From Segetibacter sp. (lineage in GTDB: Bacteria > Bacteroidota > Bacteroidia > Chitinophagales > Chitinophagaceae): a DNA stretch of 64,000 bases. The notes under the pieces are model-generated. The model saw only the letters and a program-made list of their open reading frames with translations. It had not been told where the DNA came from and ran no database searches. Positions 1 through 64,000 of the stretch are shown one piece after another; within the stretch, counting starts at the first letter, position 1, and each line of letters opens with the position of its first letter. The DNA lies in the NCBI GenBank assembly GCA_031424295.1, contig JANPHE010000273.1:1832-65831 (forward strand). The letters run 5' to 3'. Both the position numbers and the translations under genes were made by a program.

Positions 1-153
1 AATAATGATAAACTGTAGCATAACTGCATCGTGAAGCATATCATTTTCACAAAATGTTTCCCGGTTTTCATGCATTGTAAATCTTTCAATATCCGCAATA
101 GCTTGTTGAATATGTAGCAAACGCTGATGGCTTTCAATATGGCTATCTTTCAT
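1..153 (-). CDS. HepT-like HEPN/DUF86 toxin, N-terminal fragment (runs off the window edge)
   Basis: Manual minus-strand translation from the ATG at 153-151 gives MKDSHIESHQRLLHIQQAIADIERFTMHENRETFCENDMLHDAVMLQFIII... This shows the L-x-HI-x-x-AI-x-x-IE-x-F ... DAV ... IIG pattern typical of DUF86/HepT. The start overlaps the stop (143-145) of the upstream nucleotidyltransferase gene, as in MntA-HepT operons. It is absent from the ORF track because it is truncated. Confidence 0.6.
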   Translation of the reverse strand, partial: MKDSHIESHQRLLHIQQAIADIERFTMHENRETFCENDMLHDAVMLQFIII

Positions 154-751
154 AAATCAGTTGTAGGTCCGGTTTTATGTGCTCAAATATGTAAGGTCTA
201 AAGCTATCAATAAAACCCACATCTACTTTTCTATTAATCTTGGTTTCCAGTTGATGTTGTACTTCTGCCAAATCGAAATAAGTAAATGCTGCATTCGTTT
301 CTAGCGCAATATCCACATCACTTTTGGGTCCATCGTCCCCCCTTGAGAATGAGCCATAAATCCATGCTTTATCAATTTGTGGAAATTTTTTTATTTGATC
401 TTTTAATGCCTTTATCAAATCTTTTCTATCAATTTTCTTAAAGGTGTTATAAGCTATTTGTTCCTCTGCAACCTGCAATGCTCTCAATGCTAAATCTTCT
501 TCGCCAACTTCGTTTAAAATTTTCTGGCTCAAATATAGAACCGTCAATTCATCTTCGTCGTGCTTGTACATCTTAGCCAGTTTCTGTACAACTTCTTTAG
601 AAAGTGGTCTTTCCCCTCGTTCCATTTTACTAAGAATAGACACATCAATATCCAACAAAGCCGCTACTTTTCGTAGTGGCAGCTTGTTTTCTTCTCTCAA
701 TTTTCGGAGTTTGTCTCCAATTGTTTCTTTGGACATTTTATCTGTGGACAA
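143..751 (-). CDS. XRE-family HTH fused to an MntA-like minimal nucleotidyltransferase (putative type VII antitoxin)
   Basis: 202-aa ORF. The N-terminus GDKLRKLREENKLPLRKVAALLDIDVSILSKMERGERPLS is a Cro/C1-type helix-turn-helix. The C-terminus IYGSFSRGDDGPKSDVDIALE is the G-S...D-x-D motif of pol-beta-type nucleotidyltransferases. It is translationally coupled to the DUF86 ORF. Confidence 0.75.
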   Translation of the reverse strand: MSTDKMSKETIGDKLRKLREENKLPLRKVAALLDIDVSILSKMERGERPLSKEVVQKLAKMYKHDEDELTVLYLSQKILNEVGEEDLALRALQVAEEQIAYNTFKKIDRKDLIKALKDQIKKFPQIDKAWIYGSFSRGDDGPKSDVDIALETNAAFTYFDLAEVQHQLETKINRKVDVGFIDSFRPYIFEHIKPDLQLIYER

Positions 752-916
752 ATTTTGTCAAAAGTAAGAATTGGTTTTGGGAGTTGCACTATTTAATTGC
801 TGTAAATATGCATTGACCATCTAAGAAAAAATGACCGGATCTATTGAACCGGGCTTTGAATGACCGAATTCGCTATATCTTCCTACTTATTGTACCAAAT
901 TTGGGGTCTTTGGCTG

Positions 917-1228
917 GCTGCGTTCCGTTTGTCTGGAATGCTCCAGGCAGTGCTACTTGCTTCGTTTCGTTTGTCTAATATGCTCCAGGCAGCGTTACTT
1001 GCTGCGTTTCGTTTGTCTAATACGCTCTAGGCAGCGTTACTTGCTGCGTTCCGTTTGTCTGATATGTTCTAGGCAGCGTTACTTGCTGCGTTCCGTTTGT
1101 CTGATATGCTTCAGGCAGCGTTACTTGCCACGTTCCGTTTGTCTGGAATGCTCGAGGCAGTGTTACTTGCTGCGTTTCGTTTGTCTTGAATGCTCCAAGC
1201 AGCGTTACTTGCTTCGTTTCGTTTGCAT
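917..1228. repeat. 42-bp tandem direct repeat, 7 full copies plus a partial 8th
   Basis: The core cgtttgtct recurs at 926, 968, 1010, 1052, 1094, 1136 and 1178, an exact 42-nt period, with a degenerate copy at 1220. The consensus is roughly gctgcgtt(c/t)cgtttgtct(g/a)atatgctc(c/t)aggcagcgttactt. Each unit junction carries the small palindrome gcagc-gttactt-gctgc. Confidence 0.95.
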
Positions 1229-1245
1229 TTTCCTTTTCAGGTGTT

Positions 1246-1298
1246 TTCACCTGCAAACCTTTTGCCTTTTTGCCTTTGCAGGTTCTTCACCTGCAAAC
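1246..1298. repeat. Direct plus inverted repeat module directly after the tandem array
   Basis: ttcacctgcaaac occurs at 1246-1258 and again at 1286-1298. Between them, tttgcaggt (1275-1283) is the exact reverse complement of acctgcaaa, so it can pair with either copy. Confidence 0.85.
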
Positions 1299-1528
1299 TT
1301 GCCTAAAAAACAGGCTGTTGGTGAAGTACAGCAACAATGGCTAAAATTTATCTCCTTCGGGTAAATGATTATTTTTACTATAAACAAAAAAGAGAGGAAG
1401 CGTTGAGCAATGAAAAAAATTTTGTAGGTATAGACTGTTGAATGACCCAAAGCCGCCTTACTTTTAGCTGCAAAAGGTTGCCATAAACCCTATGGCGACA
1501 CTGTAAACATTAAACTAACATACAAAAA

Positions 1529-2728
1529 ATGAACAATAGAACTGTATTAATTCTTGGGTCGGGACACCTTGCTAATCGGACAAAGTTATTGGTAACTCAA
1601 AAGGGTTTTACAGTCACGCATTTGCCAAATCTTTTCTCTAACCTTCCAAGTGCTGATTCATCTACTATAAGTGAAACCGAAAAAATATTTCAAAACATGG
1701 ATATGAAGTCATTTACCATGACTTACGTCCTGTTTGAAAAGGACGAGGACAATCTTGAGATAGTAATTGCTATGATGGCATTGTATTCAAACATACCTAT
1801 TACGACCTCATTGTTTAATGAAAACATAAGACCACATTTAGAAAAAGCTAACACAAAATTAATAATTCTAAATCCAGCCAAGTTAGCAGCTCCTTTGTTT
1901 GTTAAAGCTCTTGATAATCCGATTGAACGCAATCAGAAAAGAGGAACGAAGCCTATTCGTATTATACCGAAAAAAAAATCAAGCAACTCCTTTTTAATAT
2001 TTTTGATTTCATTTTTTTCGCTTATCGTCTTTAGTTCTGTTGTGTTTTTTCATTTTAGTGAGCAATTATCCTGGCTTGATGCATTTTATTTTGTCGTTGT
2101 AACTATTTCAACAGTTGGCTATGGAGATATAAATCTTCAGAATTCCAGCGCACTAAGTAAGATGATTGGAATTGTGCTTATTCTTTGCTCATCTATTTTC
2201 ATTTGGCTGATTTTCTCACTTCTTATTGATAGAATAGTAAAAAGAAGAGCACAAAGGTCGTTGGGCAGAAAAAAGTATAATTACAAAAACCATGTCATTC
2301 TTTGCGGCCTGGGACGACTTGGGTATTTTATTGCAGATGAACTTCAGAAGACTGGAGAAAGAATCGTAGTTATAGAATCCAATCAAGAATCTGCAAGTAT
2401 TGAATACTTCCGTAGCCTGGACATAGATGTCTATATTGGAAATGCCCGTCAACCCCAAGTTCTGCAAGATGCAGGTGCAGAGCAGTGTCGTGCTTTGATT
2501 TCGGTAATCAATAATGATTATGCAAATCTTGAAATTGGATTAAATGCTAGATATTTCCAACCTGATCTCCGACTTGTTCTAAGAATTTTTGATGAATCTA
2601 TGGCTGATGTGATAAAGCAGAAATTTGATATCCATTTAACAAAAAGTATGTCTTTTATTGCTGCTGAAAAATTTGCTTCTATACTAGAGGTAAACAACAA
2701 TGAAAAAAACGAAACAAACACAAAATAA
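1529..2728 (+). CDS. Potassium channel with RCK/TrkA-N domains on both sides of the pore
   Basis: Selectivity filter TVGYGD lies between two hydrophobic helices. The C-terminal Rossmann motif is VILCGLGRLGYFIADEL...VVIESN (TrkA-N). The N-terminus VLILGSGHLANRT...DEDNLEIVIAMMAL also looks RCK-like. Confidence 0.85.
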   Translation: MNNRTVLILGSGHLANRTKLLVTQKGFTVTHLPNLFSNLPSADSSTISETEKIFQNMDMKSFTMTYVLFEKDEDNLEIVIAMMALYSNIPITTSLFNENIRPHLEKANTKLIILNPAKLAAPLFVKALDNPIERNQKRGTKPIRIIPKKKSSNSFLIFLISFFSLIVFSSVVFFHFSEQLSWLDAFYFVVVTISTVGYGDINLQNSSALSKMIGIVLILCSSIFIWLIFSLLIDRIVKRRAQRSLGRKKYNYKNHVILCGLGRLGYFIADELQKTGERIVVIESNQESASIEYFRSLDIDVYIGNARQPQVLQDAGAEQCRALISVINNDYANLEIGLNARYFQPDLRLVLRIFDESMADVIKQKFDIHLTKSMSFIAAEKFASILEVNNNEKNETNTK

Positions 2729-2736
2729 AAACAAAT

Positions 2737-3471
2737 ATGAATAAGAAAGAGCTTTGGTTAAATATTGCAAACTACCACTTTGACAACTTGGTTCCCACAC
2801 ACCTATGGGATGAAATAGCAGCAAAATTTGGAGGACAAAACCCATTTACAAAAGCATTTGCTGATAAACTTTCCCGAAAACTCAGCTGGAAAAAAAAATT
2901 CGCATTGAAAGCCATATGGGAATATAAGAAATTTGTTTACATGGGCGTAATAAGTGATTTTAGTGTAACTCCATCAAAAGTTATTGACCAAGTATGGCAT
3001 GAACATTTATTATTCAGTTCGGGTTACAGGAAATTTTGCAAGGAAATAATTCAATTTGATTTTGATCACAATCCAGAATTAGTATCTGTAGATAGTCAGA
3101 CCGAAGCATTCCAATCACAATACTTACATACAATAGAACTTTATAGAAAAGAATTTGGAATTGAACCACCAGCTGAGATTTGGGAAGTCACTAAATTCAA
3201 AGGAAAAATAGAAAAAATAGGAAAGCCCAAGAAAAATCAAAATGATTCTGGTTATTCTGATAGTTATGTTGGATCTGACCCTCTTATTACAATGTTCCCA
3301 TCTGCTGAAAGTAGTGATGTCGAATTTGGAAGGGGTGAATTCGGAGGCGGTGGTGGAGGTGGAAGCTGGGATGATTCTGATAACGATAGTTCTGATGGGA
3401 GTTCTGGTGATAGCTCAGACAGTGGTAGTTCCTGTAGTTCAAGTTGTGGGGGCGGATGTGGAGGTGATTAA
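2737..3471 (+). CDS. GRDP/DUF1399-like protein with a Gly/Ser/Asp/Cys-rich tail
   Basis: The motif IDQVWHEHLLFSSGYRKFC matches the W-H-x-H-x-L...Y signature of glycine-rich-domain-protein-like families. The last ~50 aa are low complexity (GGGGGGSWDDSDNDSSDGSSGDSSDSGSSCSSSCGGGCGGD). Confidence 0.45.
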   Translation: MNKKELWLNIANYHFDNLVPTHLWDEIAAKFGGQNPFTKAFADKLSRKLSWKKKFALKAIWEYKKFVYMGVISDFSVTPSKVIDQVWHEHLLFSSGYRKFCKEIIQFDFDHNPELVSVDSQTEAFQSQYLHTIELYRKEFGIEPPAEIWEVTKFKGKIEKIGKPKKNQNDSGYSDSYVGSDPLITMFPSAESSDVEFGRGEFGGGGGGGSWDDSDNDSSDGSSGDSSDSGSSCSSSCGGGCGGD

Positions 3472-3566
3472 ATATCTATTTGTCCCGCTGATTAAAGTGT
3501 TCCGCAGGATCACTTTAATCTAACAATGGTCTACAGGTCTGTGTCCGGCAAACATGATGTAGACTG

Positions 3567-3650
3567 TTCCCCGTTCTCCCTAAGTGTTCTCTAAAAAAAG
3601 TGGTATGTTGTTCAAGGTCTTAGCACAGCCAGACCCTGAACGAAAAATAA
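3567..3650. repeat. Copy A of an ~85-nt noncoding element (candidate structured RNA or miniature repeat)
   Basis: It shares ttcccc-n-t-n-ctccctaagtgttct, then ~18 variable nt, then ttgttcaagg-n-ctta, a hairpin, and gaacg-n-aa-n-ataa with 45095-45179 in the same orientation. The hairpin is ttcaaggtct (3611-3620) / agaccctgaa (3631-3640). It sits between two convergent genes. Confidence 0.6.
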
Positions 3651-3851
3651 TTCACACAGTTATTCGTGCATTCGTGGCAATAGTTTGTGTCTTATTGAAA
3701 AATACCACTGCTTCAAAAATTATTCTCATCCATTTTTCATGACACTAATTTGGTTATGTACGCCATAAAAAACGCTCAGTAGCGATATGCCGACGAACGG
3801 AGCGTCGCAAGCAATGTCCCATCTTAATTCAACCGCCCATTACCAAAAATC

Positions 3852-4622
3852 TTAAAACCTCAAATGCCTTACCGTTAAACCGCCGTTTTGTAGTTGCTTC
3901 AACGATTGTATGCCAATGTTGAGATGAATATCTACAAACTGAGAAGTGACAGCCACATCGCTCTTTTCGGTCTTTACGCCTTCAGGTATCATGGGTTGGT
4001 CGCTTACCAACAACAAAGCACCGGTAGGAATTTTGTTGAAAAAACCAACGGTAAAGATGGTGGCGGTTTCCATGTCTATAGCATAGGCACGTACCTTTTG
4101 CAGGTATTCTTTAAACTCGGTATCGTGTTCCCAAACCCTGCGGTTCATGGTATAAACCGTTCCTGTCCAATAGTCTACACCGAAATCGCGGATGGTGGTG
4201 GAGATGGCTTTTTGCAAAGCAAACGCAGGCAGGGCAGGCACTTCGGGTGGAAAGTAATCGTCTGAGGTACCCTCGCCTCTGATGGCGGCAATGGGTAGTA
4301 TAAGGTCACCTATTTTATTTCTTTTCTTTAGCCCACCGCATTTACCAAGAAACAAAACGGCTTCGGGTTCAATGGCCGTGAGCAAATCCATAACAGTAGC
4401 GGCACCCGGGCTTCCCATGCCAAAGTTGATAATGGTAATACCGTCGGCAGTGGCGCACTGCATAGGTCGGTCTCCGCCTACTATTTCTACACCATGTGTT
4501 TCTGCAAACATTTTTACATAACCGGAGAAGTTGGTCAGCAGAATGAATTTACCGAAATTTTCCAATTGTTCGCCTGTGTACCTTGGCAGCCAGTTTTTTA
4601 CTATTTCTTCTTTTGTTTTCAT
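3852..4622 (-). CDS. amn: AMP nucleosidase (short form, PNP/UDP phosphorylase fold)
   Basis: The ORF track extends to 4715, but MKTKEEIVKNWLPRYTG (ATG at 4622) is the plausible start. It contains INFGMGSPGAATVMDLL, LGKCGGL, AIDMETATIF and a nucleoside phosphorylase-type core resembling AMP nucleosidase catalytic domains. Confidence 0.75.
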   Translation of the reverse strand: MKTKEEIVKNWLPRYTGEQLENFGKFILLTNFSGYVKMFAETHGVEIVGGDRPMQCATADGITIINFGMGSPGAATVMDLLTAIEPEAVLFLGKCGGLKKRNKIGDLILPIAAIRGEGTSDDYFPPEVPALPAFALQKAISTTIRDFGVDYWTGTVYTMNRRVWEHDTEFKEYLQKVRAYAIDMETATIFTVGFFNKIPTGALLLVSDQPMIPEGVKTEKSDVAVTSQFVDIHLNIGIQSLKQLQNGGLTVRHLRF

Positions 4623-4693
4623 ATTATTCGCAATTTGTTTTGTTTTTCTTTGCAGGAATCGGATTCTGTAAAAATAGCAAATACTTTTGTTAC

Positions 4694-5125
4694 ATGATAA
4701 ACATTCAGTTTCCAAAGTTTGCTTACCGCATAAAAGGGGAGAAGGGTAAGGAAATCATTTTTGATGAATGCAGGAAACAATGGGTATCGCTAACGCCGGA
4801 AGAATGGGTGCGGCAAAACTTTTTACAATACCTGATTCAGGTAAAAAGTGTTCCGGGGTCCTTAATAGCTGTAGAAAAGGAAATATGGTTAGGCGATGTT
4901 AAGAAACGCTTTGATATTGTAGTGTATAAAGATGCCAAACCCTGGCTGATAGTTGAATGCAAAGAAATCCAGGTAGCACTGACAGAAGCAGTGATCAAAC
5001 AGGTGTTGAATTATAATATTTCTCTACAGGTTGAGTATCTTGTCGTCACGAATGGACAAAATACATTTGCTTTACAGATTAAGAATGATGTGCATCAATG
5101 GTTAACTGACATTCCCGCATTTTAA
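4694..5125 (+). CDS. HsdR-N-terminal-like PD-(D/E)xK domain protein (stand-alone)
   Basis: The likely start is MINIQFPKF (ATG at 4694). LTPEEWVRQNFLQYL ... RFDIVVY...PWLIVECKE gives a D...E-x-K nuclease-fold motif, as in the small type I restriction enzyme R-protein N-terminal domain proteins common in Bacteroidota. Confidence 0.65.
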   Translation: MINIQFPKFAYRIKGEKGKEIIFDECRKQWVSLTPEEWVRQNFLQYLIQVKSVPGSLIAVEKEIWLGDVKKRFDIVVYKDAKPWLIVECKEIQVALTEAVIKQVLNYNISLQVEYLVVTNGQNTFALQIKNDVHQWLTDIPAF

Positions 5126-5134
5126 ATAAAACGT

Positions 5135-7429
5135 ATGACGGAACTAGAATTGCAAATACAAGAATTGACCAGGCAGCTTGCCGACCTTCGCACCCGGCAT
5201 GTAGTCATGAAGCAGGATATGATGACTATTGAAAGGCGATTGGAACAATTAAGTTTTTCAGCTACCACGGTCATCGAGCAACCTGATACAATAGTGCATT
5301 CAAATGTAATAGAAGTTCCTGTTGAGGAACCAATCATTGAGGCAAAGCCTTACATCCAACAAGTACATGAACGGATACAGCAGGATAAAGCAATTCCTGC
5401 TACAGCGCGAAGAACAACTAAACAAATGGAAGATTTTATTGGTACAAATGTGATCAGTAAAGTTGGAATCCTCATTACAATCATCGGTGTATTTATTGGT
5501 GCAAAGTATGCCATTGATAAGGACCTGATTAGCCCTGCTATGCGCATCGTGACGGGTTATCTTTGCGGTGGGGTGCTGCTATTTATTGCACTTCGGTTAA
5601 AGGAAAAATACCTTTCCTTCAGTGCTGTATTGGTTGGTGGAGGTTTGGCAGTCACTTACTTTATTACCTATATAGCCTTTAGTTTTTACCAGTTATTTCC
5701 ACAAATACCAGCATTTATGATCATGTTGGTCACAACAGTAGCAGCAGTTGCTTTTGCGTTGTGGTACAATCAAAAAATCATTGCATTGTTGGGACAAGTA
5801 GCAGCTTATGCTATTCCTTTTTTGTTAAGCAACAATAGCCACAATGTAATGGCATTGTTCACTTATATTTCTATTATCAATCTTGGACTAATTTTCCTTT
5901 CTTTCAAGCGGGAATGGAAATCGATTTATCATATTGCATTTGGGATAACCTGGCTAATCTACATTTTTTGGGTAGCCGATGAAAGTGAATTGAAAGGTCA
6001 TTTTACACAAGGCCTCCTATTTATCAGTATCAACTTCCTTACTTTTTATGCTACATTTCTTGCTTTCAAAATTGTTCGCAAAGAGTTGTATAAACTGGGT
6101 GAGATAGCCTTGCTGCTTTCGAATGCGTTGCTGTATTTTTTTGTTGGTTATTACCTGATAAATGAAACGCAATCGAATGTTCATTTGCTGACCTATTTCA
6201 CTTTGGGAAATGCTGCTATTCATTTTCTTGTGGGGTTGTTCATTTATAGACTTAGTCTTGTAGATAAAACCGTTAGTCAGTTTATTGCCGGACTTGGATT
6301 GTTGTTTGTTACCGTTGCTATTCCTATAGAGTTGGATGGCAATTGGGTTACACTACTTTGGACTACAGAAGCCGTGATCGTTTTTCTTGTAGGTTTCAAA
6401 AATGAAAGGAAGTTATATCTTGATCTGTCTATTCCATTGATTGTTGTGGCTTGTATCAGTTTGCTGCAGGATTGGTTTCAGATGTATCCTTATTTGATGA
6501 GCGATCAAGTTTTGCCTTCAAATGTTGTAAGGCCATTTTTTCATCTCAATTTTTGGTTGGCAATTTCATCATGTTTGGGATTTGGGATAATTGCTTATCA
6601 ATCAAGCAGAAGGGGAAGTGCCGGCAATAGGGGTATCCCATTGTTTTTTACTTCGTTATTACCACTTGTCTTTGTTGGGTTGCTCTATTTGACCATTTTT
6701 CATGAGCTTCATCATGCATTTGATATCAATATTAGTCAACACATAAATCCACTTTTTGAAGAAAATAACCGGAATATTGACTTGCTGATTTACAGTTGTA
6801 TTTACATTTCATGTTGGATGGTGATCAACTACAATTGGATAAAGAAACAAAAATTTCATTTGTTGCTTTTATTGGCCGGAACTGGAGTGACAATTATTTT
6901 TCTTCTTGCTGGGCTAGATATTTTAGGAGAAATCCGTGAGGCATACATCAGTCATCATATTGATAGTGTAGATTTTTATTTTAATAGATATGCTTTAATA
7001 GCAGCTATAGCTTTACTTTGGTTATGTGCCTATTCTTCTGTGAAAACCTTTGGAGATGAAAATAAAATCCAACCTGGGTTTTCTATAACATTTAATATTT
7101 CGTTATTGGCGATTATTACAAATGAGTACATTCATTGGATGGAAATTGCAGGATATAGCAACCAATATAAGTTGGGCCTTTCATTAATTGCAGGGGGCTA
7201 TGCATTGACGCTTATTTTTATTGGGCTAATAAAAAAGAAAAAACATTTGAGAGTTTTTGCCATTTCTTTGTTTTCGCTCACATTAATTAAGCTGTTTTTT
7301 TATGATTTGTCTTCGTTATCAACTATTTCAAGGACAGTTGTATTAATTGTACTTGGTGCATTGCTTCTGATTGCATCTTTCCTTTACAATAAGTTCAAAG
7401 CGTTACTTTTTGATGGGGATGACAATTGA
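5135..7429 (+). CDS. DUF2339-type polytopic membrane protein
   Basis: 764 aa with an N-terminal coiled coil (LELQIQELTRQLADLRTRH), followed by more than 20 hydrophobic segments across the rest of the protein. Confidence 0.6.
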   Translation: MTELELQIQELTRQLADLRTRHVVMKQDMMTIERRLEQLSFSATTVIEQPDTIVHSNVIEVPVEEPIIEAKPYIQQVHERIQQDKAIPATARRTTKQMEDFIGTNVISKVGILITIIGVFIGAKYAIDKDLISPAMRIVTGYLCGGVLLFIALRLKEKYLSFSAVLVGGGLAVTYFITYIAFSFYQLFPQIPAFMIMLVTTVAAVAFALWYNQKIIALLGQVAAYAIPFLLSNNSHNVMALFTYISIINLGLIFLSFKREWKSIYHIAFGITWLIYIFWVADESELKGHFTQGLLFISINFLTFYATFLAFKIVRKELYKLGEIALLLSNALLYFFVGYYLINETQSNVHLLTYFTLGNAAIHFLVGLFIYRLSLVDKTVSQFIAGLGLLFVTVAIPIELDGNWVTLLWTTEAVIVFLVGFKNERKLYLDLSIPLIVVACISLLQDWFQMYPYLMSDQVLPSNVVRPFFHLNFWLAISSCLGFGIIAYQSSRRGSAGNRGIPLFFTSLLPLVFVGLLYLTIFHELHHAFDINISQHINPLFEENNRNIDLLIYSCIYISCWMVINYNWIKKQKFHLLLLLAGTGVTIIFLLAGLDILGEIREAYISHHIDSVDFYFNRYALIAAIALLWLCAYSSVKTFGDENKIQPGFSITFNISLLAIITNEYIHWMEIAGYSNQYKLGLSLIAGGYALTLIFIGLIKKKKHLRVFAISLFSLTLIKLFFYDLSSLSTISRTVVLIVLGALLLIASFLYNKFKALLFDGDDN

Positions 7430-7691
7430 TTTTGCTAAATATTTATCAGCAGGCAGCTTTTTCGGTCAGTTTCGCCTCTAATTATTCTAAAAGGGTTGCT
7501 ATTTGGGTAAGTTGTATTATATTGCATGCTCATTTGTAACCTGAGAACGGTTCTTTCACCTTTAAGTAATTAGTTATAGAAAACTGCTACACAACATTTT
7601 GACAATCATTTAGGAAGCGAATAATAATACGCTGATGATTTGGTTGTTAAATATATTCTTCTATTTTTACAAATTTTAAACAGTTGTGTGG

Positions 7692-8888
7692 ATGAAACAA
7701 AATGCGCTAAAAACCCTTGCGGTTTTATTATTTTCTTATTCTTTTTCTGCTTTTGCTCAGGATCCTGATCCTCAGACAGCTACTATAAATGTAGTGACTA
7801 CAGCGGTGCCGTTTCTGAGAATATCTCCGGATGCACGTGCCGGTGGAATGGGTGATGTAGGAATAGCTACGTCTCCAGATGCAAACGCATCTTTTTGGAA
7901 TTTGGCAAAAACTACATTTGCTACAAGCAAAACCAGTATGGCAGTTACATATACGCCCTGGTTAAAAGATTTGGGCTTAAATGATGTTTACTTGGCTTCT
8001 CTTGCTGGTTACCATCAATTAGATGAAGAACAGGCGGTTTCTCTGGCGCTTAGATATTTTAGTTTAGGTAATATACAGTTTACTGACTTTGCCGGTAATG
8101 ACCTACAGTCTTTTCGTCCACGTGAGTTCTCTATAGAAGGCGGATACAGTCGTAAATTAAGTTCAAAACTTGGCATTGGAGTAGCATTAAAATTTATTAA
8201 TAGCAATTTGGCTGGAGGTGCTGCGCTTAATGGTGTTCAATACAAAGCCGGAACAGCGGTAGCTGCTGATTTATCCTTATTTCACAATGGATTGAATAGC
8301 TCAGGCGAAGGTTGGAATTGGGGCGTAGTTTTAAGTAATCTTGGTTCCAAAATTTCTTATACAAGTGATGCACAGCAGAAAGACTACATTCCTGCTAACC
8401 TTGGAATAGGCGTATCAAGGACTTTTGTATTTGATGAAACAAGCAAACTTACACTCGCTTTAGACCTCAATAAATTATTGGTGCCAACGCCTCCTCAATT
8501 TACCAATGATGCAGCCGTGGACTCTGCCAATCTTACCAATTACAGAACTAAAAGTGTCATTAGTAGTTGGACAAGCAGCTTTGGCGACTCCGGTGGGTTT
8601 GGTAATGAATTGAAGGAAGTTCAAGCGTCTATAGGTGCAGAGTACACTTACAATGACCAATTCTCTTTCAGGGCCGGATATTTTTATGAAGATAAGTTGA
8701 AAGGAAACCGTAAATATTTTACACTCGGAGCAGGCCTAAAATACAATGTTTTTGGACTTAATTTTTCTTACCTCGTTCCTTCAGGAAATGGCGTGAATAG
8801 AAATCCTTTGTCAAATACACTACGTTTCAGCATTGTGTTTGATTTGGATTCAAATGCAGGTGCTAGTACAACTACTCCGGCTCAATAG
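7692..8888 (+). CDS. porV: Type IX secretion system outer-membrane protein PorV (LptO)
   Basis: Signal peptide, then VTTAVPFLRISPDARAGGMGDVGIATSPDANASFWNLAK, the conserved PorV N-terminal signature. The remainder is beta-barrel-like and ends in an aromatic-rich strand. ATG at 7692 is preferred over GTG at 7686. Confidence 0.85.
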   Translation: MKQNALKTLAVLLFSYSFSAFAQDPDPQTATINVVTTAVPFLRISPDARAGGMGDVGIATSPDANASFWNLAKTTFATSKTSMAVTYTPWLKDLGLNDVYLASLAGYHQLDEEQAVSLALRYFSLGNIQFTDFAGNDLQSFRPREFSIEGGYSRKLSSKLGIGVALKFINSNLAGGAALNGVQYKAGTAVAADLSLFHNGLNSSGEGWNWGVVLSNLGSKISYTSDAQQKDYIPANLGIGVSRTFVFDETSKLTLALDLNKLLVPTPPQFTNDAAVDSANLTNYRTKSVISSWTSSFGDSGGFGNELKEVQASIGAEYTYNDQFSFRAGYFYEDKLKGNRKYFTLGAGLKYNVFGLNFSYLVPSGNGVNRNPLSNTLRFSIVFDLDSNAGASTTTPAQ

Positions 8889-8910
8889 GAGTTAGTCACA
8901 TATATAATTG

Positions 8911-8947
8911 AAAAAGCGAAGGAACATTACCTTCGCTTTTTTTATTT
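8911..8947 (+). terminator. Rho-independent terminator after porV
   Basis: aaagcgaagg (8913-8922), loop aacatta, ccttcgcttt (8930-8939), followed by a T-run. Confidence 0.8.
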
Positions 8948-8961
8948 CTAATACTCTGCAT

Positions 8962-9438
8962 ATGTATAGGATCGGTTCAGGCGTAGATTTTCACCAATTG
9001 GTTGAGGGAAGAGCGTTTTGGTTAGGAGGTGTATTGGTGCCACACAATAAGGGCGCACTTGGACACAGCGATGCTGATGTGCTGTTGCATGCAGTTTGCG
9101 ATGCGTTGCTTGGGGCTTTGTGTCTTGGAGATATCGGTGTTCATTTTCCGGATACTTCATCGGAATATAAAAATATAGATAGTAAAATTTTACTGGCACG
9201 TACTTATGAACTCATTACCAAAGAAGGGTATAAATTGGTGAATGTAGATACAACATTATGCCTGCAAGCACCTAAGATAAAGCCGTACGTTGGCGAAATG
9301 CAAAAGGTGATAGCTGCCATTCTTCATGTTGAGGATAGAGATGTGTCAATAAAAGCAACTACTACCGAAAATCTTGGGTTTGTAGGCAGGGAAGAAGGTG
9401 TGGTAGCTTATGCCACAGCTTTGCTGCAAAAAATATGA
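8962..9438 (+). CDS. ispF: 2-C-methyl-D-erythritol 2,4-cyclodiphosphate synthase
   Basis: MYRIGSGVDFHQL...GHSDADVLLHAVCDALLGA...GDIGVHFPD, the canonical IspF metal and substrate motifs. The start at 8962 lies downstream of the porV terminator. Confidence 0.9.
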   Translation: MYRIGSGVDFHQLVEGRAFWLGGVLVPHNKGALGHSDADVLLHAVCDALLGALCLGDIGVHFPDTSSEYKNIDSKILLARTYELITKEGYKLVNVDTTLCLQAPKIKPYVGEMQKVIAAILHVEDRDVSIKATTTENLGFVGREEGVVAYATALLQKI

Positions 9439-9494
9439 TTTTTAACATTACTCTTTGGTTCAATTCATTTCTCTCTTAGCCTCAAAAGTTATAT

Positions 9495-9947
9495 TTGTCA
9501 ATAGTGAAAACGGTCGCCATTAAAATAATCAATAAGTCTGCAAACAATTTACCTGAATATGCAACTGAAGGATCTTCGGGAATGGATATCAGAGCAAATA
9601 TTGAGCAACCATTGTTACTTCAATCTTTAGAAAGAAAGTTGGTCGACACCGGGCTCTTTTTAGAAATACCGGTTGGCTATGAAGCTCAGATTAGACCAAG
9701 GAGCGGGATGGCCATCAAACAGGGAATTACTTGTCTGAATACGCCGGGTACTATTGATGCTGATTATCGTGGGGAAGTAAAGGTTATATTGGTGAATATT
9801 TCGATGGAACCACAAACAATTGCTCCAGGAGAACGCATTGCTCAGATGGTATTTCAAAAAGTAGAAATGGTTGAATTAATTGAAGTGGAAGAAATAGGCG
9901 AAACTGTAAGAGGCGCAGGCGGATTTGGACATACAGGAAAACATTAA
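9495..9947 (+). CDS. dut: dUTP diphosphatase
   Basis: Motifs [26 protein letters not shown] and the C-terminal [10 protein letters not shown]. The start is uncertain: TTG at 9495 or GTG at 9504. Confidence 0.9.
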
Positions 9948-9951
9948 TAGA

Positions 9952-10773
9952 ATGGGTAAACTTGGATGGATTTTTTGTTTGTCGATATTGTTAACAGCAT
10001 GCGCTGCAAGAAAGAAGACAATAATAGACAGGCAGATCATTTCAAAAACAGATACGGCAATAGTTAATTCCAAATTTGATACAACAACTGTTGACACTGT
10101 TCTATTGAAAAAGCAGTTTTTTAATAAAGTTATTGGGCATAAAATTGAGTTCCAAACGTTCAATGGAAAAATAAAGGTTGCATACAAAACAAAGGATGCC
10201 GATGAAGATGTAACTATTTATGTGAGAATTGTAAAAGATTCGGTTATTTGGCTTTCAGTTAGAGGGTTGCTTGGAATAGAAGGAGCTAGAATATTGATTA
10301 CAAAAGACAGCGTAAAAGTTATTAATTATTTGGAGAAGACTGTTTTATACAAAGACATCAATTATCTAGAACAGTTAACAGGATTGCCTTTTGATTTTTC
10401 AACGATTCTTGATTTTATTATTGGAAACCCGGTGTTTATTGATAGTAATGTTGTCTCCTTAAGTATGAAAAATACTGACCAAATGGAAATAATTATGGCT
10501 GGATATATTTTCAAACATGTGGCATTGGTTGACGCGATGGACTATAAAATAATAGAAAGCGAAATAAAAGAGAATGCAGATTATCTGCCAAAGAACTGTC
10601 ACATTAGTTATAGCAACTATGACAAAACGCAAGGTGTTCCGTTCTCAATAAATAGATTGATAACAGTTACCGGACAAAACAATTTGGAAGTGAAGATGGA
10701 GTATAAATCATACAGCTTTAATGATCTTGTCTCATTTCCTTTTTGCATTCCGGATAATTATAAAAAATTATAA
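9952..10773 (+). CDS. DUF4292-like (LolB-like) lipoprotein
   Basis: The lipobox LLTAC follows MGKLGWIFCLSI. Size and position between dut and an M23/EnvC-like gene match a neighbourhood I recall as conserved in Bacteroidota. Confidence 0.5.
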   Translation: MGKLGWIFCLSILLTACAARKKTIIDRQIISKTDTAIVNSKFDTTTVDTVLLKKQFFNKVIGHKIEFQTFNGKIKVAYKTKDADEDVTIYVRIVKDSVIWLSVRGLLGIEGARILITKDSVKVINYLEKTVLYKDINYLEQLTGLPFDFSTILDFIIGNPVFIDSNVVSLSMKNTDQMEIIMAGYIFKHVALVDAMDYKIIESEIKENADYLPKNCHISYSNYDKTQGVPFSINRLITVTGQNNLEVKMEYKSYSFNDLVSFPFCIPDNYKKL

Positions 10774-10783
10774 AACGCAGTGT

Positions 10784-12133
10784 ATGGCGAAGAAAATAAT
10801 TTTCCTTTTCCTGTTGAGTTTTTTATCCTCAATGATTTGTGTGCAAGCACAAACAAAAGAAGAATTGCAACGAAAGCAACAGGAATTAATTAAAGAAATC
10901 AGGGACCTGAATGCTTCTTTGAAAGCGATCAGAAACAGTAAGACCAAATCTTTGGCAAATTATAACCTGATTAAAAGGAAAATAAATGCCAGGGAAGAGT
11001 TGATTCATAGCATCAATCGGGATTTGCATATCCTTACTGATAATATTTATTTGAATACGCTTGAGATCAACAGGCTTAATAAAGAACTGGATACTTTGAA
11101 AAAGGAATATGCAAAAAGCCTGGTATTTGCTTATAAAAACCGGAGCAATTACGATTATCTAAATTTCATTTTTTCTGCTAATACTTTTAATGATGCAATT
11201 AAACGGATAACTTACCTAAAAAGTTATAAGCAATACCGCGAACAACAAGTTGATAACATTCAAAAAACGCAGTTACTTATCAATCAAAAAATTGCTTCAC
11301 TAGAAAGTAGTAAAATAGAGAAAAACTTAGCGTTGGCTAACCAGAACGTTGCTTTGAAAGATCTGGAAGCAGATAAGAAAGAACAGAACGAGGAAGTTAA
11401 CATGCTCAAACAGCAGGAGAGTAGTATAGCACAGCAGATTAAGAAAAGAGAAGCAGACAGAAAGCAGATGCAGAATGCCATAGCTGCCATTATTCGTCGC
11501 GAAATAGAAGAAGCAAGAAAAAAGGCAATTGCTGAGGCTAAAAGGAAAAAAGAAGAAGAGGAAAAGAAGAAAAGGGATGCAGCAAATATTGCTAAAACAA
11601 AACCACCTTCCGGCAATACTACGCCAGAGAAAAATGAACCACTAGACCTGCCGAAGAAACCAAGAACAGCTTCGGATCGTATTTATAGCGAATTGGAAAG
11701 TACAGATGAAAGCAAACAAATGTCTATCAACTTTGAAACTAGCAGGGGCAGGTTGCCCTGGCCTGCAGACATTGGAGTAGTGAGCATTGGTTTTGGTACC
11801 TATACAATACCGGGAACTCAGATAAAGGGAAGAAGTGATGGTATTTATGTAGCATTACCAACTGGATCATCTGTTAAGAATGTGGCCAATGGCGAAGTGT
11901 CAGCAGTTTATGACTTAGGCGGAGAACAGGCGGTAACTGTAAGGCATGGTAAATACTTTACTACCTATAGTCACTTATCATCTGTATCTGTAAATCAAGG
12001 TCAAACCGTAAGACCGGGAACTATCATTGGCCGGGCAGCTGCAAATGATGCAGGCGAAGGAGAATTGCTCTTTATGGTAACCAATGAGCAAAGTGTATTC
12101 CTTGATCCTGAGAATTGGCTAAAGCGCAGATAG
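10784..12133 (+). CDS. Coiled-coil M23 family metallopeptidase (EnvC-like murein hydrolase activator)
   Basis: Signal peptide, a long Lys/Glu-rich coiled coil, then a C-terminal LytM-type domain (GRLPWP...GIYVAL...VTVRHGKYFTTYSHL...GQTVRPGTIIG). Confidence 0.75.
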   Translation: MAKKIIFLFLLSFLSSMICVQAQTKEELQRKQQELIKEIRDLNASLKAIRNSKTKSLANYNLIKRKINAREELIHSINRDLHILTDNIYLNTLEINRLNKELDTLKKEYAKSLVFAYKNRSNYDYLNFIFSANTFNDAIKRITYLKSYKQYREQQVDNIQKTQLLINQKIASLESSKIEKNLALANQNVALKDLEADKKEQNEEVNMLKQQESSIAQQIKKREADRKQMQNAIAAIIRREIEEARKKAIAEAKRKKEEEEKKKRDAANIAKTKPPSGNTTPEKNEPLDLPKKPRTASDRIYSELESTDESKQMSINFETSRGRLPWPADIGVVSIGFGTYTIPGTQIKGRSDGIYVALPTGSSVKNVANGEVSAVYDLGGEQAVTVRHGKYFTTYSHLSSVSVNQGQTVRPGTIIGRAAANDAGEGELLFMVTNEQSVFLDPENWLKRR

Positions 12134-13270
12134 TTATTTAGTACATTCCATACTGCAAAATCTGCTGTATAACTTTTCATACAGCGGAATGATGTTTTGG
12201 ATATCAAATTTTTTCGCCTGTTCAAATGCATTCTTTTTGAAAGTTGCAAGTGTCTCTTCATTGCCAAGAATTTCAATGGCAAACTTACTCATGCTTTCTA
12301 CATCGCCTAAATCGGCGAGGTAGCCTGTTTTTCCATGAATGTTTACTTCTGGTAATCCACCAACATTTGTGCTGATTACAGGCGCACTTGCTGCCATAGC
12401 TTCTAATGCAGATAGTCCAAAACTTTCATATTCGGAAGGCAAAATGAATAGGTCACTAACTACCAAAATTTCTTCCATTTGTTCTTGTTTGCCCAGAAAG
12501 CGAACGTCATCTTCTATGCCCAATTCCTTTGCCAATTCTTCCATTGGTGGTCTTTCAGGTCCGTCGCCAACCATCAATAATTTACTATTGATTTTCTCAC
12601 GCACCTTTGCAAACATTTTTATTACATCTTCTACACGTTTTACTTTTCTAAAGTTGGAAGCATGCACTAATATTTTTTCGCCGTTTGGTGCTATTACTTT
12701 TTTAAAAGCATCAATGGGTTTTTTACTAAATCGTGATACATCAACGAAGTTGTGTATTACATCAATATCCTTAGTAATCGCAAATGATTTATAGGTTTCT
12801 TCTTTCAAATTGTGACTTACCGCTGTGATGGCATCACTCTCATTGATACTGAAGGTAACAACAGGTGCATACGTTTTGTCTTTGCCAACTAAAGTAATGT
12901 CCGTGCCATGAAGGGTCGTTATTACTGGAATTTTTTTACCGGCTTTGGCGACAATCTGTTTTGCCATATAAGCCGCCGAAGCGTGAGGTATGGCATAATG
13001 AACATGCAGCAAATCAAGATTGTGGTGCATAATGACATCTACCATAGTGCTAGACAATGCTACTTCGTAAGGTGGATAATCAAACAACGGGTAAGTGGGT
13101 ACACGTACTTCATGATAAAAAATATTTGCACTGAAAAAATTTAACCTTACCGGTTGTTGGTAAGTAATGAAATGCACTGAATGCCCCTTATCTGCAAGTG
13201 CCTTTCCTAATTCTGTAGCGAGCACTCCACTTCCGCCAAAAGTTGGATAACATACTATTCCGATACGCAT
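12134..13270 (-). CDS. bshA: N-acetyl-alpha-D-glucosaminyl L-malate synthase (bacillithiol biosynthesis, GT4)
   Basis: MRIGIVCYPTFGGSGVLATELGKALADKGHSVHFI..., the typical BshA N-terminus. The GT-B C-terminal E-x7-E region is LPSEYESFGLSALEAMA. Confidence 0.8.
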   Translation of the reverse strand: MRIGIVCYPTFGGSGVLATELGKALADKGHSVHFITYQQPVRLNFFSANIFYHEVRVPTYPLFDYPPYEVALSSTMVDVIMHHNLDLLHVHYAIPHASAAYMAKQIVAKAGKKIPVITTLHGTDITLVGKDKTYAPVVTFSINESDAITAVSHNLKEETYKSFAITKDIDVIHNFVDVSRFSKKPIDAFKKVIAPNGEKILVHASNFRKVKRVEDVIKMFAKVREKINSKLLMVGDGPERPPMEELAKELGIEDDVRFLGKQEQMEEILVVSDLFILPSEYESFGLSALEAMAASAPVISTNVGGLPEVNIHGKTGYLADLGDVESMSKFAIEILGNEETLATFKKNAFEQAKKFDIQNIIPLYEKLYSRFCSMECTK

Positions 13271-13589
13271 GGTAGTAGTTCTATTTTAATTTAACAGGCA
13301 ACAAACCTTTGTACTATTAATATTGTTTCAAATCCGAACAAATAATAATTAATGTTTTGCCTTAGAATTTTTGGTATTAGCTTTTGGCTAATACAACTTA
13401 GTGCAAGTAACAATAATTTATTGTATTTGGTTTACCGCTGCCTATTGTCTTTCTACCGTTTAATTAATATAGATGTTTGTTTAATGGGTTTAAACAAGTG
13501 TTTCATAAACGTTAATAAACCAAAAATATTTTTTTAGACGACAAAGGTTTACTTTTATCCGTCGTCTAAAATTAACTGATCGAGACAAT

Positions 13590-14090
13590 ATGATTACACT
13601 TCGTCCATGGCTGGAAACAGATGCTGAGTTGTTGACCGTTTATTATAATAATATCAGCATTTGGAACAATTTACGAGATTATGTGCCAACTCCCTATACA
13701 TTGGAAGATGCGCAGAAATTTATTGGTTCACAGTCAGATATAGTTCCGGCATTAAATTTTGCTATATTGAGTGGCGAAGATTTAGTAGGAGGAATTGGGA
13801 TTACCCTTGGCGAAGACGTATATAGGATGAATGTAGAACTTGCTTATTGGATAGCCGAACCATTTTGGGGTACAGGTATAGCTACAGAAGCTGTTCGCAT
13901 CATGACTCAGCATGTCTTTTTGAATTTTGCTATTAACAGAATAATAGCAGAAGTATTCGAATACAACAAGCAGAGTATGCGTGTATTGGAAAAGAATGGG
14001 TACCATTTGGAATGTGTAAGAAGAAAGGGAGTATTAAAAAATGAATATTTGTATGATAACTATGTCTGGGTTTGCCAGAAAATTATTTGA
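13590..14090 (+). CDS. GNAT family N-acetyltransferase (RimJ/RimL-like)
   Basis: 166 aa. WGTGIATEAVRIM and NKQSMRVLEKNGY are typical GNAT motif A and C-terminal elements. Confidence 0.75.
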   Translation: MITLRPWLETDAELLTVYYNNISIWNNLRDYVPTPYTLEDAQKFIGSQSDIVPALNFAILSGEDLVGGIGITLGEDVYRMNVELAYWIAEPFWGTGIATEAVRIMTQHVFLNFAINRIIAEVFEYNKQSMRVLEKNGYHLECVRRKGVLKNEYLYDNYVWVCQKII

Positions 14091-14152
14091 GGATTAAACT
14101 TTTCATCAATTATTAGTCTAAAGCTTTTAATAAAAAATCTATAAAACTGTTT

Positions 14153-14392
14153 ATGATCAAAAAAAATATCGCAACCAACGAATTTGGTTTTGTTTTTAAC
14201 CCTTCTACAGGGGACTCTTATAGCAGTAATCCCATCGCTGCTGAAATTATCCAAAAAATGAAGGAGAGTATTTCATTGGAAGACATAAAAAGTTTTCTTG
14301 TTGGAAAATATGATGTTGAGAAATCAATCATTGAAAAGGATGTAGATGAGTTTGTGACTATCTTGAAAGAGAACAATTTATTAGCCAACTAA
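14153..14392 (+). CDS. PqqD-family small protein (RiPP-recognition-element-like chaperone)
   Basis: 79 aa. ...FVFNPSTGDSYSSNPIAAEIIQKM...SLEDIKSFLVGKYDV....IEKDVDEFVTILKENNLL follows the PqqD pattern: a beta-strand containing a T-G turn (PSTGDSY here), followed by a helical bundle. Confidence 0.65.
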   Translation: MIKKNIATNEFGFVFNPSTGDSYSSNPIAAEIIQKMKESISLEDIKSFLVGKYDVEKSIIEKDVDEFVTILKENNLLAN

Positions 14393-14404
14393 TCTTTTGC
14401 AAAT

Positions 14405-15457
14405 ATGAGTAATGATCAAAAACCTGTGGTAGTTGCTGTGACAGGCCTCAATGCAATTGATAGTCCCGGACCAGGCGTAGCAGTTATACGTGGCATCAGA
14501 AATGGTATGGACAGGGAAGTTAGGATAATTGGTTTGTCATACGAAGCACTAGAGCCAGGTATTTATATGGATGGCGTCTGCGACAAGGTTTATCAAGTGC
14601 CATATCCTGCTGCTGGCAGCGATGTATTGTACAATAGGATTGCTTACATCAACAGCGTAGAAAACGTTGATGTTATTATTCCGAATTTTGATGCGGAGTT
14701 GTATAATTTTATAAAGATAGCCCCTCGCTTAAATTTATTGGGCATCCATTCATTTTTGCCCACTTTTGAAATGTTTGATGCAAGAGATAAATTGAACTTA
14801 TATTCATTTGGACAAAAACATTCGTTGCATGTTCCCAAGGATAAAGTCATCTATAATGTTGAAGATTTGTATTTGATAGGAGAGGAGTTTGGTTATCCGT
14901 TGGTAGTAAAGGGGAAATTTTATGATGCGGTAGTATCTTATACTTTAGAGCAGGCGCAAAAAGCATTTTATAAGCTTAGTGCCAAATGGGGACTTCCAAT
15001 TATTGTTCAACAATTTATTGCAGGTACTGAAGTAAACATTGCTGCATTAGGGGATGGCGAAGGCAATGCAATCAGTATTATTCCGATGCGCAAGATGTAC
15101 ATTACCGATAAAGGGAAAGCATGGGCGGGAATAACAATAGAGGATGATGCTATGATAGCGATGGCAAAGAACTTCATCAGTGCAACCAAATGGAAGGGTG
15201 GATTTGAAATAGAAATAATGAAGACAGTAAATGATGAACTTTATATTATGGAGATAAACCCAAGGTTTCCCGCATGGATCTATTTGTCTGCCGGTGCAGG
15301 TCAAAATCAACCTGCAGCTTTGGTAAAAATGGCAATTGGAGAGAAGGTTGATCCTTACACTGAATATGAAGTGGGTAAAATGTTTATTCGGTATGCGTGG
15401 GACTTGATAACAGATGTATCGAAATTTCAGCAGATAAGTGCCTTTGGAGAAATGTAA
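14405..15457 (+). CDS. ATP-grasp family carboxylate-amine ligase, specificity unknown
   Basis: 350 aa. YPLVVKGKFYDA, IIVQQFIAGTEVNIA and ELYIMEINPRFPAW are ATP-grasp B-loop and Mg-ATP motifs. It starts 12 nt after the PqqD-like gene. Confidence 0.8.
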   Translation: MSNDQKPVVVAVTGLNAIDSPGPGVAVIRGIRNGMDREVRIIGLSYEALEPGIYMDGVCDKVYQVPYPAAGSDVLYNRIAYINSVENVDVIIPNFDAELYNFIKIAPRLNLLGIHSFLPTFEMFDARDKLNLYSFGQKHSLHVPKDKVIYNVEDLYLIGEEFGYPLVVKGKFYDAVVSYTLEQAQKAFYKLSAKWGLPIIVQQFIAGTEVNIAALGDGEGNAISIIPMRKMYITDKGKAWAGITIEDDAMIAMAKNFISATKWKGGFEIEIMKTVNDELYIMEINPRFPAWIYLSAGAGQNQPAALVKMAIGEKVDPYTEYEVGKMFIRYAWDLITDVSKFQQISAFGEM

Positions 15458-15588
15458 AATTTTTTGAGCTATTTATTAGCTATTTTGAGGTCAATGAAGG
15501 CTATTAATAAAAATGAAAATACACCTGTCATCCTGATTTATTTTAACAACATAAATTTTTAGAACTTTTATAAAATACAATACAAAGC

Positions 15589-16935
15589 ATGGAAAAACTA
15601 AAGTATGAAAGACCGCTGATTAAGAAAATGAATGCTGGATTGATGAACAAATTCGGAACACAATCCGAATTTACTCCTGTAAAGGAAATAGATGGGGTTT
15701 CTGTAAAAAGCATGATAGAAAATTATGGCTCTCCGGTTTTTGTTTTAAGCGAACAAAAGATAAGACAGAATTATAAATCGGCTGTTCGTGCCTTTAAAAC
15801 ACGTTACCCAAAAGTTCAGTTTGCCTGGAGTTATAAAACGCATTATAACAACGCCATTTGCAGAATTTTTCACCAGGAAGGAGCTTGGGGAGAAGTAGTT
15901 AGTGGTTTTGAATATAGAAAAGCATTGGGTAATGGCGTACCTGGAAGCACCATTATTTTTAATGGTCCGGATAAGCAAATTGATGAAATTAAACTGGCCA
16001 TAGAAAATGATTCATTGCTGCACATCGATCATTTTGAAGAACTATATGCTTTAATTGAATTGAGTGCTGAACTAAAGAAGAAACCAAGAGTAGCTATCAG
16101 GGTAAATATGGATACGGGTATTTATCCAATGTGGGATAGATTTGGCTTTAATTACGAGAATGGTCAGGCGTGGTCAGCAATTACCAAAATTGTAAATTCA
16201 GGTACATTGGAATTGACAGGATTGCATACACATATTGGTACCTATATGCTAAGCACTCATGCATATTCGGTGGCGGCTGCTAAGCTTTGCGATCTTGCTG
16301 TAGAATGTAAGAATCAATTGAAGACTACAATAAAATACTTGGATATGGGAGGTGGTTTTCCTAGTGCTAATACATTAAAAGGCTCTTTTTTACCCGGTGC
16401 TGATACCGTCCCATCTATTGATGAATTTGCAGAGGCCATTACAACGACTATCTTAAGTTCAGAATTGCGCAATGACGAATTGCCTTTATTGATATTAGAA
16501 AGTGGCCGATTATTGATTGATGATGCAGGTTACCTTTTAGGATCTGTATTAGCTAATAAGCGTTTAAGCGATGGTAGAAAAGCGACTATCATGGATTTTG
16601 GAGTAAACATATTGTTCACCTCTTTTTGGTACGATCATAAAATTAGCCCTGCACAAGACCTTAGCCACTTTACAGAAGATACCGTTTTGTACGGCCCATT
16701 GTGTATGAATATCGATGTAGTAAGAGAAAGTGTTTGTCTTCCCTTGCTAAACAAAGGAGATCATGTAGTAGTACATAAAGTAGGAGCATATAACATGACC
16801 CAATGGATGCAGTTTATTGCTATGAGACCAAACATCGTGTTGATTGATACAAAAGGGCAAACCCACGTTGTTAGAAAAGCTGAAACATTAGACTACCTAC
16901 AACAACTTGAGGAAATACCGGCTCATTTGAAGTAA
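15589..16935 (+). CDS. Fold-type III PLP-dependent decarboxylase (Orn/DAP/Arg decarboxylase family)
   Basis: FAWSYKTHYN carries the PLP-lysine context, DMGGGFPS is the Gly-rich phosphate loop, ESGRLLID is the EPGR-like motif, and YGPLCMNIDV carries the active-site Cys. Confidence 0.85.
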   Translation: MEKLKYERPLIKKMNAGLMNKFGTQSEFTPVKEIDGVSVKSMIENYGSPVFVLSEQKIRQNYKSAVRAFKTRYPKVQFAWSYKTHYNNAICRIFHQEGAWGEVVSGFEYRKALGNGVPGSTIIFNGPDKQIDEIKLAIENDSLLHIDHFEELYALIELSAELKKKPRVAIRVNMDTGIYPMWDRFGFNYENGQAWSAITKIVNSGTLELTGLHTHIGTYMLSTHAYSVAAAKLCDLAVECKNQLKTTIKYLDMGGGFPSANTLKGSFLPGADTVPSIDEFAEAITTTILSSELRNDELPLLILESGRLLIDDAGYLLGSVLANKRLSDGRKATIMDFGVNILFTSFWYDHKISPAQDLSHFTEDTVLYGPLCMNIDVVRESVCLPLLNKGDHVVVHKVGAYNMTQWMQFIAMRPNIVLIDTKGQTHVVRKAETLDYLQQLEEIPAHLK

Positions 16936-16940
16936 CCTAA

Positions 16941-19139
16941 ATGCCAAATTTGAAACAAACGCAGATAATATCGTTTCTAAAGTTTGCAGGGCTTTCTATT
17001 TTGAACAGTTATTCCATGTTGTTCTTTTCAAAGAATAGCTGGTTGGCTGTAATGATAATGGTCATTACTTTTTTTAATCCTCATAGTGGATTGGCAGGCG
17101 TAGCGGCTACTGCTATTGCTTTGCTATCTGCTTATGCTATGGGGTTTGGAAGATTGCAAGTCAAGACAGGATTGTACACTTACAGTGCTTTATTGCTTGG
17201 CCTTGGTATGGGTACTTTCTACGATTACAGTGCAGCGTTTTGGATATTATTGGCTTTCGCTTCCCTTATTTCTGTTTTATTATCAGCTGCTTTTATAGCT
17301 AAGTTGGCAAAAAATGGTTTGCCAGCTTTGTCGTTAGGATTCATATTGAGCTTTTGGCTTGTAATGCTGGCTTCTAAAGAGTTTTCTGCTATTGGATTAA
17401 CTACAAGAAATATTTATTGGCTCAATGAAATGTATGCAACCGGAGGCAACAAGTTGATCTATTATTTTCAATTGATAGAAAACTGGACATTACCCGATTA
17501 TGTAGCCGGCTTCTTTCGCTCAATGAGTGCCATTATTTTTCAAAATAATTTGTTAGCCGGTGTCTTATTGTCTGTTGGTCTGCTAATCCATTCTCGCATC
17601 GGTTTTTTATTAATGGTTGTAGGATATGCCGTTGCAATGATTTTCAACGGGTTCATGGGTGGATTTCCTTTGGGCGGCGTGAACTATTATAATATGGGAA
17701 CCAACTTCATGTTGGTTGCTGTTGCTATTGGAGGCTTCTATATCATCCCTTCAATATTTTCATTCTTATGGGCATGTTTAATCGTTCCACTTTCGTACAT
17801 ATTGGTAGTAGCTTTAGGTAAGATTACTTTTTTATGGGGGCTTCCCGTTTTCTCACTTCCATTTTGCATAGCTGTTATCTTGTTTCTTTATTGTTTAAGG
17901 TTAAGAACAAACCCGGGACGATTGGTATTGACGCCCATTCAATATTATAGCCCCGAAATAAATCTTTATAGGTACATCAATGGAAAAGACAGGCTGATGA
18001 ATCAGTTTTATCACCACCTTGCTTTGCCAGTGCTTGGTGAGTGGATGGTCAGTCAGGGTTATAATGGTACCATGACCCACAAGGGAGATTGGAATAAGGC
18101 GTTGGATTTTGTAATATTGGATCCTGAAATGAAAACATATGCAATGCCCGGCATTTTGCCTGAACACTTTTACTGTTACAATAAACCAGTTGTAAGTCCT
18201 GCAGATGGCATAGTAGAAGAAATAGTTGATTTCATAGATGATAATGAAATTGGAAAAACAAATACAGGACAGAATTGGGGGAATAGTATTGTAATAAAAC
18301 ACGCCGATTCTTTATATACCAAATTGTCGCACCTTAAGAAAAATTCTTTTAAAGTAACCAAAGGTCAATACGTAAGAAAAGGAGAAATAATAGCTGCCTG
18401 TGGTAGTTCGGGTAGGTCTCCCGAACCGCATTTGCACTTTCAGGTGCAATCCACCCCTTATGTAGGATCAAAGACAATGTACTATCCACTTTCATTTTTT
18501 TATGCACGCAAAGATGACAATGAAAAACTGGAAACCTTTGTTGTACCAAAGGAGGGTGACTTTGTGACTAATGTAATGACTAATAAACAACTTCAGAAAG
18601 CGTTTAATTTTCAGCCGGGTTTTGTGTTAAAGGTGAGTGCTGATGGCTTTGAAACGGAAGAGTGGGAGGTGGTAACAAGCATTTACAATGAATCTTATCT
18701 TTATTGCGAACAACACAATGCCTTTGCGTATTTCACATACAATGGAACACTTTTTTATTTTACCAATTATTTTGGAAAAAAAGATACCCTCCTTTACCTA
18801 TTTTATTTATCTGCCTACAAAGTGCTGCTTAGTGCTGAAAAAGACATAACCGTCAATGACAATTATCCATTGAATATTCTTGGTTTTAGGCCAATAAGGT
18901 GGATACAGGATTTGGTTGCTCCTTTCTTCATTTTCATTAAAATTAATTATCATTCTACTGTGAAAAAGAGAAATGAGTTAAGTGATTATAATATTGAGCT
19001 AACCAGCGAGCAAAATCAATCAATACTTGGAATCACAAAAGATAAAATGCAGTCAACAATAATTGTTCAAAATGGCGCACTGCATGCTTTCAAGGTTATT
19101 ATTAATAATAAAACAATAGAGGCTACATGTACAGAATAA
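16941..19139 (+). CDS. Fusion protein: urea-transporter-like membrane domain, M23 peptidase domain and ~210-aa C-terminal domain of unknown function
   Basis: The first ~330 aa are polytopic. ILNSYSMLFFSKNSWLAVMIMV...GLYTYSALLLGLGMG resembles the UT-family signature (GQV-F-Q-N...GLYGFNG-LVGLA). Residues ~370-510 contain HKGDWNKALDF and SGRSPEPHLHFQV, the M23 H-x-x-x-D and H-x-H zinc motifs. Confidence 0.65.
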   Translation: MPNLKQTQIISFLKFAGLSILNSYSMLFFSKNSWLAVMIMVITFFNPHSGLAGVAATAIALLSAYAMGFGRLQVKTGLYTYSALLLGLGMGTFYDYSAAFWILLAFASLISVLLSAAFIAKLAKNGLPALSLGFILSFWLVMLASKEFSAIGLTTRNIYWLNEMYATGGNKLIYYFQLIENWTLPDYVAGFFRSMSAIIFQNNLLAGVLLSVGLLIHSRIGFLLMVVGYAVAMIFNGFMGGFPLGGVNYYNMGTNFMLVAVAIGGFYIIPSIFSFLWACLIVPLSYILVVALGKITFLWGLPVFSLPFCIAVILFLYCLRLRTNPGRLVLTPIQYYSPEINLYRYINGKDRLMNQFYHHLALPVLGEWMVSQGYNGTMTHKGDWNKALDFVILDPEMKTYAMPGILPEHFYCYNKPVVSPADGIVEEIVDFIDDNEIGKTNTGQNWGNSIVIKHADSLYTKLSHLKKNSFKVTKGQYVRKGEIIAACGSSGRSPEPHLHFQVQSTPYVGSKTMYYPLSFFYARKDDNEKLETFVVPKEGDFVTNVMTNKQLQKAFNFQPGFVLKVSADGFETEEWEVVTSIYNESYLYCEQHNAFAYFTYNGTLFYFTNYFGKKDTLLYLFYLSAYKVLLSAEKDITVNDNYPLNILGFRPIRWIQDLVAPFFIFIKINYHSTVKKRNELSDYNIELTSEQNQSILGITKDKMQSTIIVQNGALHAFKVIINNKTIEATCTE

Positions 19140-20311
19140 AACTGTTTATTTTTTTTGCAGGGATGTTGATCACTTCTTTGCTAAGTGCTCAGACAAATAT
19201 GACTTTTGAAGAAGTTAATACAAAGAGTTATTCATTGTATGAAAAGAGTAATTGGAAAGAGTTATTGCAATTTGGTGATAACGCTATAGGAAGTGGACAA
19301 GATTTCATTTTGCTTAGGCTGAGGTTGGGTTATGCTGCCTTTATGCTCAATAATTTCAGTAAATCTATCAAGCATTATGAAGCAGTAATTAAAGAAGATT
19401 CGTATAATGCTACGGCGCATTATTATCTTTTTCTCTGTAAGAAATACCTAAACCATGAAGCACTTGCAGATAGGCATGCAAAGTATCTTGCCGAAGAAGT
19501 TTTGAAAAATGAAAAGCTGAACGCTTTTGCTTTAACAGGTGTCGGATTGGAAGTTAGTTATAAGCAGACCGACATTAAAGCTAGAGAAAACTCATTGTAT
19601 GCCAGACTTGATTTAGGTACCCGATTGGGGTGGAATATTCATATGGTCAACGCAGTAGGAATGTACAATCAGGTAGTACGCGAACCGAAGTTAACTGCTG
19701 TATTAAATAATAACAATATTCAGGTAAACCAGAAGGAGTATTATAATAAAACCCTGATCAATGTGTCTAATAAGATACAACTAAAAGCGATTTATCATTT
19801 CCTAAATACACCATTTAATAACTTTGTTTATTCCAATCATGTTGGAGGTCTTGGGTTGACTTATTTTAATCATTATTATGATATTAGCGCAGATGCCAAC
19901 ATTGCTAAGTTGACTGATTCTACTTATTACCAATACAATGTTAAGCTTGGATTGTATCCTTTAGGAAACCTCAATTTTTATAGTTTTTCTACAGGGATCC
20001 TTAGAACTAATTCCAATACCGGAACGGCATTTAATATTAAACAGGTTATTGGCTTTAAACTTATGAAGAAAACATGGGTCGAAGTAAATGGAACTTTTGG
20101 AGAATTTAACAATTTGCTTGAGAATGACGCATTGTATGTGTATAATGCAATAGATAAAAATACGTTTAAGGCGGGTGGGACCCTATATGTTACACCTACT
20201 TCAAATTTAGTTTTGACGGTTGGATATACTTATGAAAAAAGAGAACTTTATAAAACACTTTTACCTTTTAATCAACACTCAATAACAGGAGGTCTATCAT
20301 GGAAATTGTAA
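19127..20311 (+). CDS. Secreted protein with an N-terminal TPR-like region and a predicted C-terminal beta-barrel
   Basis: Signal peptide MYRIKLFIFFAGMLITSLLSAQ. LRLRLGYAAFMLNNFSKSIKHYEAVI shares a motif with the two downstream TPR proteins. The C-terminal two thirds are alternating-hydrophobic beta-strand-like and end ...ITGGLSWKL. It overlaps both neighbours by 13 nt. Confidence 0.5.
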   Translation: MYRIKLFIFFAGMLITSLLSAQTNMTFEEVNTKSYSLYEKSNWKELLQFGDNAIGSGQDFILLRLRLGYAAFMLNNFSKSIKHYEAVIKEDSYNATAHYYLFLCKKYLNHEALADRHAKYLAEEVLKNEKLNAFALTGVGLEVSYKQTDIKARENSLYARLDLGTRLGWNIHMVNAVGMYNQVVREPKLTAVLNNNNIQVNQKEYYNKTLINVSNKIQLKAIYHFLNTPFNNFVYSNHVGGLGLTYFNHYYDISADANIAKLTDSTYYQYNVKLGLYPLGNLNFYSFSTGILRTNSNTGTAFNIKQVIGFKLMKKTWVEVNGTFGEFNNLLENDALYVYNAIDKNTFKAGGTLYVTPTSNLVLTVGYTYEKRELYKTLLPFNQHSITGGLSWKL

Positions 20312-20919
20312 AAAAAATATTCGTAGTTAGTGCCATTTTATTTCATGCTGCCGTTGGTATTGCTCAGAATGTGAGTAATATGGAAAAAGCATTTAACGGA
20401 AGTTATAATGAGGAATATCTGAAAAATTATGAAAAGGCTATCGCTGAGCTTAATAAAGTTTATAGCAGCGATAGTTACGAAATGAATTTACGGTTGGGTT
20501 GGTTATATTATCTGAGCAAAAATTATGAAACTTCAGGTAGTTACTATCAAAAAGCGATTAGCCAAAAACCAGAGGCGCTAGAACCGAGATTGGGTATTGT
20601 AATGCCCCTTGCTTTCTTAGATGATGGTACAAAGTTATTGCAACAGTATGCTAGCATAATTAAGTTACATCCTCAAAATACTATTGCTAATTATTGGTCG
20701 GGAGTCATTAACTACAACAAAAAAGATTACAAATCAGCCCAGAAATTTTTTGAAAAAATTGTCGAACTCTATCCATTCGATTATGATTCAAATCACATGT
20801 TAGCTTGGTCGCTTTTAAACCAAGGTAAAAGTGCTGAAGCAAAAACATTTTTTCAAGCAGCCTTGATGGTTCGGCCAAGCGATGCCTCTGCACTTGAAGG
20901 ATTGGGTAAAATAAAATAA
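20299..20919 (+). CDS. Secreted TPR-repeat protein (paralogue 1)
   Basis: Signal peptide plus TPR-like helices (NLRLGWLYYLSKNYETSGSYYQKAI; YWSGVINYNKKDYKSAQKFFEKIVELYP). Confidence 0.7.
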   Translation: MEIVKKIFVVSAILFHAAVGIAQNVSNMEKAFNGSYNEEYLKNYEKAIAELNKVYSSDSYEMNLRLGWLYYLSKNYETSGSYYQKAISQKPEALEPRLGIVMPLAFLDDGTKLLQQYASIIKLHPQNTIANYWSGVINYNKKDYKSAQKFFEKIVELYPFDYDSNHMLAWSLLNQGKSAEAKTFFQAALMVRPSDASALEGLGKIK

Positions 20920-20945
20920 TTTATAAATCAACAAATTAATCAGTT

Positions 20946-21563
20946 ATGAAAACTATCAATAAAATAATAATTTTAGTAGCAATTGTGTTTCAGTCAATGA
21001 CTGTTTTTTCTCAATCAGGAGACCTTCAAAAAGCATTTGTAGAAAGCTATACACAGGAATACAATAAAAAATATACAGAGGCTATTGCTTCATTGGTAAA
21101 AGTATACAATGAGAAAAGCTATGAAATAAACTTGCGGTTAGGGTGGTTAAATTATATAAATGGTAATTACCCCCAATCTCAAAGTTATTACCAAAAAGCG
21201 ATCAACCTAAAGTCCTATTCCATTGAAGCTAAATTAGGGATGATTAAACCATTATCAGCCTTGGAAAGCTGGGATAAGGTATTGCTACAGTATGAAGAAA
21301 TACTAAAGATTGACCCTCAAAATGCCAATACTAATTATTGGGCAGGTATTATTTATTACAATAGAAAAAAGTATGACGCAGCTGCAAAGTATTTCGAAAA
21401 GGGGGTAAATTTATATCCATTTGATTACGATTCTAACCACATGCTGGGGTGGACTTATCTAAATTTGGGTCGTGCGCAAGATGCGAAAATTTTATTTAAA
21501 AAAGCGCTGCTCAGTCATCCAGGCGATGCTTCTGCTACCGATGGTCTTAGCAAGTGTAAATAG
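20946..21563 (+). CDS. Secreted TPR-repeat protein (paralogue 2, tandem duplicate)
   Basis: Collinear with the preceding protein, with roughly half the positions identical by eye. Compare NLRLGWLNYINGNYPQSQSYYQKAI and LYPFDYDSNHMLGWTYLNLG with LYPFDYDSNHMLAWSLLNQG. Confidence 0.7.
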   Translation: MKTINKIIILVAIVFQSMTVFSQSGDLQKAFVESYTQEYNKKYTEAIASLVKVYNEKSYEINLRLGWLNYINGNYPQSQSYYQKAINLKSYSIEAKLGMIKPLSALESWDKVLLQYEEILKIDPQNANTNYWAGIIYYNRKKYDAAAKYFEKGVNLYPFDYDSNHMLGWTYLNLGRAQDAKILFKKALLSHPGDASATDGLSKCK

Positions 21564-21990
21564 ACATTCTTCTGATTTTGCAAATGATTTTGGCAGTTTT
21601 ATTGACCCCAAACAGTTGGTGCTGTTAAATGAATCTTTAAGCAAAATGACTAAATTTAAATTGCATTACGGTAAAAGTGCTCATTGTAGATTAGAATGAT
21701 AAACAAAATATTTATTAGGTTTTTTTATCCAGTATATACTGCCCAAGTGTTTAATTTTCTTTCACAAATTCAGAAAATAATAGCTGATTAGACTTCTATT
21801 ATAGTTAACAATAACCGTTAAAGATTGTATAAGCATCTTTTCTGTTTATTGCTAACCATTTATAAAGATTACCTTTAATCTTTGATTGCCATCCACTAGC
21901 TTTAAGCGTTGATACATTCTTTAGGCAATTAGCATTAGCATTTTCAGAACTTTTTTTTTGTATTTTTGAAACCATTAAATAATACAGCGA

Positions 21991-22836
21991 ATGATTAAAG
22001 CATTTATTCTTACTGTAGTTCTTTCGATGCAATTGATTTTTGCATCAGGAAGGCCAATAATAGGTAATGTTATCTTTCCTATGAATACCGAGTCTTCATT
22101 TGTTTCATTTACAGATAACAATAAAGATAAAGAAGCAGTAATTGAAAAGGCTACTTCTTTGTATGAGTTATTGAATCTTTCTGAACTCGGGCTTTCAAAA
22201 TCTGCCTATGAATATGCTATTCAAGGTTACGTCACACTTTTGAGTAACGGGAAATTAAATAATTCCAATGTTTTATCAATAGTTGACTTCAGCCACCCAT
22301 CCAGTAAAAAAAGGTTGTATGTGATTGATTTGAAGAATGGGAAATTACTTTTCAATACCTACGTTGCACATGGAAGGGGGTCGGGCAGAGAAATGGCAAG
22401 TGATTTTTCCAATGCGCCTGAGAGCAATAAAAGCAGCCTTGGTTTTTTTGTTACAGGAGATACTTATTTTGGAAAGCATGGTTTATCACTTCGCCTATTT
22501 GGTGAGGAAAAAGGTATAAATGATAATGCGAACAGCCGTGCAATAGTAATGCACAGTGCTTCATACGTTACGGAAGACATAATAAAAACCCAAGGTTTTA
22601 TTGGTCGCAGCCAGGGTTGCCCGGCATTACCCGAAGCCTTAAGTAAGCCAATTATTGACAAAGTGAAAAATGGAAGTTGTTTATTTTTATATAGTCCGGA
22701 TAAATTTTATCTGACAAATTCCCGCATTCTCAAAAATGTTATTAAGGAGGAAAAACCAGTAGCCATTAATATATTCAAAGGAAAATATTTTTCTTCCTTT
22801 TTCATGTCTCTTTTAGCCCTGATTAATCATATATAA
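21991..22836 (+). CDS. L,D-transpeptidase catalytic-domain-like protein (YkuD_2 type)
   Basis: YVAHGRGSG...SSLGFFVTGDTYFGKHGLSLRLFGEEKGINDNANSRAIVMHSASYV...GRSQGCPALP contains the H...G-x-S-x-G-C-P catalytic motif of murein L,D-transpeptidase-like proteins. Confidence 0.7.
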   Translation: MIKAFILTVVLSMQLIFASGRPIIGNVIFPMNTESSFVSFTDNNKDKEAVIEKATSLYELLNLSELGLSKSAYEYAIQGYVTLLSNGKLNNSNVLSIVDFSHPSSKKRLYVIDLKNGKLLFNTYVAHGRGSGREMASDFSNAPESNKSSLGFFVTGDTYFGKHGLSLRLFGEEKGINDNANSRAIVMHSASYVTEDIIKTQGFIGRSQGCPALPEALSKPIIDKVKNGSCLFLYSPDKFYLTNSRILKNVIKEEKPVAINIFKGKYFSSFFMSLLALINHI

Positions 22837-22907
22837 TTTTACGGGTAATTTTATCCTTCAATAAACGATATTTGCAACCATTATTGCCAATATAGTTAAA
22901 TTTATTT

Positions 22908-25664
22908 ATGAAGGATTTTTCATACATCACCAATTCTCATCCGGCATACATTGAAAGCCTATACAAAGAATTTGCGGTAAACCCTGACAGTGTTGACCCG
23001 GAAATGCGCAAATTTTTTGAAGGTTTTGATTTTGCTATCAGTCAAAATGCAACTATTTCCAATGGGGCTTCTCCCGAATCTCCAAGCTTAGCTTCGGTTC
23101 TAGTGGATGATAAAAAAGTGCACAAAGAGTTGAGCGTTTTGCGCCTGATTAAAGCCTATCGGAAAAAGGGACATCTGATAGCTAAAACCAATCCGATTCG
23201 TGAAAGAAAAGACCGAAGAGCAAATCTAAATCTTGAGCATTTTGGTTTATCCGATGCAGACCTTCAAACTACTTTTGAAGCAGGAAATTACCTAGGACTT
23301 CAGAGTAGAACATTGCAAGATATTATTTCCTTTTTGCAAGGTTGTTACACTTCTTCTGTTGGTATAGAATACACTTATATAAACGACCAAGAGAAAATTG
23401 ATTGGCTACAGAATGAAATAGAAGCTGATTTTCAAAAGCCGCTTGCTATAGAAGATAAGAAGAACATTCTGGAAAAATTAAACCAGGGTGTCATTTTTGA
23501 AAAGTTTCTTCATACCAAATACATAGGACAAAAGAGATTTTCATTGGAAGGAGGAGAAACAACAATAGCAGCTTTAGACGCTATGATCAATAGTGCGGCT
23601 GATTTAGGTGTGCAAGAAGTTGTAATTGGAATGGCACACCGTGGTCGCTTAAATGTTTTGGCAAATACACTTGGAAAAACGTACGAGCAAATTTTTAATG
23701 AGTTTGAAGGAACTGCTTTGCCTGATACAACGATGGGTAGTGGCGATGTAAAATACCATATGGGTTTTAGAGGAGAACATACTACTCAGGACGGTAGAAC
23801 AGTAAACCTGCAGCTTTGTCCTAATCCATCTCACCTGGAAGCTGTTGACCCGGTAGTGGTGGGGTTTGCAAGAAGTAAAGCGGACGTTATATATGAAAGC
23901 GAATATGATAGAATTGTACCTATACTTATTCATGGTGATGCCTCGGTAGCTGGCCAAGGTGTAGTTTATGAAGTGGTGCAAATGAGCGGATTAAAAGGCT
24001 ATTATACAGGTGGAACCATCCATTTTGTAATTAACAATCAAATTGGATTTACAACAGATTTTGATGATGCCCGTACGGCTGATTATTGTACGTCGGTAGC
24101 CTCAATGATTCAGGCGCCTGTATTTCATGTAAACGGCGATGATCCTGAGGCTGTGGTTAAGTTAAGTAGAATAGCAATGCGCTATCGCCAGGAGTTTAAT
24201 ACCGATGTTTTTGTAGACATGGTTTGTTACCGCCGACATGGGCACAATGAAGGCGATGATCCAAAATATACCCAACCTACGCTTTATGCCTTAATAGAAA
24301 AGCATGCCAATCCAAGAGAAATTTACAACCAAAAACTTGTCCAAAATGGATCTATCGATGCAGCGTTGGCCAAAGAAATGGAGAAGAAGTTTTGGAGCGA
24401 TTTACAAGAACGGTTAGATGATCTAAAGCAAAATCCAATACCATATAAGTTTCAAAAACCAGAGCTTTGGTGGCAAAATTTGAAGAAGGCAACCAAGGAA
24501 GATTTTGATCAATCGCCTTCAACAGCTATTAGTCAAGAGCAGTTTAAATTAGTCTTTGATAACCTCATGAAATGGCCTGATAATTTTCAGCCTTTGAGAA
24601 AAGTTGAAAAGTTATTGCAAGATAAGATTAAGCTTTTCGAAAAAGATACTTCTATTGATTGGGCTACAGGTGAGCTATTAGCGTACGGTTCTTTGTTGCT
24701 AGATGGAAACGATGTGCGAATGAGTGGGCAGGATGTACGAAGAGGAACTTTCTCTCATCGCCATGCTGTACTGAGAGATGAGCAAAACGATAGTAGTTAC
24801 AATCGTGTAAATCATATTCCCGGTGCTGATGGAAAGTTTAGAATTTATAATTCCTTTCTAAGTGAATATGCAGTATTGGGTTTCGAATATGGCTATTCAA
24901 TAGCCAATCCAAATACTTTGGTTTTGTGGGAGGCGCAGTTTGGCGATTTTTTCAATACTGCACAGCCTATGGTTGACCAATTTATTTCCTGCTCCGAAAC
25001 TAAATGGCAGCAGATGAGTGGGTTGGTAATGTTGTTGCCACACGGATACGAAGGTCAAGGCCCTGAACATAGCAGTGCCCGTATGGAACGTTTTCTACAA
25101 ATGTCGGCAGAACAAAATTGGGTGATTGCAGATATCACAACATCTGCCAATTTGTTCCATGCATTAAGAAGGCAGCTTGCCTGGAATTTCAGGAAGCCAT
25201 TGGTGGTATTTACGCCAAAGGCCAATCTAAGACACCCGGGTAGTTATAGCAAAATGGATGAGTTCTTAACGGGTGGTTTTAAAGAAGTTTTGGATGATAT
25301 TTTCGTTACAAAAACAGATGCCGTGAAAAAAGTCCTTTTCTGCTCAGGTAAGGTTTACTTTGACCTTGCAGAAAGGCAACAAAAGGAGAACAGGACTGAC
25401 GTAGCTATTGTAAGATTGGAACAGATATATCCTTTGCCTATTAAACAATTAGAAGTACTTTATAATAAGTACAATAAAGCAACCTGGTATTGGGTACAAG
25501 AAGAACCTATGAATATGGGGGCTTCAGGATTTTTGCAAATGAATTTGCGTGGAATGAATTATGGTGTTATAAGCAGGCAACCTAGCTCTTCTACTGCCAC
25601 CGGATACTCTAAAGTACATACTCAGGAGCAGGCTGAAATTATTGATACTGCATTTAGTATTTAG
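22908..25664 (+). CDS. sucA: 2-oxoglutarate dehydrogenase E1 component
   Basis: 918 aa. YIGQKRFSLEGGE, GMAHRGRLNVL, HGDA...GQG, VCYRRHGHNEGDDP and WEAQFGDF are the characteristic E1o blocks. Confidence 0.95.
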   Translation: MKDFSYITNSHPAYIESLYKEFAVNPDSVDPEMRKFFEGFDFAISQNATISNGASPESPSLASVLVDDKKVHKELSVLRLIKAYRKKGHLIAKTNPIRERKDRRANLNLEHFGLSDADLQTTFEAGNYLGLQSRTLQDIISFLQGCYTSSVGIEYTYINDQEKIDWLQNEIEADFQKPLAIEDKKNILEKLNQGVIFEKFLHTKYIGQKRFSLEGGETTIAALDAMINSAADLGVQEVVIGMAHRGRLNVLANTLGKTYEQIFNEFEGTALPDTTMGSGDVKYHMGFRGEHTTQDGRTVNLQLCPNPSHLEAVDPVVVGFARSKADVIYESEYDRIVPILIHGDASVAGQGVVYEVVQMSGLKGYYTGGTIHFVINNQIGFTTDFDDARTADYCTSVASMIQAPVFHVNGDDPEAVVKLSRIAMRYRQEFNTDVFVDMVCYRRHGHNEGDDPKYTQPTLYALIEKHANPREIYNQKLVQNGSIDAALAKEMEKKFWSDLQERLDDLKQNPIPYKFQKPELWWQNLKKATKEDFDQSPSTAISQEQFKLVFDNLMKWPDNFQPLRKVEKLLQDKIKLFEKDTSIDWATGELLAYGSLLLDGNDVRMSGQDVRRGTFSHRHAVLRDEQNDSSYNRVNHIPGADGKFRIYNSFLSEYAVLGFEYGYSIANPNTLVLWEAQFGDFFNTAQPMVDQFISCSETKWQQMSGLVMLLPHGYEGQGPEHSSARMERFLQMSAEQNWVIADITTSANLFHALRRQLAWNFRKPLVVFTPKANLRHPGSYSKMDEFLTGGFKEVLDDIFVTKTDAVKKVLFCSGKVYFDLAERQQKENRTDVAIVRLEQIYPLPIKQLEVLYNKYNKATWYWVQEEPMNMGASGFLQMNLRGMNYGVISRQPSSSTATGYSKVHTQEQAEIIDTAFSI

Positions 25665-26054
25665 TGATTATTTTGCAAATATTTCGAAGCATTTTTTTTA
25701 CTTCAATGAATGAGATGATTATACGTTTCCATCGATTTTCTTTTAGGTGGAGTGAAAAATTGCAAAGAATTCTAAAATAGGGTATAGTATATATTCAATT
25801 ATTTAATACCTTCTTGCTTTGTCAAATCCATTTGTTTCGTTAGTACGAAACAAACGCACAGAATGAGCGCAAGAACTTCTTCAAAGACAACGCGAGGATG
25901 AAAAATGGGAGGAGGGTTCTCCGCAAGGGCAAAACAAAAGTGCAATGCTGCTTTTGAGCTTCAAGAAATAGTTTTTTGCTGGCTATTTAATATACTTTGA
26001 ACAGCTAATTTTTTACTTAAACTTTTAAATCCCCAAATCAAAACTATTTAATAG

Positions 26055-26576
26055 ATGAATATTAAGAATTATGAGTTCAAGGCAAGCGTTGAAAACTTAG
26101 AGAGGTATGAAGAAAAGTTACTTTCACTCAATCCAATTTATCATGGGTTAGATCATCAGATAGATACTTATTTTAATGTACCAAAAGGGCGGTTAAAGTT
26201 AAGAGAAGGGAATATCGAAAATGCATTAATAAATTATAATCGGAACAATATAGCAGGAGCAAAACTATCTGAGGTAATCCTTTATAAGCATGAACCCGCT
26301 ATTGCTTTAAAAAATATTTTATCTCTTCAATTTGGGATAAAAACGGTGGTTGACAAAAAACGAAAAATATATTTCATCGATAATGTGAAGTTCCATTTGG
26401 ACTTAGTAAAAAATTTGGGAACTTTTATTGAAGTGGAAGCAATTGATAACGATGGAACAATCAGCATAGAAGCACTGAAAGAACAATGTGATAAGTATTT
26501 TGAGTTTTTTGAATTGTCTGATAGTCACGTGATTGATAAATCATACAGCGATTTAATCATAGATTTAAAAATGTAA
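26055..26576 (+). CDS. CYTH-domain protein (class IV adenylate cyclase / CyaB-like)
   Basis: 173 aa. The N-terminal YEFKA (E-x-K), then TYFNVPKGRLKLRE and FHLDLVKNLGTFIEVEA, match the CYTH triphosphate-tunnel fold pattern. Confidence 0.7.
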   Translation: MNIKNYEFKASVENLERYEEKLLSLNPIYHGLDHQIDTYFNVPKGRLKLREGNIENALINYNRNNIAGAKLSEVILYKHEPAIALKNILSLQFGIKTVVDKKRKIYFIDNVKFHLDLVKNLGTFIEVEAIDNDGTISIEALKEQCDKYFEFFELSDSHVIDKSYSDLIIDLKM

Positions 26577-26921
26577 AGCGATTGATTTTTTAAAGTTTCT
26601 AAGTATTGATTTATTAATCATAGCCTTAAAAAAATATGCTATACTTTTTTGTTTGGGTAAGGCAAGAACTATTGTTTATCTCCTTTTACACGACTTATTA
26701 AAATGAAGTAAAATTTGACTTTCGATTAGGCTATTAATTCAGCCATTTAATTTAAAAATTAATTTTTATAAGTTTAGTGTGTTAACTAAAAATAAAGCCG
26801 TATTCATTTAGATTTATTAAATTTTATTTAATTGCAATTTTAGTGGCTTGTCATATCAATTTGAACGTTAACAACTAAAACAAGTTAATTTCGCCCAAAT
26901 TTAATACTCAATAGTTTTTGT

Positions 26922-28484
26922 ATGATCGATATCAAAGTTCCGGTAATAGGAGAATCAATTAATGAAGTAACCTTGGTAAAATGGGTAAAAAAAGCAGGCG
27001 ATTTTGTAGAAAGGGATGAGGTGATAGCTGAATTGGAAAGCGAAAAAGCAACTTTTGAGGTAAATGCAGAAAAAGCGGGAATTTTAACAACAAAAGTTGC
27101 CGAAGGGGATACATTATTGATTGGCTCTGTTTTGGCTCAAATTGATGAGGCAGCAGTTAATCCTAAAGGAACTGCCACTAAATCGTTGTTGGCTAAACCT
27201 TCTATTGAAGAAGTAATTGTACAGACAGAAGAGGTAACCAAATCTGTTGCTACAGGAAAAGGTACAATTGATATTAAAGTGCCGACAGTAGGGGAATCAA
27301 TAACCGAAGTGACTTTGGTGAAATGGTTGAAGAAGGACGGGGCGTTGGTACTTAGAGATGAAATGATTGCTGAAATGGAAAGTGAAAAGGCCACATTTGA
27401 ACTCAATGCAGAAGAAGCCGGACAACTAGCCCACAAAGCAAAAGAAGGAGATACTATAAATATTGGAGATATAGTTGCTTCTATCAATAGCGATGTAGCA
27501 GTGGATGAGGTTAAAGCAGTCATCAATGCTGCGGTACCCGAGAATTCTGTAAAACCAGCCCCAGCAAATGCTCCGGTTACAAGTATTTCAAACGATATTA
27601 AGGCTTCACCGGTAGCTGCTGCAATAATCGCAGATAAAAAAGTTGACCCATCAACCATACAAGCCAGCGGTTCTTTGGGTAAGATAATGAAAGACGATGT
27701 GTTGAATGCCTTGGCAAATCCAGGCAAAAAAGCTGCAGCGGGCCAAGAACTGTTTAGCCGCAATGAGCGCATTGAGAAGATGAGCAATCTTCGCAAGACC
27801 GTTAGCCGCAGACTTGTTGAAGCTAAAAATACTACAGCCATGCTCACCACTTTTAATGAAGTGGATATGAGTAAAATAATGGCGCTACGAACCCAATACA
27901 AAGATAAGTTCAAAGAAAAGCATGGTGTGAATCTGGGCTTTATGAGCTTCTTCACCAAAGCAGTTTGCTATGCACTTCAAGAATGGCCTAGTGTAAATGC
28001 CTATATTGATGGAGATACATTGGTATTCCATGATTATGTAGATATTTCTATTGCTGTTTCTGCCCCTAAAGGTTTGGTTGTTCCTGTAATCAGAAATGCT
28101 GAAAGTATGAGCATGTCTGATATAGAAAAGAAAGTAGTAGAACTAGCAGGCAAAGCAAGAGATAATAAATTGTCCATGCAGGAAATGCAGGGCGGTACTT
28201 TTACCATTACAAACGGTGGTGTATTTGGATCGTTGATGTCAACACCGATTATCAATATTCCTCAAAGTGCAATACTTGGGATGCACAAAATACAAGAAAG
28301 ACCGATGGCTATTAATGGTCAGGTAGTAATTAAGCCAATGATGTATTTGGCACTCAGCTACGATCACAGGATAATAGATGGTCGCGAAAGTGTAAGCTTT
28401 CTTGTAAGGGTAAAGGAGTTGTTGGAAGCCCCTGAACTACTTTTGTTTGGCAAAGATCCGGTCAAGACATTGTTGGAATTATAG
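26922..28484 (+). CDS. sucB: Dihydrolipoyllysine-residue succinyltransferase (E2o) with two lipoyl domains
   Basis: Two lipoyl domains ([13 protein letters not shown] and [13 protein letters not shown]). The C-terminal catalytic domain carries [12 protein letters not shown]. Confidence 0.95.
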
Positions 28485-28892
28485 GTTAATTTTATTCCTA
28501 ATGGTTATTATTTCGTAATAGATATTTTCCTTTTCATTATTTTTAATAGAAAATTGGACTGTTCAATATGTTCTTGATATCAGCCAATAAAAAGTTGCTG
28601 CAAAACTATTATTCTAAAAAATGACCATTAAAGGCGAAATATAGCTGTAGGAGCTATCTTAGTTTTGCAACTTAATATTTTGATTTTTCCTCTTTCTTTC
28701 ACAATTGAATTGATTGAAAACTAGTAATACAATTTTTCTTGTTCAAATAATGCTATAATCATTAAGCGAAAAAATACAGCCTTTGCATATAATTTGTATT
28801 TATTGCAATTAGATTATTTTGCCATTTACAGGCAGCAATCATTAAATTTGGGGTATCTATAGTTTAAAGAATCTTGAAATTCATGTAAAGTT

Positions 28893-29429
28893 TTGACTGA
28901 ATACGAAATCATCAAGGGGTGTCTTAATGACAATATTAAGTGCCAGCAGAAGCTTTTTGAGCTGTACGCAGGCAAGATGATGACTGTATGCCTTCGCTAT
29001 TCTAAAGACCAGATGGAGGCGGAAGATATGTTGCAGGATGCCTTTATTAGGGTTTTCAAATACATTCACCAGTTTAAATTTGATGGTTCTTTTGAAGGTT
29101 GGGTAAGGAGAGTAGTAGTAAACACTGCACTTAAATATGTAACGAAAAAGAAACTGAAATTTACTGATACTGACGATTATAATGAAGCAAAAAATCAATT
29201 GCAATCATATGCTTATTCAAATTTGGGAGAAGAAGAAATTCTAAAATTGATTAACCAGTTGCCTGAAGGCTATAGATTGGTATTCAACTTGAATATTATT
29301 GAAGGATATAGCCACGATGAAATTGCAAAAATGCTTAAGATTGAGGCATCTACCAGCAGAAGTCAATTGGTCAAAGCTAGAAAGATGCTTCAAAATAAAA
29401 TACTGAACATGCACAAAATAGCTGTATAA
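28893..29429 (+). CDS. ECF-type RNA polymerase sigma-70 factor
   Basis: Region 2 is EDMLQDAFIRVFKYIHQF...FEGWVRRVVVNTAL. Region 4 is EGYSHDEIAKMLKIEASTSRSQLVKARKML. The TTG start at 28893 is uncertain. Confidence 0.85.
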   Translation: MTEYEIIKGCLNDNIKCQQKLFELYAGKMMTVCLRYSKDQMEAEDMLQDAFIRVFKYIHQFKFDGSFEGWVRRVVVNTALKYVTKKKLKFTDTDDYNEAKNQLQSYAYSNLGEEEILKLINQLPEGYRLVFNLNIIEGYSHDEIAKMLKIEASTSRSQLVKARKMLQNKILNMHKIAV

Positions 29430-30869
29430 ATGCGTGACAACACATTTGATAATTTTATAAAGGAGAAGGTTAATAACCATGCGTCTGCTGTGCCTACAGA
29501 TATGTGGCAGAGAATTATGCAGGAGAAAAAGAAAGATCGAAAAGTTATTTGGTGGAATAGCCAACTTCTTTTGATTGCAGGTATTTTATTAATGTCAATA
29601 GCTGCGGGTTCTTATTTCTGGTACAACGCAGCTTCAAATGAAAACGATTTTGCTATTTATAACCAAAAGAATGTAGCAAATGAACTTCCATCAAACAGAA
29701 AAAAATTATTATCATCAACAATTCAAAAGTCTTCAAATATTGAAGCGCTAATTAATATTGAAGTAAAAGCAAGTAGTGCTGAGCCTACTGAAAAAACTAA
29801 AGCTGCATTCATCCGAAACACTTCAAGTTCTAAAGCTAATTCCGTTGAAACAATTGCTACTCATCTATCTGTGTCTAACCCATTATTTAGCTTACGGAAT
29901 AGGTTGAAGCTTGGTCAGCCAAAAGGAAAAAACAACATTGATGGAGAGCAAATTGTTCAACCATTTATGAGCGATTGGGAAGCTAGTGTGAATAAGTCAA
30001 ATACAAATTTCCTGCCGGAAATAAGCAAACTTAATAGACCAACTGGATTAGCTAATTTGAAAACAAATATGAATGCCTTAAAAATTTCAGGTTTTCAAAA
30101 AATAGATTGCCCAAAATCTGGTGATGCACAAAATGGAGATTGGTTTATTGAGGTATACGGATCCCCTGATTTAGTAACTAAGCAAAACACATTAAACAAA
30201 GGCACTAGCACCAGATTGCTTCAAAGTAAAGACAGTAGTGAATCCAGGCAATTATCATTCACTGCTGGTGTAAGGTTTTCAAAGGAATTAGGAGAAAATA
30301 TGGTGTTCAAAACAGGGTTTCAGTTTACACAAATGAATGAAAAATTCACGAACCGGATTGAAAACGAAAGGAGGTTAACTACAGTTGTTACTACGCGTAC
30401 AATTATTGGTTCACAAGGTCAAACTATTTTGGTTAAAGATACATCAGTTACTGAACAAATTGGATATTCCCAAACTACTTCCTATAATCGATATCGGAGT
30501 ATAGACATACCATTATTACTTGGGTATGTTTTTACACTTGATGGTTGGCAAATTGGAGTAAACGGTGGTCCAATTCTAAATATAAAATCATGGCAAGAGG
30601 GCGAAGGTTTAGATGCCAATTTGTTGCCGGTTTCCTTTGCAAAAAATAAGGCTACAGTTTATAAAAAGAATACTGGTTTTGGTCTATATGGGGGGGTAAG
30701 TATTATCAAGTGGGTTGGGGCTAGGACAAGTGTATTTGCTGAGCCCTATATTAGGTATAACCTTTCTAGTTTAACCAACAGTTCAAGCATAGTCAATGAA
30801 AAGTATAAACTATCTGGTATGTTATTAGGGGTTCGTTATAATTTATCAAACTTTAAGGCAACGCATTGA
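29430..30869 (+). CDS. Membrane-anchored protein with a C-terminal porin-like beta-barrel (putative anti-sigma partner)
   Basis: The ATG abuts the sigma factor stop (taaATG). A short cytoplasmic N-terminus is followed by a single TM helix (LLLIAGILLMSIAAGSYFW). The C-terminal ~230 aa have beta-strand periodicity, as in OMP_b-brl_2-type domains. Confidence 0.55.
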   Translation: MRDNTFDNFIKEKVNNHASAVPTDMWQRIMQEKKKDRKVIWWNSQLLLIAGILLMSIAAGSYFWYNAASNENDFAIYNQKNVANELPSNRKKLLSSTIQKSSNIEALINIEVKASSAEPTEKTKAAFIRNTSSSKANSVETIATHLSVSNPLFSLRNRLKLGQPKGKNNIDGEQIVQPFMSDWEASVNKSNTNFLPEISKLNRPTGLANLKTNMNALKISGFQKIDCPKSGDAQNGDWFIEVYGSPDLVTKQNTLNKGTSTRLLQSKDSSESRQLSFTAGVRFSKELGENMVFKTGFQFTQMNEKFTNRIENERRLTTVVTTRTIIGSQGQTILVKDTSVTEQIGYSQTTSYNRYRSIDIPLLLGYVFTLDGWQIGVNGGPILNIKSWQEGEGLDANLLPVSFAKNKATVYKKNTGFGLYGGVSIIKWVGARTSVFAEPYIRYNLSSLTNSSSIVNEKYKLSGMLLGVRYNLSNFKATH

Positions 30870-30890
30870 TCTTAGGTGGTATCTGATAAA

Positions 30891-31898
30891 ATGAGAAACA
30901 ATTTGATGAAAAACATTTTAGTACTTTTTTTTGTAGCATTTTTATTGACGAGTTGCAGCAAAGACAACTCAGTAGAATTTGTACCATACATTGGTCATCC
31001 CTTAAATGATACTACGTGGGCGATCAATGTGCCAATGGATGCTTCTGCTTACAGGCTATCTCAGGAATTTTCTTATACACCTTTGGTTGACTCTTTTAAC
31101 GCATCATCCACTTCTGTAGTTAAATTTTCTAACAATGTTGAGGTAACTATTCCTTCTGGAAGTTGCGTCTTTGCCAATGGTAATGCAGTAAGTGGTACCG
31201 TGAAAATTGAATTACTCGTATTGAACAAAAAAGGCGACTATATTCGCTTTGCCAGGCCTACTACTAGCTACTCTAGTATTTTGGAAAGTGCAGGTTCTTT
31301 TTATATCAATACTAGCCAAAATGGTTCGGAAGTATTGTTGAGGTCCAATAAAAGAGCGATTATTAATTTTATCGATTCTTCACCTGTAAACAATATGTTG
31401 GTATTTTATGGTCAGCACAATCCTGTACCCCCATTGCCAATTGGCACCAATCCACTATTTACTTGGATGAAAGCTAGAGATTCTTCAAGGGTTACAACAT
31501 TTACAAGAGTTAATACAAGTGGAGTTGTAAAAGGATATAACTTATTTTCTGGAAAATTTGATTGGATAACTTGTGAAAGGTTTAGGGACACTTCTATGCC
31601 AAGAACCAAAATAACAACGTTACTTCCAGCAAACTATACAAATACCAACACCACTACCTATGCGGTCTTTAAGCATTCCAATACAATAGTCCAACTGCTT
31701 GGTGACCATGAAAGTCGCACATTCTTTACTGCCGGTATTCCAATTAACGAAGAAATAATATTGGTGTCCATTTCATTAAGGGGCACCGAATTCTACCTTG
31801 GAACCAAGGAGATTGTTGCTTTAGATAACATGGTTGTCTCTATGACACCGGAGCTAAAAACAAAAAGCGAAATAGAATTGGTCTTAGATAGTCTATAA
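30891..31898 (+). CDS. Lipoprotein of unknown function
   Basis: The lipobox LLTSC follows MRNNLMKNILVLFFVAF. It is the third gene of the ECF operon. Confidence 0.5.
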   Translation: MRNNLMKNILVLFFVAFLLTSCSKDNSVEFVPYIGHPLNDTTWAINVPMDASAYRLSQEFSYTPLVDSFNASSTSVVKFSNNVEVTIPSGSCVFANGNAVSGTVKIELLVLNKKGDYIRFARPTTSYSSILESAGSFYINTSQNGSEVLLRSNKRAIINFIDSSPVNNMLVFYGQHNPVPPLPIGTNPLFTWMKARDSSRVTTFTRVNTSGVVKGYNLFSGKFDWITCERFRDTSMPRTKITTLLPANYTNTNTTTYAVFKHSNTIVQLLGDHESRTFFTAGIPINEEIILVSISLRGTEFYLGTKEIVALDNMVVSMTPELKTKSEIELVLDSL

Positions 31899-31966
31899 GG
31901 ATTTATTTCAGATTTTATAACATAGTTATAAGGATTTTGACTGTAATAGCTATGGTTTAAATAACT

Positions 31967-32518
31967 ATGTTTATTTTCGTACAAATTTTTTTTTTGAAAT
32001 TAATACTTACAGAACCACAAATAGCTTTAACTATAAAAAGGCTAGCCCATCAGATATTGGAGAATCACGTGGATTTTTCTAACACTGTAATTATTGGTTT
32101 GCAGCCACGGGGTGTATTTTTAAGTGACCAGATAGCAGAAGAGTTGAAAAAAAACCTGCCAACTGAAAAACTGAATTATGGCTATTTGGATATCACTTTT
32201 TATAGAGATGATGTAAGGCGAGAATTAAAAGTTCCAAATAAGACGCAAATTGATTTCAGTATAGATAATAGAAAGGTTGTTTTAATTGATGATGTGCTTT
32301 ATACGGGAAGGACTATCAGGGCAGCGTTGGACGCTTTGCAAGATTTTGGAAGGCCATCAAGTGTTGAATTATGTGTATTAATAGATCGAAGATTTAGTAG
32401 AGAATTGCCGATACAACCAGATTATACTGGAAAAGTGATTGACGCATTGATAAGTCAAAAAGTGAAGGTATTGTGGAAACAGAAAGATGAGAAAACAGAG
32501 GTGGTTATAACAGATTAA
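31967..32518 (+). CDS. pyrR: Bifunctional pyrimidine operon regulator / uracil phosphoribosyltransferase PyrR
   Basis: VVLIDDVLYTGRTIRAAL is the PRPP-binding motif, and LIDRRFSRELPIQPDYTGK is PyrR-typical. The true start may be the TTG at 31994. Confidence 0.85.
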   Translation: MFIFVQIFFLKLILTEPQIALTIKRLAHQILENHVDFSNTVIIGLQPRGVFLSDQIAEELKKNLPTEKLNYGYLDITFYRDDVRRELKVPNKTQIDFSIDNRKVVLIDDVLYTGRTIRAALDALQDFGRPSSVELCVLIDRRFSRELPIQPDYTGKVIDALISQKVKVLWKQKDEKTEVVITD

Positions 32519-32539
32519 TTTTTTGCTGTTTACCAACAC

Positions 32540-33907
32540 TTAATTTCTGGGAAGATAGAGTGAAAATAGGTTAATGTTGTTGCCAATTGAATTATAAGTA
32601 ATGGTGCCGCTGTGGAGTTTAACGATTGTTTCTACTATTGATAATCCAAGTCCATAACCCTTTTTATGCATTGAGTTTTCACCTCTGAAAAATGGGATAA
32701 ATAATTTAACCTGATCTTCTTTGGATAGTATTTTTCCTTGGTTCTCAAATAATATTTGAATACGATCTTCGGAAACTGAAATTAGGATTTTTACTTTTTG
32801 ATTATCGGAATATTGAATTGCATTTTTAATTAGGTTTTGTAATGCAGATTTTATTAATGTTTCATTTCCTTCCACTACTAGGAGGCTTTCGTTTTCTGGC
32901 ATTTCTTTAAAGTCAACAATTATGATTGCTTCTTTCCAAATCTGGTTTACAAAGTCTATACACTGAAATAATACATCGTCGATTCTTACAGGGGCTAATT
33001 CTTTTATCTCATCTAATTGCTCATAACTTGAGAGCGTTAAAAGGGAATTTATAAGTTCAATTAAGTCTTGCTGATCTTCTTGCAACGACTCGAGTACCAA
33101 GCGGTAAGATTGTAGAGTCATTGGCCTGTTTAAAGCAGCCTCTGTTTGCGAAAGCATAATCGCCAAAGGCGTTCTGAGTTCATGTGAAGCGTGCTGAACA
33201 AAGTTCTTACGGTGTTCAAAGGCATTTTCAAGCCGATCAAGCATTGCATTGAATTGTTGACCAATTTGAGTCAGTTCATTTTGCCCCTTTACTACAACTC
33301 TTTCTTCAAGATTTGCTTCTGTTATGTTTTCAATTTGCATCCTTAAATTTTCGAGTGGTTTTAGGGCTTGGGTAACATAAATAAAAGCTAAAAACCCTGA
33401 AAGTAGAATACCAGAAATAGCAGATGCAATAAGTAATATTTTGAGGTTGTTACTTTTACTGTATCCAAATAAGTCTAATGCCGTTACAATTACATAGTGG
33501 GGTTTTATATTATGCTCATATAGTACAACACCTTGGTGTTCATTCATATCTGACGGTAATGAAATAATTTTCTCTTTTCGTGCTTTAGCAAACAATTCCA
33601 ATGAGATAAAAGGGAGTGATGAAGCAGGGCTTTTGTAAATGGTGGTGAATTGGGTATCTATGATAATGATATTTTCCTTTACAAGAGAGTTTAATGCATT
33701 TTCATTTAACGCTGCAATGGATGTTTTACTCAAGCCTGTATCACCAATAAATGTTCTATTGCTTTCATATGCTTCTAAAATCAAGCGTTTGTAATACTCT
33801 TCTTTTCTAAAATTTTCATTGAAATAGTAAATGGAAAGAGCTGAAATAGTAAGAATAAAAAAAACGGAAATGCTAAATAGTAATGCTAGTCTTAATTTTA
33901 AGGTCAT
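32540..33907 (-). CDS. Sensor histidine kinase (two TM helices, HAMP, HisKA, HATPase_c)
   Basis: H-box FVQHASHELRTPLA. N-box and G-boxes are LQNLIKNAIQYS and KGYGLGLSIV. Confidence 0.9.
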   Translation of the reverse strand: MTLKLRLALLFSISVFFILTISALSIYYFNENFRKEEYYKRLILEAYESNRTFIGDTGLSKTSIAALNENALNSLVKENIIIIDTQFTTIYKSPASSLPFISLELFAKARKEKIISLPSDMNEHQGVVLYEHNIKPHYVIVTALDLFGYSKSNNLKILLIASAISGILLSGFLAFIYVTQALKPLENLRMQIENITEANLEERVVVKGQNELTQIGQQFNAMLDRLENAFEHRKNFVQHASHELRTPLAIMLSQTEAALNRPMTLQSYRLVLESLQEDQQDLIELINSLLTLSSYEQLDEIKELAPVRIDDVLFQCIDFVNQIWKEAIIIVDFKEMPENESLLVVEGNETLIKSALQNLIKNAIQYSDNQKVKILISVSEDRIQILFENQGKILSKEDQVKLFIPFFRGENSMHKKGYGLGLSIVETIVKLHSGTITYNSIGNNINLFSLYLPRN

Positions 33908-33912
33908 ACTGA

Positions 33913-34605
33913 TTACAATTCATTCACTAAATAACCAAAACTAGGTTTTGTATGAATTAGTTTGACGCTATATGGCTTATCAATTTTGTTTCTCAGGAAA
34001 CTAATATAAACTTCGATAGTATTGGTGCCGGTATCAAAACTAAGTCCCCAAACTTTTTCAAGTATTTCTTGCTTGGAGATTACTTTCCCTTTGGATGCTA
34101 CTAATAATGCGAGTAAAGAAAATTCTTTTGCTGTTAAATTAATTCGATTGCCTGCCCTATTAACTTCCTTAGTCAACAAATTAATCTCAAGATCCGCAAT
34201 TGAAATTTTTTCAATTTGTTCTAAGTGTCTTTCGGTCCTTTTCAGAAAGACTTTAATTCTTGCAAATAATTCAGTAAAGTGAAAGGGTTTGACAATATAG
34301 TCATCAGCTCCAAGGTTAAAAGCGTCAATTTTGTCAGAAATCTCTCCCAAAGCCGTGAGCATGATTATAGGAACGTTTTTCTTAAGCTGCCTAAACTCTC
34401 TACATAAAGTGAAGCCATTTTTATACGGAAGATTTACATCTAATAGTACCAATGAATAATCGTGCTGAAAAAATAATTGTTCTGCAATTTGACCATCGAA
34501 TGCAAGATCTGTTAAATAACCTTGTCTTGTTAATTCTTCCTGAATCACTAGACCTAACTTCGGTTCATCTTCGGCTAAAAGTATTCTATATTGCTCTTTG
34601 TCCAT
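33913..34605 (-). CDS. OmpR-family response regulator
   Basis: Receiver motifs are ILLAEDEP, LVLLDVNLP and MLTA. The C-terminal winged helix is LTAKEFSLLALL...GYL. Confidence 0.9.
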   Translation of the reverse strand: MDKEQYRILLAEDEPKLGLVIQEELTRQGYLTDLAFDGQIAEQLFFQHDYSLVLLDVNLPYKNGFTLCREFRQLKKNVPIIMLTALGEISDKIDAFNLGADDYIVKPFHFTELFARIKVFLKRTERHLEQIEKISIADLEINLLTKEVNRAGNRINLTAKEFSLLALLVASKGKVISKQEILEKVWGLSFDTGTNTIEVYISFLRNKIDKPYSVKLIHTKPSFGYLVNEL

Positions 34606-34668
34606 TTACTCTTCAATCAAGTTTCAAGGTAAAATACGCTTATTTTATTGAATTTAATACCAATTTAT

Positions 34669-35382
34669 TTAATTAATTTGGATTATTGAACCACTACCAG
34701 CAATGTGTTTTTTCACCGCAGCATTTCCCTTATATTTCACATCTCCACTACCTGCTATAGAAGCATCCAGGTTAACCTCAGCATATATATTTGCATCTCC
34801 TGAACCGTTTATTTCAACTTTTGCATTTTCTGCTTTTAATTCCATGCCATTAAAACTACCACTACCTGCAATTTCAACATTTACGTCTCTGGTTTCTCCT
34901 CTCAATTCAATATTTCCACTTCCCATAATTTCTGCTTTTAGTGATGGTGAATGAACAAAAAGATTTATCGAACCACTTCCTGCAATCTCTACGTCAATAT
35001 TATTCTCTACATTAAACTTTTCTTCACCAAAAATCCTTCCACTACCCATTATTTTCAATTGTTTGATATCTTGAGTTGATACATAAACTTTTATTGAGTT
35101 GTCTGAACTCAAATTTGCATTATCTTTTGTTTTTACAACTAGCCAGCCGTCTTCAATTTGGGTAACTATATAGGGAATAATGTTTTCATCAGCTTCCACT
35201 CTAATACCTGAAGTACCAGGTGTAAGAATAATGTCTATCCCACCCGCTAATTTAATTTTTGGTAAAGCATTTATATTCCTGTTTTCAACAGTTACTTTTC
35301 CATTTCCTTTTATTCTTTTCCAATTGAAAACACAAGCATTTAGCGATAATAAAATAATGGTTAAGCAAAAAAGAGATTTCAT
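34669..35382 (-). CDS. DUF2807 / head-GIN-domain protein
   Basis: Signal peptide, then repeated GSGxI/GSGDV beta-helix-like repeats (IAGSGSINL, IMGSGNIEL, IAGSGSFNG, INGSGDANI, IAGSGDVKY, IAGSGSIIQ). Confidence 0.7.
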   Translation of the reverse strand: MKSLFCLTIILLSLNACVFNWKRIKGNGKVTVENRNINALPKIKLAGGIDIILTPGTSGIRVEADENIIPYIVTQIEDGWLVVKTKDNANLSSDNSIKVYVSTQDIKQLKIMGSGRIFGEEKFNVENNIDVEIAGSGSINLFVHSPSLKAEIMGSGNIELRGETRDVNVEIAGSGSFNGMELKAENAKVEINGSGDANIYAEVNLDASIAGSGDVKYKGNAAVKKHIAGSGSIIQIN

Positions 35383-35516
35383 AGCGTTTAAATTTTATTG
35401 GGGTAAATAAAATATTTGAGTTGCTGCAAGTTAACTTCTGATTGTTAAAAAGTGATAAACAGTTTTAAAAATTATATTTGCTCTACAATTGATTAATCAG
35501 TTGCCCAAATTTTTTT

Positions 35517-37055
35517 ATGAGCGAGAAAATAATAATTCTAGATTTTGGAAGCCAATATACGCAGTTGATAGCCAGGGTTGTGAGAGAGGCCAATGTTTAT
35601 TGCGAAATTCAACCTTTCCACAAAAACTTACAATTAGATGATTCCATAAAAGGAGTTATTCTTAGCGGATCACCTTTTTCTGTTAATGATGAGAATGCTC
35701 CGAACGTTGATATTTTGGACATTAATTCAAAATTGCCAGTACTAGGCATTTGTTACGGGGCACAACTTGCTGCTAAACAATTTGGTGGAATAGTTGAGAA
35801 AAGCAATAAGCGGGAGTATGGAAGGGCCCAGTTGCAAGTTCAGCAGCCTGATGATTCGCTATTGAAAGGAATATCATCTCATTCGCAAGTATGGATGAGT
35901 CATGGCGATTCTATTTTATCGCTACCTGAGACTTTTGAAATTCTAGCGACCACAGTTTCAATTCCTGTAGCAGCGTTTAGAAAAAAAGAAACAAATGGCT
36001 TTCCTTTTCATGCACTCCAGTTTCACCCGGAAGTTTACCATTCAACTGAAGGAAAAAAAATTATTTATAATTTTCTTGTAAATATTTGTAGCTGCAAGCA
36101 AGATTGGACACCAAACGCTTTTGTTCATGAAACTATTGAGCAAATCAAAGAACAAATTGGCGATGGCCAAGTAATAATGGCACTAAGCGGAGGCGTAGAT
36201 AGTACGGTAGCTGCAACCCTAATTAGTCGTGCAATTGGAGATAGGCTTCATGGTATTTTTGTAGACAATGGTGTACTTAGAAAAAATGAGTTTAATCAGG
36301 TACTAGAAACATATAAAAATATTGGTCTAAACGTAAAGGGGGTTGATTGCAAAAACCTTTTTTATGACCAGCTAAAAGGAAAAAGCGATCCTGAAGAGAA
36401 AAGAAAGGTCATAGGAGGGCTATTTATTGATGTTTTTCAAAAGGAAGCTTTAGCGTTGACAGGTATTTCCTTTTTAGGCCAAGGCACTATTTATCCTGAT
36501 GTAATTGAAAGCATTAGTGTACATGGTCCTTCTGCAACAATCAAATCGCACCATAATGTAGGGGGATTGCCAGAAAAAATGCACCTCAAGTTAGTGGAGC
36601 CATTGAGATACCTATTTAAGGACGAAGTTAGAAAGGTTGGTTTGGAGTTAGATATTCCACATGATCAGGTTTTTCGCCATCCTTTTCCAGGCCCGGGACT
36701 GGCTATTCGTATTCTTGGCGAGGTGACAGAAGAAAAAGTAAGGCTTTTGCAAGAGGCTGACGATATTTATGTTCGCGGATTAAAAGAACATAAATTGTAT
36801 TCCAGTATCTGGCAGGCCGGGTCTATATTGCTGCCCATTAAAAGCGTTGGGGTGATGGGCGATGAGCGTACTTATGAATTTACCTTGGCACTTAGGGCTG
36901 TAACTTCGGTAGATGGCATGACTGCGGATTGGGCTCATTTGCCTTACGAGTTCTTGGCGCATATTTCAAACGAAATAATAAACAATGTTCGGGGGATAAA
37001 TAGGGTAGTTTATGATATAAGTTCTAAGCCTCCGGCAACTATTGAATGGGAATAG
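35517..37055 (+). CDS. guaA: Glutamine-hydrolysing GMP synthase
   Basis: The GATase domain carries GICYGAQL. The PP-loop is SGGVDSTV, and the C-terminal dimerisation block ends ...KPPATIEWE. Confidence 0.95.
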
Positions 37056-37093
37056 GCACTAAATTTGTTTATCATGGACAAATTAATAAATTA

Positions 37094-38272
37094 ATGATAA
37101 GGATATACATCATATTGTTTTTTATGGCTATTGGAGTTATTGGATTTGCACAATCTGATACAGTCAAGCCTGTAAAGGTTGCAGTATTCATTCCAATGCA
37201 CGTCGGTGAGGTTTTTAAAGGTGGGCAATATTCTTATGATGATAATACAAGGTTGCCCAAGTACATAATGCCAGGCCTTGAATTTTATAACGGCGTAATG
37301 CTTGCAATTGATAGTTTAGAACAAGAAGGAATAAAAGCAGAAATTTCAATCTATGATACCAAAAAAATAGGTCAATCACTTGATCAACTGTTAGAAAGTC
37401 CAGAATTGAAAAGTGTCCAGATGGTCATTGTTGCTTTAACCAATACGAATGAGTTGAAATCATTTTCGAAGTTTGGACAAAATATGAATGTCCCGATTAT
37501 CTCTGCTACTTACCCAAACATCGTTGGAGTAACAGAGAATCCGTTTTTTGTATTGCTGAATTCTTCTTTTCAATCCCATCTTCAAGGCATTTATAGGTAT
37601 ATGCTAAAATATAATAGTATAGACAACATTATTGCCATTAGTAAAAAAGGCGCAACTGAGGACTACATAAAAACTTTCATAAATGCACAAAATAAATCTG
37701 CAACTATACCCATTAACATTAAATGGGTTGATGTGAATGACTCTTCATTTGAGTTTTCAAACATTGAATCCAATATGGATTCTACAAAGGAAAATGTTGT
37801 ATTTGTAGCGTCTCCATCAGAAAGTTTTGGGCTAAAAGTTGTAAAGGAACTGTCGAATAATGAGTTGTATAATACAACAGCCATTGGAATGCCCACTTGG
37901 GATGGGGTTAAAAGCATGGATAAGTGGGAGTGTAAAAATGTGACAGTTGTTTATTCAACTCCATTTTTGTATTCAAACCAAAATCCAGGACTAAATACTC
38001 ATCTCAATGAAGTTTACCGAGAAAAATTCTTTTGCAGACCTAGCGACATGGTTTTTAAAGGATATGAAACGTTGTATCATTTTACAAAATTGTTGATAAA
38101 GCATCGAGCCAACTTAATCAACAACCTTTACGATAAAGATTTCGTTTTGTTTAATCAGTTTAATCTAGAACCAGTAAGACTAAAGCCAAACAATTTCAAG
38201 CCAGATTATATTGAAAATAAAAAGCTATATTTCATAAAAAAACAACAAGGGATTATTAAAGGTATTCTTTAA
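37094..38272 (+). CDS. Periplasmic-binding-protein type 1-like secreted protein
   Basis: The signal peptide starts at MIRIYIILFFMAIGVIGFAQ. The alternating beta-alpha pattern (VKVAVFIPM..., VIVALTN..., VPIISAT...) resembles Leu/Ile/Val-binding-type receptors. The assignment is weak. Confidence 0.4.
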   Translation: MIRIYIILFFMAIGVIGFAQSDTVKPVKVAVFIPMHVGEVFKGGQYSYDDNTRLPKYIMPGLEFYNGVMLAIDSLEQEGIKAEISIYDTKKIGQSLDQLLESPELKSVQMVIVALTNTNELKSFSKFGQNMNVPIISATYPNIVGVTENPFFVLLNSSFQSHLQGIYRYMLKYNSIDNIIAISKKGATEDYIKTFINAQNKSATIPINIKWVDVNDSSFEFSNIESNMDSTKENVVFVASPSESFGLKVVKELSNNELYNTTAIGMPTWDGVKSMDKWECKNVTVVYSTPFLYSNQNPGLNTHLNEVYREKFFCRPSDMVFKGYETLYHFTKLLIKHRANLINNLYDKDFVLFNQFNLEPVRLKPNNFKPDYIENKKLYFIKKQQGIIKGIL

Positions 38273-38564
38273 ATAATTCTCTTTTTCTAGACATTAATTA
38301 TCCAATTAATTGTAATGGAAAACCTCTGGATTTTGAAGTAATATATTGGAAGATTTATCAATTGAAATGATAAATTTCATTACTACTTCTATAACTATTT
38401 CCTTCACTGTTTTTTAGCTTTACGTTGGCCAGAAGCAAATCATTTGCAATTGGGCATAAAATGGAAATATTTATACAATCTATAGGTAGTAATTTATGTT
38501 TTAACAATTAAAACAAATCGAATTCCGGCGAGAAAAGCGACAAAAATATTTCTTAATCACCTCA

Positions 38565-39611
38565 TCATTGAGGTTTCATTACCATTACATTAAAGGACGC
38601 ACCTGCTGGAATGTTTTTTGTACTAGTCTGGTTAAATATCACCCAATTTGAGCCCGTCCATGAAACTCCAATAGGAGTGTTGTTATAAATGCTTGGACCA
38701 TTAGGGTTCAAATTTGGGGTTACTATTAAAATATCTGTAGCCAAAGGGGTGTCATAAGTTAATGTCGTTTTATTTGCAGTGATGTTTCCTAAGGATGCTG
38801 TATGAATAAAGACCGATTTGATGGGGTTGACTGGAAGTGATTTCCAGGTGGCATTGCCAACAGTATCACTTGTTAGTACTTTACCCTCACCTTCATTTAT
38901 TCCTTGCATTCGTAGTTTTCCTGAACTATGTAAAGCGAGTCCTGAATCAGAGGATGTTCGTAATGCATTTCCTTTTACAGTAAAAAAGCCTCCACCTATG
39001 CCAGTATTTCCTGCGAGGCCAATTATGCCATAACTGCCAGTTTCGAAGGCAGAAGTAAATTCATTACCGGGCCGTGCCGAACCTACCACAGCTGCGCCTA
39101 ATTCGCTATAAATTCTAGCATTTAAACCAAAGGATAAGTTGGTTCCAAATGTATTGTTGATAATGTAAATCGCATCCTTTAGGTTGGAAGCAATATTCAT
39201 TTGGGCCGTTGGAGAAATAGGCGCATTGATAGCGCCAAGTCCATTTTCATCAAAGCGCATTCTTATTTGATCGTTGGTTCCAAAATATAATTTGCTGTTT
39301 CCAGATGCAGCAATCAAAATAGGACCACTATTGAATATTCGTGCAAGGTGAGCAGAAGAAACTCCGAAGACTGTGACATTTGAAGTCCCCCCATACCTTG
39401 AAAAATCGGCCATTGCTACACCATTTTTTAGGTTAACGCCACTCAATGCAGTATCAGAAGGATTTTCAATAATTATTGATAGATTACCAGAACTTCCATC
39501 TGTTCCTGCTACATGTAGTTTACCGGTTGGATTAGAAGTTCCAATTCCAATATTCTGAGATATGGCATTGTAAGTAGGTAATAATAGCAATGCAATTAAG
39601 AATTTTTTCAT
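38565..39611 (-). CDS. Secreted protein with tail-fibre-like motifs, function unknown
   Basis: Signal peptide, then NIGIGTSNPTGKLHV and later GKVLTSDTVGNATWKSL. I associate both motifs with phage-tail-fibre-like or endosialidase-chaperone-associated proteins of Bacteroidota. Confidence 0.4.
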   Translation of the reverse strand: MKKFLIALLLLPTYNAISQNIGIGTSNPTGKLHVAGTDGSSGNLSIIIENPSDTALSGVNLKNGVAMADFSRYGGTSNVTVFGVSSAHLARIFNSGPILIAASGNSKLYFGTNDQIRMRFDENGLGAINAPISPTAQMNIASNLKDAIYIINNTFGTNLSFGLNARIYSELGAAVVGSARPGNEFTSAFETGSYGIIGLAGNTGIGGGFFTVKGNALRTSSDSGLALHSSGKLRMQGINEGEGKVLTSDTVGNATWKSLPVNPIKSVFIHTASLGNITANKTTLTYDTPLATDILIVTPNLNPNGPSIYNNTPIGVSWTGSNWVIFNQTSTKNIPAGASFNVMVMKPQ

Positions 39612-39926
39612 AAGTGCTTTTTTAAGATTAGCAAAGTAAACACTGTTTGATTGTATTCCCTTACAAAATCGAACTTTAATTTAATATCATTATTTTATAA
39701 ATAACAAATATTTTAATTTTATTTTTTATTATTACGCGACCAAGTAAACCAAAATTTCCTTTTTGAAAATTTTTATAAACTATTATGATATTTTATTACC
39801 AGTCGCATTTCTTTTATTAATTAGCCAATGTACTTCTGCACTAATATTGTCTCAAAATCAATGATGTTTTTCATATCTTTTTTGTACTTTTGCAGCCCGG
39901 TTTTTAAAAACACGCCGGATTAATTT

Positions 39927-41957
39927 ATGGCTGAAAACGAAATTCTTAACCTGTCTGCTGACCAGGCAGACCCAAACGCTGAAGCACAGGAGACTGCTGA
40001 AGTAACTGCCACTGCAGATACTGAAGCTACTACAGCGACAACAAATGAACCTGAGCAGGCTATCGAAGTGGTAGCTGGAACTGTTGCAGTAACTGAAGAA
40101 GTTGCAGTAACTGAGGACCCAATTGAACAACCAGTAGTTGTTGTAAGAGCTCCAAGAGTTGAAACGCCACATGACGATTTTGACTGGAGTATTGATAAAC
40201 GCAATGTAAGCACTTACAACAAAGCTGAAAGGGAGAAGTATGATTCGGTGTACGACAACACTTTTGTACAAATCAATGACGGCGAAATCATTATTGGATC
40301 TATCGTTGCCTTGACTAAGACAGATGCGGTTATCAACATCGGTTTCAAAAGCGATGGTCTAATTTCTCTCAATGAATTTCGCGACAACCCAGGCCTACAG
40401 GTTGGGGACGAAGTAGAAGTCATGGTTGTAGAAAAAGAAGACAGAGCAGGTCACCTTCACCTTAGCCGCAAATCTGCAAGAATGTCCCGTGCATGGGAAC
40501 GTATTGTTGATGTGCATAAGACCGGAGAAGTTATTACCGGACTTGTTACCAGCAAAACCAAAGGCGGCCTTATTGTGGATGTATTTGGTATGGAAACATT
40601 CTTGCCAGGTAGTCAGATTGATGTGAAGCCTGTAACTGATTATGATCAGTTTGTAGGTAAAACAATGGAGTTTAAGGTAGTTAAGATCAACGAGGCAATT
40701 AAAAATGCTGTAGTATCTCATAAAGCACTTATCGAAAGTGACATAGAAGCTCAAAGAGCAGAGATTATGTCTAAGCTTGAGAAAGGGCAAGTATTGGAAG
40801 GAACCATCAAAAACATCACTGACTTTGGGGCATTTATGGACCTTGGTGGATTGGATGGTTTATTGTACATCACAGATATCAGTTGGGGAAGGATCAACCA
40901 CCCTACAGAGGTATTGAAATTAGATCAGAGATTAAACGTGGTTGTATTGGATTTCGACGACGACAAAAAACGTATCAGTCTTGGTCTAAAGCAACTTACT
41001 CCTCACCCTTGGGATGTGCTGCCTGAAACCATCAAAGAAAATGAAGTGGTAAAAGGTAAAGTCGTTAACATCGAAGATTACGGTGCTTTCCTTGAAATAT
41101 TGCCAGGAGTTGAGGGTTTAGTTCACGTAAGCGAAATTACATGGGCTAATACACCAATCAATGCGAAAGAATTCTTCAAACTTGGAGATGAGTACGAAGC
41201 TAAGATTGTAACTCTTGATAAGGATACTCGTAAGATGAGCCTTTCAATTAAGCAAATGACCGATGATCCTTGGACTGCAATTGAGAATAAATTCCCAGAA
41301 GCAAGCAAGCACAAAGGGCTAGTTAAGAACATTACCCCTTATGGTGTATTTGTAGAACTTGAGCCTGGTATTGGTGGAATGATACACATCAGCGACCTAA
41401 GTTGGTTGAAGCGTTACAATCATCCAGGAGAATATACCAAAGTAGGTGAGTACATTGATGTAATTATCATGGGTATTGATAAAGAAAACCGCAAACTACA
41501 GTTAGGTCATAAGCAACTGGAAGAAGATCCTTGGAATGCATTAGAGGATACTTTTGGAGTTGGAACTATTCATGAAGGTACTATTACTCGTAAAGATGAC
41601 AAAGGTGCTACTGTTCAATTACCTTATGGATTAGAAGGGTTTGCACCTGCTCGTCATTTGGCTAAAGAAGATGGCAAAAGTGTTGGTGTAGACGAGCATG
41701 CGCAATTTATGGTTATTGAATTTGACCGTAATGATAAACGCATTGTTGTAAGCCACACCCGACTTTGGGAACAAGTTATCCAGGAAGAAAAAGATGCTGC
41801 TAGAAAAGAGGCAAGAGTAGAAGCTGAAAAAACAACCAAAGCTGTAAAAAGTATACAGACTAAAGTTGAGAAAGCTACTCTTGGTGATTTAAGTGCGCTT
41901 GCTTCTATAAAGGAGAAATTGCAACAAGAAGAGGGAGAAGGCGGAGAGAGTAAATAA
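39927..41957 (+). CDS. rpsA: 30S ribosomal protein S1 with an acidic N-terminal extension
   Basis: Six S1/OB repeats (for example GEIIIGSIVALTK, GEVITGLVTSKTKGG, GQVLEGTIKNITDFGAFMDLGG, VVKGKVVNIEDYGAFLEI, HKGLVKNITPYGVFVEL, IHEGTITRKDDKGATVQL). Confidence 0.95.
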   Translation: MAENEILNLSADQADPNAEAQETAEVTATADTEATTATTNEPEQAIEVVAGTVAVTEEVAVTEDPIEQPVVVVRAPRVETPHDDFDWSIDKRNVSTYNKAEREKYDSVYDNTFVQINDGEIIIGSIVALTKTDAVINIGFKSDGLISLNEFRDNPGLQVGDEVEVMVVEKEDRAGHLHLSRKSARMSRAWERIVDVHKTGEVITGLVTSKTKGGLIVDVFGMETFLPGSQIDVKPVTDYDQFVGKTMEFKVVKINEAIKNAVVSHKALIESDIEAQRAEIMSKLEKGQVLEGTIKNITDFGAFMDLGGLDGLLYITDISWGRINHPTEVLKLDQRLNVVVLDFDDDKKRISLGLKQLTPHPWDVLPETIKENEVVKGKVVNIEDYGAFLEILPGVEGLVHVSEITWANTPINAKEFFKLGDEYEAKIVTLDKDTRKMSLSIKQMTDDPWTAIENKFPEASKHKGLVKNITPYGVFVELEPGIGGMIHISDLSWLKRYNHPGEYTKVGEYIDVIIMGIDKENRKLQLGHKQLEEDPWNALEDTFGVGTIHEGTITRKDDKGATVQLPYGLEGFAPARHLAKEDGKSVGVDEHAQFMVIEFDRNDKRIVVSHTRLWEQVIQEEKDAARKEARVEAEKTTKAVKSIQTKVEKATLGDLSALASIKEKLQQEEGEGGESK

Positions 41958-41982
41958 TATTCTAATTTTCCTTGAGTTATAT

Positions 41983-42016
41983 AAATGCCCCCGGTTTCCC
42001 GGGGGCATTTTATTTT
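41983..42016 (+). terminator. Rho-independent terminator after rpsA
   Basis: aaatgcccccgg / ccgggggcattt perfect 12-bp stem with a 4-nt loop (tttc), then a T-rich tail. Confidence 0.9.
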
Positions 42017-42401
42017 GGGTTGTACTACTTTTCTTTTAGGTAAGTTATTTTTTTTAAGATGCGGCCACAGGATTTTTATAAAATCATATTACCCGCCTCG
42101 GGTCTACTGAAAGGAAATCTTCGCTGTTAACAAAAAATGCTATTATGAGGTAATTTCTAGCTATTATATCTTTGGGGAACAATTCGCAATAACGGAGGAA
42201 CAAAATGGATGTTGTAATCCCGATATATGTTGAATATTTGTCCTGATAGTTGTTAACTAAGCAGGGGTTTATGGCTGGCACACAAGGCATTGAAAGAATA
42301 CCCCCACCAAGACTAAAAACGTGCTTTAAGCAACTTACAATTGAATTGATAGCAATTGTAAAGGTTAATTTTTCTTTTGCTACTCAAAGCATCCAAACAA
42401 T

Positions 42402-42446
42402 AAAACAAGGAGCCTTAGGGATACTAAAGCTCCTTGTTTTTATTTA
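42402..42446 (-). terminator. Hairpin terminator after the ferritin-like gene pair (possibly bidirectional)
   Basis: aaaacaaggagc (42402-42413) pairs with gctccttgtttt (42429-42440). Both flanks are T-rich on their respective strands. Confidence 0.7.
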
Positions 42447-42463
42447 GACAAAAAGGAAAGACT

Positions 42464-43327
42464 TTATACAATAAAAGGATTTACGATAGCCAATACTTCA
42501 GACTTTGTTAATGGTTCATCAAATGCTTCGGAGGCTATTTCGTTAGTAAATGACCTTCCGCCTACTGTAAGAATATCTACACCTGCTTGTGTAGTTGCTT
42601 CATCACCATTGTAACTTGCTTGCACATAAGCATCGTATGGAGCACCAATGCCACTTTGTTTTAGAGTAACCCAAGGCTTCAAAACAATACCAGAAGGTAC
42701 TGCACCCGAAGCACCAAGTGCCCTTCTCATTTGCCTAATGTGTGAAGCATGTCTTCCTTCGACAGAATGAATATTCAAAGCAGCAGTTAGTACATCATTA
42801 TTAGACATCAAAGCTGTAGCCTGCCCTTTATATGCTCTTACACCTGTATCTTCAAAAGTTTGTGCCATTGCCAACTGTATTGCGTAACTAGCTTGGTAGC
42901 CGCTAAATGGGCCTGTACCTGAACCATTACCCGCAGTAAAATCAAATGTTGGTTTTGATACAGCCGCAGAACCTAAAACAGTTTTTAAAAATATAACGTG
43001 GTTACGCTCATCATTGGCAATTTTAGATAAAGCTCCCTGTGCTGCAGTGGGTATAGTAGCATAAACTGGAGAAGCAACAACATTGCTATAAAACTCAGCT
43101 TCCAAATATTCTAGTGTTAAGGCAAAATTTAAAACAGCATTAATGTCTGCTGAAGTTTGTCCATACGCTTTGCTAAATACAGAAGATAAAGCCAAAGGAA
43201 TTGCAGCCATTGTTAGTTTTCCTGACATGTTTGCAAACCCCTTCATGATATTTCTTCTTGTATCTAATCTTTCATAAACTTCCAGATCTACTTTTTCTAT
43301 TTCGTTCATTATTTTCGAAAAATTCAT
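42464..43327 (-). CDS. Ferritin-like domain protein with a Tat-type signal
   Basis: The N-terminal RRNIMKGFANMSGKLTMAAIPLAL is twin-arginine-like. LNFALTLEYLEAEFY ... NDERNHVIFL ... FEDTGVRAYKG ... SVEGRHASHIR are di-iron-type helices of the Ferritin_2 family. Confidence 0.7.
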   Translation of the reverse strand: MNFSKIMNEIEKVDLEVYERLDTRRNIMKGFANMSGKLTMAAIPLALSSVFSKAYGQTSADINAVLNFALTLEYLEAEFYSNVVASPVYATIPTAAQGALSKIANDERNHVIFLKTVLGSAAVSKPTFDFTAGNGSGTGPFSGYQASYAIQLAMAQTFEDTGVRAYKGQATALMSNNDVLTAALNIHSVEGRHASHIRQMRRALGASGAVPSGIVLKPWVTLKQSGIGAPYDAYVQASYNGDEATTQAGVDILTVGGRSFTNEIASEAFDEPLTKSEVLAIVNPFIV

Positions 43328-43338
43328 AAAATATGGTT

Positions 43339-44031
43339 TTAAGAGGTTGGTAAATTGCTTGCGTTAAGCTTTGTTTTAATGTAGGTACCGGCTATTGCCA
43401 AAACCTCAATAGGTGATTTGGCAATATCTAGTCCATTTGAGTCAACAGAGTCTGCAAATGTTCCATTCATAATAAGATCACGAATAAGTGCAGCATGCCT
43501 AGCTTCTACAGAAACAATTTTTCCTGCTAAGTTTAGGTATTTAGGATCGGCAATTAATTTTCCGGCTCCATTATATGCACTTACACCTAAATCTTCAAAA
43601 GCCATAGCTGTCGCCAAAACGCTGGCTCTGCTAGAGAAATCAATGCTACTGAAATCAAATTCAAGTGAAGCTATTGCGTTTGAACCTAGAGCAGCTTTAA
43701 AAAATTCACGATGTATTACTTCGTGGTCTTTTATGTCATTAAGGTAAGTGTTTTCCAATGATGTAATGCCTGCGTAGGGAGTAATACGAGTTTGAGTATA
43801 GAATGCTGCTTCTAATTGTTCTAAGGCATAGGCATAGTTTAAAATGCCCACATCGCCGCTTCCCAAATTAATTCCTTTACCTTCTATTACATCATCTTTG
43901 TTACAAGCTGCCGCAACGGTAACAACAGCCATAGACCCTCCAAATAATTTCAGTAAATTTCTTCGTTGTAACCCATGTTGGGTTATTGTTTTTTCCCCTT
44001 GTACAGGTGGATCAAAGTTTTCTTTTTGCAT
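43339..44031 (-). CDS. Ferritin-like domain protein with a Tat-type signal (paralogue)
   Basis: RRNLLKLFGGSMAVVTVAAAC combines a twin-arginine motif with a lipobox-like Cys. It also carries LNYAYALEQLEAAFY, IKDHEVIHREFF, FEDLGVSAYNG and SVEARHAALIR. Confidence 0.7.
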   Translation of the reverse strand: MQKENFDPPVQGEKTITQHGLQRRNLLKLFGGSMAVVTVAAACNKDDVIEGKGINLGSGDVGILNYAYALEQLEAAFYTQTRITPYAGITSLENTYLNDIKDHEVIHREFFKAALGSNAIASLEFDFSSIDFSSRASVLATAMAFEDLGVSAYNGAGKLIADPKYLNLAGKIVSVEARHAALIRDLIMNGTFADSVDSNGLDIAKSPIEVLAIAGTYIKTKLNASNLPTS

Positions 44032-44328
44032 GTTTATTTTTTTTATTGAATAATGAAAAGACCTGTTTGAAATAACAAAGACTTTTTACTACACCCTTAC
44101 AAGAAGGGCATTTAATAAAAGATAATCTGCCATCCTATTGGTTTTTTTTCATGGTGAAACCAATTTTTATTCATATTATATACTTCTTTTTTTTACAAAT
44201 AGTTTTATATTCTTAAAATAAAGTGATGGATAAAATTGTTGTAAAAAATGTGCGCACAAAATCATCACTATTTGTACTAAAACCCTCAATTAGACCGTAG
44301 TTCATTTTAATTTCTTATCTAAAGCGTT

Positions 44329-44910
44329 TTACATTTTAGCACATTCTTTTTGACAAACTAAAGAATGGTCTAGGTGTGTACGAAGAGCAGGAAGTAAAGA
44401 AGCTGCCCATGCTTTTATGTCTAGGTCGGAGCACTCGGTAGATGCTTTTTCAAATAATGCAATTGCATCTTTATGTCCATCTACCATCATCTTGCTAAAT
44501 TCATTTCCAAAATCATTTCCCGATTTTTGGTTTAGCCTATTATAAGCATCTTGTCCATTATCCGTTTGAGCAGTTGGCAATGAAATATTTTTGGTTTTTG
44601 CCATAGCAGTTAATTCGGCCAATGCTTTTGTATGATCGACTTCCATCATTTTACCTAATTCTTTTACATGGTTGGTAGTACCTTTTTGCTGGGCCAATTT
44701 TCCTAAGCTTATTTCTTGCCTGTGTATTGCTGCGGCATCTACAAGAAATTGTGCATCTTTTTCATTTTTGTTATCTTCAAATTTTGCATTGTTGTACTCC
44801 TCTGCTACATCTTTTGTGTCTTCAGTTTTGCTGTCGTCACAAGATTGTAATCCCAGCATTGCAACAATGAAAAGCGTAGCCAGTAAAATTTTTGATTTGT
44901 AATTTTTCAT
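44329..44910 (-). CDS. DUF4142-domain lipoprotein
   Basis: The lipobox LQSC is followed by DAQFLVDAAAIHRQEISLGKLAQQKGT..VKELGKMMEVDHTKALAEL and a second half FSKMMVDGHKDAIALFEKA, typical of the duplicated four-helix DUF4142. Confidence 0.7.
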   Translation of the reverse strand: MKNYKSKILLATLFIVAMLGLQSCDDSKTEDTKDVAEEYNNAKFEDNKNEKDAQFLVDAAAIHRQEISLGKLAQQKGTTNHVKELGKMMEVDHTKALAELTAMAKTKNISLPTAQTDNGQDAYNRLNQKSGNDFGNEFSKMMVDGHKDAIALFEKASTECSDLDIKAWAASLLPALRTHLDHSLVCQKECAKM

Positions 44911-45094
44911 TTAATATTAATATTATTTTATAAATAAATTTCTATAATGTAAAGCTAGAATTCATTATTTGAGTAGGTGTTATACAATTTTTGAGAAAAG
45001 TTGTAAGATTTTTAGTGAAGGCAAAATATAATCAATGTGGGCAGATGATAGCTAGCTAAAAGAGCATTGAGGTTTATATTAATTAGAAAAGAAA

Positions 45095-45179
45095 TTCCCC
45101 ATACTCCCTAAGTGTTCTTATTTAAGAACAGCCTGATTGTTCAAGGACTTACTGCAGTGAGAACTTGAACGTAAGATAA
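45095..45179. repeat. Copy B of the ~85-nt noncoding element
   Basis: It has the same conserved blocks and orientation as 3567-3650. The hairpin has an outer stem ttcaag (45140-45145) / cttgaa (45164-45169) and an inner stem cttac (45148-45152) / gtgag (45157-45161), with loop tgca. Confidence 0.6.
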
Positions 45180-45878
45180 ATAGAGGATTGTGACCTCCTG
45201 TCGTTGAAACACTTGTAACGCTCATTGGGAAAACAAGCTAATCAATGTTTTCAAAAGCATATTTTTATTGTCTTTATTATCTTTAAAAGAAAATGAAATA
45301 GGTTAGGCTACTCTTTTTTCGGAGCAGGTTTTTTTTTAAAAAAAACACAGATAAGAGTACTGCATTTATCTATGCATCGAGGTACCATTATGAACATCTC
45401 GAAGAGCGGGGTTTTAGTAGGATTGTAATGAGTAAATCACTTTTTTTCCAATAAATACATATCCAACTTCTCAGCCCATTTTACAGGTATCGTAATTACC
45501 TTACCTAAACTATTTTTTCTATTGTTCTATTTCGTTTAATGTGCGATTTGTCCTACATCATATCAAAGTGACTCCAACTTTGCTGTTTCCGATGTTTTTA
45601 TAAATTGCAAAGCTCGTTGATCTCAGGGTCTATTGCTTTGCTTCTTCAATAGCTAAATGTCACATTCACTTCCTCTTTTGCATCTCATAAGGATACCCGA
45701 AACTTCCCAGTTTTTTTTATTTCTAAAATAATTTTATAATAGTTTTCAGGAGACAAAAATCTTTCTTTTAAAAATAAGTAGTCAAAGGGAAATGAAGTAG
45801 AATCAAAATTGGTAATGAAATAGGGACTACTATTTAGATCAATATTTCATATGTTTCGTTGAATCCAATTTATTAAAG

Positions 45879-45912
45879 CAAAAAAAGAGGCTGTCTTGAA
45901 AAGGCAGCCTCT
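45879..45912 (-). terminator. Rho-independent terminator for the minus-strand coiled-coil gene
   Basis: gaggctgtc (45887-45895) pairs with ggcagcctc (45903-45911). On the minus strand it is followed by a T7 run (complement of the A-run at 45880-45886). Confidence 0.85.
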
Positions 45913-45933
45913 CGTATTTTATTTAATTAGCTA

Positions 45934-46926
45934 TTAACCAAATAATCCACCTTTCTTAAGTGTTTTTGATCCTTCTCCAATTTTAAATCCATTGTGGTAA
46001 ACTTCAATTTTGTAGGTTCCCAATTGATATTTCCCTTCTTGCTTCCAATCAAAACTAACAGGTGTTTTTTTACCTTGCTCGTAAGGGACTAATACTTTAT
46101 TGGTATAGGTTTTAGTGCCGTCTTCTCTTGTTTCAAATGTGCCACTTCCAGTGGCCATAGTTACAGCTTTTCCGTCTGGACCTGTTACTAATACAAATAG
46201 TTCTTTGGTTCCTGTAGGAGATACCCTATTTTCATCAATTTGAAATCCGATTCTTAAAACATCTACTCTTTTGGCTGTAGTTGTTTCTTTTTCTTTACCA
46301 CTTCCTTTAATGTCAAGCGTAGTGATGTTCATATTGCTGGCATGAAGTGTAGAGGCAATATCTTCTACGTTTTTCTTAGCGGCCTCAGTAGAGTTTAGGT
46401 TTTCCTGAAGCTGGCTTTTTTCAGTTGTTAATTGTTGTTTATCTGTAGATAACTGAGTATTCGTGGTGGTTAATTGTTCATTTTCTCCTTTTAAACGCTG
46501 AATCTCAGCAAACATATCATCAATTCGGCCATTCAGTTTCGCTATGAGCTCTTTTGCATTTTTGAGGTCGGTGGCAGAAGCATTCTTCTTCTTTGTAAGT
46601 CCTGAGATCTGACTTTTTAGTCCATCTATTTCTACTTGCCTTTCAGCTAGCGCACCTTGCAATTGAGTATTACTTCCAGTTGCGGAATCCAGCCTTGCTA
46701 AAGCTACATCATATTCATTCTGAATTTCATTGCGCGCAGAATCAACATTGGTATACTGCGTTTGCAATTGTTCAATTGAGTCGGAAGTTCTACTTTTATC
46801 CCAAATAAGGTAACCCCATGTACCAAGTAAGATTGCAATAAGAACTCCAATTACAATTTTTAGCTGGTCATTCTTTGGAGCAGATTGTTGTGGACTAATC
46901 GATGTGTTTTCTGAATTGTACGCCAT
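45934..46926 (-). CDS. Membrane-anchored coiled-coil protein with a C-terminal beta-rich domain, function unknown
   Basis: An N-terminal TM helix (IVIGVLIAILLGTWGYLIW), ~170 aa of heptad-like Q/E/L-rich sequence, then a beta-strand-rich ~120-aa domain. Confidence 0.5.
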   Translation of the reverse strand: MAYNSENTSISPQQSAPKNDQLKIVIGVLIAILLGTWGYLIWDKSRTSDSIEQLQTQYTNVDSARNEIQNEYDVALARLDSATGSNTQLQGALAERQVEIDGLKSQISGLTKKKNASATDLKNAKELIAKLNGRIDDMFAEIQRLKGENEQLTTTNTQLSTDKQQLTTEKSQLQENLNSTEAAKKNVEDIASTLHASNMNITTLDIKGSGKEKETTTAKRVDVLRIGFQIDENRVSPTGTKELFVLVTGPDGKAVTMATGSGTFETREDGTKTYTNKVLVPYEQGKKTPVSFDWKQEGKYQLGTYKIEVYHNGFKIGEGSKTLKKGGLFG

Positions 46927-46966
46927 TTTTTTTTGTTTATTTTTATAAAATTAAAAGAGATATTAA

Positions 46967-47701
46967 ATGAGTATAAGTAATCTACATTCTTTATTTGATT
47001 TGTTTTTGATAGACATAGAAACAGTTCCTCAGTTTATCGATTATGTTCATCTTCCTGTTGATGTGCAAAAGTTATTCATTGACAAGGTTTCAAAAACAAT
47101 GCCAGATGGATTTGATTATCAGGAAGCATATCATCATCGTGCAGGTATACTTGCCGAATTTGCAAAGGTAATCTGTATTTCAACAGGTTTTTTTTACAAA
47201 GATACTGGTGACAGAATTTGCTTGCGAATTAAAAGCATTTATGGCAATAATGAACAGGAATTGCTAAATGAGTTTATAGAATTAACCAATCGCTTTAGGT
47301 TAACAAAGCCAAAATTTGAATATGCCGGACATAATATAAGAGAATTTGATATACCATTTTTGTGTAGAAGAATGATGGTCAATCAAGTGGAATTACCTTC
47401 TTACTTGCAAATTTATGGTGCAAAGCCATGGGAAATAAAGATGACTGACACCCTTCAATGGTGGAAATTTGGCGATTATAAAAACTATACTTCTCTACAT
47501 TTATTGGCATGTACACTAGGAGTGCCTACTTCAAAAGATGACATAGATGGTAGAATGGTTCAGGATGTATATTACAAAGAAAGCAACCTACAACGTATTG
47601 TAAATTATTGCCAAAAAGATGTGGTTGTGGTTGGTAGATTAATTCAGCGATTCAAGAGCCTGCCAATGTTGGAAGATGAGCATATTTTTATCGTAGATTA
47701 A
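46967..47701 (+). CDS. DnaQ/PolB-exonuclease-like 3'-5' exonuclease
   Basis: FLIDIETVP (Exo I), GHNIREFDIPFL (Exo II) and YCQKDVVVVGRL (Exo III, DEDDy-type). Confidence 0.7.
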   Translation: MSISNLHSLFDLFLIDIETVPQFIDYVHLPVDVQKLFIDKVSKTMPDGFDYQEAYHHRAGILAEFAKVICISTGFFYKDTGDRICLRIKSIYGNNEQELLNEFIELTNRFRLTKPKFEYAGHNIREFDIPFLCRRMMVNQVELPSYLQIYGAKPWEIKMTDTLQWWKFGDYKNYTSLHLLACTLGVPTSKDDIDGRMVQDVYYKESNLQRIVNYCQKDVVVVGRLIQRFKSLPMLEDEHIFIVD

Positions 47702-47865
47702 TGTACTCCAATCATTTTGTTGCTCACTATTGATATTTTTTTTACTATTCTATTATTTTTTGAAGTTTGATTTTATTAAAATCGAGATTACCAATATAAC
47801 ATTGATTTTGCTTTAATTTAATTTGCATATAAAATTATCGAAATTAAAGTTCATTCAGCATATAA

Positions 47866-48771
47866 TTAAGCCAAATCGAATTCACCTTTATTCCTTTTTA
47901 AATCTGCATATAAATGCTGAATCAAACCGTCAACAAGTCCAATTTTTGGAACATAAATATCAGTAGCATCCGCCCAGCGCATCACCGCAATATATATTTG
48001 TAATGCAGGAATTATTACGTCTGCCCTATCTTCCCTAAGCTTATATAGCCTCATTCTATCTTTTAAAGAAACACTATAGATTTCTCTATGAAAATCTTTT
48101 AAAAAATCTAGGGTCAACGATTTACCTTCTTTCTTTTTACTCATCGAAAATATCTTATTAATATTTCCACCGCTTCCAATAGCTACTATCTTCTGAATTC
48201 CTTTTGTTTTTGTTTTAATTACTTCCTTCATTTCGTTCCATTGTTCATCTTGCACTTGATTTTTAAGCAATCTGATTGTTCCAATATTAAACGATTGCTT
48301 ATACTGCAATTTTCCTTCGCCAAAAAAACTTAGCTCTGTACTGCCTCCACCCACGTCTATATAAATGTAAGTGTTATCAGAGTCCATATTTTCGGCTACA
48401 TGGTTTTCGTATATTACGGTTGCTTCCAAATCGCCGCTAATTATTTCAATTTCTAAGCCTGTAGCTTCTTTAACTTGTTGTATTATTTCTAAACTATTGG
48501 CAGCATCCCGCATGGCACTTGTAGCACATGCCTTTACATGATCTACCTTGTAGACCTTTAATAGGCTACTGTATGCTTTCATGGCATTAATAATCATTTC
48601 CGTTTTTTCAGGAGAGATGAACCCTTTTTCAAATACATCAAAACCCAACCTTAGTGGCACTCGCACAAGGTTTAGTTTGCTAAAAAAAGGTGGATGACCT
48701 ATTCCCTCAATTACTTCAGCGATTAATAATCTTGAAGCATTACTTCCGATGTCTACAGCAGCTAGTATCAA
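47866..48771 (-). CDS. Ppx/GppA family phosphatase
   Basis: The ASKHA-fold phosphate loops are AAVDIGSNASRLLI and IDVGGGSTELS. Confidence 0.8.
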   Translation of the reverse strand: MILAAVDIGSNASRLLIAEVIEGIGHPPFFSKLNLVRVPLRLGFDVFEKGFISPEKTEMIINAMKAYSSLLKVYKVDHVKACATSAMRDAANSLEIIQQVKEATGLEIEIISGDLEATVIYENHVAENMDSDNTYIYIDVGGGSTELSFFGEGKLQYKQSFNIGTIRLLKNQVQDEQWNEMKEVIKTKTKGIQKIVAIGSGGNINKIFSMSKKKEGKSLTLDFLKDFHREIYSVSLKDRMRLYKLREDRADVIIPALQIYIAVMRWADATDIYVPKIGLVDGLIQHLYADLKRNKGEFDLA

Positions 48772-48820
48772 TGCGCTTTGGTTTTAATAATGATGCGAAA
48801 GTAATTCACTTAGTCAATGT

Positions 48821-50314
48821 TTATTTTTTCCATTTTTCAGTAGCCTTGTAGTACAACTGCATGGCATCTGGCGTTAATTCAAAATAAAAAATTCCAGTTG
48901 CTAAAATAGCAGTAAATGTAATGCTTCTTCCAATTATGGCATTTAATCCGTGCATATTGCTAAAAAATAACCATGTAGCGCTAAATGCTACCCCCGCAAG
49001 TAAAATAGAATAAACAGTTTTTATATTGAAAGGCTGCATATTAAATTTCCTCCTGAGGTATTCAAACCGGATATAGTTATAAATGGTGTAAGATATAACT
49101 TCAGCATAAGCTGAGCCAATAATGCCATAAGTTTTGATAAGGAAATAGGTAAGTGGGATGCGGAAAGCAAGTAATATAACACCGCTAATAAATTCAAATC
49201 TCCAGAAAGTAGAAGTTCCAATAATAATATTGTTTACGCCTGTTCCTGCATCTATTAAACGGGCTATACCTAAAACAAAAATGACCGAAATGCCTGCTTT
49301 GTATTCTTCTTGTATGCTAAATACATCGAAAGCATCATAAATATTCAACCAAATATTTGCAAATATGAAAATGCCCATCAATAATAAATTGATGCAACTT
49401 CTCCCGTATATCCTGTTTATTTCTTTATAGTTCTTATCCTTCCAAGCCTGTGATAATATGCCTGTCGATATGGATTGTACACTACGTTGGGGCACTTGAA
49501 CCAAGTTGGCTGCAAACTGCGCCAACGTAAAAACGCCAGTACTTCCTAGTCCTTTTAGGCTAGAAATAAGTAAGGTATCAATTGTTTGCGAAACTACATT
49601 GACCATCACACCTCCTGAGGTAAGGCTCCACATCGCAAACATTTTTTTCTTAAACCTATTGGTTACTTTACTTGGGCTAAATGTAATGTATAGCTTCTTA
49701 AGCTTGACTATATAAAGTAGGATAATGATAAATAGTATAAGATAAACAAATGCAAAAAGCTGAATGAATGAATTGAAATCAACAAGTTTGCATAGGTATA
49801 AAATAATCAATAACAAAATCAGGAAACGCATCCCGGTTTCTTTGAGAGTATTTGATACAACTGTTTTGTGTAAGCACCAGCAAAAAGCCTCCAGCACAGA
49901 AAAGAATAACATGCCAAATCCGAACAAAAAAATCAAATAATAATACTCTAATATAAGAGGTGATCGCTGAATAAATTTTTTGACAACCAACGGTTCCAAC
50001 AAATACCCCCCTATAAGGACCAAAACAAAACCGATGAGCGATCCAAGCAATGTCCATGTAAGCAGATCGTTTTTTTTATCGTCTAAATTGTCTTTGTAAT
50101 AGGGATAAAACTTAAACATTACAGGCAGAATGCCTAAGCTTCCAAAGACAAAAATATTCTGCCCTAAATCGTAGAATACTCTGGTGAGTCCATATTGTTC
50201 CGGAGTGAATGAACCTGTGCGGGTAAAGAAATAGGTGTTGACTGCTCCAATAAAAAATCCAATGTAAACCAATGAACTACTAAGAATAGCCTGTTTTCGA
50301 ATATTAGCCATCAA
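48821..50314 (-). CDS. MOP-superfamily polysaccharide/oligosaccharide flippase-like membrane protein
   Basis: 497 aa with ~14 predicted TM segments and the overall layout of Wzx-like polysaccharide biosynthesis proteins. No diagnostic motif is visible. Confidence 0.55.
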   Translation of the reverse strand: MMANIRKQAILSSSLVYIGFFIGAVNTYFFTRTGSFTPEQYGLTRVFYDLGQNIFVFGSLGILPVMFKFYPYYKDNLDDKKNDLLTWTLLGSLIGFVLVLIGGYLLEPLVVKKFIQRSPLILEYYYLIFLFGFGMLFFSVLEAFCWCLHKTVVSNTLKETGMRFLILLLIILYLCKLVDFNSFIQLFAFVYLILFIIILLYIVKLKKLYITFSPSKVTNRFKKKMFAMWSLTSGGVMVNVVSQTIDTLLISSLKGLGSTGVFTLAQFAANLVQVPQRSVQSISTGILSQAWKDKNYKEINRIYGRSCINLLLMGIFIFANIWLNIYDAFDVFSIQEEYKAGISVIFVLGIARLIDAGTGVNNIIIGTSTFWRFEFISGVILLAFRIPLTYFLIKTYGIIGSAYAEVISYTIYNYIRFEYLRRKFNMQPFNIKTVYSILLAGVAFSATWLFFSNMHGLNAIIGRSITFTAILATGIFYFELTPDAMQLYYKATEKWKK

Positions 50315-50330
50315 TGAATTTTGGTGAAAA

Positions 50331-52022
50331 TTAGTGTTTTGCTTTTACTTGTTTCAATTCAATGTAGTATCTCTTTTCAACAAGCGGTGCAAAAGCATCC
50401 TTAATATCAGTATTTGGAAGCGTTATTTCGCTCCAACTTTGTTGAATGGGGATAGAAATCCTGCTGCCATTTATGATCAAATTAAGGGGCATTCTAAAGC
50501 CGTTTACCACGTTCTGCCAGCGGGTAAACAACTTCTTATTATTTTTAGAGATATAGTATTCTAATACCGGCACTTGGGTTGCTCTCAGGTATTGATCGAA
50601 TATTTTTGAAAAATCTATTCCGCTATTTTTTGAAATATAGCTTTCTATTTGTTTGGTTGAAACAGTCTGATGATAAAAGGTTTTGTTTAAGCCTCTCAAA
50701 ATATTTCTAAATATAGAATCATTGTTAATCGTATTCCTTATTAGGTGTATCATGTTACCTGCTTTGTAATACATGTCAATGCTTCCTTCCTTGTTTACGC
50801 CATAATTTCCTATGATTGATCTGTCATTTTTAATTCTCTTTCTTATGCCAAAGCAATATTCATCTCCAGCAAGGCTTCCCGAAAGGAATGAAGTAAATAG
50901 CGTTTCACTATAATTTGCAAAACCTTCATGAATCCACATGTCAGCTATATCTTTTGAGGTAATATTGTTGCCAAACCATTCATGTGCACCTTCATGTTCT
51001 ATAATAAAATCCCATAATAATCCCCAACCTGTTTTACTTAGATCTTTTCCATTATAACCATTTTGGAATTTATTTCCATAAGCGATGCCACTTTGGTGTT
51101 CCAGGCCCAAAAACGGGGTTTCTATTAATTTATATCCGTCTTCATAAAATGGATACTTACCAAACCAAAACTCCTGATTTCTGATGATGGGTTTTACTTG
51201 AACAAAATGTTTTTTCGAAGTATCCAAGTTGTAATTGAGCACCCAATATTGAAGATCGAGTACGCCATTTTCACCATTCAATGTATCGTTCCAATTGACA
51301 TATTTTCCAATATTCATCGTCACGTTGTAAGTGTTGATTGGGTTAGTGACTTCCCATTTCCATTTTTTTAGTCCATTGCCAAATGGGGCAACCTCAATTA
51401 ACCTTCCATTACTGATGGCAGACAATGTATCTGCAACTACGATGTTTACAACTACACCACTGTCGGGCTTGTCACTTTGGTGATCTTTGCATGGCCACCA
51501 GGCACTTGTACCAATGCCTTGAAAGGCTGTAGCGATAAATGGCCGTCCCAAAAGGTCTTCTTTCCATACTATGCCGCCATCCCAGGGAGGATTTTTTGCA
51601 GAAAATGGAACGCCATGATAGAAGAATGTAAGTTGGCGAATACCAGGAGCAATTTTATAAATGGCAAGGCTATCTCTGTGAAAAATAAAGCACACATTAT
51701 TTTCTTGAATGTAGGCGACCTTGTTGTTATTTTGGTCTAAAACGCTATCCATTATCAAGGGTTGTTGAAGGTCTATCTGCATCGTTTTTACAGACACTGA
51801 TTCAAACCAGGTCATTATCACCTTACCAACAAGCGAATGGTTTGCAATATTCGGTTGAAAGGTAATGTCATATTTGAGCACATCCCAGCCTTGCCTGTAT
51901 TTTGTTATACTACCTCTGAGTGTATCGTATTTTGTAAATATTTTCTTTTCTTTCAATAATTGTGCATTGGAAGAATGAAAGGAAAATATTGAAATGATGA
52001 AAAACGATAAATAATGTTTCAT
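50331..52022 (-). CDS. M1 family metallopeptidase (aminopeptidase N-like)
   Basis: HEGAHEWFGN (HExxH) followed by WIHEGFANY (the third zinc-ligand Glu). The signal peptide starts at MKHYLSFFIISIFSF (ATG at 52022); the ORF track extends to 52043. Confidence 0.85.
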   Translation of the reverse strand: MKHYLSFFIISIFSFHSSNAQLLKEKKIFTKYDTLRGSITKYRQGWDVLKYDITFQPNIANHSLVGKVIMTWFESVSVKTMQIDLQQPLIMDSVLDQNNNKVAYIQENNVCFIFHRDSLAIYKIAPGIRQLTFFYHGVPFSAKNPPWDGGIVWKEDLLGRPFIATAFQGIGTSAWWPCKDHQSDKPDSGVVVNIVVADTLSAISNGRLIEVAPFGNGLKKWKWEVTNPINTYNVTMNIGKYVNWNDTLNGENGVLDLQYWVLNYNLDTSKKHFVQVKPIIRNQEFWFGKYPFYEDGYKLIETPFLGLEHQSGIAYGNKFQNGYNGKDLSKTGWGLLWDFIIEHEGAHEWFGNNITSKDIADMWIHEGFANYSETLFTSFLSGSLAGDEYCFGIRKRIKNDRSIIGNYGVNKEGSIDMYYKAGNMIHLIRNTINNDSIFRNILRGLNKTFYHQTVSTKQIESYISKNSGIDFSKIFDQYLRATQVPVLEYYISKNNKKLFTRWQNVVNGFRMPLNLIINGSRISIPIQQSWSEITLPNTDIKDAFAPLVEKRYYIELKQVKAKH

Positions 52023-52154
52023 TGCAGGCAAATATCTGAACATATGATTTGTAAATTAGGGGTATTATTAAAGGCAATCATTGTTTTATGCAATAATTGT
52101 GGAGCATTCCGCTTATAAGTTCATATTTGTGTTTGATTTTGTAAAAAAATAATA

Positions 52155-53057
52155 ATGTGGGAAGCATATAAAAAAGGATTTAAGGCCTATCTACAGTTGG
52201 AAAGATCTTTGAGTGATAATTCGATAGAGGCATACTTGCGTGATGTGGATAAGTTAACTACTTACTTATTAGTTAACCATCAAAAGAAGAGCCCGGCTGA
52301 ATTAGATTTGAAAACATGCCAATCGTTTGTAAAATGGGTAGGAGAATTAGGTATGACAGCAACTTCCCAAGCAAGAACTATTTCAGGGATTAAAGGATTT
52401 TATAAATATTGTCTGATAGAAAATATTTCTCAAGTAGATCCAACATCATTGTTGGAAGCTCCAAAACTAAAAAGAAGCTTGCCAGATACCCTGAGCTTCA
52501 TGGAAATTGAATCTGTAATAGGAGCAATAGACCAAAGTAAGCCGGAAGGGGTTAGGAATAAGGCCATTTTGGAAACAATGTATAGTTGTGGTTTGCGGGT
52601 TAGCGAAATTATTAATCTCCAAATCAGTTGTTTGTACATGGATGTTGGCTTTGTAAGGGTAATTGGGAAAGGAAACAAAGAAAGATTGGTACCAATAGGA
52701 TCTGAGGCAATAAAATATATTAAGATATATAAAGACAATGTTCGAGTACATATTCCTATAAAAAAAGGATGTGATGATTATCTTTTTTTGAACAAAAGGG
52801 GCGGGCAATTATCAAGAGTAATGATTTTTTATATTATAAAAGAGCTTGCTGGTAAAGCTGAAATCAATAAAAATATTTCTCCGCACACCTTTCGGCATTC
52901 TTTTGCTACACATTTGGTAGAAGGTGGTGCAGACCTTAGAGCGGTACAGGAAATGTTGGGGCATGAGAGTATCACTACCACTGAGATTTATACCCATCTA
53001 GATCGAGATTTTTTAAGAAACACCCTCCAACAGTTTCATCCTGCATTTAATCGATGA
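52155..53057 (+). CDS. xerD: Tyrosine site-specific recombinase XerD
   Basis: YSCGLRVSEI (Arg I), HTFRHSFATHLVEGGADLRAVQEMLGHESITTTEIYTH (H-x-x-R ... H ... Y) and an N-terminal SAM-like core-binding domain. Confidence 0.85.
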   Translation: MWEAYKKGFKAYLQLERSLSDNSIEAYLRDVDKLTTYLLVNHQKKSPAELDLKTCQSFVKWVGELGMTATSQARTISGIKGFYKYCLIENISQVDPTSLLEAPKLKRSLPDTLSFMEIESVIGAIDQSKPEGVRNKAILETMYSCGLRVSEIINLQISCLYMDVGFVRVIGKGNKERLVPIGSEAIKYIKIYKDNVRVHIPIKKGCDDYLFLNKRGGQLSRVMIFYIIKELAGKAEINKNISPHTFRHSFATHLVEGGADLRAVQEMLGHESITTTEIYTHLDRDFLRNTLQQFHPAFNR

Positions 53058-53187
53058 TTTATGTTGCCAACATTTGTTGTGGATAACCATTTATTTATTT
53101 GCTATATCAGGCATCAGCTTTAATTATTTCTGTATCTTCAATTTCAATTGATTTTGCTTATTGTATTATTTTTCTAAACCCCTTCTT

Positions 53188-56100
53188 ATGAGACTGCTTC
53201 TTCTCACCTTTTTAGTGTTTTTATTTAATTTATCAACATTCGCTCAAACTGACATTGTTATTGGAACAGGAACAGCAGGCAACTCTGCATCCAATTATCC
53301 TGCACCATTTCAGGATTATTATGAAGGAAGCAGGGCTCAATACCTATTTACTGCTGCAGAATTAACCAGTGCGGGAATGAGCGCCGGCAACATCAGTTAT
53401 ATTAAGTTTGAAGTGACTGGATTAAATACTTTTTCCGGTTCTATTGAGCAATATCAGGTTGGAGTTGGTACCACAACAAATGGTAGCCTTACAACTACGA
53501 CGTGGGAAACAGGTACAACTCCTGTATTCGGGCCTGTAAATTATGTTCCTGTTTTAGGTACGAATACGTTAACCTTTGCTACACCATATTTCTGGAATGG
53601 TACTGATAACCTTGTTATTGAAATATGTAATGGAGATCCCGGTAATGCAACTTCTGTTACATACACCGATAATGTAAATGTTCCATGGACAACAGGTTTA
53701 TCCTTTAACGGATCGCATACTTATAGGTCGGATAACCTTGGTAATCTATGCGGCACAACCAATGTACTTAGTTATGGTACTCCGACCAGCAGGCCAAATC
53801 TTACATTTGGATGGACTGTTGCGACTACTACTGGCTGCTATTCTCCTACATCCATTATAGTTTCTGGTGCAACTACAACTGGTGCTTCTGGTAGCTGGAG
53901 TGCCCCTTTATCTGGTACCACCCCAGTACAATACAACTGGGAGGTTAGATCAAGCGGTGCAGCAGGAAGCGGAAGTACAGGATTGGCAGCAAGTGGAAAT
54001 AGTACAACTAATTCAGCAACCATTACTGGCTTAGCTTCTGCAACAAATTATACATTATATGTTCGTTCTGATTGTGGAAGCAGCAATACAAGTGTTTGGA
54101 GTGCTTCACAGTTGTTTAGTACACTTTGTACGCCAGCTACTATTCCATATACTGAAAATTTCGAATCTGCAGTAATTCCTTCTTTGCCTGTTTGTATGTC
54201 AAAAGAAAATGCCGGTTTGGGAAATGAATGGAATATTGTCACCAATCCGGGTTTTGGGTTCACTACTCAGGCAATGAAATATGCTTATAATTCTACCAAT
54301 GCTGCCAACGCATGGTTTTATACCAAAGCATTGAACTTAACTGCCGGCACTTCTTACAGGCTAACCTTTAACTATGGTAATAATGACAACACATATGTAG
54401 AAAGCCTTGAAGTGAAATATGGCACCGATGCGTTGTCTACCTCTATGACTGATTTAATTGTTGATTATCCAGCTATTAATAACGCTGCAATATCTTTATC
54501 TAACACAGATTTTACGCCAACAACTACAGGCATTTATTTTATAGGATTTCACGTTTATTCTATACCTGATCAGTTTGATTTGTATGTAGATAATATTTCA
54601 GTTACAATAACGCCTACTTGTGATGTGCCGGCTAATATTTCGTCATCCAATCTTTCTTCAACCGGGGTACAACTAGATTGGAACACACCAGCAATTGGTA
54701 CTCCAACGGCATATAGTATTTACTATAGTACAAATAATACACTGCCTACAGGTTCAACTACTCCTCAAGTAAATGTAACTGTTACCACAGCTACTATTAC
54801 CGGATTGACGCCAGCAACAAAATATTATTATTACCTGAGAACCACATGTGGCACTTCAGGAAATAGTACTTGGACAGGAATAGACAGTTTCACAACAAAA
54901 TGTGTTGGTGTTACAAATTTCTCGGAAAATTTTGATGCAGTTGTTTCTCCTGCTTTGCCAACTTGCTGGGCTAGGGTAGGAACGGGGGGAGATGTGTACA
55001 CTCAATCAACCAATTTCAACTCCGGTCCTAATACTGTGTATTTATCTTCTTCAAGCACAACGAGTATGGGAATGCTGGCAATGCCTCCATTGTCTAATGC
55101 TGGTGCTTCAACTCATAGACTTGTATTTAAAGCAAGGGGTCAATTCTCACCTAATATTAATCTTGAAGTAGGATACCTAACCGATCCTTCAGATTCATCT
55201 ACATTTAATTTGTTACAGACAATCGTAGTGACAACAACATCTTACTTAACCTATATTGTAGAACCGGGTAATGCTCCAGGAACAGCAGAAGTGCTAGCGT
55301 TTAGAAATTCAGGATCTCCAGCATATCCGGTTTTGATAGACGATGTAATATGGGAAGCTATTCCTTCGTGTTTAAATCCAACAAGCCCTGTAGTTTCAAA
55401 TATTAGTACAACAGGTGCTCAAATCGATTGGTCGCCTCCAACTAGTGGCACCCCAACCGGATACCAAATTTATTACAGCACCAGTAATACATTGCCTAAT
55501 GCTTCAACTACTCCGAGCGTGACTGGTATTACTACTACAACAGCCACCGTTGCGGGTTTGATTTCTGCCACTAAATATTACTTCTTTATAAGGTCAGATT
55601 GTGGTACAGCTGGCAAAAGCGCCTGGACGGATATTGATAGTTTTTCTACGGCATGCAGTGCAGGTACTGTTCCTTATTCAATTGATTTTGAAGGCGCATT
55701 AGGGTTGCCTATATGTACAGCTGTTGAGAATGCAGGAACAGGAAATCTTTGGTTCGTAGTGAATAATCCGGGAAATGGGTTTACAACAAATGCGCTTAGG
55801 TATGCTTTTAGTTCGACTAGCCCGGCAGATGTTTGGTTCTATACAAGGGGTCTTACATTAACAGCAGGAACTTCTTACAGGCTTAAGTTTAAATACGGCA
55901 ATAATTCTACAACTTATGTAGAAAGTATGGAAGTGAAGTATGGCAGTAGTCCATCGGCTTCTTCCATGAGTGACCTGGTTGTTGATTATTCGAGTATTAC
56001 AGGGGCAACATTATCTCAATCTACAACTGATTTTGTGCCAACTACAACCGGGGTATATTACCTTGGCTTTCATGCTTACTCAATAGCTGATCAATGGAAT

Positions 56101-57471
56101 TTGCATCTGGATGATATTTCAATTGATTTAACTCCGGCATGTAATGAGCCAATTAATTTATTTGTTGACCCAACGCTTACAACAACCACCACAGCTTACC
56201 TTACATGGGATCCACCTACTACAGGCACTCCAACCGGCTATGATTTGTATTATACAACTTCAATCGTTCCGCCTACTTCAACAACAACTCCCAATATTTC
56301 TGGTCTTACACTTCCATTCTATCCTTTTACAAACCTAACACCTGCAACCACTTACTTTGTATATGTGAGAAGCGTGTGCGGTGCAGCTGGGGCAAGTACA
56401 TGGAGTTTAAGGGATACAATTAATACCAGCTGTGTGGCTGTCGCTTCTTTTACCCAAAACTTTGATGGAGTGACTGCTCCAGCTTTGCCAAATTGCTGGG
56501 CTCAGGTCGGGCAAGCCGGTTTGTTGAATACCCAGGCTACAACTGCATCTTCTTCCCCAAACACACTATATATTTATTCTGGTGCTGCTTTCGATATAGC
56601 TATGGTCTCATTGCCGCCTGTGACTTCTGCTAGCACCGCTGACCATTTCTTGCAGTTTGATGCCCGTGCCAATTTTACAGCGGGTGGTGTCATTCAATTT
56701 GGCTACCTAACAACTCCAACAGATCCTTCAACATTTGTATTCATTGATTCAATTATTGCTTCAACAACTACTTATCAGCCATTTACATTATTGCCCGGTC
56801 AGATTCCTGGTACAGGTGATGTAGTTTTTGCATTAAGACATTCTGGTAGTCCTGCTAGAAGTGTTTTAATAGACAATGTACAATGGGCTGCTTTGGTGCC
56901 TGTAAAACTAGTGTCTTTTAATGGCGAAAGGCAAGAAGGTATAAATTTACTATCATGGTCAACAGCAAATGAGCAATCAAATAAAGGGTTTGAAGTACAA
57001 AGATCCATTGATGGTATTCATTTTGAAACAATCGGATTTGTAGCATCTAAAACATTTGGTGGCAATTCAACTTCATTGCTAAACTATTCCTATAAAGATG
57101 AAAATCCATTTACTGCGCTTACTTATTATCGGTTGAAGCAGATTGATAAAGATGGAAGGTTTAAAAATTCAAATGTAATTTCAATTAAAGGCATTAGGGT
57201 AAATCAGATTTCTTTGGAAGGCATTTATCCAAATCCTACAGCTTCAGGATTAAACATCGTGATGTCCTCTCCGGTTAACGAAATTGTTCAATTAATTATC
57301 ACTGATTTGACGGGCAAAATACTTATTAACCAAAGAAGGCAATTAATGGTTGGCGACAATAAATTTACCATTAATGTTGAACCATTAGCTAGTGGTACTT
57401 ACATTATAAAAGCTATTTGTAACAATGGTTGCGAAACCAGTAAAATGAAATTTATTAAGAATTCGAAGTAG
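53188..57471 (+). CDS. Very large T9SS-secreted multidomain protein (FN3-like plus lectin/MAM-like modules, C-terminal sorting domain)
   Basis: Signal peptide MRLLLLTFLVFLFNLSTFAQ. There are four FN3-like units (G..L.W..P..GTPT.Y.IYYST.NT.P...TTP...TT.AT..GL..AT.YY...R..CG), each followed by a ~160-aa beta-sandwich-like unit. The C-terminus LEGIYPNPTASGLNIVMSS...GTYIIKAICNNGCETSKMKFIK matches the Por secretion tail (type A CTD). Confidence 0.85.
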   Translation: MRLLLLTFLVFLFNLSTFAQTDIVIGTGTAGNSASNYPAPFQDYYEGSRAQYLFTAAELTSAGMSAGNISYIKFEVTGLNTFSGSIEQYQVGVGTTTNGSLTTTTWETGTTPVFGPVNYVPVLGTNTLTFATPYFWNGTDNLVIEICNGDPGNATSVTYTDNVNVPWTTGLSFNGSHTYRSDNLGNLCGTTNVLSYGTPTSRPNLTFGWTVATTTGCYSPTSIIVSGATTTGASGSWSAPLSGTTPVQYNWEVRSSGAAGSGSTGLAASGNSTTNSATITGLASATNYTLYVRSDCGSSNTSVWSASQLFSTLCTPATIPYTENFESAVIPSLPVCMSKENAGLGNEWNIVTNPGFGFTTQAMKYAYNSTNAANAWFYTKALNLTAGTSYRLTFNYGNNDNTYVESLEVKYGTDALSTSMTDLIVDYPAINNAAISLSNTDFTPTTTGIYFIGFHVYSIPDQFDLYVDNISVTITPTCDVPANISSSNLSSTGVQLDWNTPAIGTPTAYSIYYSTNNTLPTGSTTPQVNVTVTTATITGLTPATKYYYYLRTTCGTSGNSTWTGIDSFTTKCVGVTNFSENFDAVVSPALPTCWARVGTGGDVYTQSTNFNSGPNTVYLSSSSTTSMGMLAMPPLSNAGASTHRLVFKARGQFSPNINLEVGYLTDPSDSSTFNLLQTIVVTTTSYLTYIVEPGNAPGTAEVLAFRNSGSPAYPVLIDDVIWEAIPSCLNPTSPVVSNISTTGAQIDWSPPTSGTPTGYQIYYSTSNTLPNASTTPSVTGITTTTATVAGLISATKYYFFIRSDCGTAGKSAWTDIDSFSTACSAGTVPYSIDFEGALGLPICTAVENAGTGNLWFVVNNPGNGFTTNALRYAFSSTSPADVWFYTRGLTLTAGTSYRLKFKYGNNSTTYVESMEVKYGSSPSASSMSDLVVDYSSITGATLSQSTTDFVPTTTGVYYLGFHAYSIADQWNLHLDDISIDLTPACNEPINLFVDPTLTTTTTAYLTWDPPTTGTPTGYDLYYTTSIVPPTSTTTPNISGLTLPFYPFTNLTPATTYFVYVRSVCGAAGASTWSLRDTINTSCVAVASFTQNFDGVTAPALPNCWAQVGQAGLLNTQATTASSSPNTLYIYSGAAFDIAMVSLPPVTSASTADHFLQFDARANFTAGGVIQFGYLTTPTDPSTFVFIDSIIASTTTYQPFTLLPGQIPGTGDVVFALRHSGSPARSVLIDNVQWAALVPVKLVSFNGERQEGINLLSWSTANEQSNKGFEVQRSIDGIHFETIGFVASKTFGGNSTSLLNYSYKDENPFTALTYYRLKQIDKDGRFKNSNVISIKGIRVNQISLEGIYPNPTASGLNIVMSSPVNEIVQLIITDLTGKILINQRRQLMVGDNKFTINVEPLASGTYIIKAICNNGCETSKMKFIKNSK

Positions 57472-57493
57472 AGTATCATAACTCAAGGGTAAC

Positions 57494-57527
57494 GGGCTGC
57501 TTTTTCTAAAGCGGCCCTCTTTTTTTG
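57494..57527 (+). terminator. Rho-independent terminator after the T9SS cargo gene
   Basis: gggctgc (57494-57500) pairs with gcggccc (57511-57517), with one G-U pair, followed by tcttttttt. Confidence 0.75.
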
Positions 57528-58060
57528 CTGCTTAACCTGTTTCAATTCTGCACATAGTGTTCGTTATCGGACATTTATTATCATCAGGGTTGCACGTAAA
57601 TATTTGATTATTAATTTATTGTTAGTTGGCACCTCTATTGATACCATTAAGAAACAATTCAGTGAACATGTGCTATTCCTTTTCGAAAAAAATTTCCTCT
57701 TCATTATTTCTTACTGCGATATTTATGGCAGCTATTTTATTAATCAACAGCACAATAGGCAAGCACAACCCCCAATTGTCAAATGAAACAAGGCCTGTTA
57801 ACGAAAGTGAGTTGCTATTTACGCTAAAAGGATTTTGAGTAAAATATTATTCCCTTATCTAAATTTCTAGTCTTCATTATCCTGCGAAAGCTCCATCAAT
57901 CCGAATGTGGCTTTTTTTATTTTCTGAAAAAATCGTTTTCAAAAACAAACTAGTTGTACGATATCGGACAATTTTGAGAATATGAATTGAATTAACCTGT
58001 TGAATATCAGATCGTTTTGTTTGGCACTCCTCTTGGAACTAATTTGGAAATATAACCTGC

Positions 58061-59311
58061 ATGGATAAAGTAATTGGCAAAGAAGTAGTACAGAAAAAAA
58101 AGAGAAGTACGGTATTTACAATCATTATTGTTTTGGTGCTTTTAGCTGTTGCTGTTTTCTTTTTAAGGGCATCTATATCTACTACTCTTTCCAGGCAAAG
58201 CATAACTACCGCAGTAGTTGAGATGGGTAGTATCGAAAATACAATGACTGCTTCGGGTGAAATAGTCCCTGAATTTGAACAGGTTATAACCAGCCCAATC
58301 AACGCATCTATTCAACAAGTAATACTAGATGCTGGCAGCAAAGTAAATGTTGGTCAATCGGTGCTTACACTTGATAAGCAGGAAACTGAGATGGAATTTA
58401 CGAAGCTTCGTTTTCAACTAGAGTCAAAGCGTAACAATATTAAAAAGCTGCAATTGGAATTGAATAAGAGTTTTTATGATATTCAGTCAAATGACAACAT
58501 AAAGAAGCTAAGAATAAGCAGCCTTGCAGCAGCAGTAGAAGATGCAAAAAGATTGTTCAAAGCAGGAGGCGGTACAAGAGAGTCCATTGAACAAGCTGAA
58601 TTAGATCTTAAGATTGCCCAATTGGAAAAGAAGCAACTTGAAAATGAAATACTCAGCAAGCAACAGACCATGAAAGTGGATATTCGGGAAGCAGAAATAG
58701 CAGCCAAAATACAGGAAGCGGACCTTGCAGAACTACAAAGAAAATTGCAACAGGCAAACATTATTACAAGCAGGGCAGGAGTAATGACATGGGTAAACAA
58801 AAACATTGGCTCAGTAGTAAGAGAAGGAGAAGTACTTGCGCGGATTGCAGACCTCGGAAGCTATAAAGTGACCGGTACTATCTCAGATACCTATCTCAAT
58901 GATTTGAGCGTCGGTTTGCCAACCATCATAAAAATAAACGATTCAACAGTAAGAGGAATAGTGATCAATATTCATCCTTCTATACAGAACAACATTGTTT
59001 CATTTGATGTTCAATTGGATCAGAAGAACAGCCACCTCTATCGGCCCAATATGAAAGTTGAGGTTTTTTTAGTAACCAACAAAAAAAGCAATGTCATGAG
59101 GGTTGCAAACGGAGCGGCTTTCAAAGGAGGAAGTACGCAAGATATTTTCGTTGTGAATGGAGACAAAGCTCAAAAACGTACAGCAAAAATTGGACTTTCC
59201 AACTTCGATTATGTTGAGATTATGGACCAGGTAAAACCCGGAGATGAAATCATTACATCGGATATGAGTTCGTATGTAAATTCTAAGGAAATAACCATCA
59301 AAAACAAATAG
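58061..59311 (+). CDS. HlyD/MacA-type periplasmic adaptor subunit
   Basis: An N-terminal TM anchor, a long coiled-coil hairpin (LQLESKRNNIKKLQLEL...LENEILSKQQTM...AELQRKLQQ), then a beta-barrel/lipoyl-like C-terminal part. Confidence 0.8.
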   Translation: MDKVIGKEVVQKKKRSTVFTIIIVLVLLAVAVFFLRASISTTLSRQSITTAVVEMGSIENTMTASGEIVPEFEQVITSPINASIQQVILDAGSKVNVGQSVLTLDKQETEMEFTKLRFQLESKRNNIKKLQLELNKSFYDIQSNDNIKKLRISSLAAAVEDAKRLFKAGGGTRESIEQAELDLKIAQLEKKQLENEILSKQQTMKVDIREAEIAAKIQEADLAELQRKLQQANIITSRAGVMTWVNKNIGSVVREGEVLARIADLGSYKVTGTISDTYLNDLSVGLPTIIKINDSTVRGIVINIHPSIQNNIVSFDVQLDQKNSHLYRPNMKVEVFLVTNKKSNVMRVANGAAFKGGSTQDIFVVNGDKAQKRTAKIGLSNFDYVEIMDQVKPGDEIITSDMSSYVNSKEITIKNK

Positions 59312-59312
59312 G

Positions 59313-60773
59313 ATGAACCCTAAAATAATAGCCATTGTCTTTCTTTTTGCTTTTGAGGGTTTATACTGCCAAACCAAAGATACCACCCGCCTTACTTTAT
59401 ACCAGGTAATTGAAATGGCAAAAAGTAAATCTATAGCTGCAAAGCAAGCGGGTACACAATTGCAAACCAAATATTGGGAGTGGAGGACTTTTCGCAGCAA
59501 TTTTAAACCACAGCTTTCATTGAACGGTATTTTGCCCGGCTATACCAAATCTTTTCAGGAAGTAGTGCAACCCAATGGCACCATAGATTTTCAGCCTGTC
59601 AGGAATAATAATTCATCTTTAAATCTTGCCCTGAGCCAAAGCATAGCAGCTACCGGCGGTACCGTATTTGGAACAACGCAGATACAACGGTTTGATGATT
59701 TTGACAGAAAATTGCAGTTGTACAACGGAGTACCATATGCCATTGGGTATAGCCAACCACTCGCCATGTTTAATGCGCTAAAATGGGAGCAGAAAATCGC
59801 ACCATTAAAATACAATGAAAGCCGGCAGGCATACATAGAGTCGATGGAACAGATCGCAATAAAAGGTACAGGTTATTTCTTCGATCTTTTGCTGGCGCAA
59901 GTGAATCTTACAATTGCAGAAACCAACTTGATTAATACGCAAAACATCCGCCGGATTGCAGACGAAAAATTTGATATGGGGAAGATTGCAAGGAATGAAA
60001 TTTTACAATTGGAATTGGAGCAATTAAAAGCACAAAAATCTGTTGGAATTGCCAAGCGTGATATGGAGATTGCCGCATTAAACCTAAAATCATTTACCGG
60101 ATTGGGAAGCGCTGAAAAGATTGTTTTATTAGTTCCCGGCCAAATTATTCAGACAGAGATAGATGCTGATAAAGTATTGACTGAGGCCATGGCAAACAGG
60201 TCGGACGCTATCGCTTTTTTGAGGCGGATAACAGAAGCAAAGAGAGATGTTGCCAAAGCTAAAGGAGACAATGGATTAAACGCCAGTCTTACTGCTCGTT
60301 TTGGTTATGCTAAAAGTGCGGCGAACATTGGCAAAGTCTATCAATCACCACAAAACCAACAACAGTTTCAGATAGAATTTGATATTCCGATTATGGATTG
60401 GGGCCGGTCAAAATCGAGGATGAAAACAGCAGAAGCCAATCGCCAGTTTACTGAGTATGCAGTAGAGCAGGACAAGCAAAATTTTGCGCAGGAAATTTAT
60501 ACGCAGGTTACCTTATACAAAATGATGAAAGAGCAAATGATATTGAATGCCAAAGCAGATAGCATTGCGTCGGAGAAATACCAAATTGCAAAAGATCGGT
60601 ACGTGTTGGGAAAAATGAGCATTACGGACTTAAGCATTGCCTTTCAGGAAAATGACCAGGCTAAGAGAGATTACATATATGGTTTAAAAGATTTTTGGAG
60701 TTCCTATTATCAGCTCCGTTATTTAAGCCTTTATGACTTTGAACAACAACAAAAAATTATTTATAAAAATTAA
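59313..60773 (+). CDS. TolC-family outer-membrane efflux protein
   Basis: Signal peptide followed by two repeated alpha-helical/beta halves (LTLYQVIEMAKSKS..., LNLTIAETNLINTQNIRRIADEKFDMG...). It starts 1 nt after the adaptor gene stop. Confidence 0.8.
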   Translation: MNPKIIAIVFLFAFEGLYCQTKDTTRLTLYQVIEMAKSKSIAAKQAGTQLQTKYWEWRTFRSNFKPQLSLNGILPGYTKSFQEVVQPNGTIDFQPVRNNNSSLNLALSQSIAATGGTVFGTTQIQRFDDFDRKLQLYNGVPYAIGYSQPLAMFNALKWEQKIAPLKYNESRQAYIESMEQIAIKGTGYFFDLLLAQVNLTIAETNLINTQNIRRIADEKFDMGKIARNEILQLELEQLKAQKSVGIAKRDMEIAALNLKSFTGLGSAEKIVLLVPGQIIQTEIDADKVLTEAMANRSDAIAFLRRITEAKRDVAKAKGDNGLNASLTARFGYAKSAANIGKVYQSPQNQQQFQIEFDIPIMDWGRSKSRMKTAEANRQFTEYAVEQDKQNFAQEIYTQVTLYKMMKEQMILNAKADSIASEKYQIAKDRYVLGKMSITDLSIAFQENDQAKRDYIYGLKDFWSSYYQLRYLSLYDFEQQQKIIYKN

Positions 60774-60849
60774 AAGAACGCACATGATAACTTATGAAAC
60801 TTCAGAAAAATTGGCTAGCGAAAAATCACTTAACTCAAAAACAAATACC

Positions 60850-61515
60850 ATGATCAGGCTTTCAAATATCCACAAAGTTTACAGGACAGACACCATAGAA
60901 ACGTTGGCACTCAATAATATTGACCTCAATGTAGAAAAGGGAGCGTTTCTTTCTATAATGGGTCCCTCAGGATGTGGCAAAAGCACTTTGCTCAACCTGA
61001 TGGGGTTGTTGGATGCACCTAATAAAGGCGAAGTGACGATAGACAATGTTCAAACTATTAATTTAAGAGATAAAGAACTCGCTGCTTTTAGAAATAAAAA
61101 GATTGGTTTTATTTTTCAGAGCTACCATTTGATCAACGACTTAAAAGTGCTGGACAATGTTGAGTTGCCATTATTATATCGCAAGTCTTCTGCCAAAGAA
61201 AGAAAGCAATTGGCCAGTGAAGCCCTGGAAAAGGTTGGATTAAGTAATCGGATGAAACATTTTCCTACACAATTGTCAGGTGGTCAAAAGCAACGGGTGG
61301 CTATTGCCCGTGCCATAGTTGGTCAGCCTGAAATAATATTGGCCGATGAACCAACAGGTAACCTGGACAGTGCTATGGGAAATGAGATCATGGATATACT
61401 GCTTCATCTTAATGCTGATTATGGAACCACCATTGTAATGGTAACGCATGATGAACAAATGGCCCGCAAAACCCATAAACTCATCAGACTGTTTGATGGT
61501 TCTCAAGTCATGTAG
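60850..61515 (+). CDS. ABC transporter ATP-binding protein (MacB/LolD type)
   Basis: Walker A GPSGCGKST, signature LSGGQKQRVAIARA and Walker B ILADEPT. The start is either MIRLSNIHKVY (60850) or ATG at 60784; the ORF track start of 60733 is unlikely. Confidence 0.9.
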   Translation: MIRLSNIHKVYRTDTIETLALNNIDLNVEKGAFLSIMGPSGCGKSTLLNLMGLLDAPNKGEVTIDNVQTINLRDKELAAFRNKKIGFIFQSYHLINDLKVLDNVELPLLYRKSSAKERKQLASEALEKVGLSNRMKHFPTQLSGGQKQRVAIARAIVGQPEIILADEPTGNLDSAMGNEIMDILLHLNADYGTTIVMVTHDEQMARKTHKLIRLFDGSQVM

Positions 61516-61550
61516 GTTCTATTTTTTTTACAGAATTAATATTCAACAAG

Positions 61551-62789
61551 ATGCTTAAAAATTATTTTATTATAGCGATAGCGGTGCTTAAAAGGCGTAA
61601 ATTTTTCACATTCATCAGCCTTTTTGGTATCAGTTTTACGCTCACCATTCTCATGGTGGTCACTGCTTTTATAAATCACGTTATAAGTCCTGATTATCCT
61701 GAAATAAATCGAAGCAAGTCTTTGTATGTTGCTTTTTTAAGACAAGAAAATACTAAGGAAGGTTGGGCAAATCAATCACCGGGTAGCTACTACTATTTTG
61801 ATCATTATGTCAACAAAATGAAGACGCCGGATAAGGTGGCCATTTCTACTTTGTTTGCTGCAAGCAATACCTATGTAAACAATAAGAAAATCCTGGTAAA
61901 TCTGAAATACACCAATGCGGATTACTGGAAAGTTTTAGAATATCATTTTTCTGAAGGAAAGGCATTTGGAGAACGGGAGATAGGCAATAGCGAAAAAGTA
62001 GCGGTCATTTCTGAACAAACCAAAGAGCAATATTTTGGAAAAGATGTGAATGCTGTTGGTAAGTATATTGAAACGGATAATATACAATATAGGGTGGTGG
62101 GTGTTGTTCAAAATGTGCCAATGACTATGCCATACATATATGCCGATATGTATTTGCCATATACCGTTTCCAAAGCAGGTTATCAATCAACTGAATTGAC
62201 TGGTAATTACATTGGAATATTGATGGCTAAATCTGAAAGTGATGTTCCGAAAATGGCGCAGGAGTACGAAGCATTGGTCCCAAAAGTATCACCATTGAAT
62301 AAAGGATTTGATGTGCTGGAGACTCAAGCAGATCCTTATCTGGCAACTTTTACCAGGCAAATGATGGGCAGCAATAATGATAGTGGTGTAGCTTCTTTTG
62401 TACTCATTGTTTCTTTGCTTGCTTTATTATTTATGTTGCTCCCTACGCTTAATTTAATCAACATTAACATTAGCAGAATAATGGAGCGATCGTCAGAGAT
62501 TGGCGTTAGAAAAGCATTTGGTGCAAGTGCTTCTACATTAGTTTATCAGTTTATAGTTGAGAATGTCATTTTCACCTTTATTGGTGGAGCTATTGGTGTT
62601 TTACTTTCTTACATAGCTATTAGTACCATCAACAGCAGTAACCTGATTGAACATGCCCAATTGAAAATGGATACCAATGTATTAATCATTAGCTTCTTTG
62701 CTTGTCTTGTTTTTGGATTACTCTCAGGCGTTTATCCGGCATGGCGCATGTCAAAATTGCACGTTGTTAACGCATTAAAAGCTTCTTAA
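61551..62789 (+). CDS. FtsX-like ABC permease (MacB periplasmic-domain type)
   Basis: An N-terminal TM helix, a large periplasmic domain, then three C-terminal TM helices with EIGVRKAFGAS in the FtsX-family cytoplasmic loop. Confidence 0.85.
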   Translation: MLKNYFIIAIAVLKRRKFFTFISLFGISFTLTILMVVTAFINHVISPDYPEINRSKSLYVAFLRQENTKEGWANQSPGSYYYFDHYVNKMKTPDKVAISTLFAASNTYVNNKKILVNLKYTNADYWKVLEYHFSEGKAFGEREIGNSEKVAVISEQTKEQYFGKDVNAVGKYIETDNIQYRVVGVVQNVPMTMPYIYADMYLPYTVSKAGYQSTELTGNYIGILMAKSESDVPKMAQEYEALVPKVSPLNKGFDVLETQADPYLATFTRQMMGSNNDSGVASFVLIVSLLALLFMLLPTLNLININISRIMERSSEIGVRKAFGASASTLVYQFIVENVIFTFIGGAIGVLLSYIAISTINSSNLIEHAQLKMDTNVLIISFFACLVFGLLSGVYPAWRMSKLHVVNALKAS

Positions 62790-62810
62790 TTACTATTTTA
62801 AAACTATTAT

Positions 62811-63986
62811 ATGCTTACTCATTTATTTAAATTGATCTGGAATAAAAAGAAACAGAATTTCCTGATGATTACAGAAATGTTTGTTTCCTTTCTTGTCATT
62901 TTCGCTGTGTTTTCTATGCTCGTCTATAAATATAATAATTACAAAGTCCCTGTTGGATTTGATTTTAAGGACGTGTGGGTGGTAAATTATAATGATGCCA
63001 TCAAACCTGTAGATGCAGACTCTGTTGCCCTATATATGAACAATATCAGGCAATCGCTGAAGTCGCTTCCGGGGGTAGTTGATGTATCATTTGCCAGTGG
63101 CAACGTTCCTTTTTCATTCAATACAAACAATACGGAATTAAACAACAATGGTAAAAAGTATCGTTCCAATATTTTTACTGTAGAGGCCAATTATGCTTCT
63201 TTATTCAAAAACAAAATGATAGAAGGCAGGTGGTATGATAAATCGGATATTCCTGCAAAACCGTTTCCGATAGTTATCAATCAAACGCTGAAAAGGGAGA
63301 TATTTGGAAATGAAAACGCTCTGGGTAAAACGATTATTCAGGACAAAGAAAAACTGAAGATAATTGGTGTAGTTGCAGATATGAAAGACAGGGGCGAATA
63401 TGAAACTCCTGAGGCAGGCTATTTCAATTTGGCAGATACGGGGGCTTATAAATGGAATAGTACTATTCTGGTTCGGGTGCAGCCTGATGTTGATGCTGCT
63501 TTTGAGGCTAAGTTATTTAAAACACTTAACAATGTTATTTATAATGCCAATATAGAAATAGAGCATTTTGATGATAAGGAAGAAAGAAAGAATAAAATAA
63601 GTCTGGTGCCATTAATTATTTTAGTAGTAGTGGCGGGTTTTCTAATTATTAATGTTGCTTTGGGTTTGTTTGGTGTATTGTGGTACAATATCAGTAAGCG
63701 GCGGGGCGAGATTGGGTTGAGAAGGGCAATTGGGGCATCCGGAAATATGATAGCCAAACAGTTAATTGCGGAAGCGCTTATATTAAGTACTTTATCGTTG
63801 TTATTGGGGTCTTTTTTCGCTATTCAATTTCCATTGATGAATGTGTTTGATATGCCTTCGCAGGTTTATTATACTGCAATGCTTTTAGCCATCATTTTTA
63901 TTTATCTATTGGTATTGGTTTGTGCATTGTACCCGGGTAAGCAGGCCGCAGCTATTATGCCTGCAGTAGCTTTGCACGAAGATTAA
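62811..63986 (+). CDS. FtsX-like ABC permease (second paralogue)
   Basis: Same topology as the preceding gene. EIGLRRAIGASG is the FtsX loop motif. Confidence 0.85.
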   Translation: MLTHLFKLIWNKKKQNFLMITEMFVSFLVIFAVFSMLVYKYNNYKVPVGFDFKDVWVVNYNDAIKPVDADSVALYMNNIRQSLKSLPGVVDVSFASGNVPFSFNTNNTELNNNGKKYRSNIFTVEANYASLFKNKMIEGRWYDKSDIPAKPFPIVINQTLKREIFGNENALGKTIIQDKEKLKIIGVVADMKDRGEYETPEAGYFNLADTGAYKWNSTILVRVQPDVDAAFEAKLFKTLNNVIYNANIEIEHFDDKEERKNKISLVPLIILVVVAGFLIINVALGLFGVLWYNISKRRGEIGLRRAIGASGNMIAKQLIAEALILSTLSLLLGSFFAIQFPLMNVFDMPSQVYYTAMLLAIIFIYLLVLVCALYPGKQAAAIMPAVALHED

Positions 63987-64000
63987 AAATTGAATATTTT

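Follow-up and report, generated by a model that had tools for sequence, protein, structure and literature searches.

The question raised by this Segetibacter sp. locus is what single function could unite a PqqD-family protein, an ATP-grasp ligase, a PLP decarboxylase, a membrane protein fused to a peptidase, and secreted TPR proteins. Within the window, meaning the whole 64,000-nucleotide stretch of DNA that was analyzed, the block at 13590-21563 is the Bacteroidota form of a widespread and apparently undescribed system that is present in very different bacteria. By family assignment, the core of this system comprises a lasso-B1-type RRE, an ATP-grasp ligase, an alanine-racemase-fold PLP decarboxylase, and a urea-transporter-fold (UT) protein carrying a C-terminal amide-cleaving enzyme, which is an M23 peptidase here and a sirtuin lysine deacylase in a sister form. 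The partners of the core are a periplasmic TPR protein, often a GNAT acetyltransferase, and, only in a subset of lineages including Segetibacter, a TPR-barrel protein.

Gene organization and conservation of the block

Reading of the open reading frames in the window recovered seven plus-strand genes at 14153-21563, with the positions, spacing, and overlaps that had been annotated initially. The gaps between the first four genes are 12, 131, and 5 nt, respectively; genes 4/5 and 5/6 overlap by 13 nt each, both in the form ATGnnnnnnnTAA (ATGTACAGAATAA at 19127, between the UT::M23 and TPR-barrel genes, and ATGGAAATTGTAA at 20299, between the TPR-barrel gene and TPR copy 1), and genes 6 and 7 are separated by 26 nt. 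The PqqD, ATP-grasp, PLP decarboxylase, UT plus M23, and TPR domain calls were likewise borne out by Pfam and NCBIfam. The upstream GNAT gene (13590..14090) is also part of the conserved block, which thus contains eight genes. It had been cited, together with a downstream YkuD_2 gene, in support of a role in peptidoglycan metabolism; the GNAT gene does belong to the block, but the YkuD_2 gene is syntenic with it only in the near-identical relative L001 among 80 close loci.

The order GNAT, PqqD, ATP-grasp, decarboxylase, UT::M23, barrel, and TPR recurs in essentially all of the approximately 80 related Bacteroidota genome loci, and the core arrangement recurs in 80 distant metagenome loci, where PqqD lies upstream of ATP-grasp in 70 of 70 and the UT fusion downstream of the decarboxylase in 55 of 55. 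This recurrence far exceeds chance, and the unit is real and strongly conserved. Natural fusions, one joining PqqD to ATP-grasp (P0198) and another joining ATP-grasp to the decarboxylase (P0171), also support a single unit. No other flanking gene is conserved, the best candidates occurring in 8 of 67 loci upstream and 2 of 47 downstream. Histidine kinases or chemoreceptors adjoin several clusters, the kinases being non-conserved neighbors.

Two architectures were found. One combines a lone ATP-grasp with UT::M23; the other pairs a tandem ATP-grasp with UT::sirtuin, extended once to UT::sirtuin::GNAT (L083). Together they span GC contents of 0.32-0.72, and the M23 form is present in a Magnetococcales MAG. 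Minimal PqqD and ATP-grasp pairs also exist without the decarboxylase or the UT protein; in these pairs, the RRE must bind another ligand.

The recognition element and the ligase

The PqqD-family protein (79 aa, 14153..14392, + strand; Pfam PqqD E 2e-11) finds its best NCBIfam matches among lasso PqqD chaperones, and its family profile matches the lasso B1 proteins TfuB1 (8.6e-17) and TbiB1 (1.6e-15) far better than PqqD itself (1.4e-3). These profile comparisons indicate a genuine RRE, closest to lasso-peptide B1 recognition elements. In L082, Arg replaces the Asp of the TGD motif. The protein was also considered as a carrier of the LysW or BtrI kind, a role rejected because its C-terminus is variable and no acidic residue is common to distant members.

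The ATP-grasp amide ligase (350 aa, 14405..15457, + strand), of the CPS-like/PRK12767 type (ATPgrasp_Ter/ATP-grasp_3 in Pfam and NCBIfam), is the most conserved protein of the block, with 68-81% identity across Chitinophagaceae, Sphingobacteriales, and Flavobacteriia and 98% in L001. Each of the residues K169, Q202, K230, E268, E283, N285, and R287 is shared by 66-74 of 75 family members. Its profile is nearest to 2pn1 (2e-26), followed by E. coli CarB (1.6e-23), placing it with CPS/PurD-type rather than Ddl/Asl enzymes; Ddl ranks far below CPS and PurD. In the tandem ATP-grasps, only the C-terminal module retains all catalytic residues apart from position 283, where Glu or Asp is found, a pattern that points to one ligation.

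The decarboxylase and its N-terminal tail

The decarboxylase (448 aa, 15589..16935, + strand) contains both domains of the Pfam Orn/DAP/Arg type. Its nearest solved structure is the N-citrylornithine decarboxylase FslC/FigC (7kh2, 9e-51), followed by LysA and BtrK, and it has the FslC loop GPxCM(N/Q)xD where LysA has CES or CET. These relationships group it with the 'tethered substrate' clade; clade-2 decarboxylases use amino acids that are joined to larger scaffolds (PMC7857480).

Its N-terminal tail (15604..15657, + strand), which falls beyond the part of the enzyme that can be aligned with the FslC and LysA structures, reads Y6-E-R-P9-L-I11 ... N20-K21-F22-G23. The motif Y..P.[LIVM] occurs 5-11 residues from Met in 139 of 141 decarboxylases from both system types. 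Counting from its Tyr, Lys occupies position +15 in 104 of 109 unique tails and Gly position +17 in 89 of 109. Arg replaces Lys at +15 in the lineage of ATP-grasp::decarboxylase fusions, which is the only one without a UT-hydrolase.

The UT fusion protein and its sirtuin counterpart

The fourth gene encodes UT and Peptidase_M23 domains in one protein (732 aa, 16941..19139, + strand). The UT domain (aa 1-320, 16941..17900; Pfam UT E 7e-49) was modeled by AF2 with a pLDDT of 80.7 and matched the D. vulgaris UT in Foldseek (E 6e-15, TM 0.85); P302..S305-L-P-F308 and P128..L130-S131..F134 are invariant in 31 homologues. The LytM-type M23 domain (aa ~355-515, 18003..18485; Pfam E 8e-17) matches LytM domains in Foldseek (E 1e-6), and H380, D389, H454, H464, H497, and H499 are invariant in the same set, although the first metal motif is non-canonical (H380-x8-D389) and modeled there with pLDDT < 50. 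The beta-rich C-terminal domain (aa 517-732, 18489..19136; pLDDT 75.1, pTM 0.76), which accompanies the M23 type in most loci, gave no significant PDB match, the best being YmcC/LolA-like half-barrels (E 9e-3, TM <= 0.42).

UT domains have 10 TM segments with both termini intracellular (PMC12998343), and no hydrophobic segment was found beyond residue 320 of the fusion protein. In the sister systems, the M23 position is taken by a sirtuin, which requires NAD, either alone or together with a GNAT, which requires acetyl-CoA. Because the UT termini are intracellular and the fusion point also accepts domains that depend on NAD or acetyl-CoA, the M23 domain should face the cytoplasm, and its initial assignment to an envelope module does not stand. 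The sirtuin is a canonical lysine deacylase, matching Sir2Tm, Sir2Af, and SIRT2/3/5 at 1e-25 to 1e-33 and CobB with 135 bits. The SIR2 form has a divergent UT domain, of which Pfam covers only the first ~100 residues.

GNAT, TPR-barrel, and TPR proteins

The GNAT (+ strand; Acetyltransf_3, Pfam E 1e-25) is RimJ/RimL-like, with the RimJ-like TTHA1799 as nearest solved structure. It is accessory but recurrent: in most of the 80 Bacteroidota loci tblastn found it immediately before PqqD, and 64 of them yielded a complete ORF. The same family adjoins the SIR2-type clusters L092, L095, and L098, and the GNAT fused to UT::SIR2 in L083 belongs to another family (Acetyltransf_1/7).

Gene 5 (394 aa, 19127..20311, + strand), which encodes a secreted protein with a signal-peptide-like N-terminus, had been called a beta-barrel. 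It carries TPR at residues ~30-125, followed by about 270 C-terminal residues that found no PDB sequence match; the family consensus ends in GGLxWKF, as in outer-membrane barrels, and the barrel is putative. As a system component it holds here but only in a subset of lineages, being present in 54 of 80 close loci and in only a subset of distant M23-type loci.

Both annotated secreted TPR paralogues, copy 1 (206 aa, 20299..20919; E 1e-17 to TPR families) and copy 2 (205 aa, 20946..21563; E 1e-18), are present on the + strand and are 51% identical, but the pair is a lineage-specific tandem duplicate, single elsewhere except in L001. Judged by identity to the single TPR genes of other loci (51-67% for copy 2 vs 41-57% for copy 1), copy 2 is closer to the orthologue of other genomes. 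The L(G/A)W repeat motif of copy 1 matches the (G)LGW of TPR lipoproteins in distant clusters. In the SIR2-type cluster L082, the TPR gene is translationally coupled to PqqD.

A proposed mechanism

We tentatively favor a mechanism in which the decarboxylase tail docks on the RRE and receives an acyl group on its lysine from the ATP-grasp; the decarboxylase would then trim the attached residue, and the channel-fused hydrolase would release it. We infer from the motif that the RRE would bind YxxPx[LI] (Y6-I11) at the decarboxylase's own N-terminus, and under this proposal the location of the motif accounts for the missing precursor gene. Docking would bring the stretch of tail some 15 residues further on into the active site of the ATP-grasp, where an amino acid, the presumed ligated acid, would be attached through its side-chain or distal carboxyl to the conserved Lys21, the probable acceptor. 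Next, the decarboxylase would strip the attached residue of its free alpha-carboxyl, leaving an amine that the GNAT may cap. The membrane-anchored M23 or sirtuin would cut the acyl-lysine bond where the UT pore opens to the cytoplasm, regenerating the tail and freeing a small amide or amine. This product would presumably move to the periplasm and may be received there by the TPR protein and barrel. An acyl-lysine bond is consistent with the sirtuin swap and with Arg at +15 in the lineage without a UT-hydrolase.

Several observations run against this mechanism. The conserved lysine could instead serve folding, dimer contacts, or regulation. Release by a sirtuin would use up NAD at each turnover, an odd feature in a biosynthetic route. 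Because UT pores are narrow and conduct neutral molecules, many conceivable products would not pass. The ATP-grasp is nearest to bicarbonate- or small-acid-activating enzymes, so a small-molecule substrate fits at least equally well. The non-canonical, poorly modeled M23 metal motif, the divergent SIR2-form UT domain, and the PqqD and ATP-grasp pairs without a decarboxylase also count against it.

Alternative explanations

A somewhat less probable alternative is a non-covalent metabolon, in which the RRE-tail contact only holds the decarboxylase beside the ATP-grasp. The ligase would couple a free acid to the side-chain amine of free ornithine, lysine, or DAP, and decarboxylation would yield an acyl-diamine, as with FigA/FigC for rhizoferrin, which the GNAT would cap; this small-molecule amide would cross the envelope through the UT, TPR, and barrel proteins, with the M23 or sirtuin hydrolyzing it on return or for turnover. 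The kinship of the decarboxylase with FslC/FigC, including the specificity loop, the proximity of the ATP-grasp to the small-carboxylate enzymes CPS, PurD, and biotin carboxylases, and the channeling suggested by ATP-grasp::decarboxylase fusions all suit this scheme, and docking would serve assembly equally well. It offers no account, however, of why Lys at +15 and Gly at +17 are nearly invariant or of why the replaceable hydrolase is of the protein-lysine deacylase type; moreover, no RRE is known to be a pure enzyme-enzyme adaptor.

Less probable again is a regulatory switch, in which the RRE-guided ATP-grasp modifies Lys21 in the manner of RimK- or TTL-type enzymes, turning on or off a decarboxylase whose true substrate is a free metabolite, and the membrane-anchored sirtuin or M23 erases the mark on an envelope signal relayed by the UT and periplasmic TPR proteins. 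The position of the motif and lysine outside the catalytic fold, the tethering of canonical deacylase and GNAT domains to a membrane domain, the TPR-PqqD coupling in L082, and the sensory genes beside several clusters would all fit. Yet the nearby kinases are not conserved, the ligase and decarboxylase are the most conserved components and in some lineages a single polypeptide, not the usual relationship of a regulator to its target, and the clade-2 loop signature indicates an amide-linked substrate.

A classical RiPP pathway is very unlikely. In it, an unlinked precursor would bind the RRE, undergo modification by the ATP-grasp and decarboxylase, and be cleaved by M23 and exported. The RRE is indeed genuine and of lasso B1 type, and RiPP tailoring by ATP-grasp enzymes is known (PMC8939145). 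Against this, no conserved small ORF or precursor peptide gene was found in the cluster or within 800 nt of it across 80 loci, and the expected leader motif is located on the decarboxylase instead. A backbone-bound residue is not a substrate that a PLP decarboxylase can use, and peptides are too large for the UT pore. The block occurs in most loci with enzymes 70-80% identical across families, a housekeeping-like pattern in contrast to patchy RiPP clusters.

Stem-peptide editing or recycling, in which a Ddl/Asl-like ligase, a DAP-decarboxylase-like enzyme, and M23 would remodel muropeptides or precursors, has the slimmest prospect of all: M23 enzymes normally cleave peptidoglycan cross-links, and the decarboxylase is related to LysA and, if tolerant of an amide-linked distal center, could in principle use peptide-bound DAP, but YkuD_2, an EnvC-like M23 gene, and all other nearby cell-wall genes are non-syntenic, a sirtuin lysine deacylase can take the place of the M23 domain, whose predicted location is the cytoplasm, the ATP-grasp is nearer to CPS/PurD-type than to Ddl/Asl enzymes, and the RRE has no known role on stem peptides.

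Comparison with known systems

No paper describing the system was found and no NCBIfam system model matched, in agreement with the initial view that it lacks a characterized counterpart. Of the relationships suggested there, BtrI/BtrJ/BtrK-like tethered chemistry comes closest to the mechanism favored here, except that no carrier of the LysW or BtrI kind is supplied by the PqqD protein, and RRE-guided peptide modification is right about the RRE but lacks a precursor gene, its leader motif being on the decarboxylase. Lasso B1 RREs read the leader motif YxxPxL at -17..-12 (PMC10368454, PMC6784204), which the tail motif YxxPx[LI] resembles, with the difference that here it is built into an enzyme rather than a separate precursor. 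The proposed decarboxylation, in turn, would resemble that of BtrK on BtrI-bound glutamate and of FigC on N-citrylornithine.

Organization of the gene block

The block lies on the plus strand and, as the initial annotation had it, contains seven tightly spaced open reading frames (ORFs) encoding a PqqD-family protein (14153-14392), an ATP-grasp ligase (14405-15457), a PLP-dependent decarboxylase (15589-16935), a UT::M23 fusion protein (16941-19139), a TPR protein with a putative barrel (gene 5, 19127-20311), and two further TPR proteins (20299-20919 and 20946-21563). Successive genes are separated by gaps of 12, 131, and 5 nt, overlap twice by 13 nt (both overlaps reading ATGnnnnnnnTAA in the window), and end with a gap of 26 nt. 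Pfam bears out the domain calls, namely PqqD (79 aa), ATP-grasp (350 aa), an Orn/DAP/Arg-type PLP decarboxylase (448 aa), UT and Peptidase_M23 within one 732-aa protein, and two TPR proteins. No protein of the block reached an NCBIfam equivalog cut-off. The GNAT gene at 13590-14090 (plus strand) also belongs to the block, as tblastn places it upstream of PqqD in most loci, with a complete ORF in 64. The two TPR copies of the window are 51% identical to each other, and other genomes have a single TPR gene.

The immediate neighbours, which encode BshA, an EnvC-like M23 protein, a YkuD_2 protein, and 2-oxoglutarate dehydrogenase, adjoin the block only in L001, a near-identical locus (98% identity) that marks the window as coming from a Segetibacter-like member of the Chitinophagaceae. 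The YkuD_2 gene (21991-22836; L,D-transpeptidase-like), which had been cited in favour of a role in peptidoglycan, is non-syntenic elsewhere and no longer serves that idea. Next to it, the gene at 22908-25664 encodes the E1 component of 2-oxoglutarate dehydrogenase and lies downstream of the cluster in L001 alone. On the minus strand, the glycosyltransferase gene at 12134-13270, divergent from GNAT, encodes BshA (TIGR03999, 565 bits against a cut-off of 274), the first enzyme in bacillithiol synthesis; synteny of bshA with the system does not extend to other genomes. A second M23 protein near the cluster is encoded at 10721-12133 (plus strand), a secreted 470-aa protein with a long coiled coil and a C-terminal M23 domain that resembles EnvC/DipM-type amidase activators and is syntenic in L001 only.

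A perfect 8-bp inverted repeat of the AGACGACA...TCGTCT type (AGACGAC aaaggtttacttttatcc GTCGTCT) is found at 13536-13568, about 20 nt 5′ of the GNAT start codon and inside the 320-nt region common to GNAT and the divergent bshA; it could be a terminator or an operator. Searches for regulatory sites were uninformative on operon boundaries: 40 sigma-70 promoter-like and terminator-like sites were found against 42 expected from shuffles, and the Bacteroidota -7 motif TAnnTTTG occurred 67 times, more rarely than the shuffled expectation of 98. No precursor peptide was found in the unusually long 131-nt gap between ATP-grasp and decarboxylase. At this same junction, one locus (L032, 11215-11580) carries a gene for a 121-aa four-helix bundle resembling, by eye, the 23S rRNA intervening-sequence family, which Pfam calls in two marine loci (L090 and L091), and the gap is also enlarged in L004, L006, L009, L027, L028, L061, L073, and L075. 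The junction evidently tolerates insertions, and it may hold an internal promoter.

Conservation and the two forms of the system

The window proteins were compared by tblastn with 80 genome loci encoding ATP-grasp relatives, which span Chitinophagaceae, Sphingobacteriales, Cytophagales, and Flavobacteriia. Essentially all sufficiently long loci keep the order GNAT-PqqD-ATP-grasp-decarboxylase-UT::M23-barrel-TPR. Identity to the window proteins is 68-82% for the ligase and decarboxylase and 24-67% for the envelope proteins. Clustering of all flanking ORFs disclosed no further conserved neighbour, the most frequent occurring upstream in 8 of 67 loci and none occurring downstream in more than 2 of 47, and an exact look-up of the window ATP-grasp sequence in the contig collection returned no identical record.

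A full-library search with the ATP-grasp protein extended the system to distant lineages, yielding 222 clusters at E <= 1e-30 that include tandem ATP-grasps of about 710 aa, a PqqD::ATP-grasp fusion (cluster P0198), and an ATP-grasp::decarboxylase fusion (cluster P0171). One distant locus, L082, encodes in order a TPR lipoprotein, PqqD, a tandem ATP-grasp, the decarboxylase, and a UT::SIR2 (sirtuin) fusion; L083 has the same order with UT::SIR2::GNAT, L092 places an Acetyltransf_3 GNAT ahead of the L082 order, and L173, from a Magnetococcales MAG, reads PqqD-ATP-grasp-decarboxylase-UT::M23. Eighty further loci from a metagenome scan were annotated with HMMs built from the seed loci, and their gene content was counted. 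PqqD lies upstream in 70/70 of the loci with room for it, and a UT fusion lies 3′ of the decarboxylase in all 55 with room for that. Two forms are distinguished, pairing a single ATP-grasp with UT::M23 (38 loci) or a tandem ATP-grasp with UT::SIR2 (14 loci). Three loci are apparent exceptions, of which at least two (L111 and L156) look like a truncated or over-extended ORF call, while L109 shows the UT part only. GC content ranges from 0.32 to 0.72 in both forms.

In the C-terminal module of the tandem ATP-grasps, the catalytic residues K, Q, E, N, and R are conserved in 24-25 of the 25 sequences and a second Lys in 23, and position 283 is always Glu or Asp; the N-terminal module has lost catalytic residues in about one third of the sequences. 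One catalytic ligation is accordingly the common requirement. The loss in the N-terminal module weakens the notion that the tandem protein is a two-step enzyme resembling carbamoyl-phosphate synthase. The TPR proteins of the two forms have an LGW-type repeat in common, which reads (G)LGW in the lipoproteins of distant loci and L(G/A)W in the copies of the window, and the barrel is restricted to a subset of lineages.

Several loci depart from both layouts. In L084-L086 (e.g., L084 9681-14583; GC 0.65), PqqD is followed by a single 871-aa ATP-grasp::decarboxylase polypeptide, the UT fusion is replaced by a soluble protein of 637 aa, its C-terminus degenerate and weakly similar to nucleotide cyclases, and a giant TPR protein, a TonB_C-like protein, and a HEAT-repeat protein are encoded upstream. 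In two marine Bacteroidota loci (L090 8747-10047 and L091 7415-8715), an 85-aa PqqD-like gene overlaps a gene for a 348-aa ATP-grasp that is 47% identical to that of the window, with a T9SS-cargo gene (Por_Secre_tail) alongside; these minimal pairs are without decarboxylase and UT protein. L081 (10001-11056) has the ATP-grasp alone. No motif partners for an RRE (RiPP recognition element) were found in the minimal loci L081 and L090. Two SIR2-type loci, L099 (from 8728) and L101 (from 9189), encode an extra stand-alone 281-aa sirtuin immediately 3′ of UT::SIR2.

The PqqD-family protein and the decarboxylase tail

The PqqD-family protein looks like a functional RRE from its sequence. Its family profile matches the lasso B1 proteins TfuB1 (8.6e-17) and TbiB1 (1.6e-15) far ahead of PqqD itself (1.4e-3), and its best NCBIfam matches are lasso PqqD chaperones, which it scores below their cut-offs. 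A YxxPxL motif is conserved in lasso leaders at positions -17 to -12 (PMC10368454), and this part of the leader contacts the B1 RRE (PMC6784204).

Within the system, YxxPx[LI] was found at the N-terminus of the decarboxylase and nowhere else. Y..P.[LIVM] lies 5-11 residues from the initiator Met in 139 of 141 decarboxylases from both forms, the remaining two having YEPMRL. Among 109 unique tails, a Lys follows at +15 in 104 (at +16 in some SIR2-type sequences) and a Gly at +17 in 89, and the distance from the motif to this Lys-x-Gly matches that from the lasso motif to the leader/core junction. The window tail reads Y6-E-R-P-L-I11 ... N20-K21-F22-G23, with Y6, P9, and I11 falling in the peptide MEKLKYERPLIKKMNAGLMNKFGTQ, and lies beyond the part of the enzyme that aligns with FslC and LysA. 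In the ATP-grasp::decarboxylase fusion lineage, which is without the UT-hydrolase, the motif sits in the linker and +15 is Arg.

Small ORFs of 12-100 aa on both strands of the cluster and 800 nt to either side, in 80 loci, proved to be shadows of coding regions, none of them conserved. Two other candidates were set aside. One was YYSPEI at 335, in the linker of UT::M23, as a second RRE motif; neither position +5 nor Y335 is conserved. As for PqqD serving as a covalent carrier, C-termini are variable across 79 orthologues and no acidic residue is kept in distant members; the acidic residues conserved in Bacteroidota are not retained there, and in the L082 protein Arg replaces the TGD motif's Asp.

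The enzymes and the membrane fusion protein

The nearest solved structure to the decarboxylase is the N-citrylornithine decarboxylase FslC/FigC (9e-51), ahead of LysA, and BtrK follows at 6e-23. Its substrate loop reads GPLCMNID, close to GPSCMQHD in FslC, versus CES/CET in LysA, and the lysA model TIGR01048 gives 210.8 bits, below the cut-off of 297.9. FigC, SbnH, AcsE, MccE, and BtrK form one clade with DAPDC and D-ODC, and the substrates of the five named first are amino acids that are already bound to a larger scaffold (PMC7857480). The PLP-binding lysine of the window enzyme is predicted to be K83. Similarity therefore suggests that the window enzyme belongs to this tethered-substrate clade, and the CM(Q/N) loop in common with FigC implies a substrate with an amide-linked distal group.

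For the ligase, a profile of 75 ATP-grasp sequences lies nearest to 2pn1 (2e-26) and to both halves of E. coli CarB (1.6e-23), followed by PurD and the biotin carboxylases; Ddl is far weaker, and RimK-, LysX-, and GshB-type structures are absent among the 60 best matches. The LysX/RimK models of NCBIfam give 17-23 bits against cut-offs of 143-276. The sirtuin of the sister form matches Sir2Tm, Sir2Af, and SIRT2/3/5 at 1e-25 to 1e-33 and CobB at 135 bits, and by these matches it is a canonical lysine deacylase.

The UT::M23 model has a pLDDT of 80.7, its UT domain superposing on D. vulgaris UT (TM 0.85, Foldseek) and its M23 part on LytM domains. The UT domain is recognized by Pfam at E 7e-49 and has invariant LPxxSLPF-type signature motifs; it scores 90.7 with the urea transporter equivalog TIGR03441, below the cut-off of 274.6. 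In the M23 domain, H380, D389, H454, H464, H497, and H499 are invariant; the first metal motif has H380-x8-D389 where HxxxD is expected, and its pLDDT in the model is < 50. A beta-rich domain makes up the last 216 residues; the fold search with it gave nothing significant, the best matches being YmcC/LolA at E 9e-3. The linker from the last TM helix to M23 (residues 331-347, TPxQ(Y)YSPExNLY(R)Y) hardly varies: Q334, P338, and E339 occur in 58/58 sequences, its conservation exceeds that of most of the UT domain, and a helix (338-356) begins within it in the model.

UT proteins have ten TM segments with intracellular N- and C-termini (PMC12998343). Because UT::M23 has no hydrophobic segment past residue 320 and sister proteins carry NAD- and acetyl-CoA-dependent domains (sirtuin and GNAT) at this fusion point, the M23 domain is expected to be cytoplasmic, not extracytoplasmic, a prediction drawn from topology and domain swapping. 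Gene 5 encodes an N-terminal TPR region and about 270 C-terminal residues, and its family consensus ends in GGLxWKF, as outer-membrane barrels do. When the family profile was compared with PDB sequences, the TPR part alone was matched.

Proposed mechanism and alternative explanations

We tentatively favour a five-step scheme, every step of which is our own inference and which makes use of every conserved feature. The RRE would dock the decarboxylase tail onto the ATP-grasp enzyme; the ligase would then acylate Lys21 with an amino acid through its distal carboxyl; the decarboxylase would strip the free alpha-carboxyl from the tethered residue, following BtrI/J/K logic; GNAT may cap the new amine; and the membrane-anchored M23 domain (the sirtuin in the sister form) would cut the acyl-lysine bond on the cytoplasmic side of the UT channel. 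Outside, the TPR protein and the barrel would handle the product. Of the carrier-tethered pathway that the initial annotation had modelled on BtrI/J/K or LysW/LysX, this scheme retains the ligase/decarboxylase logic; the carrier protein and the LysW-type tail have no counterpart in the system.

Other readings deserve consideration. The FigC-like decarboxylase could instead work within a non-covalent metabolon making a small acyl-diamine after the fashion of FigA/FigC, a possibility that we hold to be real, if somewhat doubtful. It is unlikely, in our estimation, that the conserved tail is the target of a writer/eraser switch. A classical RiPP pathway with an unlinked precursor appears improbable: the peptide modification proposed earlier gains from the lasso-B1-type RRE but has no conserved precursor gene in or near the cluster in 80 loci. 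No more credit can be given, by analogy with butirosin biosynthesis, in which BtrJ re-acylates the amine of carrier-bound GABA, to an iterative reaction in which ligase and decarboxylase take turns, each round acylating the amine freed by the last decarboxylation, to build a linear, nylon-like omega-amino-acyl oligomer on Lys21 that GNAT caps and M23 or sirtuin cuts off. The UT pore, which is slot-shaped and lined for amide hydrogen bonding, would pass this unbranched polyamide into the periplasm for export by the TPR protein and the beta-barrel; polyamide secretion would be independent of ribosome and NRPS, and the urea-channel fold would serve as a polymer translocon. Peptidoglycan editing, which the initial annotation had also considered, loses its supports because the cell-wall neighbours are not syntenic, the M23 domain is predicted to be cytoplasmic and can be exchanged for a sirtuin, and the ligase does not resemble Ddl, and we judge it very improbable.

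The composition had been thought to be without a characterized counterpart, and this view stands. Neither full-text literature searches nor NCBIfam scans yielded a description of the gene system, no system-specific NCBIfam model matched the window or distant proteins, public annotation names parts alone ("urea transporter," "carbamoyl-phosphate synthase large subunit," "ATP-grasp domain-containing protein"), and the system does not have the defining parts of the lasso, BtrI/J/K, LysW/LysX, and NIS siderophore pathways. The system is therefore real, widespread, and undescribed, and uncertainty concerns its mechanism and product, not its existence. If the five-step scheme is true, this would be the first RRE whose "leader peptide" belongs to an enzyme rather than to a separate precursor, extending RRE biology past peptide natural products; it would also represent a new kind of self-tethered (swinging-arm) biosynthesis, and it would place enzyme-fused UT-fold proteins of bacteria, together with a cytoplasmic M23 peptidase, in a functional context for the first time. 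Because the system is strongly conserved, with ligase and decarboxylase identities of 70-80% across Bacteroidota families and recurrence in lineages of 32-72% GC, the product is likely to matter for envelope physiology in abundant soil and freshwater bacteria.

Comparison with known systems

Lasso peptide biosynthesis relies on a B1 RRE, a B2 protease, and a C cyclase. The present system resembles it in that the PqqD protein is nearest to B1 RREs, the presumed ligand bears YxxPx[LI] with a conserved site 15-17 residues downstream at lasso-like spacing, and an ATP-dependent amide-forming enzyme and a peptidase accompany the RRE. Unlike lasso clusters, it has no separate precursor gene, the motif being the N-terminus of a 448-aa enzyme, and neither the block nor the distant loci encode a B2 transglutaminase-type protease or an asparagine-synthetase-like cyclase; its ligase is of the ATP-grasp type, and it additionally encodes a PLP decarboxylase and a UT channel.

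With BtrI/BtrJ/BtrK, the system has in common an ATP-grasp ligase paired with an alanine-racemase-fold decarboxylase, BtrK acting on a protein-tethered amino acid. It differs in having no phosphopantetheinyl carrier (no PP-binding domain occurs in the block), the proposed tether being the Lys of the decarboxylase's own tail, in the addition of an RRE, a UT-fused hydrolase, and TPR partners, and in a decarboxylase much nearer to FslC than to BtrK. The likeness to LysW/LysX, in which an ATP-grasp tethers the substrate to a small protein, the tethered intermediate is processed, and a metallopeptidase (LysK) releases it, is one of logic only: here the small protein is an RRE whose C-terminus varies, with no acidic residue preserved in distant members, RimK/LysX-family models match weakly, and release would be by M23 or sirtuin, not M20. 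In rhizoferrin biosynthesis by FigA/FigC (FslA/FslC), FigC is the nearest solved relative with the CM(Q/N) loop in common, and ligation precedes decarboxylation. Unlike this and other NIS siderophore routes (also SbnH and AcsE), the system has no IucA/IucC-type NIS synthetase (absent from the block and all fetched loci), siderophore receptor, or iron-linked genes, and an ATP-grasp partnered by an RRE serves as ligase. The decarboxylase is likewise distinct from LysA in scoring below the equivalog cut-off and in having CMN in place of CES.

For the membrane components, the UT fold and signature motifs of urea transporters (dvUT, UT-A/UT-B) are kept, but the UT::M23 fusion is an obligate member of a ligase/decarboxylase operon and alternates with UT::sirtuin, and urea has no evident link to the other enzymes. 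The UT::M23 combination has been listed as an architecture, without function or gene context (PMC12998343). Compared with the periplasmic M23 endopeptidases MepM, ShyA, and LytM, H454, H464, and H497-x-H499 are invariant, whereas the first motif is spaced atypically and the domain is predicted to lie in the cytoplasm. With reference to synthase-dependent polymer export (PgaA/BcsC/AlgK-AlgE), TPR and a putative barrel are present; no glycosyltransferase-type synthase accompanies them, and PgaA and PrsT models score far below their cut-offs. Being without a precursor gene, B2 protease, cyclase, carrier protein, LysW-type tail, and NIS synthetase, the system falls outside those families; its RRE and leader motif are borrowed from lasso biosynthesis, and its ligase/decarboxylase logic from BtrI/J/K and FigA/FigC.

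Follow-up and report, generated by a model that had tools for sequence, protein, structure and literature searches.

The locus lies on contig JANPHE010000273.1 (1832-65831) of the Segetibacter sp. assembly GCA_031424295.1, and the whole 64,000-nt stretch analysed is referred to here as the window. The reading of ORFs in this window places three genes within 14153-16935, all on the + strand, which encode a PqqD-like protein, an ATP-grasp ligase and a PLP-dependent decarboxylase (Table 1). The initial annotation described this triad as lacking any usual RRE partner, a description borne out by the ORFs, by the Pfam matches and by Pfam scans of the window, which found neither radical SAM nor YcaO nor lasso B2/C enzymes in the flanks, nor any other of the usual RRE partners. 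Its claim that the ligase and the decarboxylase are the only neighbouring enzymes requires correction, as an upstream GNAT acetyltransferase and a downstream fusion protein of urea-transporter (UT) and M23 peptidase domains also belong to the conserved module, which extends over 13590-21563 in the order (GNAT)-PqqD-ATPgrasp-decarboxylase-[UT domain + M23]-outer-membrane barrel-TPR. The GNAT, UT-M23, outer-membrane barrel and TPR members had been overlooked. The flanking genes encode PorV, IspF, dUTPase, DUF4292, an EnvC-like M23 protein, a GT4 glycosyltransferase, YkuD_2 and SucA/SucB.

Table 1. Features of the module, with positions counted from the first nucleotide of the window
Feature	Position (nt)	Strand	Family match
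GNAT acetyltransferase, RimJ/RimL type (Acetyltransf_3)	13590..14090	+	PF13302 (E=1.3e-25)
PqqD-family RRE, 79 aa, lasso-B1-like	14153..14392	+	PF05402 (E=1.9e-11)
ATP-grasp ligase, 350 aa, ATPgrasp_Ter / 'CPSase-like' PRK12767 type	14405..15457	+	PF15632, PF02655
Fold-type-III (alanine-racemase fold) PLP decarboxylase, FigC-like, 448 aa	15589..16935	+	PF02784, PF00278
Leader-like N-terminal extension of the decarboxylase, residues 1-23, MEKLKYERPLIKKMNAGLMNKFG	15589..15657	+	
YERPLI within the extension	15604..15621	+	
Lys21 within the extension	15649..15651	+	
Inner-membrane UT + M23 protein, 732 aa	16941..19139	+	PF03253 (E=6.7e-49), PF01551 (E=7.6e-17)
UT-fold domain, aa 19-318 of the 732-aa protein	16995..17894	+	
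M23 metallopeptidase domain, aa 414-504 of the 732-aa protein	18180..18452	+	
Conserved C-terminal domain of the 732-aa protein, no assigned fold	18453..19136	+	
Secreted protein, 394 aa, TPR-like N-terminal part + predicted outer-membrane beta-barrel	19127..20311	+	
Two tandem paralogous periplasmic TPR proteins	20299..20919 and 20946..21563	+	TPR families + signal peptides

The gene order is identical in all loci from Bacteroidota genomes (80/80), and it recurs in about 90 further metagenome loci, which come from several bacterial phyla and range in GC content from 0.30 to 0.74. In a second, diverse set of metagenome loci, the PqqD gene is located upstream in 71 of 73 cases and the decarboxylase gene downstream in all 64, while the UT protein follows the decarboxylase in 45 of 47 metagenome loci and a TPR (or barrel) gene is found after the module, or in some lineages before it, in 37 of the 38 that were informative. 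Natural fusions unite the PqqD protein with the ATP-grasp (P0198) and the ATP-grasp with the decarboxylase (P0171), and both enzymes retain 70–80 % identity between bacterial classes. The association of the triad is far beyond chance; no description of the module was found in the available literature.

The PqqD identity of the 79-aa protein holds in a profile search, which the initial annotation had named as a possible refutation, with a score of 44.5 bits against PF05402 (cut-off 23.4). The RRE family profile matches TfuB1 (6JX3, 1.8e-13), TbiB1 (5V1U, 8.5e-12) and PqqD (3G2B), and TfuB1 and TbiB1 are its nearest solved relatives. The conserved residues N26, D63 and F67 align with the leader-binding residues N33, D70 and F74 of LppB, a correspondence based on alignment only, and both proteins share an Asn-Asp spacing of 37 residues and a Phe at D+4. 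In LppB, the Asn fixes the leader Pro, the Asp hydrogen-bonds the leader Tyr and the Phe divides the cleft. The PqqD stop codon mostly abuts or overlaps the ATP-grasp start codon, and the RRE gene appears to be translationally coupled to the ligase gene, the two proteins being fused in some lineages. The suggestion that the small protein itself serves as a covalent carrier is not upheld, as its C-terminus is variable (LLAN, LLNN, LLEN or VSND) and, of all its Ser, Lys and acidic residues, only the structural/leader-binding Asp63 is kept without variation in all phyla. The possibility of a phosphopantetheine-bearing ACP was likewise rejected, given the PqqD assignment in Pfam and the variability of the 'GDS' serine, which other phyla replace with GQT, GET or GDL.

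A candidate ligand of this RRE is carried by the decarboxylase itself, which begins with a tail of ~23 residues containing the motif YE[RSK]Px[ILV]...G..NK[FY]G. This conserved, leader-like YxxPx[ILV] tail had been overlooked in the initial annotation. Among 109 unique sequences from 137 loci, the Tyr, P(+3) and I/L/V(+5) are each conserved at 100 %, and G(+11), K(+15) and G(+17) at 96, 98 and 90 %, respectively, with the spacing of K(+15) and G(+17) fixed even in the most divergent lineages. YxxPx[ILV] occurs in 71/71 and 66/68 module decarboxylases, and position +15 is Arg in the lineage of the ATPgrasp-decarboxylase fusion (P0171, L082-84). The LysA and FslC models, to which the decarboxylase matches begin at residue 33, do not include the extension, a non-module decarboxylase paralogue (in L098) likewise lacks it, and it is the sole conserved YxxPx[ILV] instance outside a folded core among the module proteins. 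Discrete lasso-type RREs bind [Y/W]xxPx[L/V/I/F/A] (PMC13381572), and the tail fits this motif ([Y/W]xxPx[LVIFA]). Its register also equals that of lasso leaders, in which Tyr at -17 is followed by position -2 and a core Gly at +1 (PMC10368454), with +15 of the tail corresponding to -2 and +17 to core Gly1.

No conserved small ORF that might encode a precursor peptide was found in the flanks or gaps of about 170 loci from several phyla, and since the intergenic gaps in many loci all measure 2–40 nt, or the genes overlap, these loci leave no room for a precursor gene. The RRE ligand is most likely, and on strong grounds, the decarboxylase tail and not a separate peptide. A classical RiPP system, in which a precursor encoded elsewhere in the genome would receive an amino acid from the ATP-grasp, be trimmed by the decarboxylase, lose its leader to the M23 peptidase and be exported, is clearly unlikely. 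Such a system would account for a lasso-B1-like RRE with intact leader-binding residues, the M23 peptidase could act as a leader peptidase, and very short precursors have been missed before, for example the 21-22-mer FzmZ (PMC13622209). Nevertheless, precursors almost always cluster with their enzymes, the lack of any conserved small ORF extends to several phyla, and the cross-class identity of the ATP-grasp and decarboxylase is unlike that of fast-evolving RiPP systems. Moreover, the cognate motif is already supplied, perfectly conserved, by the decarboxylase tail, and a peptide cannot pass a UT pore.

The decarboxylase matches Orn_Arg_deC_N and Orn_DAP_Arg_deC, and its catalytic motifs, previously reported as intact, were confirmed in the translation and by alignment to FigC and DAPDC, with the PLP lysine K83 in WSYKTHY and with GGGFP, ESGR and PLCMNID present. 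That it is an ordinary LysA of housekeeping lysine synthesis, clustered incidentally with the other genes, is scarcely credible. Admittedly, the lysA model TIGR01048 is the top-scoring NCBIfam model, and the gene is highly conserved and lies among housekeeping genes. However, the score of 210.8 bits falls below the curated cut-off of 297.9, as do the 214–225 bits of module decarboxylases from other phyla, and strict synteny with PqqD, ATP-grasp and UT genes, together with the existence of fusions, argues against incidental clustering. In the PDB, FigC (7KH2, 176 bits) outscores every DAPDC, ahead of 1TWI (144 bits) and of BtrK (84 bits). In DAPDC, Arg343 on the specificity helix binds the distal carboxylate of DAP and an acidic residue adjoins the catalytic Cys (PMC7857480); the module enzyme has Thr at the position of Arg343 (M. 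jannaschii numbering) and Cys-Met in place of Cys-Glu, as does FigC. With a score below the cut-off, and lacking the Arg and Glu that bind DAP, the enzyme is not a LysA, and its active site resembles that of FigC. The earlier view of a non-housekeeping decarboxylase is supported. The relationship to FigC has its limits, as the score against the FslC model NF041039 is 197.7 bits (cut-off 500) and FigC His357 aligns with Ile. No decarboxylase paralogue is encoded within the 64-kb window.

A substrate ending distally in a neutral amide would suit the pocket formed by Cys-Met and Thr, and decarboxylation of a ligated amino acid, as originally proposed, was judged the most sensible chemistry. BtrK is not the sole precedent for such a reaction, as had been stated, since FigC, SbnH, AcsE and MccE likewise belong to the DAPDC clade of decarboxylases and act on conjugated amino acids (PMC7857480).

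The 350-aa ligase, which matches ATPgrasp_Ter (PF15632) and ATP-grasp_3 and contains EINPRFPAW, is 69–98 % identical among the 80 Bacteroidota loci, and among 81 diverse homologues its ATP/Mg residues K169, E268, N285 and R287 hardly vary. Its AF2 model (pLDDT 95.9) is structurally closest to 2PN1 (TM 0.78), followed by biotin carboxylases, CPS, RizA and PurD, at 14–19 % identity. Membership in the graspetide, RimK or LysX clades was ruled out by these nearest matches, which are the same in sequence as in fold, and by the model scores, the matches to TIGR00768 (rimK_fam, 23 bits, cut-off 143) and TIGR02144 (LysX, 17.6 bits, cut-off 275.6) being only marginal.

The remaining members of the module would link the triad to the envelope. 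The UT domain of the 732-aa protein is full-length (167 bits, profile positions 3-290 of the 292 in PF03253), but the score against the yut equivalog is 90.7 bits (cut-off 274.6), and no urease or urea-metabolism genes are present in the module or flanks. The M23 catalytic motifs 'THKGD...LD' (H..D) and 'PHLHF' (HxH) are retained in 53 homologues. The UT fold has cytoplasmic termini, as in UT-B and dvUT. The C-terminal domains of the protein are presumably cytoplasmic as well, because in other lineages the M23 position is taken by SIR2 or SIR2+GNAT; the M23 domain, C-terminal to the UT fold and sharing its position with NAD- or acetyl-CoA-dependent domains, may thus lie in the cytoplasm. The GNAT, an accessory member of the module, is encoded directly upstream of PqqD in 64 of the 80 Bacteroidota loci, is missing from loci of the Flavobacteriia/Sphingobacteriaceae type and is fused to UT-SIR2 in one locus (L085). 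The start of the 394-aa protein gene overlaps the UT-M23 stop by 13–25 nt in most loci; the protein has a signal peptide and, from about aa 140, an alternating hydrophobic/polar pattern, with a C-terminal Phe in 44 of 53 homologues. The tandem TPR proteins are 51 % identical to each other.

The intact M23 domain raises the possibility that the tail serves as a genuine leader, silencing or targeting the decarboxylase, and that the RRE, in the manner of lasso B1/B2, presents it to the peptidase for activating cleavage before Gly(+17), after which the ATP-grasp would use the freshly exposed N-terminus or some unrelated substrate. The lasso-like register, with Tyr at -17 and Gly at +1, and the preference of M23 peptidases for bonds beside Gly are in keeping with a pro-enzyme, but coupling or fusion links the RRE with the ATP-grasp and not with the peptidase, SIR2, which is not a protease, replaces M23 in some lineages, and the motif is internal in the ATPgrasp-decarboxylase fusion protein, which makes this explanation decidedly improbable.

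By analogy with BtrJ and BtrK, the RRE may instead dock the tail so that ligase and decarboxylase act on an amino acid that is tethered to it or passed on at that point, a scheme that is favoured over the others and plausible, if somewhat short of probable. The lasso-B1-type RRE would bind the leader-like tail in place of a precursor peptide, and docking would bring residues +15 to +17 (Asn-Lys-Phe-Gly) to the ATP-grasp. The latter would join the side-chain carboxylate of a Glu- or Asp-like amino acid to the near-invariant Lys(+15), leaving the alpha head free, and the FigC-like decarboxylase would strip the alpha-carboxylate in cis from the tethered amino acid, linked by a neutral amide. A cytoplasmic amidase/deacylase domain (M23 here, SIR2 elsewhere) would then free a small amide or amine at the UT-fold pore, the GNAT may cap the new amine, and periplasmic and outer-membrane handling of the product would fall to the TPR proteins together with the TPR/beta-barrel protein. 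Less confidence attaches to Lys(+15) as the ligation site, to the kind of amino acid ligated, to M23/SIR2 as the releasing domain and to the UT pore as the route of passage.

The closest logic is that of butirosin BtrI/BtrJ/BtrK, in which a small protein, an ATP-grasp and a DAPDC-clade decarboxylase also process a tethered amino acid. BtrJ ligates Glu via its gamma-carboxylate. The carrier-bound Glu of the butirosin pathway is decarboxylated by BtrK (PMC7857480), and the same type of partnership between an ATP-grasp and an AR-fold decarboxylase is found here, in terms of genomic association only, as strict adjacency and fusion. In contrast to BtrI, a phosphopantetheinylated ACP, the small protein is a PqqD/RRE, BtrK is a distant relative, and aminoglycoside genes are absent, with UT-M23, outer-membrane barrel and TPR genes linked instead. 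The proposed tether would be a lysine on the decarboxylase's own tail. The FigA/FigC (FslA/FslC) rhizoferrin system shares the Cys-Met loop and the lost DAP-binding Arg, and, like SbnH, AcsE and MccE, it ligates first and decarboxylates the conjugate afterwards; MccE, too, combines a decarboxylase of this kind with a RimL-type GNAT. The module nonetheless employs an ATP-grasp and contains no NIS synthetase or siderophore transport genes, and only here are a leader-like tail and an RRE present. Lasso B1 proteins (TfuB1/FusB1, TbiB1) and the LPP pair LppB/LppA resemble the module in the best small-protein matches, the N/D/F residues, the ligand motif and the register, but here the YxxP motif resides on a 448-aa enzyme, not on a small precursor with a YxxPxL leader at -17 to -12, and the partner is an ATP-grasp. 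Pfam scans detected no B2 protease, lasso cyclase or kinase in the module and flanking proteins, and neither a B2 transglutaminase-like protease nor an Asn-synthetase-like lasso cyclase belongs to the conserved module of other loci. Conceptual parallels are offered by LysW/LysX, in which an ATP-grasp loads an amino acid on a protein carrier, enzymes modify it and a metallohydrolase releases it, and by borosins (OphMA), in which the peptide segment that is modified forms one chain with its own tailoring enzyme. The 79-aa protein, however, has neither the conserved acidic C-terminus nor the zinc ribbon of LysW, the ATP-grasp is not of the RimK/LysX type, and the module contains no methyltransferase.

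Several observations weigh against the tethered route. With Arg at +15, a covalent lysine carrier is unlikely to be obligatory, at any rate in the P0171/L082-84 lineage. Production of a simple amine (GABA, beta-alanine) would waste ATP, plus NAD in the SIR2 variants; the product is probably something other than an amine of this type. In sequence and fold the ATP-grasp is nearest to the bicarbonate-activating CPS and biotin carboxylase, and to 2PN1, rather than to known protein- or peptide-modifying ATP-grasps, most conjugates are too large for a urea-type pore, and the usual place of M23 peptidases is outside the cytoplasm, with peptidoglycan as their substrate. It is also conceivable that the tail has just a structural or regulatory function in this family of decarboxylases. 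On the other hand, SIR2 is a family of protein-lysine deacylases and the GNAT is of the RimJ/L protein-acetyltransferase type, which favours a tethered substrate.

These difficulties give some room to a scaffolding or channelling role, in which the RRE-tail contact would only assemble the ATP-grasp-decarboxylase complex and a free conjugate would be decarboxylated as in FigA/FigC. The ATP-grasp would join two free small molecules, such as an acid and Orn, Lys or DAB through the distal amine of the latter, or Glu/Asp and an amine through the side-chain carboxylate, and a small neutral N-acyl amine or amide would exit via the UT channel. The nearest solved relative, FigC, shares both substitutions, small neutral amides suit a UT-fold pore, the change of K(+15) to Arg in the fusion lineage would be consistent with a residue that acts non-covalently, and the ligase fold is closest to small-molecule enzymes (2PN1, RizA, PurD, biotin carboxylase and CPS). 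Yet in all characterised cases the RRE-bound peptide is the substrate of the partner enzyme, RRE and tail are kept despite ATP-grasp-decarboxylase fusion, indicating that simple tethering does not account for their entire role, the spacing of the conserved K(+15) and G(+17) is fixed, and the SIR2, M23 and RimL-type GNAT families act on proteins or peptides and not on small molecules. On balance, scaffolding alone seems rather unlikely.

Bacterial UT-M23 proteins have been recorded without function or gene context (PMC12998343), and the 732-aa protein has exactly the same architecture; its obligatory link to PqqD, ATP-grasp and decarboxylase genes, as well as the M23/SIR2 swap, emerged from the present analysis. 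Tentatively, the triad may be regarded as the cytoplasmic core of a conserved, multi-phylum, envelope-spanning module, in which an enzyme-borne lysine arm would replace the acyl carrier protein of the butirosin BtrJ/BtrK logic.

The arrangement reported in the initial annotation, a PqqD-like protein of 79 aa next to an ATP-grasp ligase and a fold-type III PLP decarboxylase, was borne out: the three ORFs occupy one strand of the interval 14153-16935, belong to the Pfam families claimed and contain every one of the quoted motifs (EINPRFPAW, WSYKTHY, GGGFP, ESGR and PLCMNID), the PLP lysine within WSYKTHY being K83. The PqqD similarity of the small protein was recovered in a profile search, and the usual RRE partners are indeed missing, with no radical SAM, YcaO or lasso enzyme encoded in the neighbourhood. 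The flanks of the triad are housekeeping genes, encoding PorV, IspF, dUTPase, DUF4292, an EnvC-like M23 protein, a GT4 glycosyltransferase, a YkuD_2 protein and SucA/SucB. Against NCBIfam, the ATP-grasp gave only sub-threshold 'carbamoyl-phosphate-synthase-like' PRK12767 matches.

Positions of the module, its genes and associated features in the window and in related loci
Feature	Locus	Position	Strand	Remark
PorV (type IX secretion)	window	7686-8888		5 kb upstream of module
Coiled-coil protein, 470 aa	window	10721-12133		C-terminal M23 domain (EnvC-like)
GT4 glycosyltransferase	window	12134-13270	-	divergent from module; Pfam GT4 families confirmed
Inverted repeat AGACGAC...GTCGTCT	window	13537-13568		7-bp arms; read by eye
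Whole module	window	13590-21563
PqqD protein, 79 aa	window	14153-14392	+	Pfam PqqD E=1.9e-11, above gathering score
ATP-grasp, 350 aa	window	14405-15457	+	PF15632 ATPgrasp_Ter and PF02655
Alanine-racemase-fold PLP decarboxylase, 448 aa	window	15589-16935	+	PF02784 and PF00278
Periplasmic TPR, first copy	window	20299-20919
Periplasmic TPR, second copy	window	20946-21563		51% identical to first copy
YkuD_2 L,D-transpeptidase-like protein	window	21991-22836
Tandem double or second truncated ATP-grasp	L088	8001-10136		double ATP-grasp ahead of decarboxylase
Tandem double or second truncated ATP-grasp	L089	1736-3877		truncated form, where present, between ligase and decarboxylase
Tandem double or second truncated ATP-grasp	L085	4980-5852		between ligase and decarboxylase
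637-aa protein	L082	10670-12583		replaces UT protein
Paralogous ATP-grasp, alone	L081	8001-9056		downstream of PTL_trimer/T6SS_HCP-type genes
Paralogous ATP-grasp and weak PqqD-like 85-aa protein	L090	7747-9047		beside T9SS-tail protein
Paralogous ATP-grasp and weak PqqD-like 85-aa protein	L091	7415-8715		beside T9SS-tail protein
FVDKNxNGICDN(F/Y)E-repeat protein	L145	7554-7940		metagenome locus
FVDKNxNGICDN(F/Y)E-repeat protein	L162	7628-7957		metagenome locus
FVDKNxNGICDN(F/Y)E-repeat protein	L167	1027-1320		metagenome locus

The interpretation offered for the triad, in which the PqqD-like protein acts as a carrier for the ligase and for a decarboxylase other than LysA, stood in part. The decarboxylase is not LysA: its TIGR01048 score of 210.8 bits lies under the cut-off of 297.9 and its FslC-model score of 197.7 bits under that of 500, and its orthologues from other phyla likewise fall under the LysA cut-off; a plain LysA is extremely improbable. 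The best solved relative is the FigC/FslC N-citrylornithine decarboxylase (7KH2, 176 bits), followed by the M. jannaschii DAPDC (144) and BtrK (84). In a residue-level alignment, Thr occupies the position of Arg343 of DAPDC, the residue to which the distal carboxylate of meso-DAP is bound (PMC7857480), and the acidic residue next to the catalytic Cys (Cys-Glu in DAPDC) is replaced by Met, identical to C354-M355 of FigC. BtrK, which had been named as the only precedent for decarboxylation of a ligated amino acid, proved not to be the sole one, because FigC, SbnH, AcsE, MccE and BtrK fall into one clade with DAPDC and use conjugated amino acids as substrates (PMC7857480). No decarboxylase paralogue is encoded within the 64-kb window. 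A second decarboxylase near the module of a related locus, L098, was considered as a possible true LysA and scores 172 bits, also under the cut-off.

The carrier part of the interpretation was not upheld. A LysW-like or ACP-like covalent role of the 79-aa protein is unsupported because its C-terminus varies, its invariant or near-invariant residues across phyla are limited to G12, G20, N26 and D63, with no invariant nucleophile or acidic site besides Asp63, and the 'GDS' serine is not conserved beyond Bacteroidota. The real interest of the locus is instead a leader-like tail on the decarboxylase together with a conserved, multi-phylum, envelope-spanning module.

The gene order of this module, [GNAT]-PqqD-ATP-grasp-decarboxylase, then a urea-transporter-fold (UT) protein with an M23 domain, a 394-aa protein and one or more TPR proteins, is identical in 80/80 Bacteroidota genome loci retrieved via the ATP-grasp. 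Over Chitinophagia, Sphingobacteriia and Flavobacteriia, identity is 69-98% for the ATP-grasp and 70-99% for the decarboxylase, more than a presumed secondary-metabolite cluster would usually show, and between bacterial classes both remain 70-80% identical; the window belongs to a Segetibacter-like bacterium of the Chitinophagaceae, and the L001 locus shows 98% identity. The genes are densely packed, with many gaps of 2-40 nt in the 80 loci measured and mutual overlaps of 13-25 nt among the UT-M23, 394-aa and TPR genes. When 1.84 billion representative proteins were searched exhaustively, 222 clusters were obtained at E<=1e-30, among them natural PqqD-ATPgrasp (P0198, 477 aa) and ATPgrasp-decarboxylase (P0171, 871 aa) fusions and double ATP-grasps in tandem (about 711 aa). 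Judged by source name, the members belong to Bacteroidota, Myxococcota, Bradymonadia, Planctomycetota and Thermodesulfobacteriota/Deltaproteobacteria, and their annotation is generic in every case. Complete genomes that carry the module include CP096135.1 and OZ260106.1.

A further 80 loci, with a GC content of 0.30 to 0.74, came from a scan of metagenomes in which a member from outside Bacteroidota served as seed. Among the informative loci, PqqD lies upstream of the ATP-grasp in 71/73 and the decarboxylase downstream in 64/64, followed by a UT-domain protein in 45/47 (44 with M23) and then by a TPR or barrel protein in 37/38. Representative contexts are PqqD - ATPgrasp - decarboxylase - UT+M23 (L092), TPR - PqqD - double ATPgrasp - decarboxylase - UT+SIR2 (L088) and TPR - PqqD/ATPgrasp fusion - degenerate ATPgrasp - decarboxylase - UT+SIR2+GNAT (L085).

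Several variants and neighbours of the module were also observed. The double (about 711 aa) or second ATP-grasp found in some loci hints at two ligation steps. The protein that replaces the UT protein in the ATPgrasp-decarboxylase fusion lineage (L082) has only marginal DUF5939 and guanylate-cyclase matches, and it is encoded among genes for large TPR, HEAT and TonB_C proteins and for a PAS histidine kinase. Other Bacteroidota encode ATP-grasp paralogues, about 45% identical to that of the window, that are accompanied by neither the decarboxylase nor the UT protein and are found either alone or in two-gene loci; a search of the latter (L090 and L091) for a YxxP-bearing neighbour yielded one spurious overlapping 20-aa ORF. 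In three metagenome loci, a gene about 0.8 kb upstream of the module encodes a small secreted protein, Arg-, Gly- and Gln-rich, in which FVDKNxNGICDN(F/Y)E units recur; the protein is not conserved elsewhere.

In the window itself, the 318-nt gap that separates the divergent GT4 gene from the module contains the inverted repeat, about 20 nt ahead of the GNAT start; the terminator scan did not flag it, and it may be the remnant of a terminator or have a regulatory role. The GT4 glycosyltransferase, which by its N-terminal sequence presumably resembles BshA (bacillithiol glycosyltransferase), adjoins the module elsewhere only in the near-identical L001. The nearness of the EnvC-like and YkuD_2 cell-wall-type genes looks incidental because in other loci the module has neither gene as a syntenic neighbour. 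The PorV gene confirms a Bacteroidota host with a T9SS, and no link between it and the module was seen.

Both termini of the UT fold are cytoplasmic, and the UT-linked position held here by M23 is taken in other lineages by SIR2 or SIR2+GNAT (L088 and L085). SIR2 needs NAD and GNAT needs acetyl-CoA, and for these reasons we infer that the M23 domain is cytoplasmic. The 394-aa protein is probably an outer-membrane protein, as predicted from its signal peptide, the alternating beta-barrel pattern that accompanies a TPR-like N-terminal part, and the C-terminal Phe present in 44/53 homologues. The module TPR proteins bear signal peptides. The TPR gene is tandemly duplicated in the window; side-by-side copies were seen elsewhere only in L001, most other Bacteroidota loci having a single copy within the sequence retrieved.

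When the family profile of the small protein was compared with solved structures, TfuB1 (6JX3, 1.8e-13) and TbiB1 (5V1U, 8.5e-12) came first and PqqD after them. RREs of the lasso-B1 type bind a [Y/W]xxPx[L/V/I/F/A] leader motif, a conserved Asp forming a hydrogen bond with the leader Tyr, a conserved Asn fixing the kink at the leader Pro and a conserved Phe dividing the binding cleft (PMC13381572). N26, D63 and F67 of the window protein are spaced as N33/D70/F74 of LppB, with Asn and Asp 37 residues apart and Phe at D+4. The decarboxylase carries an N-terminal extension of about 23 residues (MEKLKYERPLIKKMNAGLMNKFG), with the tail peptide MEKLKYERPLIKKMNAGLMNKFGTQ including Y6, P9 and I11; the LysA and FslC models have no such tail, their matches beginning at residue 33. 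Of the module decarboxylases, 71/71 from Bacteroidota and 66/68 of the others have the Y..P.[LIVM] motif, the two exceptions being a YEPMRL variant of the double-ATP-grasp lineage and a tail-less non-module paralogue in L098. Across 109 unique sequences, with positions counted from the Tyr, conservation is 100% for Y(0), 95% for E(+1), 100% for P(+3), 100% for I/L/V(+5), 96% for G(+11), 91% for N(+14), 98% for K(+15) and 90% for G(+17). In lasso precursors, YxxPxL occupies -17 to -12 (PMC10368454), and tail position +15 therefore corresponds to recognition residue -2 and +17 to core Gly1, in the same register. Of all conserved motif instances in the module proteins, the decarboxylase tail is the only one outside a folded domain core. 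The motif, its lasso register, the conserved Asn, Asp and Phe and this lack of a competing motif strongly suggest, at the level of sequence, that the cognate 'leader' of the RRE is the decarboxylase's own tail. In lineages with a double or second ATP-grasp, the tail motif is shifted (YEPMRL or YEPPRV) and Lys(+15) is retained.

A conventional precursor peptide was sought among ORFs of at least 20 aa around the triad and in all gaps of the 80 Bacteroidota loci, with clustering of flank and gap ORFs, and again among ORFs of at least 15 aa in about 90 diverse loci. In neither set did a conserved small ORF turn up within the module or on either side of it; a precursor in cis was rejected, the recurring small ORFs being only shadow ORFs of real genes. 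A RiPP precursor encoded in trans, to which the RRE would bind in place of the tail, is improbable. Rfam gave no RNA element, riboswitches included, whether at the gathering threshold or at E<=1, and PADLOC no anti-phage defence match for any module protein; counts from the sigma-70 promoter and terminator scan, which does not cover Bacteroidota promoters, were not above shuffled controls.

To our knowledge, the enzyme coupled to an RRE acts, in all systems known so far, on the peptide that the RRE binds. Here that enzyme appears to be the ATP-grasp, because its gene has start/stop overlaps with the PqqD gene and the two proteins are naturally fused in P0198. Its ATP/Mg residues are intact. 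An AF2 model from a deep alignment (pLDDT 95.9; one from a shallow alignment of 76-85% identical sequences reached pLDDT 45 and was discarded) retrieved 2PN1 (uncharacterised), biotin carboxylases, CPS, RizA and PurD at 14-19% identity as nearest structures, and no close characterised relative in this fold search. Lys(+15), residue 21 of the decarboxylase, is the sole nucleophile in the conserved +14 to +17 tail segment, and the model tentatively preferred, although short of likely, is that an amino acid is ligated to this Lys, decarboxylated in cis and released at the UT pore. The ATP-grasp would join the amino acid to Lys(+15) via its side-chain carboxylate, and the FigC-like pocket, suited to a neutral distal amide, would decarboxylate the free alpha-amino-acid head in cis, much as BtrK acts on BtrI. 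A UT-fused deacylase or amidase would free the product at the pore, this domain being M23 here and SIR2, a family of lysine deacylases, in some other lineages, and the RimL-type GNAT might cap the new amine.

Against Lys(+15) ligation stand the Arg at +15 in the ATPgrasp-decarboxylase fusion lineage (L082), an energy expense that makes little sense if the product is a simple amine, and the narrowness of a urea-type pore. The main rival, in which the RRE-tail contact only builds a channelling complex and the chemistry proceeds on a free small-molecule conjugate as in FigA/FigC, is possible though rather unlikely; the same fusion lineage still has the tail motif and a separate RRE, and the contact must therefore do more than tether both enzymes. 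The M23 catalytic motifs are intact, and a pro-enzyme whose decarboxylase leader is removed by the M23 domain was considered very improbable.

More speculative still, and a long shot, is that the module is a template-free polymerase making a side-chain-less polyamide (oligo-GABA or oligo-beta-alanine, 'nylon-4/nylon-3'-like) on the RRE-held tail lysine arm. The ATP-grasp would repeatedly add Glu (or Asp) by its side-chain carboxylate and the alpha-carboxylate would be stripped after each addition, a cycle of which BtrJ/BtrK perform one round. Chain release by M23 (a type cutting polyglycine) or SIR2 (which cuts N-alkyl amides) would fit this scheme, as would capping by GNAT, threading through the inner membrane by a slot-shaped urea-type pore that recognises planar amides in single file, and passage across the outer membrane by the PgaA/BcsC-like TPR and beta-barrel protein.

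The closest working logic is that of the 'ligate then decarboxylate' pathways of butirosin (BtrI/J/K) and FigA/FigC, and the RRE is lasso-B1-like. The module nevertheless falls outside all of these systems because the defining features of each fail: it has no ACP (butirosin), no NIS synthetase and an FslC cut-off missed (FigA/FigC), no B2 protease, lasso cyclase or cis precursor (lasso peptides), and a decarboxylase below the LysA cut-off. The UT-M23 domain architecture was recorded in a 2026 paper that does not give its function or gene context (PMC12998343), and no description of the PqqD/ATP-grasp/decarboxylase/urea transporter/M23/SIR2 combination was found in the available literature.

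What sets the module apart, and can be tested, is that the conserved ligand motif of its RRE belongs to an enzyme. Genome mining for RiPPs relies worldwide on RREs as a class-independent handle and takes their ligand to be a small precursor with a nearby gene. The present proteins appear to form a large, multi-phylum RRE family with a conserved ligand motif on a PLP decarboxylase. If confirmed, this would widen the role of RREs to bringing enzymes together or placing a carrier arm that is part of a protein, and would account for a class of 'orphan' RREs that lack a findable precursor. It would also give a first lead to the function of a module that is very highly conserved in Bacteroidota, Myxococcota, Bradymonadia, Planctomycetota and Thermodesulfobacteriota and that, if this reading is true, connects cytoplasmic ligate-then-decarboxylate chemistry with a urea-transporter-fold channel and an outer-membrane barrel.
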